DNA of 57,321 nucleotides from a virus. Its lineage: Duplodnaviria > Caudoviricetes. The translations under genes were made by a program, and so were the position numbers. Below are positions 1 to 57,321 of the stretch, one piece after another (within the stretch, counting starts at the first letter, position 1; each line of letters starts with the position of its first letter). The notes under the pieces were generated by a model. The model saw nothing but the letters and a program-made list of their open reading frames with translations. It was not told the DNA's origin and searched no databases. Location: IMG/VR virus record IMGVR_UViG_3300026097_000026, positions 1-57,321 of that record; one strand, written 5' to 3'.

Positions 1-2
1 GT

Positions 3-245
3 GGATCAAAAAACCCACCTTTAACTGCTATTGATATATCTAGACTAACCGATTCGAAATCAGTTTGTGAAGCTAGAATAGAAAACACTGCATACTTTGA
101 CAATGGTCTTAATATAGGTAGTAATGCATACAGTGATAGTTCCGGTGAGGTATTATTAAAGGATGGGTATTACAATACTGAACAAGGTTTTGGTATACTA
201 ATCGAACGAGGTCAAATTAAAACTACAATAAGTTGCCGTCGTTAG
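3..245 (+). CDS. partial CDS (3' end), hypothetical, probably virion structural protein
   Basis: Open frame from window edge (GSKNPPLTAID...TTISCRR) to TAG at 243-245; not in ORF track because it has no start in the window. Confidence 0.55.
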   Translation, partial: GSKNPPLTAIDISRLTDSKSVCEARIENTAYFDNGLNIGSNAYSDSSGEVLLKDGYYNTEQGFGILIERGQIKTTISCRR

Positions 246-270
246 TATTTATAAACAAATCAAAAATTAA

Positions 271-278
271 ATATATAA
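271..278 (+). promoter_or_regulatory. putative late promoter ATATATAA
   Basis: Same octamer recurs in intergenic DNA upstream of portal, protease, capsid, small terminase and sheath genes. Confidence 0.45.
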
Positions 279-294
279 TAAAAAATAATAGATC

Positions 295-618
295 ATGGAA
301 ACTATTTGGAATATAGCAAATATAAAAAGAATACCATCAACTGGATTAGTAATTGAGGTAACTTATATAATGAAATTTAAAAAGAAAGAAGTTAGTGATA
401 GAAAGGTTGGAATGGTTACATTAGAAGGTGATCCATCTTCTCAAGATTTTATACCATTTGATGAACTAACAGAAGAAATAGTTTTAGGCTGGGTTCAATC
501 TGCAGTAGGTACAGATTCAATTAACAAAATTAAACAAGACTTTGAGTCTAGGTTAGATGAAAAAATTCAGCGTATTGAAAATCCAGAATTTATTGATGGT
601 TTACCATGGTCTAGGTAA
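295..618 (+). CDS. hypothetical phage protein of a type often found next to tail-fibre genes
   Basis: 107 aa; motif DFIPFDELTEEIVLGWV and C-terminal GLPW resemble a widespread small phage family. Confidence 0.5.
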   Translation: METIWNIANIKRIPSTGLVIEVTYIMKFKKKEVSDRKVGMVTLEGDPSSQDFIPFDELTEEIVLGWVQSAVGTDSINKIKQDFESRLDEKIQRIENPEFIDGLPWSR

Positions 619-656
619 TGTATTATTAACTGTAGAACTGTAGTACTTAAAGATGT

Positions 657-1871
657 ATGGATAAAATATCATGTGGGATAGTAAGTATTATAATTGGTAG
701 AGAGTATTCTATTGATCCTCTTTTAAATTATTTTAAAAATTTAGAAATCCCTAATGAAATTAACGAATTAAATTTATATTTAATTTTAGGCTGTAATTCA
801 GATTTTATTAAATCACTAAAAAATAAGATACAAGGGTTAAATTTAAATAAAAAATATAATAAAATAATCTTTGTATCAGGTAACATGAAATGCCATTCTA
901 ATTTAAGTTGGGATGAATGGGAAACATTTACTAGAAATAAAGATACTCTACTAAAGCATAGGTCAGCTTTAAAAAATATAGATATAGGTTTAAATTCAGC
1001 TAAAAATGAAACTTATATTCATTTTGTTGATGATGATACTATTCCACCTATATACACACTAAATCATCTATATAAATCATATCATAAAATACATAATTGC
1101 GGTATAGCAAGTGGTATTTATTTTAATAAAAAATGGTTAGGACCTACTATAGTCACAGGTAATGAAGAACTAAAACGTAGAATAGTTTGTAGTATAAATA
1201 AAAAAATTTGGAAAGAAATATCAATCGATGATTTAACTACAACTAATTATAAAGATGTAGGATTTGTAGGTAATGGGTGTATGTTAGTTTTAGGTGCAGA
1301 TATTAAAAAGATTATACCTTTACATGACTATAGAGAACTGTACGATGATACCGCTGCCCCTGATTTTATATTATCTAGAAGAATTAGAGGCCTAGGTAAA
1401 AAAATATCAATAGTCCCTTCAGTTATTGCAAAACATTTAGATCAAAATGGAGATCCTGTAGGTCTTTCAGAGTCTTACTTAAACAATATTAAATCAGATA
1501 AAAACTTAACTAAAATTTTAGTTTTACATTATACTAAATATTTAAATTATCAAAAATTAAGTAGAATGTTTGATAAGATATTGGTTATATCTACTAAAGA
1601 AACAAATTTAAAATCTTTGGATAATCTAAAAACCATTGAAAATTTACAAGTTATAGAAAAAAGTATTAAATCTACATGTGAAAAATATTTAACTTATAGT
1701 AAATTAGATGGTCAATCAAGATTTTATTCTATCTTGGAAGAAATTTATAATTATATAAAAAACAAATCCAATTATAAATTATATAACTATAGACAAGCAT
1801 CAAATGACATTGTAGCATTACCATCGTTGAATAGCAGTAAATTAAAAACACTATTAAATACATCTCCATGA
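657..1871 (+). CDS. GT-A fold (GT2-like) glycosyltransferase
   Basis: YIHFVDDDTIPP DxD motif; FVGNGCMLV and PDFILS motifs typical of GT2. Confidence 0.7.
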   Translation: MDKISCGIVSIIIGREYSIDPLLNYFKNLEIPNEINELNLYLILGCNSDFIKSLKNKIQGLNLNKKYNKIIFVSGNMKCHSNLSWDEWETFTRNKDTLLKHRSALKNIDIGLNSAKNETYIHFVDDDTIPPIYTLNHLYKSYHKIHNCGIASGIYFNKKWLGPTIVTGNEELKRRIVCSINKKIWKEISIDDLTTTNYKDVGFVGNGCMLVLGADIKKIIPLHDYRELYDDTAAPDFILSRRIRGLGKKISIVPSVIAKHLDQNGDPVGLSESYLNNIKSDKNLTKILVLHYTKYLNYQKLSRMFDKILVISTKETNLKSLDNLKTIENLQVIEKSIKSTCEKYLTYSKLDGQSRFYSILEEIYNYIKNKSNYKLYNYRQASNDIVALPSLNSSKLKTLLNTSP

Positions 1872-2119
1872 ATAATCACATAAAATTAACAGAAGAAGAA
1901 ATAAAAATTAGTAATGAAATTTATAATAAAAAAATTGAACATTTAATTAAGTTAGGTGAAATTAAACTTTCTGAAATTAACAATGAAAAGAAAACGGAGG
2001 AATCTTATTTTAATTTAACAGAAATAAATACCAGGGAAACTCAATTTTTAAATGAATTAAATAAAAAATATGGTCCTGGTACTGTAGACATATCAACACA
2101 TCAGTATATACAAAAGTAA
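1868..2119 (+). CDS. small coiled-coil hypothetical protein
   Basis: 83 aa, helical, ends LNKKYGPGTVDISTHQY; overlaps both neighbours (translational coupling). Confidence 0.6.
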   Translation: MNNHIKLTEEEIKISNEIYNKKIEHLIKLGEIKLSEINNEKKTEESYFNLTEINTRETQFLNELNKKYGPGTVDISTHQYIQK

Positions 2120-2934
2120 TGAAACAAATATTTTTTCAGAGTTCTTTACCAAGATCTGGTAGTACTTTATTACAAAACATATTAGGACAAAATCCAGATT
2201 TTTATACAACGCCTACATCAGGATTATTGGAAATGCTATATAGATCTAAAAATGCCTTTTCAGAATCTCCTGAATTTAAAGCACAAGATAAAGATATAAT
2301 GAAAAGAGCTTTTATGGGTTACTGTAAAGGCGCTTTAGAAGGATATTTTTCTAATATAACCAATAAAAAATATATAGTTGATAAATCAAGAGCATGGGGT
2401 GTTAATTATGATTTTTTAAATAGCTTTTATACTGATCCTAAGATTATTTGTATGATTAGAGATCCTAGAGATATATTTGCATCTATGGAAAAAAATTATA
2501 GAAAAAATCCTCACATTAATTCTGGCATTATTAATAATCCTGAGTTAAAAGGAACTACGGTTGAAAAGAGAATAGATCATTTTGCGACTACTCCACCAGT
2601 TGGTTTAAGTTTTGATTGGTTAAGGGATATCATATCACAGGAAATTTATAAAAAAATACTATTCATTAAATATGAAAATTTAACTAAAGAACCTCATGTT
2701 GAACTAAATAAGATCTATAACTTTTTAGGTGTAAACCAGTATGAACATGACTTTTCAAATATTGAACAAGTAACACATGAAGATGATAAAATACATGGTA
2801 TCTTTGGTGATCATATTATTAGAAACGAAGTTAAACCACTTAAATCAGATGCTAACAAAATATTAGGAATAACTGGTAGTAATTGGATTAGAAATAACTA
2901 TGATTGGTTTTATCAACATTTTAATTATTATTAG
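2119..2934 (+). CDS. PAPS-dependent sulfotransferase
   Basis: 5'-PSB loop SSLPRSGSTLLQNIL and 3'-PB motif MIRDPRDIFAS. Confidence 0.85.
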   Translation: MKQIFFQSSLPRSGSTLLQNILGQNPDFYTTPTSGLLEMLYRSKNAFSESPEFKAQDKDIMKRAFMGYCKGALEGYFSNITNKKYIVDKSRAWGVNYDFLNSFYTDPKIICMIRDPRDIFASMEKNYRKNPHINSGIINNPELKGTTVEKRIDHFATTPPVGLSFDWLRDIISQEIYKKILFIKYENLTKEPHVELNKIYNFLGVNQYEHDFSNIEQVTHEDDKIHGIFGDHIIRNEVKPLKSDANKILGITGSNWIRNNYDWFYQHFNYY

Positions 2935-2935
2935 T

Positions 2936-3559
2936 ATGATTTATGATTTAAATAATTTTTTTGATAAAGTTTTTTATATTAACTTAGATAAGGACATTAA
3001 TAGAAATAAAAATATTCTTAGCCAATTTAAAAAATATAATATAACAAATTACGAAAGAATTCCTGGTGTAGTTTTTAATAGTATACCTGATAAATCATTT
3101 TGGCGTAATTTTAATAAATTTGATGAAAAATATATCTTAGGTAGTATGGGGTGTAGGGCATCTCATAAATTAGCAATAGATATAGCAATAGAAAGAAATT
3201 ATCAAAAAATATTAATTTTAGAGGATGATATTTATTTTACAGAAGATCCAAATAAAATATTAAATCAAAATTTAAATACTCTTAGTAATTGGGATATGTT
3301 ATACTTTGGTGGAACTGTAGAAAATCATTTTAATGGTCAAATAGTAGGAGCATATGCTTATGGTTTAAACCGCAAATTAATTGAAGAATCTTATTTTATG
3401 TTACCTACATCAGGTATGGAGGTTGATAATTTTTATGCTAAAATACTTTATCATATGAGTTATAATAATAGCCCTATAGGCAAATACTTAATTAAGAAAC
3501 TTGACCCTTTTAATACAGTAAAGGTTAATTTTAACTATAAATCAAATATAAGAAATTAA
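2936..3559 (+). CDS. GT25-family glycosyltransferase
   Basis: FDKVFYINLD..R, GCRASH and ILILEDD motifs; start reassigned from 2900 to the in-frame ATG at 2936 just after the upstream stop. Confidence 0.8.
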   Translation: MIYDLNNFFDKVFYINLDKDINRNKNILSQFKKYNITNYERIPGVVFNSIPDKSFWRNFNKFDEKYILGSMGCRASHKLAIDIAIERNYQKILILEDDIYFTEDPNKILNQNLNTLSNWDMLYFGGTVENHFNGQIVGAYAYGLNRKLIEESYFMLPTSGMEVDNFYAKILYHMSYNNSPIGKYLIKKLDPFNTVKVNFNYKSNIRN

Positions 3560-3573
3560 AAATAAAAAAAGTT

Positions 3574-4452
3574 ATGCAAGTTATATTTCACATTGACGGA
3601 GGTTTAGGTAAACATATTATGGCAACCGCTATATTAAAGGTTATTAAAAAATATCATCCAACTGATAAGATTCATGTAGTTTGTGGTTACACTGATGTAT
3701 TTAAGAATAATCCTTTAGTGGATGAAATTCATCAAAATGGGCAACATGGTGCTTTTTATCAAAATCATATTAAAGGAAATGAATCTGATACTAAATTGTA
3801 TTTCACTGATCCATATACACACTCAGATTTTATTTTAGAAAAAGATCATTTATTTAATATTTGGTGTAAACAGTGGGGAATGGAATATAATGGTGAAACT
3901 CCACAATTATATTTAACACAATCTGAAATAGATTATTTTTCACCCTTTTACCAAACAGAAAAACCTATTTTGGTAATACAGCCAAATGGAGGTCCACAAA
4001 ACCAAGGATTTAATTATTCATGGACTAGAGATATCCCAGAGCCTACTATACTAAATGTAATCCAAAAATTTAAAGATAGTCATACTATCATTCATATTAA
4101 ACGAGAGGATCAAAAAATATATCCAGATACTTTACAAGCTTTAGATAATTATAGAAGTATAGCAATTTTATTAATGTTGTCTGATAAGAGATTACTAATA
4201 GATTCATTTTCACAACACTTAGCTGCTAGTCTAGGTTTAAAATCAACAGTGTGTTGGGTAACTACTAAACCAAAGATATTTGGGTATGATCTACATGATA
4301 ACATTACACCAAATAAATTTGACTTAAAGGTTGATTTTCCTACTAATTTATATCAACCGTTTGGACTTTCTCAAGATATTAGTTCATGCCCTTACAGTGA
4401 TTTAGGTAAAATATTTAATGACAGTGCTATTATTAAATCTTTAAAATCTTAA
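3574..4452 (+). CDS. GT9-like (heptosyltransferase-like, GT-B) glycosyltransferase
   Basis: N-terminal GGLGKHIMATAIL and C-terminal LIDSFSQHLAASLG match GT9 signature motifs. Confidence 0.7.
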   Translation: MQVIFHIDGGLGKHIMATAILKVIKKYHPTDKIHVVCGYTDVFKNNPLVDEIHQNGQHGAFYQNHIKGNESDTKLYFTDPYTHSDFILEKDHLFNIWCKQWGMEYNGETPQLYLTQSEIDYFSPFYQTEKPILVIQPNGGPQNQGFNYSWTRDIPEPTILNVIQKFKDSHTIIHIKREDQKIYPDTLQALDNYRSIAILLMLSDKRLLIDSFSQHLAASLGLKSTVCWVTTKPKIFGYDLHDNITPNKFDLKVDFPTNLYQPFGLSQDISSCPYSDLGKIFNDSAIIKSLKS

Positions 4453-4463
4453 TAAGATTATAG

Positions 4464-4490
4464 TAAACTAAATTGTTATAATCAATATAA
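4464..4490 (+). promoter_or_regulatory. putative early/middle promoter TAAAC-N17-TATAA
   Basis: One of 10 copies of WAAAC-N17/18-TATAA upstream of DNA-metabolism genes. Confidence 0.6.
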
Positions 4491-4502
4491 AAATAAAAAT
4501 AT

Positions 4503-4997
4503 ATGGCTAATACTGATAATAAATGCAAGGATCTCGAAGTAAGAGATTATTTTACAGAAAACGGATATAGTAAATCTAAAAATTCATTAGAAGATTTATA
4601 TTCGCTACAAGCAGAAACTCAAAAAATGTATTTTAAGAAACAAGGTCGTAAACCTTTTTCTGAAATGAATATAGGTGATGTTATTGATTTTCTTATGGTA
4701 ACTAATCATGCAATTATAGATGAACTTCATGAAATGGTAGATGCAGTAGGAGGTATTGATGATGGTGTAGGTAATGCAGCATGGAAGCCATGGAAGTCTG
4801 CTAATAAAGATATTAGACAAAAATCACTATCTGATTTATCACCAGGAGATCTTAAGGAACTTAAGATGGAGTGGATTGATGTAATGCACTTTGTATTTAA
4901 TGCAGGTTTAGCATTAGGAATAACACCTAAAGAATTTTATAATTACTACCTAAGTAAGAACGAAGCGAATTGGGAAAGACAACGAAATAATTACTAA
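4503..4997 (+). CDS. gp56: T4 gp56-like dCTPase/dUTPase (all-alpha NTP pyrophosphatase)
   Basis: IIDELHEM, AAWKPWKS, ELKMEWIDVMHFVFN and YYLSKNEANWERQRNNY are collinear with T4 gp56. Confidence 0.85.
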   Translation: MANTDNKCKDLEVRDYFTENGYSKSKNSLEDLYSLQAETQKMYFKKQGRKPFSEMNIGDVIDFLMVTNHAIIDELHEMVDAVGGIDDGVGNAAWKPWKSANKDIRQKSLSDLSPGDLKELKMEWIDVMHFVFNAGLALGITPKEFYNYYLSKNEANWERQRNNY

Positions 4998-5008
4998 AAT
5001 AAAAATAT

Positions 5009-6412
5009 ATGCTATTAGACATAACTCAAGAAGATAGACAATTATGGGTATCTTATTATAACTTAAATGGTGAAACTAGATTTAAAATATATGACTTAAA
5101 ACCTGATGATATGTTTAATTGGGAAGTCTGCTCAGAAGGTGATCCTAAAGCAGATCCAAAAATAACTAATTGGGATGGTAGACCGGTTAAAAAAGCTAGG
5201 TCTAGGTATTTAAATAAGTATCGTCAAATAGAATATTTATATTCATTACCTGAATCCGACAAGAAATTAATATATGGGTACTATTATCCTAAGACTTATT
5301 TTGTTGATATTGAAGTTGAGGTTACTGATTCATTCCCAGAACCTTCTAAAGCAGAAAACCCAGTAACAGCAATATGTATTGTTACTCCATCTAAGGAATG
5401 TATTGTTTTGGCTACTAAAGATTTAAGTAGAGAAAAGCAAAATAAAATACAAAAACAAATTGATGAACATTTTTCTAATTTAAATGAAACTTTTAGTTTT
5501 CATTTTAAACATTTTAAGTCAGAATATGATATGATGTATACCTTTCTTAAATCATTTGTTAGAAAAATGCCAATGATGACAGGATGGAATTATATTAATT
5601 TTGACTGGAAGTATATAATTACTCGATCAAGAAAACTTGGTATAGATCCTTCAATAGCATCGCCCATCGATCGTCTCTTTGGTAGGGATGAATTCCCATG
5701 CCATGTAGGTATAACCGATTATTTAGATATCTATGCAAAATGGGATAGAACTGTTGATATTAAAGAAGATTTTAAGTTAGATACAGTAGGTGAAGCTGTT
5801 GTTGGGGTTAAAAAGGTTAAATATGATGGCACTATCCAAGATATGTACGAAAGGGAGTATCCTAAATATATTTTTTATAATGCAATTGATACTGCATTGG
5901 TATATTTAATTCATAAAAAAATTAAAACAATGGAAATTGCTTTAACTATTGCTCATATGAGTGAAATTAGTATATTTAAAGCAAGTTCACCTGTTGCAAT
6001 TACTGAATCTTTATTAGCAAGAGAATTTTTATCATCAAACAGAGTTATGGCAAAAGATCCTAAAGCACCACCAGTAAAAAGACAACAATATGAAGGTGCT
6101 TTTGTTAAAGAACCTAAAACAGGTAAACACTCTGCTGTTGCTGCATTTGATTTTGCTTCACTATATCCTTCAATTATGAGACAATTAAATGTATCACCTG
6201 AGAGCTTTATAAAAAAGGTTGATTCTAACAAAAGAAAACAAGAAGAATCTGATGATAAAATTGTTTCAGTTACAGGAGCAGTATATTCTACTGAAAAATC
6301 AATTCTTAAAACAATATTAACAAGACTCTATTCACAACGACGTGAGTATAAGAAAACATCTTTTGAATTACAACAAAAAGCATATGACATGGAAAAAGAG
6401 CTTAAAGTCTAA
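5009..6412 (+). CDS. gp43A: family B DNA polymerase, N-terminal half (3'-5' exonuclease + motif A)
   Basis: ExoI FVDIEVE, ExoII GWNYINFDWKY, ExoIII YNAID, YEGAFVKEP, motif A FDFASLYPSIM; stops in the fingers helix; motifs B and C absent. Confidence 0.9.
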   Translation: MLLDITQEDRQLWVSYYNLNGETRFKIYDLKPDDMFNWEVCSEGDPKADPKITNWDGRPVKKARSRYLNKYRQIEYLYSLPESDKKLIYGYYYPKTYFVDIEVEVTDSFPEPSKAENPVTAICIVTPSKECIVLATKDLSREKQNKIQKQIDEHFSNLNETFSFHFKHFKSEYDMMYTFLKSFVRKMPMMTGWNYINFDWKYIITRSRKLGIDPSIASPIDRLFGRDEFPCHVGITDYLDIYAKWDRTVDIKEDFKLDTVGEAVVGVKKVKYDGTIQDMYEREYPKYIFYNAIDTALVYLIHKKIKTMEIALTIAHMSEISIFKASSPVAITESLLAREFLSSNRVMAKDPKAPPVKRQQYEGAFVKEPKTGKHSAVAAFDFASLYPSIMRQLNVSPESFIKKVDSNKRKQEESDDKIVSVTGAVYSTEKSILKTILTRLYSQRREYKKTSFELQQKAYDMEKELKV

Positions 6413-6461
6413 AAATAATTATGATATTCTTTTTCATAGACTAATAAATAATATACCCAAC

Positions 6462-6490
6462 AAAATAAGGTTTACTGCCTTATTTTTTTT
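6462..6490 (+). terminator. hairpin with T-tract between gp43A and nrdB
   Basis: AAAATAAGG-tttactg-CCTTATTTT followed by T run. Confidence 0.55.
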
Positions 6491-6511
6491 CTTAAAAATT
6501 AAATAATAAAC

Positions 6512-7492
6512 ATGGAAAACAACATTTTTGAACCTAGAGTTAACATTTTACCGTATCAATATCCTCAATTATTAGAGTATAAAGATGCCATTAGACATTC
6601 ATACTGGATAGATACTGAATTTAATTTTACTACTGATATTAATGACTTTAAAACAAAAGTTAATGATAGTGAACGTGAGGCTATTAAAAGAACAATGTTG
6701 GCTATCGCACAAATAGAGGTAAGTGTAAAAACTTTCTGGGCAGACATGTATAAAAGAATGCCAATTACAGAAATTGGTGATGTGGGTATGACTTTTGCCG
6801 AGTCTGAGGTTAGACATAAAGATGCTTATGCTAGATTAATCAGAATCTTAGGTTTAGAAGAAGAATTTAAAACTGTGGTGGAAATACCAGCAATTAAAGG
6901 TCGAATTAACTACTTAAAAAAATATTTAAACGGCACTCGTAGTCGAGATGATAAAATGTATACTAAATCAGTTTTATTGTTTTCACTATTTATAGAACAT
7001 GTAAGTTTATTTAGTCAATTTTTAATTATGATGAGCTTTAATAAAGACCGAAATATATTTAAAGGTATTTCAAATGTAGTTGAAGCTACTAGTAAGGAAG
7101 AAGACATACATGGTAATTTTGGTTCAGAAGTAATTAATATTATTAAAAAAGAAAACCCAGAATGGTTTGATGAAGAATTTAACCAATTAATTTATTCTGC
7201 TAGTAAAAAAGCATATAAAGCTGAATGTGATATATTAGACTGGATTTTTGAACATGGTGAATTAGACTTTTTACCAAAAGATACGGTTAAAGAATTTATC
7301 AAAAACCGTTTTAACAACTCTTTGAAACGAATTGATATGGAACCTATTTTTGAAATTGATATAAATAAACTAGAAACAACTACATGGTTTGATGTAGAAA
7401 TACTTTCAACTAAAGAGGGAGATTTTTTCTATAAGAAAAGTATTGATTATAATAAAAAGAGTAAGGCAATTACAGAAGACGATTTATTTTAA
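6512..7492 (+). CDS. nrdB: class I ribonucleotide reductase beta subunit
   Basis: Ferritin-like ESEVRHKDAY (radical Tyr present), IEHVSLFSQF, EEDIHG, C-terminal DFF...DDLF. Confidence 0.95.
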   Translation: MENNIFEPRVNILPYQYPQLLEYKDAIRHSYWIDTEFNFTTDINDFKTKVNDSEREAIKRTMLAIAQIEVSVKTFWADMYKRMPITEIGDVGMTFAESEVRHKDAYARLIRILGLEEEFKTVVEIPAIKGRINYLKKYLNGTRSRDDKMYTKSVLLFSLFIEHVSLFSQFLIMMSFNKDRNIFKGISNVVEATSKEEDIHGNFGSEVINIIKKENPEWFDEEFNQLIYSASKKAYKAECDILDWIFEHGELDFLPKDTVKEFIKNRFNNSLKRIDMEPIFEIDINKLETTTWFDVEILSTKEGDFFYKKSIDYNKKSKAITEDDLF

Positions 7493-7512
7493 TATTTAAA
7501 AACAAAAATTAC

Positions 7513-9138
7513 ATGAAATACGAAAGGAATTATTGGCTCAATGAAGATAGCCGTACATTTTTATCTAGGGGTTACATTGACGAAACACCAGAACAGAGAA
7601 TTAAAGATATTGCAAACACAGCTGAAAAGTATTTAAAAATTGAAGGCTTTGCTAAAAAGTTTGAAGGGTATATGGAAAGAGGTTTCTATAGTCTTTCCAC
7701 TCCAGTTTGGATTAACTTCGGTAAAGATAAAGGACTTCCAATCAGTTGTTATGGTAGTAATGTAGATGATACTTTAGATAGTATTCTTAATGCCGGTCGA
7801 GAAATAGGTATGATGAGTAAATATGGTGGTGGAACTTCTATCTACTTAGGTAATATTAGAGCTAGAGGTGAAAAGATTTCTACTGGTGGAACTGCCGATG
7901 GGCCGGTTCATTATGCTAGAATGTATGATACTACAGTTGATGTATGTAAACAATCCGAAGCCCGGAGAGGAGCCTGTGCTGTTTATTTACCGGTTGAACA
8001 TCCAGATATTTTAGAATTCTTAGAAATTGGTGGCGAAGGTAATCCGATTCAAAATTTACAATATGGAATTACAGTCACGGATGCTTGGATGGAAGAAATG
8101 AAAGCTGGTGATTCTAATAAACGTAAAATATGGGCTAAAATTATTCAACGTCGTAGTGAGTTTGGGTTTCCATATATTATGTTTAAAGACAATTCTAATA
8201 ATAATTCACCATATAAAGAGTTAGGTTTAGAAATTACAGCCTCAAATCTTTGTAGTGAAATTCAACTTCCAACTGATAGTTTTAATTCATTTGTATGCTG
8301 TTTAGGTAGTATTAATCTATTACACTGGGATGAAATTGAAAAAACCGATGCCATTGAAACTTATACCTTGTTTTTAAATGCAGTAATGGACGAATTTATT
8401 CAAAAGTCTTATAATATGCCAGGTATGAAAAGGGCTTGGAGATTTGCAGAGCAACATCGAGCGATTGGTTTAGGTGTTTTAGGCTATCATTCACTATTAC
8501 AATCTAAGCTCCTAGAATTTGAATCTTTGGCAGCCAAAGGATTAAATGCAAGAATATTCAAAACACTTAAAGAACGTTCTGAGGATGCATCTAAATGGTT
8601 ACATGATGAACGTGGGGTTAAATCTTTAAGAAAAGGTTTTGCTAATACAACTTTAATGGCAATTGCACCTACAAAATCTAGTTCTTTTATTTTAGGGCAA
8701 GTGAGTATGGGTATTGAACCAATTAAATCTAATTATTTTATTAAAGACCTAGCTAAAGTAAAACAAGTTTATAAAAATCCTTTCTTAAAGGCAGAACTAA
8801 AAAAATATGACTTAGATACACCAGAAGTTTGGGAAGGTATTTTAAAGAAAGATGGTAGTGTACAACATTTAGATTTTCCAACCAAAGAGGTTTTCAAATC
8901 TTTTGTAGAAATTACACCAAAAGAATTAGTTTTACAAGCAGCACAACGTCAACAATATATTGACCAATCACAAAGTTTAAACCTGATGATCCATCCAAGT
9001 GTACCTGCTAAAGATATTAATCAATTATATCTATATGCTTGGGAAGAAGGTGTTAAAACCCTATACTATCAATTTAGTCAAAGTTCAGCTCAGCAATTTA
9101 GCCGAAACATTTTGGAATGTGAAAGCTGTGAAGGGTAA
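7513..9138 (+). CDS. nrdA: class I ribonucleotide reductase alpha subunit (no ATP cone)
   Basis: GLPISC, SNLCSEI, AIAPTKSSS, IDQSQSLN, GVKTLYY, C-terminal CESCEG. Confidence 0.95.
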   Translation: MKYERNYWLNEDSRTFLSRGYIDETPEQRIKDIANTAEKYLKIEGFAKKFEGYMERGFYSLSTPVWINFGKDKGLPISCYGSNVDDTLDSILNAGREIGMMSKYGGGTSIYLGNIRARGEKISTGGTADGPVHYARMYDTTVDVCKQSEARRGACAVYLPVEHPDILEFLEIGGEGNPIQNLQYGITVTDAWMEEMKAGDSNKRKIWAKIIQRRSEFGFPYIMFKDNSNNNSPYKELGLEITASNLCSEIQLPTDSFNSFVCCLGSINLLHWDEIEKTDAIETYTLFLNAVMDEFIQKSYNMPGMKRAWRFAEQHRAIGLGVLGYHSLLQSKLLEFESLAAKGLNARIFKTLKERSEDASKWLHDERGVKSLRKGFANTTLMAIAPTKSSSFILGQVSMGIEPIKSNYFIKDLAKVKQVYKNPFLKAELKKYDLDTPEVWEGILKKDGSVQHLDFPTKEVFKSFVEITPKELVLQAAQRQQYIDQSQSLNLMIHPSVPAKDINQLYLYAWEEGVKTLYYQFSQSSAQQFSRNILECESCEG

Positions 9139-9197
9139 TAAAGATTTGGTGGCTTGAAACATAGTCACATTTAGGACCGTTTTTGTTAACGGAAATT

Positions 9198-9227
9198 AAA
9201 GCAGGGGCTTCGCTACCCCCTGCTTTT
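9198..9227 (+). terminator. rho-independent terminator after nrdA
   Basis: AAAGCAGGGG-cttcgctac-CCCCTGCTTTT. Confidence 0.75.
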
Positions 9228-9254
9228 AAACTTATTTACATTTATTGCATATAA
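9227..9254 (+). promoter_or_regulatory. putative early/middle promoter TAAAC-N18-TATAA
   Basis: Copy of the recurring bipartite motif. Confidence 0.6.
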
Positions 9255-9270
9255 TATAAAAACAGATATA

Positions 9271-9711
9271 ATGAAAAAATATAATTTAGGATTTGTTGCA
9301 GGTAATTTTGATTTACTACACCCTGGGTATATTCATACTTTTGAAGAAGCAAAAAAGCATTGTGAAAGATTTATAGTATTTTTACAACGAGATCCATCTG
9401 AGCATAGAAAATCTAAATATAAACCTGTTATACCTGAATGGGATAGGTATAAAGCACTAATGTCTATCAGATATATTGATGAAGTATACATGTATCAAAC
9501 TGAAGAAGAATTGCTTGATTTAATAAAATATTGGAAACCTGATCTTAGGATTTTAGGAGAAGATTATATTGGCCAACCGTTCACTGGTGATGATTTACCT
9601 ATCAAAGTTATTTATACATCCAGGTCTCATAATTGGTCTACTACTAAATTAAAAGACTTAATTACTAAGCAGACTATAAAACAAAATCCTAGTATAATTA
9701 GTGAAGAATAA
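9271..9711 (+). CDS. HIGH-type cytidylyltransferase (TagD/RfaE-like)
   Basis: AGNFDLLHPGY (HxGH variant), SIRYIDEV, LGEDY, WSTTKLK. Confidence 0.85.
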   Translation: MKKYNLGFVAGNFDLLHPGYIHTFEEAKKHCERFIVFLQRDPSEHRKSKYKPVIPEWDRYKALMSIRYIDEVYMYQTEEELLDLIKYWKPDLRILGEDYIGQPFTGDDLPIKVIYTSRSHNWSTTKLKDLITKQTIKQNPSIISEE

Positions 9712-9722
9712 AATAAATAACA

Positions 9723-10223
9723 ATGAAACAGAAAACATCAGCAGGTTTAGCAATTATATATGATAATAAAATCCTACTAGCTCATCCTACTAATCGAAGA
9801 TGGTATAATTCATACGGCATTCCTAAAGGGGGCGTAGATAAAGGCGAAACTTATCTAGAAGCTGCAATACGAGAAACTAAAGAAGAAGTTGGGATTACGG
9901 TTCCTAGGAAAATAATAGATAAAAAAGAAAATACATTTTTTGTTTCATCTTCATCAAAAAAGAAAAAGAGTTATAATAAAATAGTATATTACTACATAGT
10001 TAAAATAGATAGCTTATCTCAATTAGGTATCAATGATTTAAGAATTTCTAAAAACCAATTACAGCTTGATGAGGTTGATTGGGCTGGTTTTTTAGATTAT
10101 GAAGAAGTACAAAAAAGAATAACACCATCACAAATACCATTGATAAATAATTTAATATCAAAGGGTCTATTAGAATCAACTGTATTAAATTATGAAAAAT
10201 TTACTGAATCCAAAAAGTCTTAA
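9723..10223 (+). CDS. Nudix hydrolase
   Basis: Nudix box GGVDKGETYLEAAIRETKEEVG. Confidence 0.9.
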   Translation: MKQKTSAGLAIIYDNKILLAHPTNRRWYNSYGIPKGGVDKGETYLEAAIRETKEEVGITVPRKIIDKKENTFFVSSSSKKKKSYNKIVYYYIVKIDSLSQLGINDLRISKNQLQLDEVDWAGFLDYEEVQKRITPSQIPLINNLISKGLLESTVLNYEKFTESKKS

Positions 10224-11268
10224 TTATAACGACTTATTAAATCGTGAACCTATTTTAACTAATAAAGATACAATCCTTTCTTATATTAAAGGGAAGAGAG
10301 TATTGGTCACTGGTGGTTGTGGGTCTATTGGTAGTGAAATCGTTAGACAATTAATAAAGTTTGAAGCAAGTTCTATTATTGTATATGATAATGCTGAAAC
10401 ACCTCTTTTTTATTTAGAACAAGAAATTTCTAAGTTTAATAAAAATATTCATATAAGATATGTAATTGGTGACGTTAGGGATAAAAATAGACTTAATGAA
10501 ATTTTTGAAAGCTTTATGCCTAATGTAGTTTTTCATGCAGCTGCATATAAACATGTTCCTATGATGGAGAGTAATCCAATAGAGGCAATAAAAACTAATG
10601 TATTAGGTACAAAAAATATATCAGATGTTTCGTATCACTATGGTATAGAAAAATTTGTAATGGTATCAACTGATAAGGCGGTTAATCCTACTAATATAAT
10701 GGGTGCTACAAAAAGAATTGCTGAAATTTATACCCAGTACTTAAATCAAAAATCAAATACACAGTTTATTACAACCAGATTTGGAAACGTTTTAGGAAGT
10801 CAAGGATCAGTAATTCCAACATTCATAGACCAAATTAACACAGGTGGTCCTGTTAGTGTTACACATAAAAACGTTATTAGGTATTTTATGACTATCCAGG
10901 AAGCTTGTCAACTTGTATTACAAGCTTCCTCAATCGGCAAAGGTGGTGAAATTTATTTATTTGATATGGGTGAACCTGTAAAAATATTTGATTTGGCTAA
11001 AAAACTTATTTCTTTAGCAGATGATGATGTTGGTATTGAAATTATTGGGTTAAGGCCTGGTGAAAAATTATATGAAGAACTTTTATGTAATGGTGAAAAC
11101 ACAATCCCAACAAAAGATCCTAATATTATGAAGCTTAATCATACTGAATTAAACTTTAAATCATTAATACCTGAAATAGAAAAATTAGCTGAAATTAAAA
11201 ATAATGATTTTTATAAAATAATATCAATAGTTAAAAATATAGTTTCAGAATTTAAAAGAGAATCTTAG
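10192..11268 (+). CDS. pglF: UDP-GlcNAc 4,6-dehydratase (PglF/CapD catalytic domain)
   Basis: TGGCGSIGSE, FHAAAYKHVP, STDKAVNPTNIMGATKR, RFGNVLGS, GLRPGEKLYEEL. Confidence 0.85.
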   Translation: MKNLLNPKSLNYNDLLNREPILTNKDTILSYIKGKRVLVTGGCGSIGSEIVRQLIKFEASSIIVYDNAETPLFYLEQEISKFNKNIHIRYVIGDVRDKNRLNEIFESFMPNVVFHAAAYKHVPMMESNPIEAIKTNVLGTKNISDVSYHYGIEKFVMVSTDKAVNPTNIMGATKRIAEIYTQYLNQKSNTQFITTRFGNVLGSQGSVIPTFIDQINTGGPVSVTHKNVIRYFMTIQEACQLVLQASSIGKGGEIYLFDMGEPVKIFDLAKKLISLADDDVGIEIIGLRPGEKLYEELLCNGENTIPTKDPNIMKLNHTELNFKSLIPEIEKLAEIKNNDFYKIISIVKNIVSEFKRES

Positions 11269-11269
11269 T

Positions 11270-11839
11270 ATGAGTGAAGTAAATATATTTGGTAAAGGTG
11301 GTCATGCAAAAGTTATAAAATCAATAATAGAACATAATATAGATGAGGAACTTGGTACTATTATGGATGATAAGGATTATTTAAAAATTGACACTGGCCA
11401 TTGGATAATAGGAATAGGCGATAATACAATTAGAAAGGAAAGAGCTTATGGTATATTAAAGAATGAATCTTTTTATACTTTAATTAGTAAATCTTGTATA
11501 CTACCAAAAGATAATAATATAGGTAAAGGTTCTGTCATATTTCATGGTGCGATTATACAAACAAATACTAAAATAGGAAATCATTGTATAATTAATACTA
11601 ATGCTAATGTAGATCACGACTGTGTTATTGGAGATTTTGTACATATTGCACCAGGTTGTACTTTATGTGGAAATGTTTCTATAGGTGAAGGGACTTTTAT
11701 AGGGGCTGGTACAACTATTATACCTGGAATTACTATAGGTAAGAATTGTATAATTGGTGCTGGTTCAACTGTAGTTAGAGACATTCCTGATAATACTAAA
11801 GCCTTTGGTAACCCTTGTACATTTAAAGAATTATTATGA
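11270..11839 (+). CDS. pglD: sugar N-acetyltransferase (PglD/NeuD family, left-handed beta-helix)
   Basis: GKGGHAKVI, GIGDNTIR, VDHDC and hexapeptide repeats. Confidence 0.85.
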   Translation: MSEVNIFGKGGHAKVIKSIIEHNIDEELGTIMDDKDYLKIDTGHWIIGIGDNTIRKERAYGILKNESFYTLISKSCILPKDNNIGKGSVIFHGAIIQTNTKIGNHCIINTNANVDHDCVIGDFVHIAPGCTLCGNVSIGEGTFIGAGTTIIPGITIGKNCIIGAGSTVVRDIPDNTKAFGNPCTFKELL

Positions 11840-12948
11840 AAAGGATATATTTATCACCTCCACATATGTCAGGCGATGAGCTTAATTATATCAAAGAAGC
11901 ATTTGATCAAAACTGGGTAGCTCCAATTGGACCACAACTTAATAAGTTTGAAGAGTTGGTTAAGACTTATGTAGGATCAAATCATGCAGTGGCAGTTAAT
12001 TCTGGTACAAGTGCAATTCATTTAGCTCTTAAAGTTTTAGGTATTAAAGAAAATGATACTGTTTTATGCTCTACTATGACATTCATAGGATCAGTTAATC
12101 CTATTTTATATGAAAGAGCAAATCCAGTTTTTATTGATTCAGAAAGTAATACATGGAACATGGATCCGTATTTATTAGAACAATCAATTATTGATTTAAT
12201 AAAGAAAAATAATAAACCAAAGGCGATACTTCTAGTTCATGTTTTTGGTATGCCTTCTAATTTAACTACTATTAAATCAATATCTGATTTTTATGGTATT
12301 CCCTTAATTGAGGATGCAGCTGAATCTCTAGGATCTACTTACAAAAATAAACATACCGGTACATGGGGTGATATTGGCATTTATTCATTTAATGGAAATA
12401 AGCTCTTATCTACATCAGGTGGTGGTATTTTAGTAACTGATAATAAAACTCTTGCAACTAAAGCAAGATTTTTATCAACACAAGCTAAAGAAGATAAGCC
12501 ATATTATTATCATAAAGAATTAGGTTATAATTATAGAATGAGTAATATTGTAGCATCAATAGGAATTGGTCAAATTAATGTAATTGAAGAAAGAATAAAA
12601 AGGACACGAGAAATTCATAAAATATATAAGAGTGAATTAGGAGACTGGTTTGATTGTATTTTAACTGAAGGTAATACTATTAGAAGTAACTATTGGCTTA
12701 CATGTGGCATTTCTAATGAGCGTTTTGAGCCAAATAAAATGATTAATCATTTAAATAATAAAAATATAGAAGCTAGGAGAGTGTGGTACCCGATGCATAG
12801 GCAGCCTATTTTATTTAACAGAACTAAATATATAAATGGAACTAGTGATAATCTATTTAAATGTGGTATATGTTTACCTTCAGGTTCTTCGATGTCAAAT
12901 GATGATTTAGGTAGAGTAATAGATTCTTTTAAAAAATATAAAAAATAA
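11836..12948 (+). CDS. pglE: DegT/DnrJ/PglE sugar aminotransferase
   Basis: IYLSPPHM, SGTSAIHLAL, IEDAAESLG, SFNGNK (PLP Lys), GYNYRMSN, CLPSGS. Confidence 0.85.
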   Translation: MKRIYLSPPHMSGDELNYIKEAFDQNWVAPIGPQLNKFEELVKTYVGSNHAVAVNSGTSAIHLALKVLGIKENDTVLCSTMTFIGSVNPILYERANPVFIDSESNTWNMDPYLLEQSIIDLIKKNNKPKAILLVHVFGMPSNLTTIKSISDFYGIPLIEDAAESLGSTYKNKHTGTWGDIGIYSFNGNKLLSTSGGGILVTDNKTLATKARFLSTQAKEDKPYYYHKELGYNYRMSNIVASIGIGQINVIEERIKRTREIHKIYKSELGDWFDCILTEGNTIRSNYWLTCGISNERFEPNKMINHLNNKNIEARRVWYPMHRQPILFNRTKYINGTSDNLFKCGICLPSGSSMSNDDLGRVIDSFKKYKK

Positions 12949-12949
12949 T

Positions 12950-13846
12950 ATGATATTTTCATACGAAGACTTTCTATTAAATGAAAGCGTCAATGATTCC
13001 AACTTTAGCATCCTATTAGAAGCTAATCTTAATAATAAAATTAACAAAAATATTAAGTTTGGTATTGTAATTCCTACTCACAAAATATCAGATGGTGCTG
13101 CGCAAACTGGTCGTAAAAACTTTATGAATACTCCTGATTTACTTAAGGCTTCATTAGGTTCAATTAGAGACCAGAAATATGACAATTATGTAGTTTATTT
13201 AGTTGGCGATGCTTATGATGGTGATGAAGAAATTAAAACTGTTATTAGTGAAGTTATGCCTCAGGGCAAATGTAAATTTCATAATATGAAAACACCAGGA
13301 GAAAGAAATAAAGGATATACAAAACAACAATTTAGGTATACTGCAGGTGCTGGCGCAATGAACAAGGGTTTAGAACTAGCAAAAAATGATGGTATTGACT
13401 ATATAGTTAGATTAGACCATGATGATAAATGGAAACCTAATCACCTTGAATTATTAGCAAAAGCATATACACAGTATCCTGAATTAGCTTATGTTTTTAC
13501 TAGAAGCAGAAAAAAAGTTGATGCTAATAATTCCTCAAAAAAGTTTATGTATCAACCTAGTGAAGAAAGACATATGACAAAAATTGAACCTAATAATTTA
13601 GGTTATACTCATGGTGATGTAAGTCATTCAGCTATGTCATGGAGACCTTCAATGACAGGGGATTTAAGATACAGAAATCCTGATCAACAAAGTAAAACTA
13701 ATCCTAAAATACCTTTAACAAAAACTATACAAGCTGATGTTGATATGTTTAAGAGAATGATGGATTCAATTAAAAAAGCAGGTCATAAATATATGTATAT
13801 ACCTAAATTAACAAGCTTTTATAGAAACCGAAAGGGAAAGTTTTAA
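12950..13846 (+). CDS. GT2-family glycosyltransferase with N-terminal capsid-targeting-like peptide
   Basis: FGIVIPTH, SIRDQKY, AMNKGL, YIVRLDHDDKW; N-terminus MIFSYEDFLLNES. Confidence 0.8.
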   Translation: MIFSYEDFLLNESVNDSNFSILLEANLNNKINKNIKFGIVIPTHKISDGAAQTGRKNFMNTPDLLKASLGSIRDQKYDNYVVYLVGDAYDGDEEIKTVISEVMPQGKCKFHNMKTPGERNKGYTKQQFRYTAGAGAMNKGLELAKNDGIDYIVRLDHDDKWKPNHLELLAKAYTQYPELAYVFTRSRKKVDANNSSKKFMYQPSEERHMTKIEPNNLGYTHGDVSHSAMSWRPSMTGDLRYRNPDQQSKTNPKIPLTKTIQADVDMFKRMMDSIKKAGHKYMYIPKLTSFYRNRKGKF

Positions 13847-13893
13847 ATTACTTATAAAAACAGAAATATATACATTAAATAAAAACATAAATC

Positions 13894-14070
13894 ATGGAAA
13901 CATTTAAAGAAATTAAATCATTAATAGAAAACACCGAGGAAGACATCGAAAAGTTTTATGTAAAGGGTAATAAGGCAGCTGCAGTAAGAATTCGTAAATC
14001 TATGCAAGAAATTAAAAACTTAGCTCAAAAACTTAGAGTACATGTACAAGAAACTAAAAATAATTTATAA
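13894..14070 (+). CDS. histone H1-like (Hc1-family) small protein, Bacteroidota type
   Basis: 58-aa ORF missing from the track: METFKEIKSLIENTEEDIEKFYVKGNKAAAVRIRKSMQEIKNLAQKLRVHVQETKNNL; KFY.KGN.AA..R.RK..QE.K.LAQ..R pattern. Confidence 0.75.
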   Translation: METFKEIKSLIENTEEDIEKFYVKGNKAAAVRIRKSMQEIKNLAQKLRVHVQETKNNL

Positions 14071-14118
14071 ACATTTTAATTAGTTCATCTCTCCCTATAA
14101 GGTATTCCCTTATAAACC

Positions 14119-14149
14119 AAAAGACCATTAATATTAATGGTCTTTTTTT
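14119..14149 (+). terminator. terminator / perfect 28-bp palindrome
   Basis: AAAAGACCATTAAT|ATTAATGGTCTTTT followed by more T. Confidence 0.65.
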
Positions 14150-14167
14150 ATGCATAAATATTTTACT

Positions 14168-14194
14168 TAAACCATTTTCATTATTTATGTATAA
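14168..14194 (+). promoter_or_regulatory. putative early/middle promoter TAAAC-N17-TATAA heading the modification operon
   Basis: Copy of the recurring bipartite motif. Confidence 0.6.
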
Positions 14195-14212
14195 TATTTA
14201 AATAATATTAAA

Positions 14213-14764
14213 ATGGAAAAATGTTTAATCATTGATTTTGATGATACTTTAATTAAAACTATTGAAGTTCATGCAGAAGCATGGAGGAAATCATTAAATA
14301 AAACTTTAGATATTGACATACCAAAGGATGCTATTCTTAACGATATAAATTATGGTATTAATTTATTGCATGAAAAGTTTCAATTAACTAAAGATGAAAT
14401 TAAAAAATCCTCACAACTTAAAAAAGAATTTTTTAACCAAACTTTACATAATACTAAAGTTAATGAAGTTTTATTTTACTTAATAAAGAGTAAAATATTT
14501 GACCATGTAATAATTGCTTCAAATTCATCTAAAGAAAATTTAACTAGACTATTACATTATCATAATATAGATTTAAATTTATTTAGTTTAATATTAACAC
14601 GAGATGATGTAAAAAATAAAAAACCGTATCCTGATATGGGTAACATTATTTTTGATGAATTCTCTGACTATGATAGAAGTGATTTTATTATGATAGGTGA
14701 TTCTGATGTTGATAAAATATTTTCCACAAAAATAGATATAAGATGCATAATGGTAAACTTTTAA
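14213..14764 (+). CDS. HAD-superfamily phosphatase/phosphomutase
   Basis: Motif I IIDFDDTL, IASNS, KKPYPD, IGDSDVD. Confidence 0.85.
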   Translation: MEKCLIIDFDDTLIKTIEVHAEAWRKSLNKTLDIDIPKDAILNDINYGINLLHEKFQLTKDEIKKSSQLKKEFFNQTLHNTKVNEVLFYLIKSKIFDHVIIASNSSKENLTRLLHYHNIDLNLFSLILTRDDVKNKKPYPDMGNIIFDEFSDYDRSDFIMIGDSDVDKIFSTKIDIRCIMVNF

Positions 14765-15489
14765 TTGGAAACAGCGGTGATAAAGTATATGTTGATAAAA
14801 ACATAGTAATTAAAACTGCTGGTGTACATAAAGATAAATTTAAACAACAAGCTAACTTTTTATTAAATTGCGATCATCCTAATTTTATTAATATAAAGAA
14901 AATAAATGATGAGGAATATCACATGGATACTCATCCAACATTTTACAATTTTATATGTAATTCTGATTTAGGTGAATCGTTGTATAGATTAGAAGAATTA
15001 TTAGATATCATAGATGGTTTTAACTCGATTGGCGCCGATGTAAAAACAGAAACATATCTTAATAAATTAGAAAGCAGAACAGGATATAAGTACAGTGGTA
15101 AGTTTGATGCAGCATCTTCTTATGGTTTTGTACATGGGGATTTAACAATAAGTAATATCTTGTATGATGATCGCTTTATCTTTATTGACCCGAGAGGTAC
15201 TGAAGAACAAAACTATTATGATTATGGAAAACTTATGCAGTCGTTTGTTATGAACTATGAAGCCCATATATACAATGAATGGAATCCTAAATATTTAGAG
15301 TTTTGTAAAGAAGCTGAAAAAATAATGTATGAAAGATATGATGAATATCAACTTAAATTCTTTTTGGCTGTTCATTTATTGGGAGCAGTACCTTTTTTTG
15401 AATTAAACGAAAGGTATGAAATGGCTAAGTTATTTTTAGAAAAAGGTCATTCATTATTTAATGAATTAGGAATAAAATATAGTAAATGA
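14743..15489 (+). CDS. APH/choline-kinase-like phosphotransferase (putative sugar kinase)
   Basis: Brenner motif VHGDLTISNIL, FIFIDPRG, YYDYGKLMQS. Confidence 0.8.
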   Translation: MHNGKLLIGNSGDKVYVDKNIVIKTAGVHKDKFKQQANFLLNCDHPNFINIKKINDEEYHMDTHPTFYNFICNSDLGESLYRLEELLDIIDGFNSIGADVKTETYLNKLESRTGYKYSGKFDAASSYGFVHGDLTISNILYDDRFIFIDPRGTEEQNYYDYGKLMQSFVMNYEAHIYNEWNPKYLEFCKEAEKIMYERYDEYQLKFFLAVHLLGAVPFFELNERYEMAKLFLEKGHSLFNELGIKYSK

Positions 15490-16196
15490 AAAATAAAGTA
15501 AAAAAAGCAATTATACTTGCTGCAGGTAAATCCAAAAGATATGGTTCAAATAAATTAACAGATCCTATTTTAGGAAAAACTACAGTACAATATGCTGTTG
15601 AATTTTGTATTGATAATGGTATAGATGATGTTTATATAACTATAAGTAAATCAGACTTCTTTTTTAAGAATTATAATACTAAATTGTCTCACCCAATTAT
15701 TGAAAGTTTATTATCATATAAAGATAAAATTAATATCTTTTATGAATTCCAAAAGGAAGATGAGTATGGTCCAGGCGCTGCTATTAAGGCATGGGAAGGT
15801 GCCTTTTATGAACCGTTTTTATGTTTATTTGGTGATAATTATTATGAAGGTAATATAGAGTTAGACAAACATAATCCTAATCAAACTATAATTACATATA
15901 AAGATTATGAAACTAGAGCTCGTAATTTACAATTGGCAACAATAATAGATGATGTTGTAGTTGAAAAACCCCATGGTGTAGTAAACGGTAGATATTTTTG
16001 TGGATATATGATATTTGCTAAAGAAGCATTTGATAATCTTAAAAATATTAAATTATCAGGTAGAAATGAATATGAAATTACACATCTCATAAACTCAATG
16101 AGCAATCCTCAATATAAAAAATTAAATATATGTTGGTACGATTTAACATATGAAGAAGATAAAAAAGTAATAGAAAGTATAATTAATAACAGTTAA
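15486..16196 (+). CDS. sugar-1-phosphate nucleotidyltransferase (RmlA-like)
   Basis: AIILAAGKSKRYG, LFGDNYY, VVEKP, SGRNEYEITHL. Confidence 0.85.
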   Translation: MKNKVKKAIILAAGKSKRYGSNKLTDPILGKTTVQYAVEFCIDNGIDDVYITISKSDFFFKNYNTKLSHPIIESLLSYKDKINIFYEFQKEDEYGPGAAIKAWEGAFYEPFLCLFGDNYYEGNIELDKHNPNQTIITYKDYETRARNLQLATIIDDVVVEKPHGVVNGRYFCGYMIFAKEAFDNLKNIKLSGRNEYEITHLINSMSNPQYKKLNICWYDLTYEEDKKVIESIINNS

Positions 16197-16197
16197 T

Positions 16198-17448
16198 ATG
16201 AAAGAAGTAAAACGCGTTGGGTTTTTCAAATTAGGAAAGGCTATAAAATTTAATGAAAAGAGCTGGAATGCTATTGGTGGTGATTGTGAACCTAAGCAGT
16301 TAATAACATCTATAGCAAAAAGAAATCCTAAAGTAGAATATTGGCTTCTTAGTCCAAATGATTTAGGTAAATTTAGAGCAAAGGAGACTCCAGTTAAAAG
16401 CCCTTTATTTGGTCCTTCTCCTGAAACAAGTTCTGTACCATCAAACATTAAAGAATTTCATTCACAAATGAAAGATCGCAAATCTATTGATGAAACTACT
16501 GATAAAATAAAATCATTAAACCTTGATTTTATTTTCTTTTATACTGGTCCTACTAGTACAGTTAATATTCCTAATTACATAAATAAAAAGGACGGTACCG
16601 GTATGGTTAAATCATTAGACTTTTTTAAATACTATGCAGCTCCTATTATTAAATCATTAAATGAAATTGAAAAAAGAATTCCTATAGTAGGTTTACTGGT
16701 TGATAATAGATTTACTATAAGCGCTAAAGATTTTCATGCTCATAATAGACCAACTTATTACCTAGCACAAAATAATTTTGAAAAAGAAGAACAATATTTT
16801 TCTAATCCTCCTAATAGAGATACTCTAACAATCAAATCTAAATTTGAATATTCAGGTATTGAAACTGTCTTTTTATTAGATAAGAAAAGATATGATATTG
16901 ATGAATTATTTGAAAAGAAAACAGAGTATTCTTTTGTAATGCTACAAAACCAAGGAAAGGGTTCGGGTGGTGGTATGGATAGATGGGATCCTGTTAGAGA
17001 TTATATTGTTGAAAATGACATAAAAACAGATATTTATGGAAAGTGGGATACTGAAATTAAAGAAAAATATCCTGAATGGTTTAAAGGTGAGCGTAGGATT
17101 GAATCTATGTCTGATGAATTAGTTAAAACTAAATATACTTTTTGTGTACCTATTAAAGAAGGGATGGTTACTTCAAAATATGCAGAAATGCTTCATTATG
17201 GAATTATACCATTTTTACATCCATCATACGACACTGAATACAATGTATTCCCTGAAGGTCATTTTATCAGATGTAAAAGCCCAGAAGATCTTAAAAAGAA
17301 AATTGAGTTTTTAGAAAGTAACCCTGATCACTATAAAAAATTATTTTATAATTTACAAAGTAAGTATATCAAGGATGAATACTATACTGGTGAACATGTA
17401 GATAATAAAATCTGGGATGCGTATAATAAAATAACAAATAACAACTAA
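16198..17448 (+). CDS. T4 DNA beta-glucosyltransferase-like (GT-B) DNA glycosyltransferase
   Basis: Collinear segments with T4 BGT as recalled: LLVDNRF/LFTDIRL, FEYSGIE/FEYFPIE, DIYGK/EFFGN, VTSKYAEMLHYGIIPFLHPSYDT/ITLRVWETMASDAVMLIDEEFDT. Confidence 0.7.
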   Translation: MKEVKRVGFFKLGKAIKFNEKSWNAIGGDCEPKQLITSIAKRNPKVEYWLLSPNDLGKFRAKETPVKSPLFGPSPETSSVPSNIKEFHSQMKDRKSIDETTDKIKSLNLDFIFFYTGPTSTVNIPNYINKKDGTGMVKSLDFFKYYAAPIIKSLNEIEKRIPIVGLLVDNRFTISAKDFHAHNRPTYYLAQNNFEKEEQYFSNPPNRDTLTIKSKFEYSGIETVFLLDKKRYDIDELFEKKTEYSFVMLQNQGKGSGGGMDRWDPVRDYIVENDIKTDIYGKWDTEIKEKYPEWFKGERRIESMSDELVKTKYTFCVPIKEGMVTSKYAEMLHYGIIPFLHPSYDTEYNVFPEGHFIRCKSPEDLKKKIEFLESNPDHYKKLFYNLQSKYIKDEYYTGEHVDNKIWDAYNKITNNN

Positions 17449-17458
17449 ATTAATAAAA

Positions 17459-18481
17459 ATGTATAACAAAAATACAAAAATTTTAATAACCGGCGGTGCT
17501 GGTTTTATTGGTACTAACTTAATTAATGATTTACTTAAAAAAGGTCATAATCCTGACAGTATAGCAGTAATTGACAACCTATCACATGGTACTTTTTTAG
17601 ATGAAGTACATGGTAAATTAAAATATTTTTATAATGAAGATATCAGAAACCAATATGTAGAAAAAATTATATCAGATTTTAAACCTGAGTACATATTTCA
17701 TTTTGCTGGGTTAGTATCAATTTATGACTGTAATAGCAACCCATATGAAGCTGTTGATATTAACGTTTTAGGTAGTATTAACATTCTTAATGCAGCAGTT
17801 GAAAATAATGTTAATAGGGTCATTTTTAGTGAAACTTCAGCAGTTTACGAAAATTGTGAAATGGGATCTAATGGATATAATGAAAATCAATCTGATCCTA
17901 CCACCATATATTCAACTACGAAAGCATCATTGGCATTATTAGCAGAGTCATATGCTAGAACAAAAGGTTTAAAATATACTGCGCTAAGATATTTTAATGT
18001 AGCTGGACCTTTACAAGATTATGAAAGAACGGTACCTCCTGTGTTTGCTGGTTTTATTTTAAGAATTATGGGAGGGCATAAACCAATCATCTTTGGCGAT
18101 CCTATGAAGTCACGTGATTATATTGATGTTGATGATGTTAATGATTTTCATATTTTATGTATGAAAGATCAAAGAACAGAGAATCGTACATTTAATTTAG
18201 GTACTGGTAAAGATACAAACCTTTTAGAATTAAAGGATATTATAGGTGAATGCATGAATGTTAGTAATGTTCAGTATAATTCATATGATGCAATTGCAGG
18301 TGAGGCTGTAAATATTAAAGCTGATATATCAGCAGCCACTGAATTAGGATGGGTACCTAAGAACGATATTAAAGATACTATTAATAAAACAATAGATTAT
18401 CTTAAAAAAGAAGTAAAGGTAGGTAATATTAATCCTAAAACCTTTATGGAAAATATAGAAATAAAAAAGGTAAAAATATGA
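17459..18481 (+). CDS. NAD-dependent NDP-sugar epimerase/dehydratase (GalE-like SDR)
   Basis: ITGGAGFIG, IDNLSHG, YSTTK (YxxxK), LRYFNVAG, RDYIDVDD. Confidence 0.9.
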   Translation: MYNKNTKILITGGAGFIGTNLINDLLKKGHNPDSIAVIDNLSHGTFLDEVHGKLKYFYNEDIRNQYVEKIISDFKPEYIFHFAGLVSIYDCNSNPYEAVDINVLGSINILNAAVENNVNRVIFSETSAVYENCEMGSNGYNENQSDPTTIYSTTKASLALLAESYARTKGLKYTALRYFNVAGPLQDYERTVPPVFAGFILRIMGGHKPIIFGDPMKSRDYIDVDDVNDFHILCMKDQRTENRTFNLGTGKDTNLLELKDIIGECMNVSNVQYNSYDAIAGEAVNIKADISAATELGWVPKNDIKDTINKTIDYLKKEVKVGNINPKTFMENIEIKKVKI

Positions 18482-19743
18482 GCAAAGAAAATATAAAATT
18501 TGGTACTATAATTCCATTAATTGGAGGTAGTGCAATAGGTTGTTCACAGTCGGCTGGTGTTAAGCCTACGTTTCATTTAAGTTATGATGCATTTGCAGCA
18601 AATGAAAGCCATCTAGAAAAATATTGGGATGATGTACCTATGTACAGATTAGATCAACCTGACTTAGAAATACCAAAAAATACATTCGAAAATGTAGACT
18701 ATATAAATAGTGTTTGCCCATGCGCTGGTCTTAGTTTATTAAACTCAGCAAGTGGAAGCTCTGCATCACGAGGTTCAGATGCAGTTCAAAATAAATGGAT
18801 GTATGATTCGTCAAATTATATTTTAGAAAATGTTAAACCTAAAGTACTGTGGGGTGAAAATGCTCCAGGATTATTTACTAAAATGGGAGAAGGTGTAGTA
18901 AAGAGATTAAGGGAAATTGGTGAACAGCATGGGTATAGTTTTTCATTAATAAAAACCAATACTGAATTGCATGGTATCCCACAAAGAAGAATGAGAACTT
19001 TTTACTTTTTTTGGAATACTCCAACTGTACCTATGTTAAACTGGAAATTTAGAGAAAAAAGTAGTTTATTGGACTATTTAAATAAAATACCAGAGTCTGC
19101 TACACTTCAAGATATGTTTATGGTTAATGGTAATGTAACCGAGCACTTTAGGCCTTATGAATTTGTTTTAGAAAAAGAAGGTTTAACTCATTTTGAATTT
19201 TCTAAAAAAATTAAAAAAGGTACAATTTCACAATATTTGGAAAAAAATAAATTGGTTGATGAATGTATAGAGTGGTTAAAGGAAAAATATCCTAATGAAG
19301 GGTTTTCTAATAAAAAGAGTACAAAAACATTTATTGATATGTTGGAGCATCAGAAAGCAAAAGTTGCTGACGGTAAAGGGTATTGGGATGCATCTCCTCA
19401 CTTTTTTCATGATTCTTTTTCTGCGTTAATTGGTCGTAATATGTTTAATGGTGTTCACCCGGTTGAAGATCGTTATTTAAATGTAAGAGAAATGCTTCAT
19501 TTAATGGGAATGCCGCATGATTTTGAAATCAGTGATCCTAGGCATGTTAATCATATTGCACAAAATGTACCAGTAAGAACGGCACAAGATATGGCAGATG
19601 AAGTTAAGAATTTTTGTTTAGGCAATGCTAAGATGACTAATTATTCTTTTATGAAACAGGATAATACTAAACAAAAAATAATCTACTCTGAAGAATATAA
19701 TAGCACTCCTAAGAAAAAATATAGAGCTCAAAAAATAATTTAA
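18478..19743 (+). CDS. C5-cytosine DNA methyltransferase-fold enzyme with atypical cofactor-binding motifs
   Basis: Motif IV CPCAGLS, VI GENAPGL, VIII HGIPQRRMRTF, IX RYLNVREMLHLMGMP, X IAQNVPV; motif I reads IIPLIGG instead of LFxGxGG. Confidence 0.8.
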   Translation: MSKENIKFGTIIPLIGGSAIGCSQSAGVKPTFHLSYDAFAANESHLEKYWDDVPMYRLDQPDLEIPKNTFENVDYINSVCPCAGLSLLNSASGSSASRGSDAVQNKWMYDSSNYILENVKPKVLWGENAPGLFTKMGEGVVKRLREIGEQHGYSFSLIKTNTELHGIPQRRMRTFYFFWNTPTVPMLNWKFREKSSLLDYLNKIPESATLQDMFMVNGNVTEHFRPYEFVLEKEGLTHFEFSKKIKKGTISQYLEKNKLVDECIEWLKEKYPNEGFSNKKSTKTFIDMLEHQKAKVADGKGYWDASPHFFHDSFSALIGRNMFNGVHPVEDRYLNVREMLHLMGMPHDFEISDPRHVNHIAQNVPVRTAQDMADEVKNFCLGNAKMTNYSFMKQDNTKQKIIYSEEYNSTPKKKYRAQKII

Positions 19744-19750
19744 ATTTATA

Positions 19751-20746
19751 ATGAAAGATAATGTATTAGCCATAGGTGTATCACATAGGGATCATTTTAG
19801 TATAATGATGGCATATTACCCTAAAGGTATACATGAAAATTTTGACATTGTACTATTTGTTGATAATCGTAATGATATTTTACAAGATATAAAAGATCTT
19901 ATTGATCATTATAATATTCCTGCATTTAAAAATGCAAAAATAGTTATTAATACTAAAATGATGGATGAATATTCATCAAAGTTTAGTCTTAGTGAAAGAG
20001 GTCATAAATTTTTATTTGAATATTCTGCTTGCTTTAAGTTACTTGTTCCCATTTACTTAAGAGAACATTTTAATACTAAAAAGACTTTTGCTATAGATGA
20101 TGATATTTTTATTTTAAGAGACTTAAGTCCATTATTTAATAAATATCAAGGTTGGGTATTTAAAAAGGAAAATTTATTTGATTTTAAAAATAAAAATAAA
20201 CATAGAGTACTTAAAGAATTTAATTCTGTTTTTAACTCTAATTTTACTCTTTCACAAATGGATTCTTTGTCATTAAATAGTGGAACTATTATATATGATA
20301 ATTATGATGATAAGTATCCAGAGTATGTGAAAAAATTTATTGAAAATGATTATATCCAATCAATGTTTTTTGACCATACTGGTTATAGTGCATGGACAGT
20401 AGAGCAAAGATTTCAGCATTTTAATATGCATAGACTAATGAAAGAAAGAAATGATACAAAACTGTTTGAAGGTAAGGAGGTTAGACTTATTACGAGTCTA
20501 GGAAAGGAAAAGGAAGGTGATAAATTTCTTAAGATAGTGGTACCATATTTAATTCATTATACCGTTGGTGTTAAAAAACCTCTATGGCTTAGAAAATTTA
20601 TTCCTGGGATTGCTTGGAGATTTAATAATTATCAGTTTACTCCTAAATTTGAACTTAAAGATATTCTCTATAATAAACATTGGGAGCCTACACGGTTTAA
20701 ATTAATACATAAGAAAAAGAAAGAAAAAGTTAAATCTTTATTCTAA
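19751..20746 (+). CDS. GT8-like (GT-A) glycosyltransferase
   Basis: FAIDDDIFIL (DxD), LNSGTII, EQRF, LIHYTVGVKKPLW follow the GT8 motif order. Confidence 0.6.
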   Translation: MKDNVLAIGVSHRDHFSIMMAYYPKGIHENFDIVLFVDNRNDILQDIKDLIDHYNIPAFKNAKIVINTKMMDEYSSKFSLSERGHKFLFEYSACFKLLVPIYLREHFNTKKTFAIDDDIFILRDLSPLFNKYQGWVFKKENLFDFKNKNKHRVLKEFNSVFNSNFTLSQMDSLSLNSGTIIYDNYDDKYPEYVKKFIENDYIQSMFFDHTGYSAWTVEQRFQHFNMHRLMKERNDTKLFEGKEVRLITSLGKEKEGDKFLKIVVPYLIHYTVGVKKPLWLRKFIPGIAWRFNNYQFTPKFELKDILYNKHWEPTRFKLIHKKKKEKVKSLF

Positions 20747-20750
20747 TCTT

Positions 20751-20777
20751 AAAACCATTAAAATAATAACTATATAA
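20751..20777 (+). promoter_or_regulatory. putative early/middle promoter AAAAC-N17-TATAA
   Basis: Copy of the recurring bipartite motif. Confidence 0.55.
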
Positions 20778-20794
20778 AAATAAAATTAAATAAA

Positions 20795-21544
20795 ATGAAG
20801 ACAACTATTGAAAAAATTGACGGGTATGAATTAAGCTCGTTTATTAAGAAACTTCTTCCTATTGACAAATTTATCTTTTTAAAGATAGGTCCTACTGGAA
20901 CAGTTTCTTCTGTTTATTTCCCAGAAAGGGATGCAGTTAAACTTGTTAATGTTAGTACTGAAGATTTATTAACAGCTGAAATAGAAAAGCCTATTAAGGT
21001 AAGCTTTTATAATGGATCAAAGGTAGTTGAAGCATTAACTCATTTTAACGGAGGAATCAAGGGAAGTATTAATTATTCTGAATTGGACGGAGAATTAATG
21101 GCTAGTGATTTTATTATTAGTGATGATGATTTAGAAATTAAATTGGCATGTGCTGACCCATCGCTTTCATTTATGGAAATGAGTAAAGATGAAATGGAAA
21201 GAGCATTTGGAACTGAAGGTTCTATGTTTGAATTTGACTTACTTACTACTCATGTTGATAGAATGAAATCTCTATTTAATCTTGAAAAAGAAGAAGATAC
21301 ATTTACTCTCTATGTAAGTGATAAGGGTATTGGTATAAAAGGTGCTTCTTATGATGCTGATATTGTTCACTCATATGAAGGTGATGCAGAAAAAGGCTCT
21401 CATGTAGTAATTTACAAAAAATACCTTAATTTATTAGACAAAGAAAATTATCGTGTTGTGGTATGTGAAAATAAAGTAGTATTTAAATCTCTTGATACTG
21501 ATACTCATTTAACTGTTGCGGTTGCAATGGTTGATGAAGAATAA
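20795..21544 (+). CDS. gp45: probable sliding clamp (gp45-like)
   Basis: 249 aa acidic alpha/beta protein directly upstream of the polymerase; C-terminal NLLDKENYRVVV...LTVAVA resembles the gp45 end; no strict motif. Confidence 0.55.
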   Translation: MKTTIEKIDGYELSSFIKKLLPIDKFIFLKIGPTGTVSSVYFPERDAVKLVNVSTEDLLTAEIEKPIKVSFYNGSKVVEALTHFNGGIKGSINYSELDGELMASDFIISDDDLEIKLACADPSLSFMEMSKDEMERAFGTEGSMFEFDLLTTHVDRMKSLFNLEKEEDTFTLYVSDKGIGIKGASYDADIVHSYEGDAEKGSHVVIYKKYLNLLDKENYRVVVCENKVVFKSLDTDTHLTVAVAMVDEE

Positions 21545-21553
21545 AAATAAAAT

Positions 21554-21591
21554 AAATAAGACCTGGTTATAAGATAGCTAGGTCTTATTTT
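21554..21591 (+). terminator. hairpin terminator
   Basis: AAATAAGACCTGGTTAT-aag-ATAGCTAGGTCTTATTT. Confidence 0.65.
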
Positions 21592-21597
21592 ATGTAC

Positions 21598-21624
21598 TAA
21601 ACTAAATTATCTTTTTACGTATAA
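21598..21624 (+). promoter_or_regulatory. putative early/middle promoter TAAAC-N17-TATAA
   Basis: Shares TAAACTAAATT...TATAAAAATAAAAA with the copy at 4464. Confidence 0.6.
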
Positions 21625-21634
21625 AAATAAAAAA

Positions 21635-22777
21635 ATGACTGATAAGGAAAAGCAATTAAAAATTCAAGAAATAGAGGAAACTAAATACCAAGCTTCCCTT
21701 TTTATGAATAAAGAACAAGCTGTAAAATTAATGTTAAATAGTATTTACGGTGCATTTGGTAATCCTTATTTTTATTTCTTTAATGTAGATATTGCTGAAA
21801 CAATTACATTACAAGGTAAAGATGCAATATTATATACTGAAAAACTTCTTAATAAGTATTTCACTGAATTCTGGCATAAAGATTTAGATTTACATAAGAA
21901 GCTAGGAATAACCGTAACAGGTAGAATTGAAAATCCTGTGGGTATTTACATTGATACTGATTCCGTCTATGTTAAGTTTGAAGAAGTAATTAAAAAATCT
22001 GAAGGTTGGTCTGGTGATGAAAAGCAATTTATATTAAAGTTGTATGAATTAAGATTAAGAGATTATATTGAAAAAATCATGCAAAAATATGCTGATGATA
22101 ATAATGCTGAAAACTTCTTAAGCTTTGAATTAGAAAGTATTGCAAAAAATGCAATTTGGTTAGCCAAGAAAAAATATATGCAAAATATAGTTTGGAAGGA
22201 TCCTGACATTCACTATGATGATTTATCAAAAATTAGTGCAAAAGGATTTGAAATTATTCAATCATCAACCCCACTATTTGCAAGAGAAAAACTTAAAGAT
22301 TTATTAACATACATTTTTTCTGTTGAAAAATTAGATATGAAAGAGTTTTCTGCTCTTCTTAAAAAAATCAAAAGAGAATTTAGGTTAGCTAATGTTGATC
22401 AAATAAGTTTTTCAAAAAAGGTAAATAATTATCAAAAATATATTGTTAGTGATTATGATGCTTTTGAAATTGCATCTAGGTGCCCTATTGGTGTTAGGTC
22501 AGCGGGCTATCATAATTACCTTTTAAATAATTCAGGGCTCAAGGGTAAATATCAACCGCTAGGTAACGGTGAAAAACTTAAAATGTATTTTTCTGAGGAT
22601 ACTACTTGTGATGTATTTGCATATAGCCCTGGTGATCATCCTTACGAATTTGCACCTTCTGTTGATTATGATAGGCAGTTTGAAAAAACTATTTTGGATC
22701 CTATTAATAGAGTAATTGTTGCAATGGGATTTAAAGGCTTTAATCGTAATCTTATTTATACAACAAGTCTTTTTTAA
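21635..22777 (+). CDS. gp43B: family B DNA polymerase, C-terminal half (motifs B, C, thumb)
   Basis: Motif B KLMLNSIYGAFG, ITLQGK, motif C YIDTDSVY, AKKKY, KGFEIIQSSTP. Confidence 0.9.
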   Translation: MTDKEKQLKIQEIEETKYQASLFMNKEQAVKLMLNSIYGAFGNPYFYFFNVDIAETITLQGKDAILYTEKLLNKYFTEFWHKDLDLHKKLGITVTGRIENPVGIYIDTDSVYVKFEEVIKKSEGWSGDEKQFILKLYELRLRDYIEKIMQKYADDNNAENFLSFELESIAKNAIWLAKKKYMQNIVWKDPDIHYDDLSKISAKGFEIIQSSTPLFAREKLKDLLTYIFSVEKLDMKEFSALLKKIKREFRLANVDQISFSKKVNNYQKYIVSDYDAFEIASRCPIGVRSAGYHNYLLNNSGLKGKYQPLGNGEKLKMYFSEDTTCDVFAYSPGDHPYEFAPSVDYDRQFEKTILDPINRVIVAMGFKGFNRNLIYTTSLF

Positions 22778-22805
22778 TAAACAAACTAACAAAAATACAA
22801 TATAA
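22778..22805 (+). promoter_or_regulatory. putative early/middle promoter TAAAC-N18-TATAA
   Basis: Copy of the recurring bipartite motif. Confidence 0.55.
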
Positions 22806-22820
22806 AAATAAAACAATAAT

Positions 22821-24014
22821 ATGGCTAAAGAATTTTCATTCAGTGATTTAAATAAAGAAATGAAAAAGAATTCAACGTATGGTGATACGTTAGATAAATC
22901 TACTATTTCTGAAATTGATCACTTTATACCAACTGGTAATTTTCATTTAAATGCATGTTTAACAGGTTCACTAAAAGGTGGGTTTCCTAACAACAGAGCA
23001 GTGGCATTAGCAGGACCAAGTGGAACTGGTAAAACTTATCTTTTACTCAATGCAATTAAACAAGCACAAGATTTAGGTTATAGTATTATATTTTATGATT
23101 CTGAAAATGCAGTAGATAAAGAACTTGTTGAAAAATTTGGTATTGATGCATCAAAATTTAGATATGAACCATGTAACACTGTACAAGATTTTAGATCATC
23201 AGTTACTGCGGTTACTGACCTCTTAATTGAACAAAAAAATAAAGGTGCAGAATTACCTAAAGTTTTAATTGCATTAGACTCTGCAGGTAACTTGGCAACA
23301 CAAAAAGAAATTGATGATGCTAAAAGTGGAAGTAGTAAAGCAGATATGACTCGTGCTAAACTTTTAAAATCAACATTTCGTATTCTTATGACCAAATTAG
23401 GAATATGTAAAATTCCATTTTTATTTACTAATCATACTTATCAAACACAAGATTTGTTTTCTAAACAAGTTGGAGGTGGAGGAACAGGTCCTGAGTATGC
23501 CGCTTCTATAATTTTATTTTTAGGAAAAGCTAAGCTTAAGGATGGTACTGAACAAACTGGTATTATTGTTACAGCACGACCTAATAAAAATAGATTTGCA
23601 AAACCACTACCTATTAAGTTTCATATATCTTTTAGTAAAGGTATGAATCCGTATGTTGGTTTAGAGGAATATATAAGCTGGGATACTTGTGGTATTGAAA
23701 GAGGTAGGTTTTTAAATGCAAATGCTTTTAAGAAACTTAATGAACCTGGTCAAGCTGAATGTAGAGAGCATACTTTTATGAAAGGTGAAAAGGAAGTAAC
23801 TGTTTATTTTCAACCTGCTGCAACTGCTCGTAAGTTATGTGTAAAACATCTAAATGATACTGTTGATCTTAATCAATTATTTACACCTGATGTTATGACA
23901 GCTGAGGTATTAGAACAAATAGAACCTATAGTTAATGAAAAATTCTCTTATGGTGATGATGTTTTAACTGGTGAAGATTTAACTAATATGCTAACTACCG
24001 AGGATGAAGATTAA
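22821..24014 (+). CDS. uvsX: RecA-like recombinase UvsX
   Basis: Walker A AGPSGTGKT, YDSENA, LDSAGNL, DMTRAK, TNHTY, GGGTG. Confidence 0.9.
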   Translation: MAKEFSFSDLNKEMKKNSTYGDTLDKSTISEIDHFIPTGNFHLNACLTGSLKGGFPNNRAVALAGPSGTGKTYLLLNAIKQAQDLGYSIIFYDSENAVDKELVEKFGIDASKFRYEPCNTVQDFRSSVTAVTDLLIEQKNKGAELPKVLIALDSAGNLATQKEIDDAKSGSSKADMTRAKLLKSTFRILMTKLGICKIPFLFTNHTYQTQDLFSKQVGGGGTGPEYAASIILFLGKAKLKDGTEQTGIIVTARPNKNRFAKPLPIKFHISFSKGMNPYVGLEEYISWDTCGIERGRFLNANAFKKLNEPGQAECREHTFMKGEKEVTVYFQPAATARKLCVKHLNDTVDLNQLFTPDVMTAEVLEQIEPIVNEKFSYGDDVLTGEDLTNMLTTEDED

Positions 24015-24306
24015 AAAGTCTATTAATACTGGAAAATTAAAGGTAAAGTATATACTTGGTATACATTCATCTTTACCTTCATATCCAGATGCTGAGGATA
24101 TATTATATGAATTAATCAGAGATTACTGTGGCAGAGTTGCTACTGAGCTTAAATTTACTGATGTTTCGTTACAGAAAAAATATAGCTTATCAGATAAACA
24201 GTTAAATAATACTATTGAATGGTTGACTAATAAAAAAATTCTTAAGGCTGTAAATAATAATCCTAATTACACTACTTATGAAATAATAAAAAACCCATAT
24301 GAATAA
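24004..24306 (+). CDS. hypothetical protein, possible winged-helix
   Basis: 100 aa; LSDKQLNNTIEWLTNKKIL followed by a beta hairpin resembles a wHTH. Confidence 0.5.
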   Translation: MKIKKSINTGKLKVKYILGIHSSLPSYPDAEDILYELIRDYCGRVATELKFTDVSLQKKYSLSDKQLNNTIEWLTNKKILKAVNNNPNYTTYEIIKNPYE

Positions 24307-24316
24307 ATCCATATAA
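24290..24316 (+). promoter_or_regulatory. putative early/middle promoter AAAAC-N17-TATAA
   Basis: Copy of the motif, overlapping the 3' end of the upstream gene. Confidence 0.5.
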
Positions 24317-24325
24317 TAATAAAAC

Positions 24326-25612
24326 ATGAATACTAATAATGACCACGAAAAAATATTCTTTAATTATTTCTTAGCAAAACCTCATTATCTTAAAAGTGTT
24401 AGGCCTGGATTTTTCTCAAATTCTGATTTAGATCTTATTGCAAAACTATCAAAGAATTTTTATTTAAAGTTTTCTGAGAGTCCATCTAAAGATCAAATGA
24501 AAGCATTAGTTAGTGACGATCCTTCTGATGTTTCATCTGATATAGTAGAATCAATTTATAATATTAACCTTGCTGAATATGATCAAGACTGGTTACAAAG
24601 AACAGGTGAAGCTTGGGTAAAATGGAAACATTTTAATAAACAATTGGTTAAAACTATTGAATTTGTTAAGACACAAGATGTATCACCTGAAAATGTAGAA
24701 GATGTTGTACAAAGAGGTATTGGTATGTTATCAACTGACGGTAATCTTCATTTTGATACTGATATTGGTTTAGACTTTTTTAACCCTGAGGATCACATAC
24801 AAAGAAGTTCTAAAAAAATTGAAACAGGATGGAGTTTTGTTGATCATGTTTCAGGTGGCGGTTATGATGCTAAATCGCTTGTGGTTTATGCAGGTGAGCA
24901 GAATATAGGTAAATCGATTTGGTTAGCAAATGATGCATCTAACTTCGTTAGAATGGGTCATAACGTAGTATTTATTACTGCTGAAATGTCAGCACAAAAA
25001 GTATTAAAAAGAATAGGTTCTAATCTTCTTGATATTAAAATGATGGAGTATGACCAAAAATCTGCTAATAGAGATTTTCTAAAGAGAAGATTAGAGAGAG
25101 TATCAAAGGGTCTTTTACCTCCAGGCAAATTATTTATTAAAGAATTTCCAACATCACAAGCAACAGTTTTAGACATAGAATCATATCTCAAAGATTTAGA
25201 AGAAGCACAAGATCATAAAGTAAGTGTACTCGTTGTGGATTATATTAATATTTTAGCAAACTATCGTAATCCTAATACTGAAAATACTTATATGAAAATA
25301 AAACAAATTGCCGAAGATTTAAGAGCATTGGCGGTTAAAAGAAATATGTTAGTTATTTCAGCTACACAAATTAATAGAGGTGCATGGGATGCAACTGAGG
25401 TTAAAATGGAAAATATAGCAGAATCTGCAGGACTTGCTCATACTGTTGATGTAATGTATGCTCTTATTCAAGATAGCATGATGCATGCTAATAGAGAATA
25501 TTGGTTAAAGGTTTTAAAGATTAGGGATGGCCAAGGTAAAGGGAGTAGATGTCGATTTGAAATTGACTATGACTATATGAGATTAACTGAGACTGATGAT
25601 ATAACAGCATAA
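24326..25612 (+). CDS. gp41: replicative DnaB-like helicase gp41
   Basis: GEQNIGKS, ITAEMS, IKEFPT, VVDYINI, IAEDLRALA, SATQINR, AESAGL. Confidence 0.9.
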   Translation: MNTNNDHEKIFFNYFLAKPHYLKSVRPGFFSNSDLDLIAKLSKNFYLKFSESPSKDQMKALVSDDPSDVSSDIVESIYNINLAEYDQDWLQRTGEAWVKWKHFNKQLVKTIEFVKTQDVSPENVEDVVQRGIGMLSTDGNLHFDTDIGLDFFNPEDHIQRSSKKIETGWSFVDHVSGGGYDAKSLVVYAGEQNIGKSIWLANDASNFVRMGHNVVFITAEMSAQKVLKRIGSNLLDIKMMEYDQKSANRDFLKRRLERVSKGLLPPGKLFIKEFPTSQATVLDIESYLKDLEEAQDHKVSVLVVDYINILANYRNPNTENTYMKIKQIAEDLRALAVKRNMLVISATQINRGAWDATEVKMENIAESAGLAHTVDVMYALIQDSMMHANREYWLKVLKIRDGQGKGSRCRFEIDYDYMRLTETDDITA

Positions 25613-25625
25613 AAACAAAAAATAT

Positions 25626-26126
25626 ATGTGGGGAAAAAAGAAAAAGCCTAAACTAGATAAAGATGGAAATCCAATAAAAAAATCTTCATACGAAGAAAAG
25701 GATAAAATTTTTAATAATACTTATGGTGAGCAAGACTTATCAGGACAACCTATTTCATTTAAAGTATCACCTAGATGTGAATTAAATTTGGATCCAGATG
25801 AGCAGATGCATTATGATTTGTTATTTGAAAAAATAGATGGACTTATTAAAGGTAGTGAATTTGAACATTTAAATGAAGTTACTGAAAAAGGAATAGCCAA
25901 AAAACTAAATAAAGTTCAAATTAATAAAGTATTTTTTTATATTATTGATTGTGTTGGTGATGATTATTCAAGAGTAGATTTATTTAGTGTTATTTCAGAT
26001 TATTTTGATGTATTTCCAAATAAATTTTACAATTCGTTATCGAATAAATTTAAAGATGAGCTTATTAAAGAATTAGATGATAAGTATGGTATCTTAAAGA
26101 AAAAAAGAATAAACAAATTATTTTAA
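25626..26126 (+). CDS. possible gp33-like late transcription coactivator
   Basis: C-terminal helical region (SRVDLFSVISDYF...SNKFKDELIKEL...ILKKKRINKLF) resembles gp33 architecture; weak. Confidence 0.4.
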   Translation: MWGKKKKPKLDKDGNPIKKSSYEEKDKIFNNTYGEQDLSGQPISFKVSPRCELNLDPDEQMHYDLLFEKIDGLIKGSEFEHLNEVTEKGIAKKLNKVQINKVFFYIIDCVGDDYSRVDLFSVISDYFDVFPNKFYNSLSNKFKDELIKELDDKYGILKKKRINKLF

Positions 26127-26127
26127 T

Positions 26128-27216
26128 ATGACTAAAAGAATTTGGATGGTATCGGATAGCCACCTAGGCTGCCGTGCTAACTCTGTATTGTGGTTAGATA
26201 TTATTGAAGATTACTTTTTTAATTTTTTTATACCTTTAGCAAAAAAGGAATATAAAAAAGGAGATGTACTTTTTCATTTAGGTGATGTATTTGATAATAG
26301 ACAAAGTCTTAACTTAGCTGCACAAAACTTAGGTATTCGTATTTTTGAAGAATTATCAAAAATATTTCCGGATATTCATATCATAGTAGGAAATCATGAT
26401 ATTATGAGAAAAAATTCTAATGATATTTCTTCTGTTGATTGTTTAAAATATATTCCTAATGTATCAGTTCATAAAAATCCTAAGATAATTGATTATGATG
26501 GTACTAAATGTTTATTAATGCCATGGAGGAGAAATAGTGAACATGAGAAAGAAACTCTTGATCAAATTAAAGAAAACATAGATTATATGTTTTGTCATAC
26601 TGAAACACAAGGTGTTCAAATTAGCCCTAGTAAAAAATATTTACATGAAGGTGGAAATTTACCTTCAGTATTTAAAAGATTTAAAAGAGTTTATTCAGGT
26701 CATATTCATTATAGACAAGAATTAGATAATTTTATTTTAGTAGGTAATCCTTATCAAATGACAAGGTCTGACAGGGATAATCAAAAAGGGATATACATAT
26801 TAGATTTAAAAACAGGAGATCATAGTTTTACACCTAATAAGAGATCTCCTGAGTTTAAACGGTATTATATTAATGATATATTAGAGAGGCGTATGGGTGA
26901 AATTTCTGACGAAATTAAAGGTAATTTTGTTGATGTTTTTATTCCATCTAATGTACTAGGGAAATATAACATTAATGGGTTTATGGATTATCTTGACGGT
27001 AAAGCTTATAAACTTGAACCAAGAATATTTGATGAAAACAGTCAACATGAACTTGATGACACATCAGTATCAGATTTTAATGGACAAATTGATTTATTAA
27101 AAATTTCAAAGGATTATATAAATTCTTTAGATTATGATGATGATCTTAAAGAAAAATTAATTAAGTCTGTAACTGATTTGTATAAACAAACTTTAACACC
27201 ATCTTATGAGAATTAA
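26128..27216 (+). CDS. gp47: Mre11/SbcD-like recombination nuclease gp47
   Basis: SDSHLG, LGDVFDNR, VGNHD, SGHIH, GNPYQ. Confidence 0.9.
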   Translation: MTKRIWMVSDSHLGCRANSVLWLDIIEDYFFNFFIPLAKKEYKKGDVLFHLGDVFDNRQSLNLAAQNLGIRIFEELSKIFPDIHIIVGNHDIMRKNSNDISSVDCLKYIPNVSVHKNPKIIDYDGTKCLLMPWRRNSEHEKETLDQIKENIDYMFCHTETQGVQISPSKKYLHEGGNLPSVFKRFKRVYSGHIHYRQELDNFILVGNPYQMTRSDRDNQKGIYILDLKTGDHSFTPNKRSPEFKRYYINDILERRMGEISDEIKGNFVDVFIPSNVLGKYNINGFMDYLDGKAYKLEPRIFDENSQHELDDTSVSDFNGQIDLLKISKDYINSLDYDDDLKEKLIKSVTDLYKQTLTPSYEN

Positions 27217-28873
27217 AAATCTACAGTATAAGAATTTTGCAAGCTATGGTAACAGGCTTCAGTATATGGAATTTGAAAAGGATAGTAGTGATCTATATTT
27301 AGTTTTAGGTAATAATGGGAGTGGGAAAAGTACGCTTGCAAAAGTAATTACATATTTATGTTACGGTAAAGTGGAAGGTGCAAACTTAAGAGATTTACCT
27401 AATAGGGTCAATAAAGAACTTTGGGGTAAAATTGAATTAGAAAGTAAAGGTAATACTATTATTATTGAAAGAGGAATTAATCCTAATGTATTTAATGTAG
27501 AAATTAATGGTGAGGAATATGATGTTGCTGGTAAAACTAATCTTCAGGATTTTTTAGAAACTGAAATGTATGAAATACCTTATCATGTATTTAAGAATGT
27601 AATAATTCTTTCTGTTAATGATTTTAAGTCATTTATTACCATGTCACCTTATGATAAAAAAATGATTATTGATAGAATATTTGGGTTTTCTGTAATTAAT
27701 GAAATGAGAGAACTTGTTAAAATAAAAAGGAGAACGGTATCAGAACAAATAAAAACACTAGATGATGAAATAAGAACTATTGATGATTCAATTAAATCTA
27801 TTCTTACAAAAATAGATGAAATTGAAAAAATAAGTGAAGAGAAGAGTTCTGAAAAAATGATTAACTTAAAACAGAAATTAGTTAAGTTAAATGAAGACCG
27901 AAAAAAATTATTAGAAGCCAATAAAAAAGCAAAAGAAAAGGTTTCCGAATATGATAAAATTACTAAAGATTCAAATAGACAAGAAACTGAAATTAATAAT
28001 GATATTAAGTATACTAAAAGGTGGATAAAGCTTTATGAAAATAAAACTTGCCCAACATGCCATTCACCATTAGACTCAGATTTTCATCAAAATATTAAAA
28101 AAGAAAAAGAAGAACATTTACAAAGTCTTAATGAAAAGTGGAGAATTGTAAAAAAATCTGTGCATGAAGCAGAACAGAAGTTAACTGATATCAGAAATAA
28201 AGGTAGAGAAATTTCAATTAAAGTAGGACAACTAGAAACTCAAATGAATTCATTAAAAAATGAATTAATTAAAATATCGGAAAATGAATCAGAAGACTCT
28301 GATTATTTTAAGCAATTAATACAAGAGTTTAAAGAAAAGAAAGAAAATAAAGGTGAAAATAAAAATACCGTTGAAAGTGAAGATTATTATTTAAATGTCT
28401 TAGAAAATTTAATGGGTGAGGACGGTATTAAAAACTTAGCAATAAGATCAATTTTACCTTCATTTAATGATCATATAGATATTATGGCAAAAGAAATGGG
28501 AATTCCTTTTGGTATAAAATTTGATGATAAGTTCAACTGTTCAATATATCATTTAGGTGAAGAGGTCAGTCCTAAAACATTAAGTACAGGTGAAAGAAAG
28601 AAGGCTGACTTTGTAATTATTATGGCAATGATTAAAATGATAAAGGTTAGATTCCCATCTCTTAATCTTTTATTTTTAGATGAAATATTTTCATCAATTG
28701 ATTCATCAGGTGTTCATCATATTATTTCAATCTTACATGAAACTATTAGAGATATAGGCTTAAATACATTTGTGATTAATCATACAGTTTTACCATCTGA
28801 ATATTTTGATAAAAAAATTGAAATAACTAAAGATGCAGGCTTTAGTGAATTTTTAATAGAATCTATTGGATAA
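27206..28873 (+). CDS. gp46: Rad50/SbcC-like ATPase gp46
   Basis: KNFASYGN, GNNGSGKST, coiled coil with CPTC hook, LSTGE, LFLDEIF. Confidence 0.92.
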   Translation: MRIKNLQYKNFASYGNRLQYMEFEKDSSDLYLVLGNNGSGKSTLAKVITYLCYGKVEGANLRDLPNRVNKELWGKIELESKGNTIIIERGINPNVFNVEINGEEYDVAGKTNLQDFLETEMYEIPYHVFKNVIILSVNDFKSFITMSPYDKKMIIDRIFGFSVINEMRELVKIKRRTVSEQIKTLDDEIRTIDDSIKSILTKIDEIEKISEEKSSEKMINLKQKLVKLNEDRKKLLEANKKAKEKVSEYDKITKDSNRQETEINNDIKYTKRWIKLYENKTCPTCHSPLDSDFHQNIKKEKEEHLQSLNEKWRIVKKSVHEAEQKLTDIRNKGREISIKVGQLETQMNSLKNELIKISENESEDSDYFKQLIQEFKEKKENKGENKNTVESEDYYLNVLENLMGEDGIKNLAIRSILPSFNDHIDIMAKEMGIPFGIKFDDKFNCSIYHLGEEVSPKTLSTGERKKADFVIIMAMIKMIKVRFPSLNLLFLDEIFSSIDSSGVHHIISILHETIRDIGLNTFVINHTVLPSEYFDKKIEITKDAGFSEFLIESIG

Positions 28874-28908
28874 ATATAAAACAATGAATTCTAAACATAA
28901 ATTAAAAA

Positions 28909-29799
28909 ATGTCATTATATAACCAGGAATACAATAAAGATAATGTTATTTTAAGATACGTTCTTGTAGCTTTATTAGCAGATCTTAAAGATAAGGTATA
29001 TTTTTATAATCGTATAGATGAAGATAATTATAAAAAAATAGATATTCCTTTTTATTATTCTTTAACAGGCAATGAAAGATTTCTAGCTGATAAATTTTTA
29101 TATGATCCAGAATCTCAAGGAAAAGCTATAGGTGATTATGAAGTTGTTCCTAGAGGAGTTTTACAAATGTCAAGTATGGCTATTGACAGTGGTAGTATGA
29201 CAAATAAATATATTAGAGCTGAATTAGTAAAGGAAATTGATGGTGAGCTTAAGACTCTTAACTTTGAAACAAACTTTCTTCCTATTAGTATATCATTTGA
29301 TACAACTATAGTATGCTCAAATAATCTTGAAATGTTAAAAGCAACAGAATCTGTTATTTCAAAACTATATAAATCTACGTTATACCAAGTAGATTTAGGA
29401 ATGTTTAGGATTGAAGCTTCATACCAAGTACCTGAAGACTATGCACAAGATAAACTTTTTGAATTTACAGTTGATGATAAAAAGGAATTTAAAGTTACAT
29501 TTCCTATTGAAGTACAATCATTTATACCTGTTTTTGAATCAGGTATACTTTTAAGTGAAATTGATAGTATTTATAAAAATGGTGATATGAAATTTAAAGG
29601 AATATTTAATGAATTTGATACTTCAATTAATGATATATCTATAGCGCCTAAAGGATCTATTGACTCTAATTCACCAGGATCTGTTAATAATTTAAGTAAA
29701 ACCGGAAAGATTTATTTGACTGATGAATTGGTACCTAATAATTCTGATAATGAACCAAGCGAAAGCAAGACTTGGAGAAACGGTAATAGTGATGAATAG
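28909..29799 (+). CDS. gp15: tail terminator / sheath stabiliser gp15-like
   Basis: IPFYY...ERFL...VPRGVLQMSSMAIDS pattern resembles gp15. Confidence 0.6.
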   Translation: MSLYNQEYNKDNVILRYVLVALLADLKDKVYFYNRIDEDNYKKIDIPFYYSLTGNERFLADKFLYDPESQGKAIGDYEVVPRGVLQMSSMAIDSGSMTNKYIRAELVKEIDGELKTLNFETNFLPISISFDTTIVCSNNLEMLKATESVISKLYKSTLYQVDLGMFRIEASYQVPEDYAQDKLFEFTVDDKKEFKVTFPIEVQSFIPVFESGILLSEIDSIYKNGDMKFKGIFNEFDTSINDISIAPKGSIDSNSPGSVNNLSKTGKIYLTDELVPNNSDNEPSESKTWRNGNSDE

Positions 29800-29827
29800 A
29801 ATATAATATTGTCTTTCTATTCTTAGA

Positions 29828-29835
29828 ATATATAA
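29828..29835 (+). promoter_or_regulatory. putative late promoter ATATATAA
   Basis: Recurrent octamer upstream of morphogenesis genes. Confidence 0.5.
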
Positions 29836-29854
29836 AACAAATAAAAGAGTAAAC

Positions 29855-31852
29855 ATGAATAAAATTAATGAAGGTCAAACTCAAGTTTACATGGACGGTC
29901 ATATAGATCATCAAGCTGGTGTAAATACAGCTGATCCCTATCTTAACCGACCACCAAAACAATTATTAGACATAACAACAGAGTTTATGAAAAGCGGTAA
30001 AAGCCAAGCACAGGTTTTGGCTATATTAGTAGGAATGGGTATACCTCAGCAATTAGCAAAATCATCAATACAGACATGCGATTATGCAATGTCAAATAAT
30101 TTAGGAGAAAGTAAACAACAAAAAAATAATACAAAAATGAATTTTACATTAACACAGTTATATGAGAACATTAATTCTTCGTTAACTAAGCTAAATTACA
30201 TATCATCCGATTCAACCAGAGTTTCTTACTCTGCTAAAAAGGCAATTTCAGTTTTAGAACATTCATTAGATTTATTCCCTGGTATTAATGTTACAGAAAG
30301 CAAGGTTAAACAATTAGAGGAAAAGCTAAGATCTGAAGAAGAAGCTGAGCAAAAAGCTATCAATGAAAAAAACTATGAATTAGCATCTGAGAGTAGGGAT
30401 AAGTGCAATGAATTAAAAAATCAGATTATAGCAGAAAACCAAAAAACAAATTCAGATTTATCATCTGATGAATTGTCTGATGCTTTTAATGAATCGTCTC
30501 ATCCTACATTAAAATATAAAATTGCTAAATCAGTATATAATAATACAAGTGAATATGAATGGTTAAATCCTATAAATGAACTTAAATCTTATCTTGATAA
30601 AGTTTATGAAGATAATAAATGGTCATTTAAAATAGTAGAAGCAGTTGGTTCTCTATCATCTAGATCTAATCCTTTACACCAAAGATTAGAAAAAGATCTT
30701 TTGGGAATTGTTAATGAATCTGACGTTAAGTCAAAATTTATAAAAATTGCAAAAAATAACCCATGGTCAACTCAATGTTCTTTTATTGTTAATGAAATGA
30801 ACGTTGAAGATAAAAAATCTGTTAACCAAAAAGGTGCTTCGGTTAATCGTATCTTTTCTCCAGTACTAAATGAAAATGGTGGATATCACTTTCATTTAAA
30901 CGGTTATAATTACTTTATGAAAGATAATAAAATACAAGAAAGTAATATAACTGATGCAAGATTTAATAATATCATAGATGTTCTTAATTTTTCTAAAATA
31001 TCTGAAGATGCAATAACAATATACGGACAAAAGGATAAGTTTTTACAGTTTAATATATCAGAAGGTACTCTTAAGTTAGGTTCTATGGATTTAACAGAGT
31101 CAAGCATTCAACAGTTAAGAAATGCATTATTAACAAATCAATTATTTCATTTTACAGAGTCAAATAAAGTAGACAAAGTTTGTATGATGTTTGAAAATAT
31201 TGATATGTTAAATGAAATGGATCATCTTTTAAACCTTTCATCAAATGAATTTTTAAACGTTCATTTAACACTTATTGCAGTTGAAGAAGGTGTTTGGGTT
31301 AATAAAATTAACCCAGGAATGAAAATAAATGAAATGAGTTTTTATAAGTTAGCAGAAGAAGCATTAACTGAAACCAAAAATTTTATTGGTTATGATGCAT
31401 CTTCTTATCTTTCTGAAAAATTACTTACTGAAGGATACAAAAAGGCTATTTATGAAAACAAAAGATCTAAAATCAATAATACAATTTCAATACTAGAAGA
31501 CAAAAAATCTGAAATAGAATCTGTAGTAAAGAAAATTGGATTAAACGAAGAGTTAAAAGAAGCATTAAAAATAGTTAATTCTGAAATTGAAAAAGCAGAA
31601 AAGGAATTACAGGAAACTTATATCTCAGAAAAAAAATTATCAAAATCTGAAATTGAAGAATATGCAAATGATGGGTATGTAGAAGCAAAGCTTAGCAAAA
31701 CTATAGGACCTAATTTTAAAAAAGGCCAAGATATTATGGTAAACGCTGAAGAATTTGCATCTTTAGGTAAAGGTGATTTACTTAAAATAGTTAATCCTAG
31801 TAACAGTGAAACAAAATTAGTAGATAAAGGTGATCTTAAAATAGATCTATAA
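29855..31852 (+). CDS. large hypothetical head-associated protein with UVR-like coiled coil
   Basis: 665 aa; EQKAINEKNYELASESRDKCNEL matches the UVR motif; many hydrophobic-x-E-S/G sites. Confidence 0.55.
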   Translation: MNKINEGQTQVYMDGHIDHQAGVNTADPYLNRPPKQLLDITTEFMKSGKSQAQVLAILVGMGIPQQLAKSSIQTCDYAMSNNLGESKQQKNNTKMNFTLTQLYENINSSLTKLNYISSDSTRVSYSAKKAISVLEHSLDLFPGINVTESKVKQLEEKLRSEEEAEQKAINEKNYELASESRDKCNELKNQIIAENQKTNSDLSSDELSDAFNESSHPTLKYKIAKSVYNNTSEYEWLNPINELKSYLDKVYEDNKWSFKIVEAVGSLSSRSNPLHQRLEKDLLGIVNESDVKSKFIKIAKNNPWSTQCSFIVNEMNVEDKKSVNQKGASVNRIFSPVLNENGGYHFHLNGYNYFMKDNKIQESNITDARFNNIIDVLNFSKISEDAITIYGQKDKFLQFNISEGTLKLGSMDLTESSIQQLRNALLTNQLFHFTESNKVDKVCMMFENIDMLNEMDHLLNLSSNEFLNVHLTLIAVEEGVWVNKINPGMKINEMSFYKLAEEALTETKNFIGYDASSYLSEKLLTEGYKKAIYENKRSKINNTISILEDKKSEIESVVKKIGLNEELKEALKIVNSEIEKAEKELQETYISEKKLSKSEIEEYANDGYVEAKLSKTIGPNFKKGQDIMVNAEEFASLGKGDLLKIVNPSNSETKLVDKGDLKIDL

Positions 31853-31872
31853 TTACCAATATCATTTTAATG

Positions 31873-31903
31873 AAGGCTGGACTTAAACAATCCAGCCTTT
31901 TTT
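31873..31903 (+). terminator. rho-independent terminator overlapping the gp55 promoter
   Basis: AAGGCTGGA-cttaaacaa-TCCAGCCTTTTTT. Confidence 0.7.
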
Positions 31904-31910
31904 CATATAA
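31884..31910 (+). promoter_or_regulatory. putative early/middle promoter TAAAC-N17-TATAA
   Basis: Copy of the motif upstream of the late sigma factor. Confidence 0.6.
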
Positions 31911-31927
31911 AAATAAATAAAAATGAT

Positions 31928-32293
31928 ATGCCAAGAAAAAGAAAATATTTAAATAACCGAGATTTATTAGAAGAAATTCAAAAGTCACAACAGCAAGATG
32001 AACTTACTCCTAAAGCTTTGAAAATGCTTATGATGTTAGCTGATAGAAGTTCAAATAAATTATCATATAGAGATTCTGATGACAAGAGAGACTGTATTGC
32101 ATTTGCATATATGGATCTTTATAAGTATTGGAGAAACTTTAATCCTGAAAAAAGTACAAATGCCTTTGCGTATTTCACTGAAATTGCAAAAAGAGGTTTC
32201 GCAAAAGGGTGGAATAAATTACATCCTAAAAAGTACACAGGAACTATTTCAATTAATGGTAGTGAAGATGGCGACGGAATTTATTCAATCTAA
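31928..32293 (+). CDS. gp55: late-transcription sigma factor gp55-like
   Basis: YLNNRDLL and NFNPEKSTNAFAYFTEIA match gp55 conserved blocks. Confidence 0.8.
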   Translation: MPRKRKYLNNRDLLEEIQKSQQQDELTPKALKMLMMLADRSSNKLSYRDSDDKRDCIAFAYMDLYKYWRNFNPEKSTNAFAYFTEIAKRGFAKGWNKLHPKKYTGTISINGSEDGDGIYSI

Positions 32294-32787
32294 TGAGTAT
32301 TAAAAAAGTTAAACCTACAGCAAAGAGTGGATATAAACAGGGTTACTATAAACCTAAAAATATGTCTAAATATAATGGACCTTTGCCTATAATATATAGA
32401 AGTAGTTGGGAAAGAAAATTTTGTCATTGGTGTGATAATAATGAAAATGTAGTATCATGGATGTCAGAGCCTTTTTCTATAAAATATTTTAATATATTAG
32501 ACAATAAGTTTCATAATTATTATCCTGATTTTTACTTTAGGATTAAAAGAGGTTTAACTGAAAATGGTGATGATATTATTGAAAGCTATGTTGTTGAAAT
32601 TAAACCTAAATCACAATTAATTAAACCTAAAGAACCTAAACGAAAAACAACTAAAGCTTTAAAAAATTATAAAGAAGGTTATGAAACTTATGTAAGAAAC
32701 CTTTGTAAAACTGATGCACTACGAAAAGCTGCAAAAACCAGAAATTTTAAGGTAATGCTATTAACAGAAGATTCAAAATTATTTTAA
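32293..32787 (+). CDS. gp4: head completion nuclease gp4 (TnsA-like)
   Basis: IIYRSSWERKFCHWCD, WMSEP, YYPDFYF, VEIKPKSQ, LLTED. Confidence 0.85.
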   Translation: MSIKKVKPTAKSGYKQGYYKPKNMSKYNGPLPIIYRSSWERKFCHWCDNNENVVSWMSEPFSIKYFNILDNKFHNYYPDFYFRIKRGLTENGDDIIESYVVEIKPKSQLIKPKEPKRKTTKALKNYKEGYETYVRNLCKTDALRKAAKTRNFKVMLLTEDSKLF

Positions 32788-32789
32788 TT

Positions 32790-33359
32790 ATGATTGTTGG
32801 TGATTTTAATGTTGACTTGGAACAATACATACAAGAAAATAATGGGCGAGTATCTGCATCTAAAAAATCTTCAATAGATATTGAAAATACTGGTGAATCC
32901 GTAAGAGGTTTTTTTGAAACTGGTAAGATGTATACTTATCGTTATTTTACACCAAATGAACTTAAATACGATACTAATCCTATTATACTTTCATTAGGAT
33001 TAAATGAATCTAAAAATCTTATTGGTATTAATTTACACTATATTCCTTATGATGATAGATTAAACCTTATTAATAATGTTATTAGGTCATATGAGTCAAT
33101 TATTTCAAAAGAATTAAATGATTTAAATCCACCTAGATATCAAAAGTCATTAGATTCTTTTATCTGGGAAAACGTTAATAATGCTTACGGTAGAAAATAT
33201 AATTTAAAATACGCAGTAAGACAGTATAGATTTGATAGAATAAGAAAACCGAAAGTATTAGGTTATGAAAACTGGTACTTAGGTGCTGTTAACGATGAGA
33301 ATTATTTTTTTGGTACAAATATAAACGAAGCACAGTCATTATATTACACGAATATATAA
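32790..33359 (+). CDS. gp2: DNA end protector gp2-like
   Basis: GKMYTYRY, YDTNPIIL, GINLHYIP. Confidence 0.75.
   Translation: MIVGDFNVDLEQYIQENNGRVSASKKSSIDIENTGESVRGFFETGKMYTYRYFTPNELKYDTNPIILSLGLNESKNLIGINLHYIPYDDRLNLINNVIRSYESIISKELNDLNPPRYQKSLDSFIWENVNNAYGRKYNLKYAVRQYRFDRIRKPKVLGYENWYLGAVNDENYFFGTNINEAQSLYYTNI
33352..33359 (+). promoter_or_regulatory. putative late promoter ATATATAA
   Basis: Upstream of portal gene. Confidence 0.5.
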
Positions 33360-33378
33360 ATTAATAAAATAAAAATAA

Positions 33379-35025
33379 ATGGCAGGATTTACAAATAGAA
33401 AAGGACCGTTATCAGATGGAAATCCAGTTAGAAAAGTTTTAAAAGATCTTTCCAATCTAGGGATGGCTTATGATGATATGATTCTTCGTAACTCTAGAGC
33501 AGTTGGTTTTACTGAAAATGAAATGGGTTATTCAATGAATCCTATGGGTTCAGACTCTGATGATATTTATTCTGCGTTTGCATCGCTATCTCTTACTGAT
33601 ACTACTCTTAAGAAAAACATATCAATTTTTGATAAAGATTACACTAAAAAAAGAGATCAGTTAAGAGCTTACGCTGTACAAGATGAAGTAGAGGAAATAT
33701 TAGATGTTATCACAGATGAAGCTATAGTCTTTGATAAGTCAAATTATGCTGCATATGCTGATTTTCATGGTGAAATTTCAGCAGGTGTTGAAGAAGAAAT
33801 AGATGATATTTATAATAACATTTATAATTATTTTGGCTTTAATGATGCTTTATCAATCTGGAATTATTTTAGGAAGTGGTTAGTAGATGGTTTTCTTTCT
33901 TTTGAAATAGTTTACAATGATAAACAAACTGAAATAATAGGATTTAAAGAATTAGATCCTACTTCGTTAATGCCAGGTGTTGATTCAACTACAGGTAAAA
34001 AAATGTGGATCCAATATAAAGGCGGTGGTCCTAAAGAAAGAAAACTTTGGGATTCTCAAATAATTTACATATCATATTCACAGGTTAATTCACCACAGAG
34101 AGTATCTTATGTTGAGAGATTAATTCGTTCTTTTAATCTCTTAAGAATTATGGAACATACTAGAGTTATATGGGCAGTCACAAACTCATCATTTAAAACT
34201 CAATTTATTATACCTGTTGGTGGTAAATCTAAAACTCGTGCAAAACAGTCTCTTGCACAGTTAATGAATTCATATCGAGAAGTTGTAGACTTTGATTATG
34301 AAAGCGGTGAAATACAGTCAAATGGAAAACCTATGATGCCGTTTAATAAAGAATATTGGTTACCTAGTAAAGATGGTGAATCTCCTGAAATAAGTACAAT
34401 AGGCGGTGATGGTCCAGATTTAGGTGATACAGAATCTTTGAAATATTTTTCAGATAAATTAAAAGTTGCTTCAAAAATACCTTTTTCTCGTTTTGATAGA
34501 GATGGTGGTAGTACATATGATATTGAAGCAAGTGGAATGTTAAGAGATGAAATTAAATTTTCAAAGTTTATTGATAGGTTAAGATCAATATTTCAGGAAA
34601 TATTAATTAAACCAGTGTACCTTCAGATGTGTATAAATAATCCAGAACTTAAAAATGATATATCATTTAAAGCAGGATTAGGGCTTAATTTTGTTAAAGA
34701 TAATGTATTTGAAGAAATTAAGGAAATGGAATTACAATCAAGAAGAGTTGATTTTATTGGCAATCTTAAAACACAATTAAGTACAATGGATGCTGAAATG
34801 AATGAGATACCTTTCTTTGACTTAGGCTGGTTAATAAAAAGGTACGGCGGATTTACTAGAGAAGATTTAAAAGCTAACGAAAGAGCTAAGATGAGAACTT
34901 CATTAGAAGAAAAAGGATATAGTGAAGAGGATATTGAAAAAATACTATTAGGAGCACCTGAATCAGATTTTAAACCTGAAGGGGGTAGTGACGACGTAGA
35001 AGAAGACCCATTAGCAGGGTTATAA
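33379..35025 (+). CDS. gp20: portal protein gp20
   Basis: FRKWLVDG, SYVERLIRSFNLLRIMEH, EYWLPSKDG, LKYFSDKLKVASKIPFSRF, RDEIKFSKFIDRLRSIF. Confidence 0.92.
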   Translation: MAGFTNRKGPLSDGNPVRKVLKDLSNLGMAYDDMILRNSRAVGFTENEMGYSMNPMGSDSDDIYSAFASLSLTDTTLKKNISIFDKDYTKKRDQLRAYAVQDEVEEILDVITDEAIVFDKSNYAAYADFHGEISAGVEEEIDDIYNNIYNYFGFNDALSIWNYFRKWLVDGFLSFEIVYNDKQTEIIGFKELDPTSLMPGVDSTTGKKMWIQYKGGGPKERKLWDSQIIYISYSQVNSPQRVSYVERLIRSFNLLRIMEHTRVIWAVTNSSFKTQFIIPVGGKSKTRAKQSLAQLMNSYREVVDFDYESGEIQSNGKPMMPFNKEYWLPSKDGESPEISTIGGDGPDLGDTESLKYFSDKLKVASKIPFSRFDRDGGSTYDIEASGMLRDEIKFSKFIDRLRSIFQEILIKPVYLQMCINNPELKNDISFKAGLGLNFVKDNVFEEIKEMELQSRRVDFIGNLKTQLSTMDAEMNEIPFFDLGWLIKRYGGFTREDLKANERAKMRTSLEEKGYSEEDIEKILLGAPESDFKPEGGSDDVEEDPLAGL

Positions 35026-35043
35026 AAACTTGAATGATCTATA

Positions 35044-35051
35044 ATATATAA
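35044..35051 (+). promoter_or_regulatory. putative late promoter ATATATAA
   Basis: Upstream of prohead protease gene. Confidence 0.5.
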
Positions 35052-35069
35052 AACAAATAAAGATACAAC

Positions 35070-36839
35070 ATGTCATCAAACAAATTATTAATACTTGAAA
35101 GATCAAGTTCCGTTCTTGACAAAACAGTAGATTCTGATGGTAGTGTAGTCCTAGAAGGAGTATTTACTGAAATTGGAGTAAAAAACAAAAACAATAGAGT
35201 TTACGAAGAAAAGGAAGTGTTACCTCATATTAATGAGTTACAGAAAAAAGTCAAGACTTCAAAATTATTAGGTGAATTAGACCACCCAAAAGATTTTGAC
35301 ATTAGCCTTTCAAACGTTTCTCACGTTATTGAAGATTTATCATATGACCCAAGCACTAAACAAGTTATGGGTAGGATTAGACTATTAAATACTGATAAAG
35401 GTAAACAAGCAAAAGCTTTAGTTGAAGATGGAATACCTCTTCATATTTCAAGTAGAGCTGCAGGTAATGTTGACGAAAATGGTAATGTAAAGATTAAAAA
35501 ATTCTTTACTTATGATTTAGTAGCAGATCCTGGTTTTGAAAATGCTGAGCTTAGCAGGGTTAATGAATCATTTGGATATGAATCATCTGATTCTTTATTT
35601 ATTTATGAAATGAAAGACACAAAGGATAAAAAAGAAAATACATCAAAGATGGAAGAAAACAACAAATTTGTAACAGCTGAAGATTTTAATAAGTACACTG
35701 AATATCTTGCTAATGAAATGAAGTCAGTTAAAGAAGCTGCTAATTCATCAGAAAAAGAAACGGTTGAAAAGCTTGTTAATTATACTGAACATATAGCAGA
35801 AAAAGTTAATCAACTTACTGATTATACTGAATACTTATCAGAAAACTTAGATAAAAGTATTGCTCATACTGATTATGTAGTTGAAAACGTTAACCAAATC
35901 AAAAGCTATGCTAAATACTTAGCAGAAGAGTTAGATAATAGTATTAAATATACCGAACATGTTGCAGAAAAGGCTGATAAAGGAATTCAATATACTGAAC
36001 ACGTTGCAGAAAAGGCAGATCAAGGAATTGCTTATTCTGAACATTTAGCAGAAAAACTTAACCAAACAATTGGATATGCTGAGCATATTGCAGAAAAAGC
36101 TGACCAAGGAATTAGTTATACAGAACATGTTGCAGAAAAGGCAGATCAAGGAATTGCTTATTCTGAACATTTAGCAGAAAAACTTAACCAAAGTATTTCT
36201 TATTCTGAATACTTAAAAGAAGGTTTAGAAAAAGGTATATCATATACAGAATATGTAGCGGAAAAAATAAATGAAAGTACTTTTAATCCACTAACAGAAT
36301 CACAAGCCAACCCAGAATTGGATAAAATTAATTCATTATTAGAATCAGCTAAATCTAAATCAATTAAACCAAAAGGTGATATGCATTTTATGAATTTTTT
36401 AACTGAGTCTAAAAAGTCTGAATTTTCTTCTCTATCAGAAGAAAAGCAAAACCTAATTAAAGAAAAGATGAATAGTACTAGTGTAATGAGTACTATCCAA
36501 GCTGAGAATATTTGGGAATCTGCGTTTAAACCGCAAAGAACAAAATTAAACTTTATTGAGGATATGCCTGAAAAGTTTAAAGCTAAATGGGATAACCTTA
36601 CAGAATCAAAACAATCTCAAATTGTTGCAGAGTCTAAATTTTACCCATTAAACACACAATACCAAATTAATAACTTTTGGCAAACTAGAGATCTTAGACC
36701 ATCTAGTGTTGAATTAGAAAAAATTAACGAAAGTAAATCTGCAGGTGAATCAGCAAATAAATTAAATGAGTCTTCAATTAGTGAAGAGAGAAGATCCGAA
36801 ATTGTAAATCGTGTCAAGTTTAATTTAGGCAGGAAATAA
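35070..36839 (+). CDS. gp21: prohead protease (gp21) fused to scaffold/core (gp22-like) domain
   Basis: LEGVF, KNKNNRVY, LGELDHP, VSHVI, ISSRAAG, YDLVADPG; C-terminal coiled-coil repeats. Confidence 0.88.
   Translation: MSSNKLLILERSSSVLDKTVDSDGSVVLEGVFTEIGVKNKNNRVYEEKEVLPHINELQKKVKTSKLLGELDHPKDFDISLSNVSHVIEDLSYDPSTKQVMGRIRLLNTDKGKQAKALVEDGIPLHISSRAAGNVDENGNVKIKKFFTYDLVADPGFENAELSRVNESFGYESSDSLFIYEMKDTKDKKENTSKMEENNKFVTAEDFNKYTEYLANEMKSVKEAANSSEKETVEKLVNYTEHIAEKVNQLTDYTEYLSENLDKSIAHTDYVVENVNQIKSYAKYLAEELDNSIKYTEHVAEKADKGIQYTEHVAEKADQGIAYSEHLAEKLNQTIGYAEHIAEKADQGISYTEHVAEKADQGIAYSEHLAEKLNQSISYSEYLKEGLEKGISYTEYVAEKINESTFNPLTESQANPELDKINSLLESAKSKSIKPKGDMHFMNFLTESKKSEFSSLSEEKQNLIKEKMNSTSVMSTIQAENIWESAFKPQRTKLNFIEDMPEKFKAKWDNLTESKQSQIVAESKFYPLNTQYQINNFWQTRDLRPSSVELEKINESKSAGESANKLNESSISEERRSEIVNRVKFNLGRK
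35781..36278 (+). repeat. coding tandem repeat, about 12 x 42 bp (14 aa, YTEHVAEKADQGIx)
   Basis: Visible in the translation; includes an exact 64-bp duplication at 36003-36066 and 36129-36192. Confidence 0.9.
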
Positions 36840-36873
36840 TTAAAAATTAAAATAAATAAAAAAAAGAAGAAAA

Positions 36874-37299
36874 ATGAAGTATGTAAAATTATTTGAGCAA
36901 TTCATATTAGAAGAAAGCTCTTTAGAAGAAAAAGCTAATGGTAAATCTATTAAGGAAGGGTTAGACTTTACCTTTGCTGATTTAGATGCTTTTGCCACCG
37001 AAATAAAATCTGACTTTAAAACCTTAGGAAAGTATATGAAATACATAGGTGCAAGAATACCTGCTGATGCATACCTTGCTGGAACAGAGCGTGATTTAAG
37101 AGATGCTGGATTTACGTTTATAGAAAGTGGAAAACCTGAACGTGTAAACGTAGAAGTTAATGCAGGAATGACTGGTACTGAAGTTGAAATGGGAACTCTT
37201 AATGGTGAAAAGGCCTTTGGTATAAATGATGGTCAAGATGTATTTATATATGTTGGACCTAAATCAAAAGACAAATTTAATCCATTAGAAGAATATTAA
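36874..37299 (+). CDS. putative internal head protein
   Basis: Lies between scaffold and capsid genes; N-terminus MKYVKLFEQFILEES resembles the T4 capsid-targeting sequence. Confidence 0.6.
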   Translation: MKYVKLFEQFILEESSLEEKANGKSIKEGLDFTFADLDAFATEIKSDFKTLGKYMKYIGARIPADAYLAGTERDLRDAGFTFIESGKPERVNVEVNAGMTGTEVEMGTLNGEKAFGINDGQDVFIYVGPKSKDKFNPLEEY

Positions 37300-37325
37300 T
37301 AATACTAATAATTAACTTTATTTTT

Positions 37326-37354
37326 AAAAAGATCTGCTTCGGCGGATCTTTTTT
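37326..37354 (+). terminator. rho-independent terminator (UUCG loop)
   Basis: AAAAAGATCTGC-TTCG-GCGGATCTTTTTT. Confidence 0.85.
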
Positions 37355-37406
37355 GTCTAAAATATAATATTTTTAAATATTTTTAAAAAAGACAAACATT
37401 GAGTTG

Positions 37407-37414
37407 ATATATAA
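37407..37414 (+). promoter_or_regulatory. putative late promoter ATATATAA
   Basis: Upstream of the major capsid gene, downstream of a terminator. Confidence 0.55.
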
Positions 37415-37485
37415 TAAGTAATCAAAGGCTAAGAAGCAAAAGGCCACGATTTATTAAAAACGAATAAACAAAAAAAGAAAACAGA

Positions 37486-39213
37486 ATGTATTCTAATCAA
37501 TTAATTAATGAGGCTGAGGTTCGCCAAACATGGGCACCTATCATTGAGGAAGCAACTGGTGTAAAAGAAAATGAAAAGCTTTCTTGGATGTCAAAATATT
37601 GTCATTACCATAACCTTAATGAAAGTGTATATAATACGGTACACCTTAACCCTAACATGAACGTACAAGGTATGGGAGCAACTTCGTTCCCAGGAGATCC
37701 TGGTTCAATGAACAATTTTTCTAGCCAAACGGCTGGATCTGGTGATAAACCAATGTCACTTTTACCACTTGCTATGCAAGTTGCAGCTCAAACAGTAGGT
37801 TTAGATTTAGTACCTGTTGTACCAATGAGTGGTCCTATGGGAGTTTTAACTTACCTAGACTTTGTATATGGTGGTGGTCGTGATAGCAATGCTGGTGGAA
37901 AAGTTACAAAGAGCGCCCCTCTTTTAATTAAAGCCAATGTTGAATTAAGCGCAACTGGTGATGAATTTGCTGCTAACGAAGTATTCTTCGTAGGTACTGG
38001 TGATTATGGAGCATATGAGTTAACTTACGTAGGTAAGTCTCGTATTGATGGTTACCCAATCTTCCGTGTAAGAGGTAAATCAACAGATGTTGCACAAGGT
38101 GCTAATGCTTATGCACAAGGCGAAGAAGGTTATGAAGCAATCTATGAAGCAATTGTTGCTGATGGAAGTGCTACTGATCTTTACTCTGATGATGCACTTA
38201 ACACTTCAGTAGGTACATTTACTACTGCTGCTGAATATGTTAAAGCATTAGAAGATCATATTCCAGGTTTCTCAGGAAATGCGTTTGAATCAAACAACCC
38301 AACTACTGGTGCTTTAACTGCATCTGGTATTGATAGTACTGATCCATACGAAAGAGGAACAGGTGAATCAACACCAGATAACCTATTAGGTTTATCTTTA
38401 TTCAACAAATCAGTATCTGCTAAAACTTATCAAGTTGCTGCAGCAGTTACTCGTGAGCAAGTACAAGACCTTAAACAATTTGGTATTGACGCAGTTGCTC
38501 AAGTAGAGGCGGTATTAGTTAATGAATTAACACAAGACATTAACAAACTTATTCTTGATCGTATTTTCCGTAATGGTGCTACTAATGCTAACAACGTAAA
38601 TACTGTAGATGGAATTAATCTTTCTGCATATTTTGTTACTTCTGCAGGTAATACTACAGTTGATTTAGGTCCAGGTAATGATAGTAATGCTAATATTACT
38701 TTACCAGTTAATGGAACACTAGTTAACACAGGTGGAGAAACACAAGGATCGTTACAGCGTAGAATTCTTACTAAAATTCTTGCTGCGACTAACTTAATCT
38801 CTACTCGTGGTCGTAGAGGGCCAGCTACATTCGCAGTATGCTCTGGTCAAATCGGTACAGCATTACAAGATATCGCAGGATTTGTACCTTACCCATTAGC
38901 AAATACAGTTAATCAAGCAGGTGGATCATTATTCCCAATTGGTTCTGTTGCAGGTGTAACGGTTTATGTTGATCCTAACATGTCATGGAATGACTTAAGA
39001 GTTGCTATTGGTCGTAAAGGTGATGGTAATTCTCCTGGATTAGTATTTATGCCTTACTTAATGGCTGAATCTGTTGAAACAATCGCTGAAGGAACTATGG
39101 CTCCTAAAATCGCGGTTAAATCAAGATTTGCATTAGTAGACGCTGGATTCCATCCAGAAACAATGTACTACACTCTTGCATTTAAATTAGGTACTGGTGT
39201 AAACCTTATCTAA
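37486..39213 (+). CDS. gp23: major capsid protein gp23
   Basis: DLVPVVPMSGPMG, KSVSAKT...TREQVQDLK, ELTQDINK, RRGPATFAVCS, VFMPY, PKIAVKSRF. Confidence 0.92.
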   Translation: MYSNQLINEAEVRQTWAPIIEEATGVKENEKLSWMSKYCHYHNLNESVYNTVHLNPNMNVQGMGATSFPGDPGSMNNFSSQTAGSGDKPMSLLPLAMQVAAQTVGLDLVPVVPMSGPMGVLTYLDFVYGGGRDSNAGGKVTKSAPLLIKANVELSATGDEFAANEVFFVGTGDYGAYELTYVGKSRIDGYPIFRVRGKSTDVAQGANAYAQGEEGYEAIYEAIVADGSATDLYSDDALNTSVGTFTTAAEYVKALEDHIPGFSGNAFESNNPTTGALTASGIDSTDPYERGTGESTPDNLLGLSLFNKSVSAKTYQVAAAVTREQVQDLKQFGIDAVAQVEAVLVNELTQDINKLILDRIFRNGATNANNVNTVDGINLSAYFVTSAGNTTVDLGPGNDSNANITLPVNGTLVNTGGETQGSLQRRILTKILAATNLISTRGRRGPATFAVCSGQIGTALQDIAGFVPYPLANTVNQAGGSLFPIGSVAGVTVYVDPNMSWNDLRVAIGRKGDGNSPGLVFMPYLMAESVETIAEGTMAPKIAVKSRFALVDAGFHPETMYYTLAFKLGTGVNLI

Positions 39214-39237
39214 TCTAACCAAGTTAGTATAAATATT

Positions 39238-39267
39238 AAAAGAGGCTCATTACTGGGCCTCTTTTTT
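39238..39267 (+). terminator. rho-independent terminator after capsid gene
   Basis: AAAAGAGGCTC-attact-GGGCCTCTTTTTT. Confidence 0.8.
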
Positions 39268-39282
39268 GTTTTAAATTTTCTA

Positions 39283-39290
39283 ATATATAA
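39283..39290 (+). promoter_or_regulatory. putative late promoter ATATATAA
   Basis: Between a terminator and the next ORF. Confidence 0.55.
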
Positions 39291-39312
39291 ACTATAAAAA
39301 AAATATAAAAGC

Positions 39313-39855
39313 ATGAATTTATTATCTTATGAATCTTATACTACTCTAAATGAATCAATCAATTCTTTTGATTCTGAAATTGAAAAAGTATTAACTGAAA
39401 GCATAGGTGCTGCTTTAGGTAGTCCTGTAAAATTTACTAAAATTAAAAATAACCTTAAAAAATATCAAAAATCTTTAGTAAACCAATCTATTAATGATCT
39501 GGACTTAGAAAAGAAAAAGTCAGCTGGTAATTTAGACCCAGATAAAAAAGCTACTCTTGCGGCTGCAAATAAACAAAAAAATCAAGCACTTAAGGATCAA
39601 GCCGATGCAATAAGTGCTAGGATTGATCAATTAGCTACATCTGATGGATTAAAAAAGGTTGCTGCTGTAGGTAAAAATCGTGCAAAATTAGCAGCAGCAG
39701 AAACTGCAGCAAAAACTGCTGATGGTGAAGAAGCTAAAGCATTAAACTTAAAAATACAAAAACTAAACTCCAAAATATCTAAAGATGAAAAAGAGCTTAA
39801 AGATTATGCTAAAGCTAACTCAGATGAAAAACCTAAAGAACAAAAAGTAGACTAA
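39313..39855 (+). CDS. putative internal head protein, Lys/Ala-rich helical
   Basis: N-terminus MNLLSYESYTTLNES, second site VLTES. Confidence 0.6.
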   Translation: MNLLSYESYTTLNESINSFDSEIEKVLTESIGAALGSPVKFTKIKNNLKKYQKSLVNQSINDLDLEKKKSAGNLDPDKKATLAAANKQKNQALKDQADAISARIDQLATSDGLKKVAAVGKNRAKLAAAETAAKTADGEEAKALNLKIQKLNSKISKDEKELKDYAKANSDEKPKEQKVD

Positions 39856-39871
39856 ATAAAAAAATAATAAT

Positions 39872-40192
39872 ATGAAGCATTTACAAACATTTAATGAATC
39901 AGTTGAATCACAAATCAATGAAGCAAAAGGTGATATCATTGTTAAAAAATTAAATAATAAAATATTAGATACTATATTTGATAAGAGTCAAAATGTAAAA
40001 GCAGGGTATGATCCATCTGAAAAGGCAATAGAAATTTCAATGGATAATGATTTTATATTGACAATAGATGAATTAAAGAAATTAAATCAATTTGGGTTAT
40101 TGTATGAAACTGAGCAATTAGATATAGATTATGAAGATGAAGGCCCTGATGATATTAAATATATGAACATTTATTATTTTAAAATAAATTAA
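39872..40192 (+). CDS. putative internal head protein
   Basis: N-terminus MKHLQTFNESVESQINEA. Confidence 0.6.
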   Translation: MKHLQTFNESVESQINEAKGDIIVKKLNNKILDTIFDKSQNVKAGYDPSEKAIEISMDNDFILTIDELKKLNQFGLLYETEQLDIDYEDEGPDDIKYMNIYYFKIN

Positions 40193-40684
40193 ATGTACAA
40201 GGTTAGAAAAATCAATTTTGGGTGGTACAGAAGGCGGCATGGTATTCTTTTAGAAAACTTGCCGCCTTTAAAGAAAAAGTTACTCATAGATCATGATCAT
40301 ATGAAATGGTTAAATTCCGATGTTCAGGCATTTGAGGTTATTTTTAAAGTTGAAGATCACAACGACCATGAAAGAAAAACTCGTAAGGTTTTTTGGAATC
40401 CTTTTAGAGAAACTTTTACAAAAATTAAACAAATAGAAAAAGATTCAAATCTAGTAGATTGGAACTGTGCAATATGTAAAGAACCAATTAAGTCAAGAAT
40501 GAGCTTTAAAAAGATTGAAAACTTTGTTTGTAATAAATGTAGAGAATCTCATAATTCAAAAAATAAACAAATTGACCAAAGAATTATAGATTCTACTAAT
40601 AAGTTTATGAAACATTGTAAAGGTCTATTAAGAAGGGAGCAACGTGAATTTATAAATTATGCAAAAAAATCATCAAAGAGATAA
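40193..40684 (+). CDS. hypothetical basic protein with C4 zinc finger
   Basis: CAIC...CNKC. Confidence 0.6.
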   Translation: MYKVRKINFGWYRRRHGILLENLPPLKKKLLIDHDHMKWLNSDVQAFEVIFKVEDHNDHERKTRKVFWNPFRETFTKIKQIEKDSNLVDWNCAICKEPIKSRMSFKKIENFVCNKCRESHNSKNKQIDQRIIDSTNKFMKHCKGLLRREQREFINYAKKSSKR

Positions 40685-41458
40685 ACATTTTTCTAATGAT
40701 ATTTTAGTAAAACATGTAAGAGTACTTCTTTCTGATGCATTATATACTTTAATACCTTTCTTTTTTAATTCTTCTGCAATATGTGGAAATGAAACAACAA
40801 ACCTTTTTTCATAAATATGTTTGCTAGTAGGATTAACTGGGTATCCATCATGAAAATGTGTTTTATTTCCATTTCCTCCCATATCAAAACCTAACAAGAC
40901 TATTCTAGTTGCTCCTAGGTGGTATGCTAAATTTATTGCTGCATATCCACTATTATCACCATGTGCTAATGATCTATTATCAGTTTCCAAACCGTGTCTA
41001 ATACCTTTTTTTAATAGTCTTACGTCATTAGTATAAGGTGCACCTGAATTAATTGTATATTTTACTGCATTTGATGCATCAATATCTTTTTTATACCATC
41101 TATAAAACCTAGCATCAGTCCAATATATTACTTGTGCAGTTGGTATTGACATAAATGACTTATTGATTGCTATTACTGATTTATTGGATAATGAATTCCA
41201 ATTAAAACCTTGTAATGATGGACCTCCACCTATTACATATACAGTTTTTCCTTTAAATATTGGAATAACAGAAGAGTATGTTAAGTTAGATGGGTTTCTA
41301 CGAGGCCTATTCCTCTTTAAATTATTAGGTGATATAACTGTTGGTGTTTTAGTAGTTTTTCTTTTAGCCTTCTCTAAACTTCTTATTCCTCGTCTCCTTA
41401 CTCTTGATTTTGGAATCTTTTTAGGATTAGTCATTATTTTTTTTATTGTGTTTGCCAT
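40673..41458 (-). CDS. MptE/Maf (DUF115-like, sialyltransferase-like fold) protein with basic N-terminal tail
   Basis: VYVIGGGPSL, VIAINKS, NSGYAAINLAYHLGATRIVLLGFDM, THFHDGY, VYNAS. Confidence 0.75.
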   Translation of the reverse strand: MANTIKKIMTNPKKIPKSRVRRRGIRSLEKAKRKTTKTPTVISPNNLKRNRPRRNPSNLTYSSVIPIFKGKTVYVIGGGPSLQGFNWNSLSNKSVIAINKSFMSIPTAQVIYWTDARFYRWYKKDIDASNAVKYTINSGAPYTNDVRLLKKGIRHGLETDNRSLAHGDNSGYAAINLAYHLGATRIVLLGFDMGGNGNKTHFHDGYPVNPTSKHIYEKRFVVSFPHIAEELKKKGIKVYNASERSTLTCFTKISLEKCLSL

Positions 41459-41476
41459 ATAGTTTATTTATTAACA

Positions 41477-41504
41477 TAAACCAAATAGAGTTTTGTCCAT
41501 ATAA
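41477..41504 (+). promoter_or_regulatory. putative early/middle promoter TAAAC-N18-TATAA
   Basis: Copy of the motif upstream of the clamp loader. Confidence 0.6.
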
Positions 41505-41522
41505 AAATAAAAATATAGATAA

Positions 41523-42482
41523 ATGAAAAATATTCAAAATTTTCTTCTTACTGAAAAATACAGACCTAAAAATTTAGATGATCTTATTACTCCTAATAGA
41601 GTAAAAAGTAAATTAGAAAAAGGTGTATACCAGCATTTATTATTGTATGGTAGTCCTGGTACTGGTAAAACATCTGCGGCTAAGGCATTAGTAAAACATT
41701 TTAATCACCCATTTCTTTATATTAATGCATCAACAGATACATCAGTTGATATTGTTAGAAATCGTATTACTGATTTTTGTGCAAATCGTTCTATTATGGA
41801 TGAACCAGGTAAAATGAAAGTTATTATTCTTGATGAAATTGATGGAGTATCTGATCAATTTTTTAAAGCACTTCGTGCAACAATGGATCAATTTTCAGTG
41901 AATGCTAGGTTTGTTGCTACATGTAATTATATTAATAAAGTACCAGATCCAATACAATCAAGATTTGAAATGATTGATTTTGATTTTTCTAAAGAAGAAG
42001 AATCTGAAATCATGAAAGGGTACATCATGAGAATTCTTAGTATATGTAAAGAAGAAGATTTAAAAATTGATAAGTTTGCAGCTGTTGAATTAGTAAAAAG
42101 AAAGTTTCCTGATTTAAGAAATATGTTAAATACCATACAAGGATTTAAATCACAAGGGAAAGATGAGGTTACTGTTAATGACATTAAGAAGTTTAATTCA
42201 GTTTATAAAGATGTGTATGAATTAATAATGGATAATACTGACCCTGTTCAAAATTATAAACACATGGTTTCAAATTATTCAAATAGAGTAGATGAAGTTT
42301 TACAATCATTAGGTGCTGAATTTATTGAATACATTAAACAAGAAAGACCCGCTAGTATATCTCTTATACCCCAAATAGTTGTATGTGTTGCAAAGTATCA
42401 GTCACAAAGACATATTGTAATTGACCCTGTAGTTTGTATGCTTGCATGCTGCTATGAAATTCAAACTATTGTTAACTCTTAA
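41523..42482 (+). CDS. gp44: clamp loader large subunit gp44 (RFC-like AAA+)
   Basis: EKYRPKNLDD, GSPGTGKTS, INAS, ILDEID, TCNY, PIQSRF. Confidence 0.92.
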   Translation: MKNIQNFLLTEKYRPKNLDDLITPNRVKSKLEKGVYQHLLLYGSPGTGKTSAAKALVKHFNHPFLYINASTDTSVDIVRNRITDFCANRSIMDEPGKMKVIILDEIDGVSDQFFKALRATMDQFSVNARFVATCNYINKVPDPIQSRFEMIDFDFSKEEESEIMKGYIMRILSICKEEDLKIDKFAAVELVKRKFPDLRNMLNTIQGFKSQGKDEVTVNDIKKFNSVYKDVYELIMDNTDPVQNYKHMVSNYSNRVDEVLQSLGAEFIEYIKQERPASISLIPQIVVCVAKYQSQRHIVIDPVVCMLACCYEIQTIVNS

Positions 42483-42491
42483 AAATATATT

Positions 42492-42665
42492 ATGAGAAAT
42501 GAATTTTTAAATGCATTAATATCTAAATACCCAAATTCATTAGAATTAGGACAAGCAGTCCAGCACTGGGTACACTTTAAAAAGGATAAAATTAATATAG
42601 GAATAACTGATGAATCTGAAATTGAGAGAATTTTTTTAGAGAAAAATTTTCAATTCAGACCTTAA
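42492..42665 (+). CDS. small hypothetical protein (KYPNxxELG motif)
   Basis: 57-aa ORF missing from the track, MRNEFLNALISKYPNSLELGQAV...FQFRP; fills the intergenic gap. Confidence 0.55.
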   Translation: MRNEFLNALISKYPNSLELGQAVQHWVHFKKDKINIGITDESEIERIFLEKNFQFRP

Positions 42666-42695
42666 TTTGTTATATTTATATAAAATAAACATACT

Positions 42696-43940
42696 ATGAG
42701 AAAAAACGGAAGGCATACACTAGTAATAGACGGTAATTATTTCTTATTTAGAACTTTACACGTATTACCTAAACCTGCTAAAGGTAAAGATATCTTAGGA
42801 ACTAAAAAAGATATGAGTGTTTATATTCGTAAGCTATCAACTGATCTTTCATATCAAATCAGATTATTTGAGGGTTTAATTGATAATGTCGTCTGGACTT
42901 TAGATTCCAGGTCATGGCGTAAAGATTTTTACCCAGATGCAGATTATAAAGGAAATCGTGAACCTAATAATAAAATTAATTGGAATAATTTTTCTAATGT
43001 AACCGAAGAATTTAAACAAATACTTGCTCGTAAAGGCGTTATTATTAGTAAGGTTGATGGTGCTGAAGGTGATGATCTTATGTATGCATGGAATACCGAA
43101 TGTATATCACAAGAAAAATCAGTTATACTATTTACAGGAGATCGTGATCTTATTCAATTGGTTAATTATAATCAATTAAATGGTTGCCATACTATTTTAT
43201 TTTCACCAGTTAACAAAAAATTATATACATATCAAGGATTTTCTAATTGGTTAAACTCAACAGAAGAAACTGAAAAAGATAATATAGATTTATTTGATTC
43301 TTTAAAAACCCAAATATCACCAGAAAATAGAGTTAAAAAATTATTAAATCAATTTATTAGTCGTAAAAAGATTACTGTTGATGAAATTGATATAAAAGAA
43401 TTTAGTTTTTGTAAAGTTTTAACAGGTGACTCTGGTGATAATGTACCATCTGCATATTGGTACAAGAAAACTTCAAAAGATGGTAAGAGTCGTACTTATA
43501 GAATCAGTGAAAAAAAGGCACAAGCTATTGTAACTGAATTTAAGAAGAAACATAATGACCTTAATATACTTTACTTATTTAATGAAGATTGTTTAATAGA
43601 CCTTAGAAATATCTTAGTAAAAGTTATGAAAGCTACTCATATGAGCCCAGAACAAATTTTGGTTAATATCAAAAATAATATAAGCTTAATGATCTTAAAT
43701 TCTAAAACTATACCAGAAAGTATATTAGATGAAATGTTTAAAACAATTGAAACTAAAATGAATTATGATTTAGTTGATCTCAAGGGTATATCTACTATGG
43801 ATAAACTATTAGAAAATACAGAACATGCTAAATCACCTATTGATATGTCAGCCAAAATATTAAATGAAGATGATGATGATGATAATGATGATTCATGGTC
43901 ATTTATTAAAGATAAAAAATCAAAAGGCAAAATATTTTAA
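42696..43940 (+). CDS. rnh: T4 RNase H-like 5'-3' exonuclease (FEN family)
   Basis: VIDGNY, DSRSWRKDFYPDADYKGNR, AEGDDL, TGDRDLIQL, LTGDSGDNVP. Confidence 0.88.
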   Translation: MRKNGRHTLVIDGNYFLFRTLHVLPKPAKGKDILGTKKDMSVYIRKLSTDLSYQIRLFEGLIDNVVWTLDSRSWRKDFYPDADYKGNREPNNKINWNNFSNVTEEFKQILARKGVIISKVDGAEGDDLMYAWNTECISQEKSVILFTGDRDLIQLVNYNQLNGCHTILFSPVNKKLYTYQGFSNWLNSTEETEKDNIDLFDSLKTQISPENRVKKLLNQFISRKKITVDEIDIKEFSFCKVLTGDSGDNVPSAYWYKKTSKDGKSRTYRISEKKAQAIVTEFKKKHNDLNILYLFNEDCLIDLRNILVKVMKATHMSPEQILVNIKNNISLMILNSKTIPESILDEMFKTIETKMNYDLVDLKGISTMDKLLENTEHAKSPIDMSAKILNEDDDDDNDDSWSFIKDKKSKGKIF

Positions 43941-43962
43941 AAATTAAAAAAATATATTAAAC

Positions 43963-43991
43963 AAGCGATAGTATTAATGCTGTCGCTTTTT
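43963..43991 (+). terminator. rho-independent terminator
   Basis: AAGCGATAGTA-tt-aa-TGCTGTCGCTTTTT. Confidence 0.65.
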
Positions 43992-43996
43992 GTTTT

Positions 43997-44024
43997 TAAA
44001 CTAAACAATATTCATAACATATAA
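43997..44024 (+). promoter_or_regulatory. putative early/middle promoter TAAAC-N18-TATAA
   Basis: Copy of the recurring bipartite motif. Confidence 0.6.
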
Positions 44025-44035
44025 ATATAAAAACA

Positions 44036-44446
44036 ATGAAATTATTTGATTATATAAAGGTACTCTTTGGTACTGATGCACAATGGGACAAATTAACAAA
44101 TTATGATAAATCTAAAAACGAGTTTATGATTAGAAGATTTATGAGCATTAAATTCCCAACGCAAGCAAGTCTATTTAATATAATGAAAACTGACCCAGTA
44201 GGTCAAGCTGAATGTTGGAGAATGATAGGTTCTAAATTTAATAGAGTACCTGGTTTTATTTACACTAAAGTAAAAAAAGTACCTAAGAGTACCGAGTGGA
44301 AACCTAATCAAACTGTTGTTAATGAATATCTTAGAATTAATCAAATAGGTAAGAGAGAGTTTGAAGAAGCTTTACGGTTTTTTCCTACTGAAACTAAAAA
44401 ATCTATAAAAACATTAGAAAAACAAATGGGTAATGATGATAACTGA
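44036..44446 (+). CDS. probable clamp loader small subunit gp62-like
   Basis: Size and LFDYIK...FMIRRFMS pattern resemble gp62 homologs; close to gp44. Confidence 0.45.
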   Translation: MKLFDYIKVLFGTDAQWDKLTNYDKSKNEFMIRRFMSIKFPTQASLFNIMKTDPVGQAECWRMIGSKFNRVPGFIYTKVKKVPKSTEWKPNQTVVNEYLRINQIGKREFEEALRFFPTETKKSIKTLEKQMGNDDN

Positions 44447-45095
44447 AAAATTTCAATTAACTATACCTACACACATTAGCTTTACATTATATAAATATGA
44501 TTATATTGATAGTGTTATAATTTCCAGAGTATTAAAAGAATGTAAAAACTATTCTTCTACATCTGATACTTATAAAATAAAAAAGGAAGACTTTATAAAT
44601 TCTATTAAATCATCATCTAGATTAAGAGCAGAAATTAAAAGAATTAAAAACCAAGAAGGTAATCCTAACTTTAAACCTAACTCAATTTATTTTTTATTTA
44701 ATATTATAGAAAGCTTAGTTAATTTAGACTGGGTATCTTTTAACATTTCACATGATAAAGAGTACTCTAGGTTATCAAAGTTTAATAAACAAGAAGTTTT
44801 AAACTTTTACTATAAAATAAAAGAAGGGTATGTTGATTTACCTAGTTTATTAGGAAGAGAAAAATTAGACTTATTTAATATGATGCTTATTAGTTTAAGT
44901 ATAATTGATAATAATTTTTTAAATAGATCTTCTTATTTTTATATAAAAGCATCCGATTTTATTGATATATTAACATCCAGTGTTTTTAATCCTTCATTAG
45001 TTTCTATTTCTGATGATATTCTTAGCATGATTGATCATAAAATAGATGAAGATAATCCTGTACTCTTAATTAAAACTGACTATACTATCTACTAA
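44433..45095 (+). CDS. hypothetical protein
   Basis: 220-aa ORF coupled to the upstream gene; no motif recognised. Confidence 0.6.
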   Translation: MMITEKFQLTIPTHISFTLYKYDYIDSVIISRVLKECKNYSSTSDTYKIKKEDFINSIKSSSRLRAEIKRIKNQEGNPNFKPNSIYFLFNIIESLVNLDWVSFNISHDKEYSRLSKFNKQEVLNFYYKIKEGYVDLPSLLGREKLDLFNMMLISLSIIDNNFLNRSSYFYIKASDFIDILTSSVFNPSLVSISDDILSMIDHKIDEDNPVLLIKTDYTIY

Positions 45096-45098
45096 AGA

Positions 45099-45106
45099 AT
45101 ATATAA
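45099..45106 (+). promoter_or_regulatory. putative late promoter ATATATAA
   Basis: Marks the switch from replication genes to morphogenesis genes. Confidence 0.5.
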
Positions 45107-45121
45107 ATAAAAAGTAGAGTT

Positions 45122-45553
45122 ATGTCAAATTTTTTAAATAAGTATTTCAATTCAAAACGAGAGTCTATGACTTATATTGTTATTTTACTTTGGGTAGGAA
45201 TGGGAATATTTGCATCTTATTACGGAACTAACTTTAAAGATTTAGCTGCATATTTTATTTCACTTACTGGTTTTATTGCTGCTTATATCTTTGGTGAAAC
45301 TAAAAGAAAAAGTACCAGTTCTTCAATACTTAAAAAAGGATCAAATAGCAAAAGAGAATTATTAACTTATTTAGTTATTCTTATATGGGCAACTGTAGGT
45401 GGTTGGGTTATATACAATAGTGGAGATTTAAAAGGTTCTAGTGCTTATTTTGCTGCATTAACTCCCTTTGTAGGATCGTATATTATAGGTGAAACTTTTA
45501 GAGAAAATAAATCATCTATAGAAAAAGAATCTTACACTCAAATTAATTCATAA
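45122..45553 (+). CDS. 4-TM membrane protein with internal duplication (holin candidate)
   Basis: Two copies of SKRE..TY.VIL.W...G...AYF..LT.F...YI.GET. Confidence 0.65.
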   Translation: MSNFLNKYFNSKRESMTYIVILLWVGMGIFASYYGTNFKDLAAYFISLTGFIAAYIFGETKRKSTSSSILKKGSNSKRELLTYLVILIWATVGGWVIYNSGDLKGSSAYFAALTPFVGSYIIGETFRENKSSIEKESYTQINS

Positions 45554-45558
45554 ATTTA

Positions 45559-47511
45559 ATGGCTGTAAACGGATCTAATACAACAGAAAACGGAGATGCA
45601 TTACTTATAAGTCTCAATGAACCTTATAATAATATAGTAGAGATCATTAGTTATGAAGATTCTATAAGAGGAGAAACAACTGATCTTTATTTTAATAAGC
45701 TGTTTAGGTGGGGTATCGATGGTGTATCATATTCTGACTGGATTAGTTTAACAGATGCTCATTTAAAAGCTTTATCATTAGATCCAAATAATCCTTTTTG
45801 GATTGAATATAAGTATGAACAGGTGGGCGATGGTGATTTAGAATTTAATTCTATTTCGCTAGAAATTGTTACAGATTCTGGTAAAATTTCACAAATACCA
45901 CAAATAAGTTGCTGTGATAGTCAAAATCTTACAGGTTCACAAAATTTAGCAATAAGCTGTTGTGAAGAACCTTGGAATCCTTATGATTTAAGTAGGGCAA
46001 GCCAAGCATATAAACAATTATCATCAACCGTCAATAGCATTTTTGGCTTTTGTGTTAAATATTTCAAAACGGAAGCAGACCAAAGAAGTAAAGATGTCAT
46101 ATTAAAAGAATATTCATTATTTAATGTTATTAAAAGCAATGATATTAAAATACTAGTACCTGATAATGAATTACCTACTAGGGCAATTCAATTTAATCCT
46201 CTTATGATGGATTACCCAACACAATTTGAAATTCATATTGTAAAAAGTGAATTTGAAAAAATATTTGGTATTGGTTCAAGGCCACAAATGAGAGACTATT
46301 TATATTTTGAACAGTATCTTAATAAAATGTATGAAATCGACGCAGTAGCTGAATCTGATGATTTTTTATATGAAGGTGCTTACTGGAGAGTTAGTCTTGT
46401 TGCATACCAACAAAGAACTGCTGTACAATATCCTGATAAACATATTGAGGAAGAAAAAGATGAAATAGTTACCAGTCTTGATATTTTTGAAAAAGAAAGA
46501 AATACGGAATTTGAAGATACAAGAAAACCTAATCAATATAATACGATAGGTACTCTTAATAATGATTATGTTAGAAGAATCCTTGATAAAAACTTAATTA
46601 TTAAAGAAGAAAAGGTTTATAATCAATGGACTGTTATTTCAAAGTATCATTATGATTTATCATCTATGAATATTGGTGATGAAAGTGTAGTATATAGATA
46701 TACTGAAGGGTGGAGTTCAGATGATTCAAGATCTTTTACTTCATGGATTAGGCCTAAATATAATAATCCGATAGGTAGTAATATATTAATTTCAAATATT
46801 ACTGATTCAGGTGACGGTGTCATATTTGAAACTCCAGGGTTGCCTACTAACACTAACAAAAAAATAAAAGTAAATGATTGGGTTTCTGTAAAAGGTACTA
46901 AATCATATAATGGAATTCATCAGGTAAAATCTATAAATGAAAATAGTATTACTCTTAATGTTCCATATATTGATAATTTAACATTAGGTACACCTAGATT
47001 TAATAAAGAATCTCATAATACATTTATTAAATATGAAGATAATACAACGAATCCTAATATTTATTTTAGTATTACATACACACCAAATTGGGTTATAATT
47101 CATATAGGAAATAAATCTTACAAGTTTAATGTATCTAAAAACTCAGAATCATTAAATAAAGATAACTGGTATTCTTTTGTTATTAATATAAATAATTTGG
47201 CAAAACAATTAAGTTTATTTGTTTATAAAATAAATGTACCTACTAACAATAGTAAAAGAGATGGAGGTATAGTTAAAACCTATTCTCATACAATTACACC
47301 ATCTGATATGACGGTACCACAAGGGTTAGAATGGAAGCTTATTGCAAGTAATACTGATTTAACAAATATAAGATTATGGAAATCTCCTATTGAAGAAGAG
47401 GAACATAAAAATATATTAAGCCAATATGTTGTTAATGATACCAGTCTTACTCTAATTTTAGATAATGCTACACCACAGCTGAGATTAGAAAGAGTAGAAA
47501 ACCCAAGGTAA
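45559..47511 (+). CDS. neck protein gp14-like with extra beta-rich domains
   Basis: FGFCVKYFK...DVILKEYS, FEKIFG...PQMRDYLYF...MYEIDAV resemble the gp14 core. Confidence 0.5.
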   Translation: MAVNGSNTTENGDALLISLNEPYNNIVEIISYEDSIRGETTDLYFNKLFRWGIDGVSYSDWISLTDAHLKALSLDPNNPFWIEYKYEQVGDGDLEFNSISLEIVTDSGKISQIPQISCCDSQNLTGSQNLAISCCEEPWNPYDLSRASQAYKQLSSTVNSIFGFCVKYFKTEADQRSKDVILKEYSLFNVIKSNDIKILVPDNELPTRAIQFNPLMMDYPTQFEIHIVKSEFEKIFGIGSRPQMRDYLYFEQYLNKMYEIDAVAESDDFLYEGAYWRVSLVAYQQRTAVQYPDKHIEEEKDEIVTSLDIFEKERNTEFEDTRKPNQYNTIGTLNNDYVRRILDKNLIIKEEKVYNQWTVISKYHYDLSSMNIGDESVVYRYTEGWSSDDSRSFTSWIRPKYNNPIGSNILISNITDSGDGVIFETPGLPTNTNKKIKVNDWVSVKGTKSYNGIHQVKSINENSITLNVPYIDNLTLGTPRFNKESHNTFIKYEDNTTNPNIYFSITYTPNWVIIHIGNKSYKFNVSKNSESLNKDNWYSFVININNLAKQLSLFVYKINVPTNNSKRDGGIVKTYSHTITPSDMTVPQGLEWKLIASNTDLTNIRLWKSPIEEEEHKNILSQYVVNDTSLTLILDNATPQLRLERVENPR

Positions 47512-47571
47512 TATAAAATAATTCAGCAAATAGATATCTATTCTAGCCGTAAAAGCTTTTTTATATATGTA

Positions 47572-47579
47572 ATATATAA
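47572..47579 (+). promoter_or_regulatory. putative late promoter ATATATAA
   Basis: Upstream of small terminase. Confidence 0.5.
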
Positions 47580-47596
47580 TCTAAATAACTTACATA

Positions 47597-48208
47597 ATGA
47601 AAGAAGAATCTAAAGAAGAATTAAGATCATCACTTGACGACTTAATTGGGTATGACTTACCTAATGAAGTTGAAGGGTTAAATGAGACTCATGAATTAGA
47701 TAAAGTAAAGGCAGAAACAACGCAATTTGTAGGTATTCAAAAAGCAAAAAAGAAAGCCACAAAAGTAATGGGAAGTCTTCTTAAATTTTATTTAAGTGAA
47801 GAAATTATTGAAGAGCATGAGTATATAAAGGCTAAACAAAAAATAGATACCACGGCCTTAAGTATGTTAATTAGGCAAATGGAAAATAGTGAACATGCAA
47901 TTACTATATTAATGGACACTATAAATGAAGGGGATGTTGCACCTAGGATGTTTGAAGTTTTAAGTGACTTACAAAGAACATTGTTAGATATTATTAAAAG
48001 TCAAACTATGTATATGGTGGCAGTTGAAGAAAATGCTAAAAAAATGTCTAGAGACTTGGATGTTTATCAAAATCAGTCATCAAGCTCTAATAAGTCTAAA
48101 GGTAATGGTGCAAAGTCTAGAGGAACCAAAGATTTAATGAAAGCTTTACAAAGTAGTATAAAAAATGAAAACATACAAGATGTTGATTCAAGTGAAGATG
48201 TTGAATAA
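47597..48208 (+). CDS. gp16: terminase small subunit gp16-like
   Basis: PRMFEVLSDLQ and GTKDLMKAL motifs; upstream of TerL. Confidence 0.7.
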   Translation: MKEESKEELRSSLDDLIGYDLPNEVEGLNETHELDKVKAETTQFVGIQKAKKKATKVMGSLLKFYLSEEIIEEHEYIKAKQKIDTTALSMLIRQMENSEHAITILMDTINEGDVAPRMFEVLSDLQRTLLDIIKSQTMYMVAVEENAKKMSRDLDVYQNQSSSSNKSKGNGAKSRGTKDLMKALQSSIKNENIQDVDSSEDVE

Positions 48209-48452
48209 TTATATTCTTGTTAAAGATTTTAAACAAGAAGAAAAGGTTACTAAAGGTGGTATCATTATACCAAAAAGCGAAAAATGGAATCGCATGGCAA
48301 CTGTTTTGGCTTGCGGAGAATGTGACCAAGTAAAAAAAGGAGACGTTATAATGAAAAATTTAGGAAAAGGAACACCGATGATTCTTAATGATGTTGAAAT
48401 GGAAATGATTCATATAAATAATATTATGTGTATTGTTGAAAGTAATGAATAA
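48198..48452 (+). CDS. GroES-like co-chaperonin
   Basis: LNNYILVK, mobile loop EKVTKGGIIIP, ATVLACG, VKKGDVI; start moved to the ATG at 48198. Confidence 0.8.
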   Translation: MLNNYILVKDFKQEEKVTKGGIIIPKSEKWNRMATVLACGECDQVKKGDVIMKNLGKGTPMILNDVEMEMIHINNIMCIVESNE

Positions 48453-48455
48453 TAA

Positions 48456-49022
48456 ATGCAAAAACCACAAGCAAATAGTGCAGGATTTGAGCTAACAATT
48501 AAAAAAGGAGCTGAATCTTTTTCATGGTCTTCTAAAAAAGTAGAGCAGTTAATGGCTGCAATAGAAGATGGGTATAAACCAAAATCTACTCCGTTTTATG
48601 AAGGTAATACAAATTTACGAAAAGGAAATATAGTTTTTGAGTATACTGACCATGAATTAAGAGAAATACAAAAATGTGCAAGGGATATAGTTTACTTTGC
48701 AAATAATTATTGTACTGTTATGACTGATGAGGGGTTGCAGACAATAACCCTTAGGCCTTATCAAGAGGATATGTTAAGACAGTTTCAAGATGAGAGATTT
48801 AATATTTGTCTAGCTAGTAGGCAGGTTGGAAAATGTCTTACATTTTCCACCGAGATTATAGTTTTAAAGAACGGTAAAGGAATTAAAACTACAATAGGAA
48901 ATTTATATTTTGAAACACTTAAACTACAAAGACCACTTACTTTAATTGAAAAAATTAAATGGTCTTTATGGAAAGCTTATACTTGGTTAGATTCATTTGA
49001 CAGAAAGCAAGAAGAGTCTTAA
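48456..49022 (+). CDS. gp17: terminase large subunit N-part fused to split intein N-fragment
   Basis: KCARDIVYFANNY, LRPYQ, LASRQVGK followed by intein block A CLTFSTEI. Confidence 0.9.
   Translation: MQKPQANSAGFELTIKKGAESFSWSSKKVEQLMAAIEDGYKPKSTPFYEGNTNLRKGNIVFEYTDHELREIQKCARDIVYFANNYCTVMTDEGLQTITLRPYQEDMLRQFQDERFNICLASRQVGKCLTFSTEIIVLKNGKGIKTTIGNLYFETLKLQRPLTLIEKIKWSLWKAYTWLDSFDRKQEES
48834..49019 (+). mobile_element. split intein N-fragment (62 aa)
   Basis: Cys1 directly after the Walker A Lys; CLTFSTEIIVLKNGKGIKTTIGNLY. Confidence 0.85.
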
Positions 49023-49030
49023 ATATATAA
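49023..49030 (+). promoter_or_regulatory. putative late promoter ATATATAA upstream of the homing endonuclease
   Basis: Octamer within the 23-bp gap. Confidence 0.45.
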
Positions 49031-49045
49031 TAAAATAAAGATTAT

Positions 49046-50122
49046 ATGGAAAAGATTTGTAAACAGTGCCAAGAAAAATATCAAGCTAAAAATAATAGAT
49101 CAACTTATTGTAGTACTAAATGTAAAAATAATGCATCTTTTATTAGAAACCAAGAAAAACTTAAACAAGGTATCGAAGGTGATGACTATGTAATTGATAA
49201 GTGGAATGGTTATGCAACACCAAGAATTTACGGAGCATGGATGAGATCTATGCACCCAGGTAAAACTACACAAGATTATCTTAATGAATTTCCAGGTGCT
49301 CAACTTGCATGTAAAAAAGATAAACAAGCCACTTCTAAAAATTCAGGTATTCATATGAAGGATCCTAAATACAGAAAAATGGCTAGTAATGCAATTAAAG
49401 GCAAAAGAAATCCTAATCATAAATCAAAAACTACATTACAAGAAAGACAAAAAAGAAGTCCATTTTCAGAAAATTTTAAAAACCATAAAAACTTAAATGA
49501 TCGTGATACTTTTTTAGAATCTATCGATTGGTCAAAAAGAATAACAAGTACACAATTGGAATGGTGGTTAAACAAAGGTTATTCTAAAGAAGATGCTAGA
49601 GAAAAATTAAAAGAAAGACAAACTACCTTTACATTAGAAAAATGTATACAAAAATGGGGTAAAGAAAAAGGTATTCAAAAATTTAAGGAAAGACAAGAAA
49701 GGTGGAAAAAATCTTTATACGAAACTTTTGAAAGGGAAGGTGATGGTCGTAGCCCTAGTAGTAAGTTTGCAAATTCAATTATAAAAGAACTTTGTGAATA
49801 TTTAAAAATAGAAATACCACAAAAAGAAAAATGGATTAAAAATAAGGAAACACAAAAAGCATATTCATATGATTTTACATATAATAAAAAGATCATAGAA
49901 TTTAATGGCGACTATTGGCATTGTAACCCTAAACTATATGAGGCAGATTATTTTAACAAAAATAAAAGTTTAACTGCTACTGAGATTTGGGAATATGATA
50001 AAGAAAAAGTTAAAACTGCTGAAATGTATGGATATCAAGTCTTAATTGTTTGGGAGCATGATTGGTTAAATAATCATGAAAGAGTCTTAGACAATTGTAA
50101 AAAATTTATAGATAATGATTAA
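49046..50122 (+). mobile_element. free-standing Vsr/DUF559-like homing endonuclease gene
   Basis: N-terminal CKQC...YCSTKC; C-terminal YSYDFTYNKKIIEFNGDYWHCNP...GYQVLIVWEHDW; sits between the intein halves. Confidence 0.85.
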
Positions 50123-50552
50123 TTTACTAAAAGGTATAATTCTGATACTCATTGGATTTATAGAAACTATTGAATATCGTTCAGTTGATTTAGATCAAAA
50201 TGATATTAATAAAAAGATTATGAATACAATTAATATTTATGATGTTAGAATTGATACTGATACCGGTTGGGAAAGAATTACACATGTTCATAAAACACAA
50301 CCTTATGATATTTGGAAAGTTAAGCTTAATAATGGCATGTATCTTGAAGGGGCTGATAATCATATCTTATTTACTGAAAAATTAAATGAAGTATTTATAC
50401 GAGATTTAATTGTTGGTGATTATATTATGACCCGAGAAGGGCCTGTTGAAGTTACACAATTAATTAAATATAAGCAAAGTGTTTCTATGTTTGATGTAAC
50501 TGTGGATAACCCTAATCATAGATACTGGAGCAATGATATACTTTCACATAAC
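50115..50552 (+). mobile_element. split intein C-fragment (146 aa)
   Basis: Block B LEGADNHILF, block F MFDVTV, block G YWSNDILSHN, Thr+1. Confidence 0.88.
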
Positions 50553-51992
50553 ACGATAGGATCTTCTATTTTTATTGCATGGTATTCTCTTTTTAATTTT
50601 GATAAAAATTCTTTAATACTGTCAAATAAAGGTAGTACAACATCTGAAATTATTGATAAGGGTAAAACAATATTAGAACATTTACCTTTCTTTTTAAAGC
50701 CTGGTATTTTAAAATGGGATGTATTTAACACTAAATTTGATAATGGTTGTAGGATCATTGGACAAACCACAACAAAGAAAGCTGCAATTGGTTTTACTAT
50801 TCACCTATTGTTTATGGATGAGTTTGCCCATATACCAAATAATTTTGTTAACACTTTTTACGAAAACGTATATCCTACTGTTTCTGCTTCTAAAAACTCA
50901 AAAGTAATTATAACCAGTACACCAAATGGTTTTAATAAATTTTATGATATCTATTCTGCTGCTGAAGCAGGTAGGAGTGAATATGTACCTTTTAAAATTG
51001 ATTGGTGGGATGTGCCTGGACGAGATGAAGAGTGGATGAAAAATGAAGTTGCTAATTTAGGTGATGAAGAAGCATTTAATAGACAATATGGTAATCAGTT
51101 TATAGCAAGTTCTTCTCTATTATTAAGTGCTGATAGTTTAAAGAAGTTAGCAATAAACCAAAAGGAATTTATTTTTTATGACATACCAGAATTAGAAGAC
51201 ATTGGTTTAGATTATAGTGGTTTAAAATGGGATCCTAATTTTGATGTTGAAAATGATCCTGCTGATGACTCAAACTATTGGGTATTTTCAGTTGATTTAG
51301 CAGAAGGAAATGGTGGGGATTATTCTATCATTAATATGTTTAAAATTGAGGTAATGGATTCATCTGATTTTAAAAAAATAATTACACCAGGTGCTTTTGT
51401 TGACTTTTTTAGAATAAGACAAATAGGTGTTTTTAGAAGTAATCAGCACACTATTGAGGATTTTGCAAAAATACTCTATACAATAGGATTTGATATGTTT
51501 TATTCTGAAAATTTAAAACTTATTATAGAATGGAATATGTTTGGATCTGAATTAATAAAAAGATTAGAAACTGTATTTCCTAGAAGAAATAATTTTGATG
51601 AAGAAACTATTGTTAAATTTAAGCATCGTGTTGATGCAAGATCTAAAGATTTTGGCTTAAAGGTAAAGAAAGATAATAAACCTATATTTTGCCAAAATTT
51701 TAAAAAATATGTATCACAAAATAAAATAATACTAAACGAAAAGAAAACTGTTAAAGAAGCAGGTACATTTGGAAAATTACCAAATGGATCATATGCAGGG
51801 CAGTTAGGTCATGATGATCTTATTATGACAAGTATAAATTCATCTGAATTTTTTACCACTACCGACTTTTCTGAATTTGTTGAAGAATTATATGATTTAA
51901 TTGATCCGGATATACAATTTAAAATTGATGAAATTCTTGAAAGGGATTCAAAGGGTGGGGATCTCAATTATGATATATACGATTTGGTATAA
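50115..51992 (+). CDS. gp17: split intein C-fragment fused to terminase large subunit C-part
   Basis: Intein ends ILSHN|T; then Walker B LFMDEFAHI, ITSTPNGFN, nuclease SVDLAEG.GGDYS, GHDDLIM. Confidence 0.9.
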   Translation: MINLLKGIILILIGFIETIEYRSVDLDQNDINKKIMNTINIYDVRIDTDTGWERITHVHKTQPYDIWKVKLNNGMYLEGADNHILFTEKLNEVFIRDLIVGDYIMTREGPVEVTQLIKYKQSVSMFDVTVDNPNHRYWSNDILSHNTIGSSIFIAWYSLFNFDKNSLILSNKGSTTSEIIDKGKTILEHLPFFLKPGILKWDVFNTKFDNGCRIIGQTTTKKAAIGFTIHLLFMDEFAHIPNNFVNTFYENVYPTVSASKNSKVIITSTPNGFNKFYDIYSAAEAGRSEYVPFKIDWWDVPGRDEEWMKNEVANLGDEEAFNRQYGNQFIASSSLLLSADSLKKLAINQKEFIFYDIPELEDIGLDYSGLKWDPNFDVENDPADDSNYWVFSVDLAEGNGGDYSIINMFKIEVMDSSDFKKIITPGAFVDFFRIRQIGVFRSNQHTIEDFAKILYTIGFDMFYSENLKLIIEWNMFGSELIKRLETVFPRRNNFDEETIVKFKHRVDARSKDFGLKVKKDNKPIFCQNFKKYVSQNKIILNEKKTVKEAGTFGKLPNGSYAGQLGHDDLIMTSINSSEFFTTTDFSEFVEELYDLIDPDIQFKIDEILERDSKGGDLNYDIYDLV

Positions 51993-52010
51993 ATTATCTT
52001 AATGTGGTAG

Positions 52011-52018
52011 ATATATAA
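52011..52018 (+). promoter_or_regulatory. putative late promoter ATATATAA
   Basis: Upstream of tail sheath gene. Confidence 0.5.
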
Positions 52019-52043
52019 AAAAACTAAAAAAATATAATATAAG

Positions 52044-55000
52044 ATGGCACTAGATCCACAAATAGCTTCAATAAAAGCATCAGGGACATACAGGTTTGAA
52101 TTCGATAAGAGCCAAGTAGTAGGAGTTCCAGCGAATCAAACGAGATTAGTTGTCGGTTTTTCTAAAAAAGGACCTTTTAATACACCTGTTTTTATTCCAG
52201 ATTCTTCATTCTTTAAACAAATATTTGGAGAAATTGATAGAAACTTAGAAAAAAAGGATTCTTACTTTCATAGGAGTTGTTTATCAGCTTTAGAAAGAGG
52301 TCCAATATTGGCACTTAATCTTCTATCTCTTGATTCAGATGATAAGAGCCAGTATATGAAAATGGCAACTGCAGCTACACCTGATGCACAATCTAATATA
52401 GCTTCAATTGCTGAATATTCTAAATTTTATAATCAAGACAAGTTTTGGTTTCCAGACTCTGAAGCATTTTTAAATAACGTTACACCAGCAGTTAATAGAG
52501 ATTCAATTAACTCTACAACTACTAATGACCTTTTAGATTTTACTAATTTAGGTAAAAATCCAATATCTGTTATTGTTAAAAAGGCTGCGCCACAAAATGT
52601 AGGAGGATTTAATGTTACTGTTGATGAATGGTACGGTTCTGCAAATGTACCAGGCTTTTTAAATAAAGATAGTTTGGTATCTGACTTTATGGTTGATGTT
52701 TTTGTAATTGAAGGAAACTTTGGTGGTGATTTTACACAATCTCAACCTTATGATAGATTTTCAGCAGATCCAATATTTCAAGATTATTTTGATCCGACAA
52801 AAGGTTTACAGAGAAGAAAATTTTCATCAGATGAAACTGATACACAATTAGCAGAATTTTTTAATTTAGGAGAGGTTAATTTAATTGCTTCTTATACTGC
52901 ATCTCTTTTACCTGACTTTGTTGATTTAGTTGGTAATAATTTATTTATTGAAAAAGTAATAAATGCAGACTCTGCAACTACAGGGTTATTCTGTGCAGTT
53001 AATGAAGATTTATTTAGCGGTGACTTTTTAATTGATGGTGTTGCTGGTGGTATTGATTTAGTTGGTCATAATATTGAGTATACACAATCAACATCATTCC
53101 AAGGAGATGTTAATTTCTTATCATATCATGAAACTATAGTTTCTGATATTGAGGAATGTAGAAATACAGCAACTGTTAATACCCAAACATTAAGCGGAGC
53201 TGATTCAATTTCAGTTACTACACTGTCAAACGGTAACATTCAAATACAAGTACAAGATATTACTGGTAGCACTCTTTATGATGTATTAGCTGATATGACA
53301 TCTAATACTGCTACGACAGTAGGTACTTATTTATATGATACTGTAAATAATGTATATGTTCCAGTTATTAATGTTAATGTAACACCTACTGTTGCTACTA
53401 TTACATTATCTGGAGTTGGTACTTCTGCTAGCAGTTTTCCAACAGCACCAGGTACAGTACTTTCATATATTAATGAATCTGACTTTAGTATTATAGCACA
53501 AGAATGGAACGGTACTGCACCAACATCAAATATTATAGGATCTTATGGTAGTGATCTTTATACTAATTTTACTAATGGTATTCTTACTGATGGTGATGAG
53601 GCAGTATATGAAGTAGGTGGTCAACAATATACATCATATTTAGTATTTAATGAAATTGCATATAATTATATTCATATAGCATCACCTACAGGATCTGCTA
53701 ATGCAATTGCAATATCAGATTCAAATTATAATTTACCTTCGGTTAAAATTACACCGTACGAAGAAGACTCATTTACAAACGTAACACCAATTACCCAATT
53801 TAATATCGATGGTGCTGGTTTATTTCTTAATACTTTAGGTAACACTGTATCTGCAAATTGTTTAAACATACAAACACTGAAAGGTTCTTTAAATACAACT
53901 ATAGATATTATATCAGATTATACAACTGATACTAAACTTAAACCTAACCAAGTTCTTATTAATTCTAATTCACCAGAAGCTGCAGATTTAGATGTAGGTA
54001 ATTATATGGTACATGATGAAGGTGGTTCTACTGGACATTCAAGATTAACAAGAATTAATCAAACTTCTGGTGGTTTAACATCGGCACAATATTCTTCAAT
54101 ACCAGGAGGACAAACCGCTATCTTAGTTACATGCCAATCAGAAATTTCAGTTGACACTGTGAATAATATTAAAAAGGTAGAATTATATTATCCTATTGAT
54201 CGTTGGGTTGATTACTTAAATGTATTTACATTTGATGGTTTTAAATTAGATGCAACAAAACATGTACCTGATGGATCAAATGATCGTCAAAATGAAATAT
54301 TAAATGGTACACTTAATGGTACTAATTTATTTAAAGCTCTTACTGATAGAGAAGTAATTAATTTTAGATATGTAGTTGATACATTTGGAAATGGAATTGA
54401 AAGTGGATCTAAATCATTATTTACAAATTTATGTCAAACTAGAAAAAACGCATTTGCAATATTAAATGCTCCTTCTGCAAAAGACTTTAAAAATAATACA
54501 GACCCTTCATTTACTGATTCAACTGGTGCATTATCAACTAAGTTTATATCAGAAGGTGGAGATTTAAGTAGAAACCCATCAGTTAGATATTCATTGCCTT
54601 CACCTACACAAGGTGCAAGTTGGGGATCATTTTATTTTCCTAATATTACAGTAAGAGATTTAGGTAAAAATATAAATGTACCACCTGCTGCTTATGTTTC
54701 AAATAACTTTATTGCAAAATATGCAAATGCGCTACCGTGGTCATTAGTTGCAGGTGTTCGTAGAGGTGTCGTTGGTGGAACTGGTGTTGTTGGGTTAGAA
54801 ATTAATCTAGATAAAGAAGATCGTGAATTTTTAGAACCGTTTGGTTTAAACCCAATTGTGTTTCAAACTGGAACTGGTCCTACAATTTTTGCTAATAAAA
54901 CTGCACAGCAAACAACAAGATCTGCATTAAGTTCAATTAATGTTAGAGAGGTTGTAATTTATATCCAAGATGGTATCGAAGCAATTTTAAGAAACTATTT

Positions 55001-55256
55001 GTTTGAATTTAATACACCTCAAACAAGATTGGAAATTAAGACACTTGCTGATAACTTCCTTACAACAGTACAAAATGATGATGGTGTATTTGATTTTAGA
55101 AATGTTATGGATGAAACAAATAACACGCCTGAAGTAATTGATCAAAACATTGGTATTCTGGATACTTTTATTGAACCTGTTAGAGGAATGGAGGTATTAG
55201 TACAAAGAACCACTATTTTAAGAACTGGGGCAATTAGTACAGGAAACTTTCAATAA
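52044..55256 (+). CDS. gp18: contractile tail sheath protein gp18 with large central insertion
   Basis: GFSKKGPFNTP; C-terminal VPPAAYV, VAGVRRG, GLNPIV, ALSSINVRE, FEFNT, DETNNTPEVID, IEPVRG. Confidence 0.92.
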   Translation: MALDPQIASIKASGTYRFEFDKSQVVGVPANQTRLVVGFSKKGPFNTPVFIPDSSFFKQIFGEIDRNLEKKDSYFHRSCLSALERGPILALNLLSLDSDDKSQYMKMATAATPDAQSNIASIAEYSKFYNQDKFWFPDSEAFLNNVTPAVNRDSINSTTTNDLLDFTNLGKNPISVIVKKAAPQNVGGFNVTVDEWYGSANVPGFLNKDSLVSDFMVDVFVIEGNFGGDFTQSQPYDRFSADPIFQDYFDPTKGLQRRKFSSDETDTQLAEFFNLGEVNLIASYTASLLPDFVDLVGNNLFIEKVINADSATTGLFCAVNEDLFSGDFLIDGVAGGIDLVGHNIEYTQSTSFQGDVNFLSYHETIVSDIEECRNTATVNTQTLSGADSISVTTLSNGNIQIQVQDITGSTLYDVLADMTSNTATTVGTYLYDTVNNVYVPVINVNVTPTVATITLSGVGTSASSFPTAPGTVLSYINESDFSIIAQEWNGTAPTSNIIGSYGSDLYTNFTNGILTDGDEAVYEVGGQQYTSYLVFNEIAYNYIHIASPTGSANAIAISDSNYNLPSVKITPYEEDSFTNVTPITQFNIDGAGLFLNTLGNTVSANCLNIQTLKGSLNTTIDIISDYTTDTKLKPNQVLINSNSPEAADLDVGNYMVHDEGGSTGHSRLTRINQTSGGLTSAQYSSIPGGQTAILVTCQSEISVDTVNNIKKVELYYPIDRWVDYLNVFTFDGFKLDATKHVPDGSNDRQNEILNGTLNGTNLFKALTDREVINFRYVVDTFGNGIESGSKSLFTNLCQTRKNAFAILNAPSAKDFKNNTDPSFTDSTGALSTKFISEGGDLSRNPSVRYSLPSPTQGASWGSFYFPNITVRDLGKNINVPPAAYVSNNFIAKYANALPWSLVAGVRRGVVGGTGVVGLEINLDKEDREFLEPFGLNPIVFQTGTGPTIFANKTAQQTTRSALSSINVREVVIYIQDGIEAILRNYLFEFNTPQTRLEIKTLADNFLTTVQNDDGVFDFRNVMDETNNTPEVIDQNIGILDTFIEPVRGMEVLVQRTTILRTGAISTGNFQ

Positions 55257-55265
55257 TAAATAAAA

Positions 55266-55293
55266 AACAAAGGTCTGTAATATGACCTTTGTT
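55266..55293 (+). other. hairpin between sheath and tube genes
   Basis: AACAAAGGTC-tgtaatat-GACCTTTGTT; no long T tract. Confidence 0.5.
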
Positions 55294-55342
55294 AAATTAA
55301 ATCATTAACCAATAATAAATAAATAAAAAAATAAAATAAGAT

Positions 55343-55900
55343 ATGCCATTACCACATTATACACAAGCAAGGGCAAGCAGTCAACGATTTGAACCAGTAC
55401 AACCTAATTTATTTGAGGTTACTATATTTACTCCTAACGGGGATGACACTGGTCTTTTATTAGAGCATGTTAAAACTATAGGAGGTTTAAACAATTTAAA
55501 TCCTGCAGTTGATGCAATTGCACAAAAATATAAATTTGCTGATCGTTCATATGCAGGTATGCCAGGACAAACATTTGCTGATTTAACTCTTAATTTTACT
55601 CTTAACTTAAATGAAGCAAATGAAAACTATATTTATAACCAAATGAGAAACTGGTATAAATTAACATATGATCCTTTAACTGGTGAAATGGGACTTAAGA
55701 GAGATTATGTTGGTAGTATGATTGTTGTTCAGTATAATAGAGCAGGTGATATTTATAGAAGAATTACTCTTAAGGATGTATTTCCAACAGGGCAACCTGA
55801 TTTTGTAGATGAACTAAACTATGAAACACCAGATCCTGCTGAATTAACTATGACTTATCGTTGTGATCATTGGGTTGAAGAAAATGTAGGAGGAAATTAG
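55343..55900 (+). CDS. gp19: tail tube protein gp19
   Basis: Follows the sheath; PNLFEV, WYKLTYDPLTG, DYVGSMIVVQYNRAG, TLKDVFPT. Confidence 0.85.
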   Translation: MPLPHYTQARASSQRFEPVQPNLFEVTIFTPNGDDTGLLLEHVKTIGGLNNLNPAVDAIAQKYKFADRSYAGMPGQTFADLTLNFTLNLNEANENYIYNQMRNWYKLTYDPLTGEMGLKRDYVGSMIVVQYNRAGDIYRRITLKDVFPTGQPDFVDELNYETPDPAELTMTYRCDHWVEENVGGN

Positions 55901-55945
55901 ATTATAATTTAGAACATCATTAAAAGTAAAATTATAAAATAATTT

Positions 55946-55972
55946 AAACCAGCTTTATGCTGGTTTTTTTTT
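55946..55972 (+). terminator. rho-independent terminator
   Basis: AAACCAGC-tttat-GCTGGTTT followed by T run. Confidence 0.8.
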
Positions 55973-56015
55973 GTCTTTAAACTTTGATATATTAATATAA
56001 ATTATAGATTATAAA

Positions 56016-56492
56016 ATGATACTATTTAAAACTGAAAATAATAAAGATGGGAAGATATTTATTGGGATGTCTGAGAATGATAATCCTCATAATTTAGGAA
56101 CGGGTAAATATATAAAGCAAGCAATTAAAAAATTTGGTACAAATTCATTTACTAAAGAAGTTCTTGAAACTTTTGATAGAAAAACACCATTAAGTGAAAT
56201 AATGGATCGTGTTGAATTTTGGATTAAGGAATTTAAATCAGATAATCCTAAATATGGATATAATGAAAGTATTAAGGAAACTATACCTCAGAAAAGAAGG
56301 CTAACAAGAAAAGTACAAGTATTGATAACGCCTGATGATGAAGATTCTTTAAATAGTATTATTATTCAAAAATCAATGGAAAGTAATACCAAACCACAAT
56401 CAGTATCTAAATATGTTAGGCAATTAATAGTAGAACATATAATCGAGGAAACATCAACTGATAAAATAATTACAAATAAAAGAATTAAATAA
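56016..56492 (+). CDS. degenerate GIY-YIG (Seg-like) domain fused to a ribbon-helix-helix-like domain
   Basis: ILFKTENNKDGKIFIG, LGTGKYIKQAIKKFG, FTKEVLE, GYN; C-terminal KVQVLITPDDEDSL...SVSKYVRQLI. Confidence 0.65.
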   Translation: MILFKTENNKDGKIFIGMSENDNPHNLGTGKYIKQAIKKFGTNSFTKEVLETFDRKTPLSEIMDRVEFWIKEFKSDNPKYGYNESIKETIPQKRRLTRKVQVLITPDDEDSLNSIIIQKSMESNTKPQSVSKYVRQLIVEHIIEETSTDKIITNKRIK

Positions 56493-57321
56493 TGGATAAC
56501 CACGAAGAAAACATTAAAAAGGAATTTGCAGCAGCAGAAGGAATTAATCAACAAGAAGCTCAGCAGCCTGAAGAAAAAATTACCAACTTAGGTAAAGTTG
56601 ACATTAACAAAGGATCAGGTGTAATAGGTCCTGACGATCCTGAGATACAAAGAATTCAAAATGCAGCTGGGTATATATCACTTGAGCTCACCGATTTACC
56701 ATCTAAAGGTAGGTTTTATCGTAAAGATTTAAATCTAACTATTAGAGCTGCTAGAGTAGGCGAAATAAGAGATTTTTCAACTATTGATGAGAATAATATT
56801 AGAGATGTTGATGAAAAACTAAATACTATATTAGTATCATGTACTAGAGTAATGTTTGGTAATACTAAAGGTTCATATAAGGACATTCTTGAAGAAGATC
56901 GCGTTTATGTTATTCTTAAAATAAAGGAACTTACATTTAAAGATGGTGAAAATAAATTAATGATGCCAGTCAAGGAAAAAAAATGTACTACAGGTAGTTG
57001 TGAAGCTCAAGAATCTGTTGAATTGGTCACACAAAATTTACAGTTTCATAAAGAAGATGAATTAATTGCTAAGTATTATGATGAAGAATCTAGAGCATAT
57101 GTTATAGCTACAAAAAATCACGGTGAAATTATTATGGCTCCACCTACTATCGGTGTTATGAGATCAATTACTGATTATATCAGAGAAAGAGAAGAAGAAG
57201 GTCAAAAATGGGATAAATCTTCATTACAAATACTTCCTTATTTACATAGAGAATGGAGAGGTTTTTCTAAAGAGCAAATCTTTTCAGAAATAACAAATTT
57301 CCAGGGTTGGTCAACATCAAA
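56492..57321 (+). CDS. baseplate hub assembly protein gp26-like (runs off the window)
   Basis: Open frame from ATG 56492 (MDNHEENIKK...); LPSKGRFY and DILEEDRVYVILKIKELTF motifs. Confidence 0.6.
   Translation, partial: MDNHEENIKKEFAAAEGINQQEAQQPEEKITNLGKVDINKGSGVIGPDDPEIQRIQNAAGYISLELTDLPSKGRFYRKDLNLTIRAARVGEIRDFSTIDENNIRDVDEKLNTILVSCTRVMFGNTKGSYKDILEEDRVYVILKIKELTFKDGENKLMMPVKEKKCTTGSCEAQESVELVTQNLQFHKEDELIAKYYDEESRAYVIATKNHGEIIMAPPTIGVMRSITDYIREREEEGQKWDKSSLQILPYLHREWRGFSKEQIFSEITNFQGWSTS

Follow-up and report, generated by a model that had tools for sequence, protein, structure and literature searches.

The DNA analyzed here, referred to throughout as the window, is 57,321 nt long, covers ∼20% of the genome of a jumbo phage (a large marine-type phage) and is coded almost entirely on the + strand. 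Its features of interest are listed in Table 1. Seven consecutive genes, all placed on the + strand by the ORF list, lie exactly where they had been predicted, neighbors overlapping by as much as 22 nt or standing at most 10 nt apart. For brevity we refer to the nucleotidyltransferase gene as NT, to the GT-B gene resembling T4 DNA beta-glucosyltransferase (BGT) as GTB, and to the C5-methyltransferase-fold gene as MT. Given the near-total + strand coding of the window, the shared direction of these genes is by itself weak evidence of an operon; the order HAD–kinase–NT–GTB–epimerase–MT is, in addition, conserved in close relatives, at amino-acid identities of 49–85%. All seven fold assignments made in the original prediction are borne out at some level.

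Table 1. Features of the window discussed in the text.
Feature	Position	Strand	Details
T4 gp56-type dCTPase (dCTP/dCDP pyrophosphatase)	4503..4997	+	BLASTP against RB69 gp56
Upstream four-gene sugar block	10192..13846	+	4,6-dehydratase, acetyltransferase, aminotransferase, GT2; kept in most close relatives
Palindrome and T-run	14120..14149	+	13-bp perfect palindrome, read from the sequence; terminator-like
TATAAT hexamer	14190..14195	+	18 nt 5′ of the first ATG, read from the sequence; possible −10 element
HAD-superfamily phosphatase (or phosphomutase), sugar-phosphate substrate predicted	14213..14764	+	183 aa; Pfam HAD_2 1e-16
APH-like (protein-kinase-fold) sugar kinase	14743..15489	+	248 aa; phrog_21938, phrog_4098; ESM Atlas APH-family clusters 0.97
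Sugar-1-phosphate nucleotidyltransferase, RmlA-like (NT)	15486..16196	+	236 aa; Pfam NTP_transf_3 3.2e-7, NTP_transferase 4.2e-5
GT-B glycosyltransferase, distant T4 BGT homolog (GTB)	16198..17448	+	416 aa; family profile, AF2/Foldseek
NAD-dependent NDP-sugar epimerase, extended SDR family, GalE-like	17459..18481	+	340 aa; Pfam Epimerase 2.1e-45
Atypical C5-cytosine-methyltransferase-fold protein (MT)	18478..19743	+	421 aa; PF00145 8.6e-20; AF2/Foldseek
GT8-like GT-A glycosyltransferase	19751..20746	+	331 aa; ESM Atlas features and structure

The flanks of the operon are less clear. The palindrome and T-run stand between the upstream sugar genes and the operon and are not among the sites listed by the terminator scan. 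A single promoter motif had been proposed: the TATAAT hexamer is present, but it lacks a recognizable −35 partner and the sigma-70 scan reports nothing on the + strand from 13847 to 14212, so that the promoter is unconfirmed. The same is true of the downstream "clamp" (20795–21544), which has no match in Pfam, PHROGs, NCBIfam or PDB sequences, nor to RB69 gp45. The polymerase said to lie downstream is there: it belongs to family B and is split, this gene encoding the C-terminal half.

Four of the seven genes are predicted to serve sugar activation. For the HAD protein the top NCBIfam models are of the beta-phosphoglucomutase family, every one under its cut-off, and there is no BLAST match to the AfhF-like HAD of RB69. 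The kinase finds no match in Pfam; it shares 36–38% identity over 53–63 aa with the C-terminal part of the NT-APH fusions of locus L050 and Enterococcus phage Planchet and, judged by sequence, corresponds to the kinase half of AfhE-like NT-kinase fusions, here as a separate protein. NT matches NCBIfam sugar-1-phosphate nucleotidylyltransferase models under cut-off and is 31% identical to the N-terminus of Planchet gp62. The epimerase matches phrog_540 (5.5e-57), and GalE is its best NCBIfam model though under cut-off (141.5 bits against 262); a copy 55% identical to it lies immediately 5′ of GTB-MT in the distant locus L054. Since the HAD, kinase and NT proteins match RB69 proteins only indirectly, and no SIS isomerase was found in the window, the sugar route is drawn by analogy. 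The proposal that the phage makes a non-glucose NDP-sugar is supported as regards a supply of its own; as to identity, the transferred sugar is probably something other than plain glucose.

Searches with the single GTB sequence made no BGT match visible. A profile of 77 family sequences, however, retrieved T4 BGT from the PDB at E=1.1e-7, the sole match below E=1e-3 (the second best stood at E=1.4e-3). The AF2 model (pLDDT 93.8) has T4 BGT (1QKJ) as its best Foldseek match (E=1.8e-10), with 11% identity in the fold alignment. Profile and fold together make GTB a true but remote homolog of the T4 enzyme, as had been proposed, and it is predicted to glycosylate 5-hydroxymethylcytosine (5hmC) in DNA. 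Its homologs adjoin dCMP-hydroxymethylase homologs in phages both with and without MT.

Co-occurrence of the genes across phages, suggested by the original prediction as a check, is extensive. At 38 distant viral loci found via GTB alone, where GTB is just 31–36% identical to the window protein, MT lies immediately 3′ in 37, an NT-kinase is present in 32, an AfhF-like HAD in 30 and a ThyA homolog in 23; all 16 distinct ThyA homologs from these loci carry L143D/D169/N177D. Eleven distant loci anchored on MT gave a similar picture, with a GTB homolog and NT-APH kinase fusion in seven and a hydroxymethylase-type ThyA homolog in nine. Among isolated phages, Pseudoalteromonas phage vB_Psh_XG4 (PP712099.1, unannotated) holds ThyA-like, HAD, NT-kinase, GTB, second glycosyltransferase, MT and dCTPase genes inside 7.6 kb, and Bacillus phage G (gp301–gp310) a HAD, NT, an alpha-glycosyltransferase homolog and the MT homolog gp301 inside 7 kb. 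They are the closest isolates with the GTB and/or MT family in such a cassette; a literature search found no study on the DNA of either. Planchet has a kinase, pyrimidine hydroxymethylase, dUTPase, NT-kinase, GTB and a glycosyltransferase, without MT. In vB_Psh_XG4 the hydroxymethylase, NT-kinase fusion and dCTPase are contiguous with GTB and MT, whereas in the window's family they are dispersed over >55 kb. In the distant cassettes, the NT-kinase matches RB69 gp52 and the HAD protein RB69 gp51; for both of these RB69 proteins the available text of PMC13326640 gives roles in UDP-arabinose synthesis. The surroundings of homologs in other phages lend good support to reading the seven genes as a DNA hypermodification operon.

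What provides the C5 handle to which a sugar could be attached? No Pfam match to TET/JBP or thymidylate synthase occurs across the window, as the original prediction had it. The further step, that the MTase-fold enzyme supplies the handle as no hydroxymethylase exists, is not supported, given the fraction of the genome that the window represents, a dCTPase within it, hydroxymethylase-type ThyA homologs in close relatives and the presence of such homologs next to GTB homologs whether or not MT is there. The dCTPase, absent from the original prediction, is 36% identical to RB69 gp56 over 121 aa (BLASTP, E=1e-27); tblastn finds it in 1419 phage records and, among the matches listed, the annotation is dCTPase or dCTP pyrophosphatase. 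It also has a weak Pfam dUTPase_2 match (21.8 bits, slightly under cut-off). A divergent ThyA homolog (80.5–88.3 bits) was present in all five long contigs of close relatives searched, three of which additionally contain a canonical ThyA (292–299 bits). Its best annotated tblastn matches are T4-type gp42 (∼32% identity), and all four copies aligned have L143D, D169 and N177D, described in the available part of PMC13326640 as the signature of dCMP hydroxymethylation rather than of thymidylate or 5hodCMP synthesis. Colinearity links the window to its relative G001 (MT at 18478 and 22238, respectively; window 52044–55256 pairs with G001 57284–60496) and the G001 homolog lies at 78290, which would place the hydroxymethylase gene of this phage ∼16 kb past the window end, a placement based on synteny and on relatives with 70–85% identical proteins. 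With the gp56-type dCTPase in the window and hydroxymethylase-signature ThyA homologs in close relatives, the handle is most likely 5hmC that, as in T4, is formed ahead of replication and later glycosylated, with a sugar of the phage's own making. The original prediction had set against itself a hydroxymethylase encoded elsewhere yielding ordinary glucosyl-hmC: homologs with the hydroxymethylase signature are found in relatives, but that product is improbable in view of the sugar.

MT is atypical, as had been proposed, and a true member of the module. Its AF2 model (pLDDT 86.4) matches M.HaeIII, M.HhaI and MET1 at ∼1e-13. C82, E127-N-A-P, Q169, R171 and R173 are invariant in 37 distinct family members, and the motif X Asn (N363) is present in all 36 that have a residue there. 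Motif I, by contrast, reads PLIGG, without Phe and with the first Gly of FxGxG replaced by an invariant Leu; the motif II Glu is Ser or Thr in 35/37, and neither the Phe nor the Glu that contact SAM in M.HhaI and CmoX occurs in any of the 37. MT therefore keeps every cytosine-activating residue and lacks two canonical SAM-contacting residues. MT preserves what is needed to attack cytosine covalently at C6 and is therefore most likely a catalyst working on DNA pyrimidines within the glycosylation pathway. That an enzyme of the C5-MTase fold can install a non-methyl handle in phage hypermodification is known from the DNA cytosine C5-carboxymethyltransferase CmoX (PMC12783734, available text), which ranks 17 among the MT fold matches. 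Its signature, SPPC plus Arg at the M.HhaI N304 position, is absent from the MT family, which has xCPC/xVC and, in 36/36 members with a residue at that position, Asn; CmoX, unlike MT, keeps the SAM-binding Phe and Glu.

The strongest competing account takes MT to be an ordinary SAM-dependent, Dcm-like methyltransferase acting on residual C or host DNA, a second anti-restriction device with no mechanistic tie to glycosylation. The complete fold with its catalytic Cys, ENx Glu, QxRxR and motif X Asn, the Asn where CmoX has Arg, and source annotations as DNA methylase agree with this account, which we regard as a serious contender of somewhat less than even probability. It sits poorly with the constancy of MT directly 3′ of so divergent a glycosyltransferase, with the altered SAM contacts and the Leu of motif I, with one protein that joins an MT domain to a 5-hmdU-DNA-kinase helical domain, and with the co-occurring dCTPase and dCMP hydroxymethylase, in whose presence no unmodified C should remain. 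As to the reaction itself, SAM-dependent methylation of cytosines that escape replacement comes first, though short of an even chance; close behind is non-methyl chemistry, in which MT might hydroxymethylate residual C to feed the glycosyltransferase or substitute at the 5-CH2OH of hmC; something else is less likely. A supplementary post-replicative role alongside the hydroxymethylase is possible.

The last gene of the operon is an accessory, variable member. The GT8-like protein has no Pfam match and its assignment is backed solely by ESM Atlas searches (GT8 cluster 0.96 by features; TM 0.61–0.68 to GT8 clusters by structure), together with a DDD motif seen in the sequence; it is just 42–48% identical to most close relatives and missing from nine close-family loci. 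Probably it adds a second sugar. A DNA hypermodification module with its own NDP-sugar supply, BGT-like transferase and second, swappable glycosyltransferase is supported. Upstream, the four-gene block encodes a PglF/PseB-like 4,6-dehydratase (NCBIfam PseB 219.8 bits, under cut-off), a NeuD/PglD-family acetyltransferase (NeuD 193.5 bits, above the cut-off of 160.8), a LegC/PglE-like aminotransferase (LegC family 380.3 bits against 420) and a GT2 (Pfam Glycos_transf_2 5.6e-12), and may feed the operon's glycan or another target. Elsewhere the window has a sialyltransferase-like gene next to head genes, and a GT25 accompanied by a sulfotransferase. Because such genes are typical of surface or protein glycosylation, some window glycosyltransferases may have non-DNA targets. 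It is very improbable, however, that the sugar genes and glycosyltransferases decorate virion proteins or the host envelope rather than DNA and sit among replication genes incidentally: the PglF/PglD/PglE-like block and its companions do resemble protein/LPS glycosylation sets, and GT8 and GT2 usually work on glycans, but a DNA enzyme is the best match of GTB by profile and by fold, and GTB keeps company with dCMP hydroxymethylase, dCTPase, nucleotide kinase and a DNA-MTase-fold protein in many unrelated phages. About as improbable is that no nucleotide-level hydroxymethylase takes part and that the sole C5 handle, which the glycosyltransferases would then glycosylate, is put onto finished DNA by MT: the lack of ThyA and TET matches in the window, and of TET/JBP matches in four long related contigs (where the search control was silent), tight linkage of MT to the glycosyltransferase and SAM contacts altered such that non-methyl transfer is conceivable are outweighed by a dCTPase sensible only with pre-replicative replacement, by hydroxymethylase-type ThyA in all five long contigs of close relatives searched and beside MT in nine of the 11 distant MT-anchored loci, by the Planchet cassette, which has GTB and no MT, and by the fact that a methyl group offers no acceptor hydroxyl.

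The module recalls several known systems. The T4 glucosyl-5hmC system comprises gp56 dCTPase, gp42 dCMP hydroxymethylase, gp1 kinase and alpha/beta-glucosyltransferases; likenesses are the gp56 homolog, the gp42-type signature in relatives and the BGT match of GTB, whereas the window phage encodes sugar-activation enzymes of its own, an epimerase, extra glycosyltransferases and, as a partner absent from T4, a C5-MTase-fold protein. The arabinosyl-5-hydroxycytosine cassettes of RB69, DLP3 and HY126, as described in the available text of PMC13326640, share the ThyA homolog, nucleotide kinase, dCTPase, HAD, NT-kinase and GT-B, as well as the position between polymerase and uvsX. With D169 retained, the ThyA homologs described here do not belong to the D169N 5hodCMP-synthase type; the window also differs in its separate kinase and NT genes, a HAD of another subfamily and the lack of an SIS isomerase, and no MT-fold gene occurs in the 45 kb of RB69 examined. 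Clusters of C5-MT, 5mYOX/TET and glycosyltransferase genes (PMC8256090; bioRxiv 2023.12.21.572611; both as far as their available text goes) likewise place a C5-MT-fold gene beside DNA glycosyltransferases, the glycosyltransferase-plus-epimerase pair resembling subclass II and the GT8-like enzyme GT14I/GT43I; here, unlike there, the partner would be a nucleotide-level hydroxymethylase, the window and the four related contigs having no TET/JBP match (again with a silent control). GT-B contigs associated with ThyS, whose neighbors include methyltransferase, APH and epimerase genes, appear as bulk statistics only in the available text of bioRxiv 2023.12.21.572611.

Taken together, we think it likely that this jumbo myovirus has a T4-like cytosine hypermodification system, whose post-replicative half is the operon. 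The relatives suggest that genes beyond the 57-kb fragment specify a gp42-type dCMP hydroxymethylase and nucleotide kinases, which would make 5-hydroxymethyl-dCTP; the dCTPase would clear unmodified dCTP, favoring incorporation of the modified nucleotide, and DNA synthesis by the polymerase would then yield 5hmC DNA. If the AfhE/AfhF route of RB69-type phages is a guide, HAD, kinase and NT would convert a host sugar phosphate to an NDP-sugar and the GalE-like enzyme would epimerize it; GTB, whose homology is clear and whose substrate is predicted, would transfer the sugar to the 5hmC hydroxyl, the variable GT8-like enzyme may add a further one, and MT would act alongside GTB on DNA pyrimidines. 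Complete replacement of C by hmC would leave an ordinary C5-methyltransferase without substrate in phage DNA, so a plain T4 model does not account for MT: it is the core, fixed partner of the BGT-like glycosyltransferase and the new element of the module.

We conclude that the operon is probably one half of a T4-like DNA modification pathway, the half that supplies the sugar and transfers it. The window is a fragment of a jumbo myovirus with a T4-like core. It corresponds to a complete IMG/VR virus record (57,321 bp; CheckV completeness ∼20%), has a G+C content of 25–33% and carries nearly all of its genes on the + strand. Encoded within it are a replication set (ribonucleotide reductase, UvsX-like recombinase, DnaB-like helicase, SbcCD and clamp loader) and a virion set (portal, prohead protease, major head protein, large terminase, tail sheath and tail tube); contigs with close homologs of the BGT-like glycosyltransferase (hereafter GTB) reach 218,985 bp. 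Two genes together encode the family-B DNA polymerase, and between them lie ribonucleotide reductase, sugar genes and the modification operon. Some distant relatives (loci L042 and L053) have an undivided polymerase gene of 830–840 aa.

Seven coupled genes had been predicted, and seven open reading frames are found at exactly the predicted positions; neighbouring frames overlap by as much as 22 nt or are separated by at most 10 nt. The HAD phosphatase matches Pfam at 1e-16 and belongs to the beta-phosphoglucomutase-like subfamily. Both the nucleotidyltransferase (NT) and the epimerase hold up in domain and family-model searches, the epimerase scoring about equally against GalE and 4,6-dehydratase models, in each case below the cut-off. 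The kinase is without a Pfam match; its APH-like identity comes from two PHROGs, from APH-family clusters of the ESM Atlas and from the C-terminal halves of NT–APH fusions in related cassettes. The GT8-like assignment is based on ESM Atlas neighbours, by features and by structure. Compared with the PDB as single sequences, GTB, the GT8-like protein and the kinase found chance-level matches only, and homology of GTB to T4 beta-glucosyltransferase (BGT) is undetectable from the single sequence. It emerges with a 77-sequence family profile, which finds T4 BGT in the PDB at E=1.1e-7 (runner-up 1.4e-3); the best Foldseek match of the AF2 model of GTB (pLDDT 93.8) is again T4 BGT (1.8e-10, TM 0.65 by target), with BshA-type enzymes behind. 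The C5-methyltransferase fold of the sixth gene product (hereafter MT) is seen in its sequence (PF00145, 8.6e-20) and in its AF2 model (pLDDT 86.4), which matches M.HaeIII, M.HhaI and MET1 at ∼1e-13. A blastn search of the phage collection with the operon returned no match. Complex prediction for GTB and MT, run without controls, gave a score of 0.00 and speaks neither for nor against binding.

Two elements of the predicted surroundings were not borne out. The supposed promoter motif exists as a TATAAT, 3′ of a palindrome with a T-run, yet a sigma-70 scan placed no + strand site there; and the gene that was to encode the clamp was not recognized as such in Pfam, PHROGs, NCBIfam or PDB sequences, or by comparison with RB69 gp45.

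Coordinates of the operon and of other features of the window
Feature	Coordinates	Strand	Remarks
Sulfotransferase (Sulfotransfer_3 1.2e-17, NoeE-like), then GT25 (5.2e-15)	2119-3559		sulfotransferase overlaps start of GT25
gp56-type dCTPase	4503-4997	+	36% identity to RB69 gp56, E=1e-27
Family-B DNA polymerase, two-gene split	5009-6412 and 21635-22777		halves ∼15 kb apart
Cytidylyltransferase-like (1.1e-14), then NUDIX hydrolase (5.4e-15)	9271-10223		upstream of sugar block
PglF/PseB-like 4,6-dehydratase, NeuD/PglD-family acetyltransferase, LegC/PglE-like aminotransferase, GT2	10192-13846		directly upstream of operon, behind palindrome
Small ORF, ∼58 aa, lysine- and alanine-rich	13895-14071		between two sugar blocks
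Palindrome and T-run	14120-14149		5′ of TATAAT
TATAAT	14190-14195		
Modification operon	14213-20746	+	
GTB (BGT-like)	16198-17448	+	
MT (C5-MTase fold)	18478-19743	+	
GT8-like	19751-20746	+	
Supposed clamp gene	20795-21544		identity unconfirmed
phrog_4603 'alpha-2,3-sialyltransferase' (1.4e-41); weak Pfam MptE-like	40673-41458	-	by head genes

The original prediction found neither a thymidylate-synthase-like (ThyA) nor a TET gene in the window and therefore had MT install the C5 handle. A domain search of the 57 kb found neither as well, but the window is only a fifth of the genome. Overlooked at that stage was the gp56-type dCTPase. Such enzymes typify phages that keep dCTP out of their DNA and use a modified dCTP in its place. 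In a tblastn search the protein matched 1419 phage records, and those listed are annotated as dCTPase. MazG (PF03819) and trimeric dUTPase (PF00692) were found in one and two records, respectively, among five related contigs; neither family detects the gp56 type.

A divergent ThyA homolog (80.5–88.3 bits) is encoded on all five long contigs searched from close relatives, whose proteins are 70–85% identical to those of the window; three of the five also have a canonical ThyA (292–299 bits). According to PMC13326640, ThyA homologs acting on dCMP are recognized by N177D, those with a non-methyl product by an acidic residue at 143, and 5-hydroxy-dCMP synthases by D169N. The four divergent copies aligned to E. 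coli ThyA carry L143D, D169 and N177D; in the same alignment the canonical copies retain L143 and N177, and RB69 gp48 reads E, N and D at the three positions. Judged by the signature residues of PMC13326640, the divergent homolog of the close relatives is a predicted gp42-type dCMP hydroxymethylase, and its best annotated tblastn matches are gp42 proteins at ∼32% identity. The window is colinear with the close-relative contig G001 (MT start at 18478 versus 22238; sheath gene at 52044 versus 57284), on which the ThyA homolog lies at 78290: a hydroxymethylase gene is thus predicted ∼16 kb past the window's end. With a dCTPase in the window and a hydroxymethylase-type ThyA in 5/5 of the relatives' contigs, the mechanism in which MT makes the handle is largely replaced.

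The neighbours of the hydroxymethylase homolog in G001 are guanylate-kinase-like, thymidylate-kinase-like and ATP-grasp genes. The ATP-grasp gene (L065 2313-3314; YheC/D-like, 'sugar-transfer associated ATP-grasp', ∼1e-6) lies directly 3′ of the homolog and may point to one more ligation, on the modified base or on the sugar. LR756500.1 (uncultured phage, 462,018 bp), possibly the almost complete genome of a related lineage, also encodes, at 151738-152442, a homolog with 60% identity to the dCMP-hydroxymethylase-type protein of the relatives.

Throughout the close family the series HAD–kinase–NT–GTB–epimerase–MT is intact, with other small genes inserted at varying places. The GT8-like gene is 42–48% identical to that of most relatives and 73–74% to that of one contig, and is absent from nine loci. 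Given that this gene is variable and the other six are kept, the operon can be described as a core of six genes with one exchangeable position for a tailoring enzyme.

Distant cassettes were recovered from two directions. Among 11 distant loci found via MT, seven have a GTB homolog (28–33% identity) adjoining or near MT, and these seven also encode an NT–APH kinase fusion of 500–600 aa; a hydroxymethylase-type ThyA homolog is present in nine of the 11, and some loci additionally carry thymidylate-kinase-like, dUTPase-like, SIS-HAD, GT25 and GT32-like genes. The search anchored on GTB used a profile from a 12-row alignment that matched 323 IMG/VR stretches, of which 80 were kept; 38 of these are distant loci, many of them short and with redundancy not removed. 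In this set, which is not de-replicated, the MT homolog starts right after GTB in 37 of the 38 loci, and an NT-kinase (32/38), a HAD like AfhF of the arabinosyl-5hoC route (30/38) and a ThyA homolog (23/38) recur. In the window, the epimerase alone stands between GTB and MT. All 16 distinct ThyA homologs from GTB-anchored loci show L143D, D169 and N177D. For GTB, 390 representative clusters match at E<=1e-3.

Three isolated phages also carry such genes. The first 7.6 kb of Pseudoalteromonas phage vB_Psh_XG4 encode, contiguously, a ThyA-like protein, HAD, NT-kinase, GTB, a second GT-B-like protein, MT and dCTPase. Enterococcus phage Planchet has a cassette of like logic without MT, and Bacillus phage G has HAD, NT, a homolog of the T4 alpha-GT and an MT homolog, gp301; among viral proteins, gp301 is the top match of MT by fold (5.5e-27).

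The cassette works like the T4 hmC-glucose and RB69/DLP3 systems, with the MT partner as an added element. With the T4-type system the window shares the gp56-type dCTPase and a GTB homologous to T4 BGT; the hydroxymethylase-type ThyA homolog is not found in the 57-kb window, but is present in 5/5 close-relative contigs, the N177D and acidic-143 signature being confirmed in the four copies aligned. The arabinosyl-5hoC system of phages RB69 and DLP3 has a like working, but its D169N is absent here: the four close-relative copies, eight distant Family A proteins and another 16 distinct homologs all retain D169. A 5-hydroxycytosine handle was rejected on this retention of D169. RB69 gp52 and gp51, which PMC13326640 places in UDP-arabinose synthesis, are matched by the NT-kinase and HAD proteins, respectively, of the distant cassettes. 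In the window, kinase and NT are separate genes whose similarity to the AfhE-like NT-kinase is indirect, via Planchet gp62, and the HAD has no match to RB69 gp51. No arabinose-5-phosphate isomerase (SIS, PF01380) was detected in the window (control positive in 14/14 genomes); a few of the distant cassettes do have SIS.

Clusters of C5-MT, TET/5mYOX dioxygenase and GT share with the operon a catalytic-Cys C5-MT near a DNA GT. Neither the window nor four related contigs (140–323 kb) yielded TET/JBP (PF12851), in a search whose sensitivity is unproven, the control genomes being silent too; with no dioxygenase found and the seven operon genes otherwise assigned, the locus is probably not of this type.

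Bulk statistics in the preprint of Pyle et al. (bioRxiv 2023.12.21.572611) describe metavirome GT-B matches as often ThyS-associated, with methyltransferase, APH, epimerase and clamp as neighbours. Full-text literature searches, whose scope ended short of the figures and supplements of Pyle and Burke, returned no paper on a cassette of ThyA homolog, C5-MT-fold protein and BGT-like enzyme and none assigning a role to MT in it; how often methyltransferases accompany ThyS-associated GT-B contigs may be listed in those supplements. The accessible literature on S-TIM5-type cyanophages is silent on DNA bases.

Further sugar genes accompany the operon. Most close relatives keep the block directly upstream, and some lack it; it looks like a diacetamido-trideoxyhexose route (bacillosamine or legionaminic-acid precursor) with a transferase, and its target may be a DNA glycan, or the virion or host surface. 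In the distant locus L054 a homolog of the cytidylyltransferase-like gene lies directly upstream of epimerase–GTB–MT, and in L050 a GT25 gene is found between GTB and MT. A sulfated glycan made through the sulfotransferase and GT25 of the window is conceivable. The sialyltransferase-like gene is the window's only sizeable gene on the - strand. The product of the small ORF ahead of the operon may resemble bacterial histone-H1-like (Hc1-type) proteins.

In the pathway that we propose, dCTPase, dCMP hydroxymethylase and kinases would yield DNA containing 5hmC; HAD, kinase, NT and epimerase would supply an NDP-sugar; GTB would glycosylate 5hmC, and the GT8-like enzyme would extend the glycan. Of this, the homologies are observed directly, as are the dCTPase and the conservation of the cassette; a hydroxymethylase in this very genome, the acceptor and the sugar route as a whole are added by inference.

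It is then MT that calls for explanation. The canonical C5-MTase catalytic motifs IV (PC), VI (ENV), VIII (QxRxR) and X (Asn) are all present in its family: C82, E127–N128, Q169, R171 and R173 occur in 37/37 distinct members, and the motif X Asn (N363) in 36/36 members with a residue there; motif IV of the window's protein reads V-C-P-C-A-G-L-S. Conservation of the cytosine-activating residues speaks for catalysis. The cofactor site is altered. Motif I is (V/I)-P-L-I-G-G, with no Phe and with Leu14 in 37/37 members at the first Gly of FxGxG, and opposite the motif II Glu of MET1 the 37 members have Ser (32), Thr (three), Gly (one) or His (one). In the structure of the C5-carboxymethyltransferase CmoX, as given in PMC12783734, the motif I Phe stacks on adenine and the motif II Glu binds the ribose hydroxyls. 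The original sense of the gene as the odd and interesting piece of the operon is upheld.

That MT is an ordinary SAM-dependent methyltransferase of residual cytosines or of host DNA has a real chance, if less than an even one: the catalytic motifs fit it, but a plain Dcm-like role is hard to accept where dCTPase and hydroxymethylase should leave no unmodified C and the cofactor site is altered. A C5 chemistry other than methylation, by which hmC is fed or tailored, is possible, though somewhat doubtful. We consider it rather unlikely that MT is a non-methyltransferase representing a new class of hypermodification enzyme, with a BGT-like GT as obligate partner and covalent Cys–C6 catalysis without canonical SAM binding. 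Such an enzyme might hydroxymethylate cytosines missed by pre-replicative replacement, so that the GT would cover every position, or it might activate the 5-CH2OH of hmC and substitute another group. To our knowledge such chemistry has been described only as an in vitro side reaction of bacterial C5-MTases. Some other activity altogether is unlikely. Carboxymethylation of the CmoX type is rejected, the MT family lacking SPPC and keeping Asn N363 where CmoX needs Arg.

The MT domain is also contained in 17 longer proteins (748–1465 aa); in 16 of them the remaining parts matched neither a Pfam family (E<=0.01, above cut-off) nor a PHROG with a known function nor any of the compared loci. P0286, an 889-aa protein from a 22,264-bp contig, joins HMUDK_hel (PF18723, 6e-11, residues 225-360) to an MT domain (503-887) that is 47% identical to the MT of the distant locus L057. 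This natural fusion to the helical domain of a 5-hmdU-DNA kinase, a single sequence, is only a lead; HMUDK_hel was found in 0/4 related contigs.

Glycosylated cytosines are among the strongest shields of phages against restriction enzymes and CRISPR nucleases, and a source of DNA-labelling enzymes. The cassette is widespread, and unites the T4 route to 5hmC and phage-made sugars with a C5-MTase-fold enzyme that should be without a substrate if replacement of cytosine is complete. Since a cultured phage, vB_Psh_XG4, carries the complete cassette, the question of MT is directly testable: its function could reveal a fail-safe that closes gaps in the modification, or a new C5 chemistry on DNA.

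Follow-up and report, generated by a model that had tools for sequence, protein, structure and literature searches.

The 57,321-nucleotide stretch of viral DNA analysed here (IMG/VR record IMGVR_UViG_3300026097_000026; the whole stretch is called the window) encodes a methyltransferase-like (MT-like) protein with a confidently assigned C5-cytosine DNA-methyltransferase (C5-MTase) fold, and the clade that it represents is distinct from other C5-MTases and essentially virus-specific. The cofactor-side motifs of this family are altered systematically, in a conserved and non-chance manner. Judging by the genes found around it, the family is a predicted conserved member of a T4-type cassette for hydroxymethylcytosine (hmC) and its glycosylation. 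The reaction that we tentatively favour, at somewhat short of an even chance, is a post-replicative capping of residual cytosines at C5, with SAM bound atypically.

Fold and distribution of the MT-like protein

The gene under study is the following:

18478-19743, + strand: MT-like gene, C5-cytosine DNA-methyltransferase fold; 421 aa; catalytic Cys82, Glu127, Arg171 and Arg173; motifs I, IV, VI and X atypical

Its ATG overlaps the stop codon of the upstream epimerase gene (ATGA), and the following ORF begins 7 nt past its own stop. The Pfam profile PF00145 matched the ORF with 71.8 bits (cut-off 22), the match starting only at profile position 10, i.e., past motif I; the AlphaFold 2 model of the protein has a pLDDT of 94.5, and the top matches of this model in a Foldseek search of the PDB were all C5 DNA MTases.

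The family comprises 331 clusters at 50% identity (E <= 1e-30) and is nearly absent from cellular genomes, where the sole isolate match is a lambda-like prophage copy, the called ORF of which lacks motif I. A restriction-modification context was sought around the MT-like genes, including those in cellular genomes, and was seen at no locus. The target-recognition region is conserved clade-wide; purifying selection on the family is strong, and its place within the cassette is fixed. Since the atypical motif states described below are shared by 95-120 of 120 diverse relatives, the MT-like proteins form a clade of their own, essentially restricted to viruses.

Among cultured phages, three have a member of the family, namely Pseudoalteromonas phage vB_Psh_XG4, cyanophage S-TIM5 and Bacillus phage G. 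The available part of the literature on S-TIM5 contained nothing relevant on DNA modification, and the MetaGPA paper makes no mention of DNA_methylase; a full-text search gave no description of the MT-like family or of its linkage to a hydroxymethylase, and the supplements of the closest papers, which that search did not cover, may hold relatives. A eukaryote-like sister clade, the proteins of which have CXXC or zinc-finger tails, retains all MT-like hallmarks, and this lineage may have obtained the enzyme from phages related to that of the window. The clade is known here from proteins alone, among which no hydroxymethylase turned up.

Conserved catalytic residues and altered cofactor-side motifs

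The motifs were mapped with hhalign against E. coli Dcm and, for motif X, with HMMER against HaeIII; conservation was counted in 120 MT-like representatives sharing 31-81% identity. The catalytic residues C82, E127, R171 and R173 are invariant (120/120 each), Q169-x-R171-x-R173 of motif VIII is retained in the hhalign alignment with Dcm (Q169 in 118/120), and motif IX is present. In motif I, I12-P13-L14-I15-G16-G17 stands opposite F-A-G-I-G-G of Dcm (hhalign), i.e., the FxGxGG SAM-binding loop of C5-MTases is replaced by IPLIGG, and only the GG is retained; P13 is found in 117/120 representatives, L14 in 119/120, and G16 and G17 in 119/120. The same alignment places P81-C82-A83-G84-L85-S86 of motif IV opposite P-C-Q-P-F-S and E127-N128-A129 of motif VI opposite E-N-V; PCQ has become PCA, with Ala at position 83 in 95, Ser in 19 and Gly in 5 of the 120 sequences, and ENV has become ENA in all 120. 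In motif X, A361-Q362-N363-V-P-V stands opposite G-N-A-V-P-V of HaeIII (HMMER), so that the Gly is replaced by Ala, the conserved Asn by Gln, and the next residue is Asn (Q362 in 119/120, N363 in 115/120).

Motifs II-III could be aligned to canonical enzymes by neither HMMER nor hhalign. In canonical C5-MTases, the ribose hydroxyls are bound by an acidic residue of motif II, placed where strand 2 ends. D37 of the sequence HLSYD is variable (S in 29, D in 23, P in 18, K in 13, E in 11 and T in 11 of 120); conserved around it are S35, an aromatic residue at position 36, F39, N42 (114/120) and D/E43 (115/120), the last of which sits one helical turn past position 37 in the AlphaFold 2 model. D59 is retained in 85/120 relatives.

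A preliminary description of this DNA, made from the sequence alone, had proposed a C5-MTase fold with intact catalytic motifs and a motif I reading IPLIGG, and on both points the profile match, the predicted structure and the alignments agree with it. It had read motif X as GN turned into QN, where the change is real and the register was off by one, AQN replacing GN(A/S); it had also given HLSYD for the acidic position of motif II, where D37 is variable and conservation lies instead with neighbouring residues such as N42 and D/E43. The PCQ to PCA and ENV to ENA changes had been overlooked. On the whole, its observations hold with these corrections, and its interpretation holds only in part.

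The MT-like family thus has the fold, the Pro-Cys, the motif VI Glu-Asn, QxRxR and motif IX in common with M.HhaI, M.HaeIII and Dcm (PF00145), but it has IPLIGG, PCA, ENA and AQN for FxGxGG, PCQ, ENV and GN(A/S) and apparently lacks a conserved acid at the usual place of motif II. Another phage protein of this fold with a changed residue at the position of HhaI N304 is the DNA cytosine C5-carboxymethyltransferase CmoX (PDB 8YF3; PMC12783734), found at Foldseek rank 31 for the MT-like model; it makes a handle for hypermodification, and it contacts SAM through Phe of motif I, Glu-Phe of motif II and Asp of motif III, with Arg at the N304 position touching the carboxyl group (PMC12783734). CmoX combines this Arg with canonical adenosine contacts, whereas the MT-like proteins have Gln in 119/120 cases and non-canonical contacts. 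CmoX is also paired with CmoA, while no CmoA-like or other SAM-modifying gene was seen among the 48 window ORFs scanned (Pfam) or the cassette neighbours scanned.

The comparison bears on whether the MT-like enzyme might use a modified SAM to transfer a group larger than methyl, in the way that CmoX uses carboxy-SAM. The Ala at the place of the motif IV gatekeeper Gln mirrors the Q82A-type engineering of M.HhaI for extended cofactors, which lowers methyl transfer about 16-fold and favours larger groups (PMC3526304); the motif X Asn position, Arg in CmoX, is changed as well. This reading nevertheless appears very unlikely, considering that the motif X residue is Gln and not Arg or Lys, that the adenosine-binding Phe, Glu-Phe and Asp retained by CmoX are not found in the family at the expected places, that no gene for modifying SAM accompanies the enzyme in the ORFs scanned, and that the eukaryote-like clade would require the same unusual cofactor.

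Gene neighbourhood in the window

The window comes from a marine T4-like phage. Its modification genes are placed between both halves of a split family-B DNA polymerase, and the neighbourhood of the MT-like gene contains the following features:

4503-4997, + strand: gp56-type (T4) dCTPase homolog; 32-33% identical to the gp56 proteins of T4-like phages across 97% of its length
5009-6412, + strand: split family-B DNA polymerase, N-terminal half
9271-13846, + strand: sugar genes (cytidylyltransferase-like, NUDIX, PglF-like 4,6-dehydratase, hexapeptide acetyltransferase, DegT aminotransferase, GT2)
14213-14764, + strand: HAD phosphatase, likely sugar activation
14743-15489, + strand: kinase-like protein with weak APH-type matches only, likely sugar activation
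15486-16196, + strand: nucleotidyltransferase, likely sugar activation
16198-17448, + strand: GT-B glycosyltransferase GT416; closest solved folds T4 DNA beta-glucosyltransferase (BGT), then T4 alpha-glucosyltransferase (AGT)
17459-18481, + strand: NAD-dependent nucleotide-sugar epimerase/dehydratase, its stop overlapping the MT-like start
19751-20746, + strand: 331-aa protein (orf331), no Pfam family; invariant DDD (DxD-like) motif; next to the MT-like gene across the window lineage
21635-22777, + strand: split family-B DNA polymerase, C-terminal half

In phage XG4, a single gene fusing kinase and nucleotidyltransferase occupies the place that matches the kinase-like and nucleotidyltransferase genes of the window, and an SDR gene adjoins the MT-like gene in many distant loci too. 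The preliminary description had called the neighbouring glycosyltransferase a BGT homolog, which agrees with the fold: the GT416 model, of medium confidence (pLDDT 74), has T4 BGT at Foldseek ranks 1-6, and the predicted protein resembles BGT and AGT at the fold level only. By sequence, GT416 alone gave chance-level matches to the PDB. A sequence link to T4 AGT was considered and rejected: a profile including phage G gp306 matched AGT at 2e-13, the profile without gp306 had no PDB match, and hhalign of the gp306-free profile against phage G gp306 was not significant. The DDD motif suggests that orf331 is possibly a GT-A glycosyltransferase; its profile had no match in the PDB. Neither thymidylate synthase (PF00303) nor ThyX (PF02511) was found in the window, a fragment estimated to be ~20% complete, and the lack of a hydroxymethylase in the window itself was counted against placing the MT-like gene in an hmC pathway.

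Predicted hydroxymethylcytosine cassette in related phages

Searches in the relatives point to a gp42-type dCMP hydroxymethylase as the regular partner of the MT-like gene. Such enzymes were called as divergent ThyA homologs with a D143/C146/D169/D177 signature, following the criteria of PMC13326640, and the signature residues were present in 15/15 homologs checked. In two sets of MT-like loci, a hydroxymethylase gene is found no further than 7.2 kb from the MT-like gene in 34/82 and 45/71 cases, respectively; in well-flanked loci of other lineages (at least 5 kb upstream), the counts are 25/32 and 39/40. The same partner was found at 10 of the 13 MT-like loci on MAG and genome contigs, and a dCMP-type ThyA homolog is encoded in every family-bearing genome that is complete or nearly so (5/5). 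In a syntenic relative of the window (G002), the gp42-type gene is located ~15.6 kb past the window end; its neighbours are a guanylate-kinase-family gene and a P-loop/dNMP-kinase-like gene with a weak match. A gp56-type dCTPase occurs in 17/45 window-lineage records.

Glycosyltransferases accompany these genes. A BGT-like or AGT-like glycosyltransferase occurs in 58/82 MT-like loci; in L039-type loci, an AGT (PF11440, 114.5 bits) lies directly upstream. Cultured phage XG4 has, within 7.6 kb, a hydroxymethylase, a sugar kinase/nucleotidyltransferase, a BGT-like glycosyltransferase, a second glycosyltransferase, the MT-like gene and a dCTPase, and minimal cassettes consist of a hydroxymethylase, dCMP deaminase, AGT, SDR and MT-like gene.

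The T4 hmC pathway (gp42, gp56, gp1, alpha- and beta-glucosyltransferase) has counterparts in the gp56-type dCTPase of the window, in the gp42-type hydroxymethylase and kinase-like genes of the relatives and in the AGT-family or BGT-like transferases, but the sugar-nucleotide gene set is much larger here than in T4, and, to our knowledge, T4 has no enzyme of the C5-MTase fold. The earlier proposal that the MT-like enzyme supplies the hydroxyl needed by the BGT homolog finds no support in this comparison: with a gp42-type hydroxymethylase beside the MT-like gene in relatives and a gp56-type dCTPase in the window, the hydroxyl would most simply be made before replication, as in T4, and the MT-like enzyme would therefore not be its source. 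Marine viral cassettes with a C5-MT, glycosyltransferases, an epimerase and cytidylyltransferase-type genes near a DNA polymerase gene are also known from TET-coupled phages (Burke et al. 2021, PMC8256090; Pyle et al. 2023 preprint). According to these sources, the TET-coupled C5-MTs make 5mC for an adjacent TET, which sets them apart from the MT-like enzyme with its pre-replicative dCMP hydroxymethylase.

In a more novel reading, the MT-like family would be no methyltransferase and would catalyse a new post-replicative step on hmC-DNA through attack of the Cys at C6, either by substitution of the 5-CH2OH group of hmC or by direct hydroxymethylation of stray cytosines, with a pocket rebuilt for a non-SAM partner. 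Taken broadly, this is a possibility to be reckoned with, at around one third of the weight.

In its first form, the enzyme would act on 5hmC in DNA: Cys82 would attack C6, an exocyclic methylene would form as the 5-CH2OH or its phosphorylated form leaves, and to this methylene a co-substrate in the rebuilt pocket would add, yielding a hypermodification without SAM-type methyl transfer. The near-obligate linkage to the gp42-type gene (39/40 and 25/32 well-flanked loci) fits this, as does the window-lineage dCTPase, which implies few unmodified cytosines, and a relative (P0304) in which a 5-hmdU DNA-kinase helical domain (42.7 bits), i.e., a hydroxymethyl-pyrimidine DNA kinase domain, is apparently fused to the MT-like domain. 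Moreover, the changes (Q82 to Ala, N304 to Gln and the Val of ENV to Ala) affect positions along the C5/transfer path of M.HhaI, which they flank (PMC3526304). This proposal is nonetheless unlikely: no candidate gene for a nucleophile or co-substrate is conserved in the minimal cassettes, and no hydroxymethylase was seen near the eukaryote-like clade, known from proteins alone, or near the lambda-like prophage copy. The ability of C5-MTases to derivatise 5hmC in vitro with thiols when SAM is absent was counted in its favour; we know of no natural precedent for 5hmC-directed chemistry of the C5-MTase fold, and a search of papers gave none.

In the second form, the chemistry put forward in the preliminary description, the enzyme would itself add a hydroxymethyl or hydroxyalkyl group to cytosine C5 after replication and so create the handle or complete it, the donor being a formaldehyde equivalent, a folate-type one-carbon unit or a SAM analogue. 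C5-MTases can add aldehydes in vitro, for which no usable paper was found. The remodelled cofactor motifs would suit such a reaction, and so would the P0304 fusion, provided that 5hmC is formed on DNA by the MT-like domain, and the eukaryote-like clade, beside which no hydroxymethylase was seen (proteins alone); the conversion of stray cytosines to hmC would also give the glycosyltransferases one uniform substrate. As the preliminary description had anticipated, the homologs go without a TET: Tet_JBP (PF12851) had no match in the window and none over the cut-off in 94 relative records (0/44 and 0/50), in searches run without a positive control. The gp42-type enzyme, however, would already supply the hydroxyl in nearly every well-sampled locus, which makes a second such activity unneeded for that purpose, and the dCMP-type ThyA homolog is present in 5/5 complete or near-complete genomes; no folate-binding feature was found in the MT-like protein, and the strong conservation of the pocket residues points to a cofactor that is bound, not to formaldehyde in free form. 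Direct hydroxymethylation is accordingly considered quite improbable.

Some cassettes contain an ORF with a weak match to the UDG superfamily (E 0.0014), below the threshold. It was set in favour of a donor-less enzyme acting on unmodified host cytosine, where covalent trapping or C-to-U deamination would damage or mark the host DNA and spare the hmC-containing phage DNA; plain cytosine would be left only in host DNA if replacement is complete, and C5-MTases are able to deaminate cytosine when SAM is absent. The high conservation of P13, L14, N42, D/E43, Q362 and N363 suggests a ligand, though, the UDG match is below threshold, and no experiment or precedent in phages supports such an action, which makes this the remotest of the readings.

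Proposed role of the MT-like enzyme

In the arrangement that we prefer, the gp42-type dCMP hydroxymethylase would make the 5-hydroxymethyl handle before replication, together with the kinase-like genes beside it and assisted by the gp56-type dCTPase, and the BGT/AGT-like glycosyltransferases would attach sugars from the neighbouring sugar-nucleotide genes. The MT-like enzyme would flip a cytosine out, Cys82 would attack C6, and a one-carbon group would be put on C5 of those cytosines that pre-replicative replacement has missed; the donor would most likely be SAM, held in a pocket of unusual make-up, and the resulting 5mC would add a second layer of protection. The analysis itself shows the fold, the catalytic residues, the conserved changes of the pocket, the linkage in the genomes and the lack of TET matches, while the presence of hmC in the phage DNA, the cofactor used and the reaction product are what we infer here.

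The use of SAM and an action on plain cytosine are favoured by the base rate for PF00145 proteins, by the retention of the motif I GG, D/E43 (115/120) and D59 (85/120), by the eukaryote-like clade, which keeps the hallmarks with no hydroxymethylase seen (proteins alone), and by one relative (P0264) in which the MT-like domain is followed, on its C-terminal side, by a weak match to Tet_JBP. Several observations were counted on the other side. Full replacement of cytosine by the dCTPase and hydroxymethylase, as in T4, would leave little substrate for cytosine methylation, yet purifying selection is strong and the place in the cassette fixed; the residues that contact SAM in CmoX have been altered here or lack conservation where they would be expected, and motifs II-III cannot be aligned to canonical enzymes. 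The motif IV Gln is Ala, Ser or Gly in 119/120 relatives, which was counted against methylation, and the apparent kinase-domain fusion of P0304 is more in keeping with a role directed at hydroxymethyl groups than with plain methylation.

Significance

Cytosine hypermodification in phages is at present accounted for by two routes, a pre-replicative one with thymidylate-synthase homologs and a post-replicative one with a C5-MT and TET. The MT-like family is a large viral clade of the C5-MT fold with a consistently rebuilt pocket, and it appears to be integrated in the pre-replicative route, which offers no obvious substrate to a methylase. A natural pocket with Ala at the gatekeeper Gln may be of interest for enzymatic DNA labelling. 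Once resolved, the MT-like reaction would prove to be either a back-up layer of DNA protection or a new type of DNA modification reaction.

Genomic context of the methyltransferase-like gene

The window (57,321 bases, G+C 25–33%) is a fragment with an estimated completeness of about 20%, and its genes lie almost throughout on the plus strand. Its source is a T4-like myovirus; the structural genes include those for a gp20-type portal, a gp23-type capsid protein, a gp21-type protease and gp15-like proteins, and the replication and recombination genes encode a Rad50/Mre11 pair, a RecA/UvsX-like recombinase, a DnaB-like helicase, a clamp loader and ribonucleotide reductase. The features discussed below are as follows.

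2119–3559: sulfotransferase and GT25 glycosyltransferase genes, upstream of the polymerase N-terminal half
4503–4997: homolog of the T4 gp56 dCTPase (32–33% identity over 97% of the length)
5009–6412 and 21635–22777: two halves of a split family-B DNA polymerase, about 15 kb apart
18478–19743: methyltransferase-like (MT-like) ORF, 421 aa, its ATG overlapping the stop codon of the upstream epimerase gene (ATGA)
40673–41458, minus strand: sub-threshold MptE-like match (32 bits, cut-off 34.6); the sole sizeable gene-like ORF on this strand

The two polymerase halves enclose ribonucleotide reductase, a run of glycosyltransferase and sugar-nucleotide genes, and the MT-like ORF. Gene 43 of Aeromonas phage 44RR2.8t is likewise annotated as split, and in a locus with an MT-like relative, L021, a 390-aa ORF appears to interrupt the polymerase C-terminal half a second time. 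The genes 5′ of the MT-like ORF encode, in order, a HAD phosphatase, a kinase-like protein with weak matches of APH type only, a nucleotidyltransferase, a 416-aa GT-B glycosyltransferase and an NAD-dependent sugar epimerase; on the 3′ side, 7 nt separate the MT-like stop codon from the start of an ORF for a 331-aa protein, which carries an invariant DDD motif and matches no Pfam family. The sugar genes farther upstream encode a PglF-like dehydratase, a DegT aminotransferase, an acetyltransferase, GT2 and GT25 glycosyltransferases and the sulfotransferase; if the glycans decorate DNA, the latter would imply sulfated sugars.

The preliminary description called the neighbouring gene product a β-glucosyltransferase (BGT) homolog, and its likeness to the T4 enzyme holds at the level of fold. 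The Pfam match of the 416-aa protein is sub-threshold only; its AlphaFold 2 model, of medium confidence (pLDDT 74), matched T4 DNA β-glucosyltransferase in the PDB at ranks 1–6 and T4 α-glucosyltransferase (AGT) at rank 7. A sequence-level link to AGT depended on including phage G gp306 in the profile, so only a fold-level likeness is claimed. Of the two samples of loci carrying MT-like relatives, set 1 has a BGT-like or AGT-like gene in 58 of 82 loci and set 2 in 41 of 71.

Fold and motifs of the MT-like protein

The MT-like protein matches Pfam PF00145 with 71.8 bits (cut-off 22), the match starting at profile position 10, past motif I. The AlphaFold 2 model, built from 120 relatives, has a mean pLDDT of 94.5, and every one of its top PDB matches is a C5 DNA methyltransferase (MET1, DIM-2, M.HhaI, M.HaeIII, DNMT1); CmoX appears at rank 31, and the MT-like enzyme differs from it at the CmoX diagnostic residue. 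Motifs I, IV, VI and VIII were mapped by aligning the family profile to E. coli Dcm.

Table. Motifs of the MT-like protein and residue counts over 120 representatives (31–81% identity)
Motif I: I12-P13-L14-I15-G16-G17 (Dcm F-A-G-I-G-G); P13 117/120, L14 119/120, G16 and G17 119/120 each
Motif IV: P81-C82-A83-G84-L85-S86 (Dcm P-C-Q-P-F-S); C82 120/120, A83 95/120, plus Ser in 19 and Gly in 5
Motif VI: E127-N128-A129 (Dcm E-N-V); E127 120/120, A129 120/120
Motif VIII: Q169-x-R171-x-R173 (Dcm Q-H-R-E-R); R171 and R173 120/120 each
Motif X: A361-Q362-N363-V-P-V (M.HaeIII G-N-A-V-P-V, HMMER alignment); Q362 119/120, N363 115/120

The catalytic residues C82, E127, R171 and R173 are thus retained throughout, as had been proposed from the sequence, and the reading of motif I as IPLIGG is confirmed by the Dcm alignment. 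Motif X is altered too, but the earlier “GN reads QN” was one residue out of register: Gly is replaced by Ala and the conserved Asn by Gln, which is followed by Asn. The acidic residue of “HLSYD”, formerly assigned to motif II, did not hold up, position 37 being variable (Ser 29, Asp 23, Pro 18, Lys 13, Glu 11 and Thr 11 of 120); S35, an aromatic residue at 36, F39, N42 (114/120) and Asp or Glu at 43 (115/120) are conserved nearby. Neither HMMER nor hhalign achieved an alignment of the region of motifs II–III to canonical enzymes. Position 59, located just past strand 3, is Asp in 85, Asn in 14 and Glu in 10 of the 120 relatives; the adenine-binding Asp of canonical enzymes sits just after strand 3. 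Two further changes, PCQ to PCA and ENV to ENA, had escaped the preliminary description. The protein belongs with PF00145 in its fold and catalytic residues and departs from it at motifs I and X, and the counts indicate that the altered motifs are a family trait, not noise. Family-wide invariants also occur between motifs VIII and IX, the region that sets target specificity.

Distribution of the MT-like family

A word-index search yielded 1499 proteins with E ≤ 1e-5 out of 3672 candidates, and exhaustive searching of representatives clustered at 50% identity gave 986 at E ≤ 1e-3, 627 at E ≤ 1e-10 and 331 at E ≤ 1e-30. The family is viral. Among the matches listed, pattern scans of IMG/VR gave at least 404 confirmed relatives in 600 stretches and, in a second scan, at least 565 in 599; a scan of one genome per species across 185,579 prokaryote species gave 13 loci only, although divergent cellular members could have escaped the two strict peptide patterns used there. 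Ten of these loci are phage-like contigs in MAGs, one is a lambda-like prophage of a Victivallis isolate, one a 1.2-kb contig and one a canonical methylase, used as an outgroup. At locus L025 (9965–12381), MT-like paralogs form a tandem pair and fall into separate subclades of the tree.

A clade with 52–62% identity to the window protein (proteins P0043, P0065, P0121, P0122, P0290 and P0296) carries long C-terminal extensions with CXXC or C2H2 zinc fingers and contains six transcripts from a transcriptome assembly of the copepod Neocalanus flemingeri. The FastTree phylogeny (147 sequences) places it inside the phage clade as sister to the window lineage (support 0.868), and it looks like a transfer from phage into a eukaryote, or into some virus or associate of one.

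Full-text literature searches, beyond which supplements might list related sequences, turned up no description of the family or its linkage.

Source of the hydroxyl group

The preliminary description had proposed that the MT-like enzyme may supply the hydroxyl for the BGT homolog without a TET. No Tet_JBP domain was found in the window, and none exceeded the cut-off in 44 records with relatives (a single 13-bit match only); in this sample S-TIM5 and Bacillus phage G were represented by complete genomes, and one 360-kb record had terminal repeats. Another 50 records yielded none; as these searches had no positive control, the absence of TET is suggestive rather than proven.

A thymidylate synthase search matched 22 of the 44 records, mostly with the low scores of divergent homologs. 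In the divergent homologs D169 is kept and the residues matching E. coli ThyA L143 and N177 are both Asp; all 15 checked read D/C/D/D at 143/146/169/177. According to PMC13326640, Asp at 143 and 177 with D169 marks T4-type dCMP hydroxymethylases as against thymidylate synthases and 5-hydroxy-dCMP synthases. A hydroxymethylase gene within 7.2 kb of the MT-like gene (local HMM) was found in 34/82 loci of set 1, or 25/32 outside the window lineage with at least 5 kb of upstream flank; in 45/71 loci of set 2, or 39/40 with such a flank (two set 2 loci duplicate contigs of set 1); and in 10/13 MAG and genome loci.

The window's own lineage has a nearby hydroxymethylase in 0/16 well-flanked loci. 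Its sole member with a contig long enough, G002, a syntenic relative whose MT-like protein is 82% identical to that of the window, does carry one: window positions 52044–57321 match G002 at 60.0–62.6 kb, and the hydroxymethylase lies at 78.3 kb, about 15.6 kb beyond the window end, with a guanylate-kinase-family gene, a weakly matching dNMP-kinase-like gene and an ATP-grasp gene on its flanks. The ATP-grasp ligase gene (locus L090, 2313–3314) is directly 3′ of the hydroxymethylase and might conceivably serve in tailoring of an amide type. A gp56-type dCTPase gene is present in 17 of 45 records.

Many loci at 35–39% identity share the order hydroxymethylase, dCMP deaminase, weakly matching UDG-like ORF, PF11440 DNA α-glucosyltransferase (114.5 bits), SDR, MT-like gene and UvsX. 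The cultured Pseudoalteromonas phage XG4 encodes within 7.6 kb a hydroxymethylase, a nucleotidyltransferase-kinase fusion, a BGT-like glycosyltransferase, a second GT-B, the MT-like protein and dCTPase; Bacillus phage G has within 15 kb gp301 (MT-like), gp306 (α-glucosyltransferase), gp309/gp310 (nucleotidyltransferase and HAD) and gp319 (hydroxymethylase signature). Cyanophage S-TIM5 gp076 (L086, 1483–2319), annotated as thymidylate synthase, lies 2.4 kb from the MT-like gp080; with Asp at the N177 position and Cys at L143, it is probably dCMP-directed, not a true thymidylate synthase.

The most economical reading of this gene content is the T4 scheme, where a hydroxymethyl handle would be made on dCMP, dCTP would be destroyed and sugars would be attached on the DNA; we infer hydroxymethylcytosine (hmC) in these phages from the same genes. 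With a hydroxymethylase beside the MT-like gene in nearly all well-flanked loci of set 2 and most of those of set 1 outside the window lineage, the T4 scheme renders the MT-like enzyme unneeded for the hydroxyl, and the role proposed for it is unsupported.

Possible roles of the MT-like enzyme

To our knowledge, T4's own pathway has no such C5-MTase-fold enzyme. The active GpC-specific C5-methyltransferases of Burke et al. are TET-coupled, and the MT-like enzyme appears not to be. Back-up methylation, in which residual cytosines are methylated from SAM, is a serious possibility, if somewhat short of an even chance: SAM methylation is the fold's base rate, motif I still has its GG, acidic residue 43 and Asp 59 are kept, and the zinc-finger-tailed sister clade, known from protein sequences, keeps every hallmark, with no hydroxymethylase seen among those sequences. 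The predicted protein P0264 (838 aa), with a dsRNA-type C2H2 zinc finger and a divergent MT-like domain (motif I PNAGG, motif X QGVPV), also has C-terminally a weak Tet_JBP match (22.8 bits, below the cut-off), which favours methylation. The SAM contacts of the CmoX structure (motif I Phe, motif II Glu-Phe, motif III Asp and the HhaI-N304 position), however, are changed or not conserved at the expected places in the family, and the motif IV Gln is Ala, Ser or Gly in 119/120 relatives. In M.HhaI, Gln82 and Asn304 adjoin the transferable group, and Q82A lowers methylation about 16-fold and raises extended-cofactor activity 4-fold (PMC3526304). Use of an extended SAM-analogue donor by the MT-like enzyme is improbable, and deamination or trapping on host DNA by a donor-less enzyme slightly more so.

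Also against back-up methylation stands P0304, a predicted protein (889 aa, from a 22-kb metagenome contig) that joins a 5-hmdU DNA-kinase helical domain (PF18723, 42.7 bits) at its N terminus to a typical MT-like family member. The fusion would be mechanistically sensible were the MT-like domain to form or use hydroxymethyl groups on DNA. Chemistry directed at hmC is unlikely, and direct hydroxymethylation by the enzyme distinctly so; a small share of the probability falls to none of the readings named here.

The linkage sharpens the puzzle: the cytosines of these phages should already be C5-substituted, yet the phages conserve, in an unchanging position, a C5-methylase fold whose catalytic residues do not vary.
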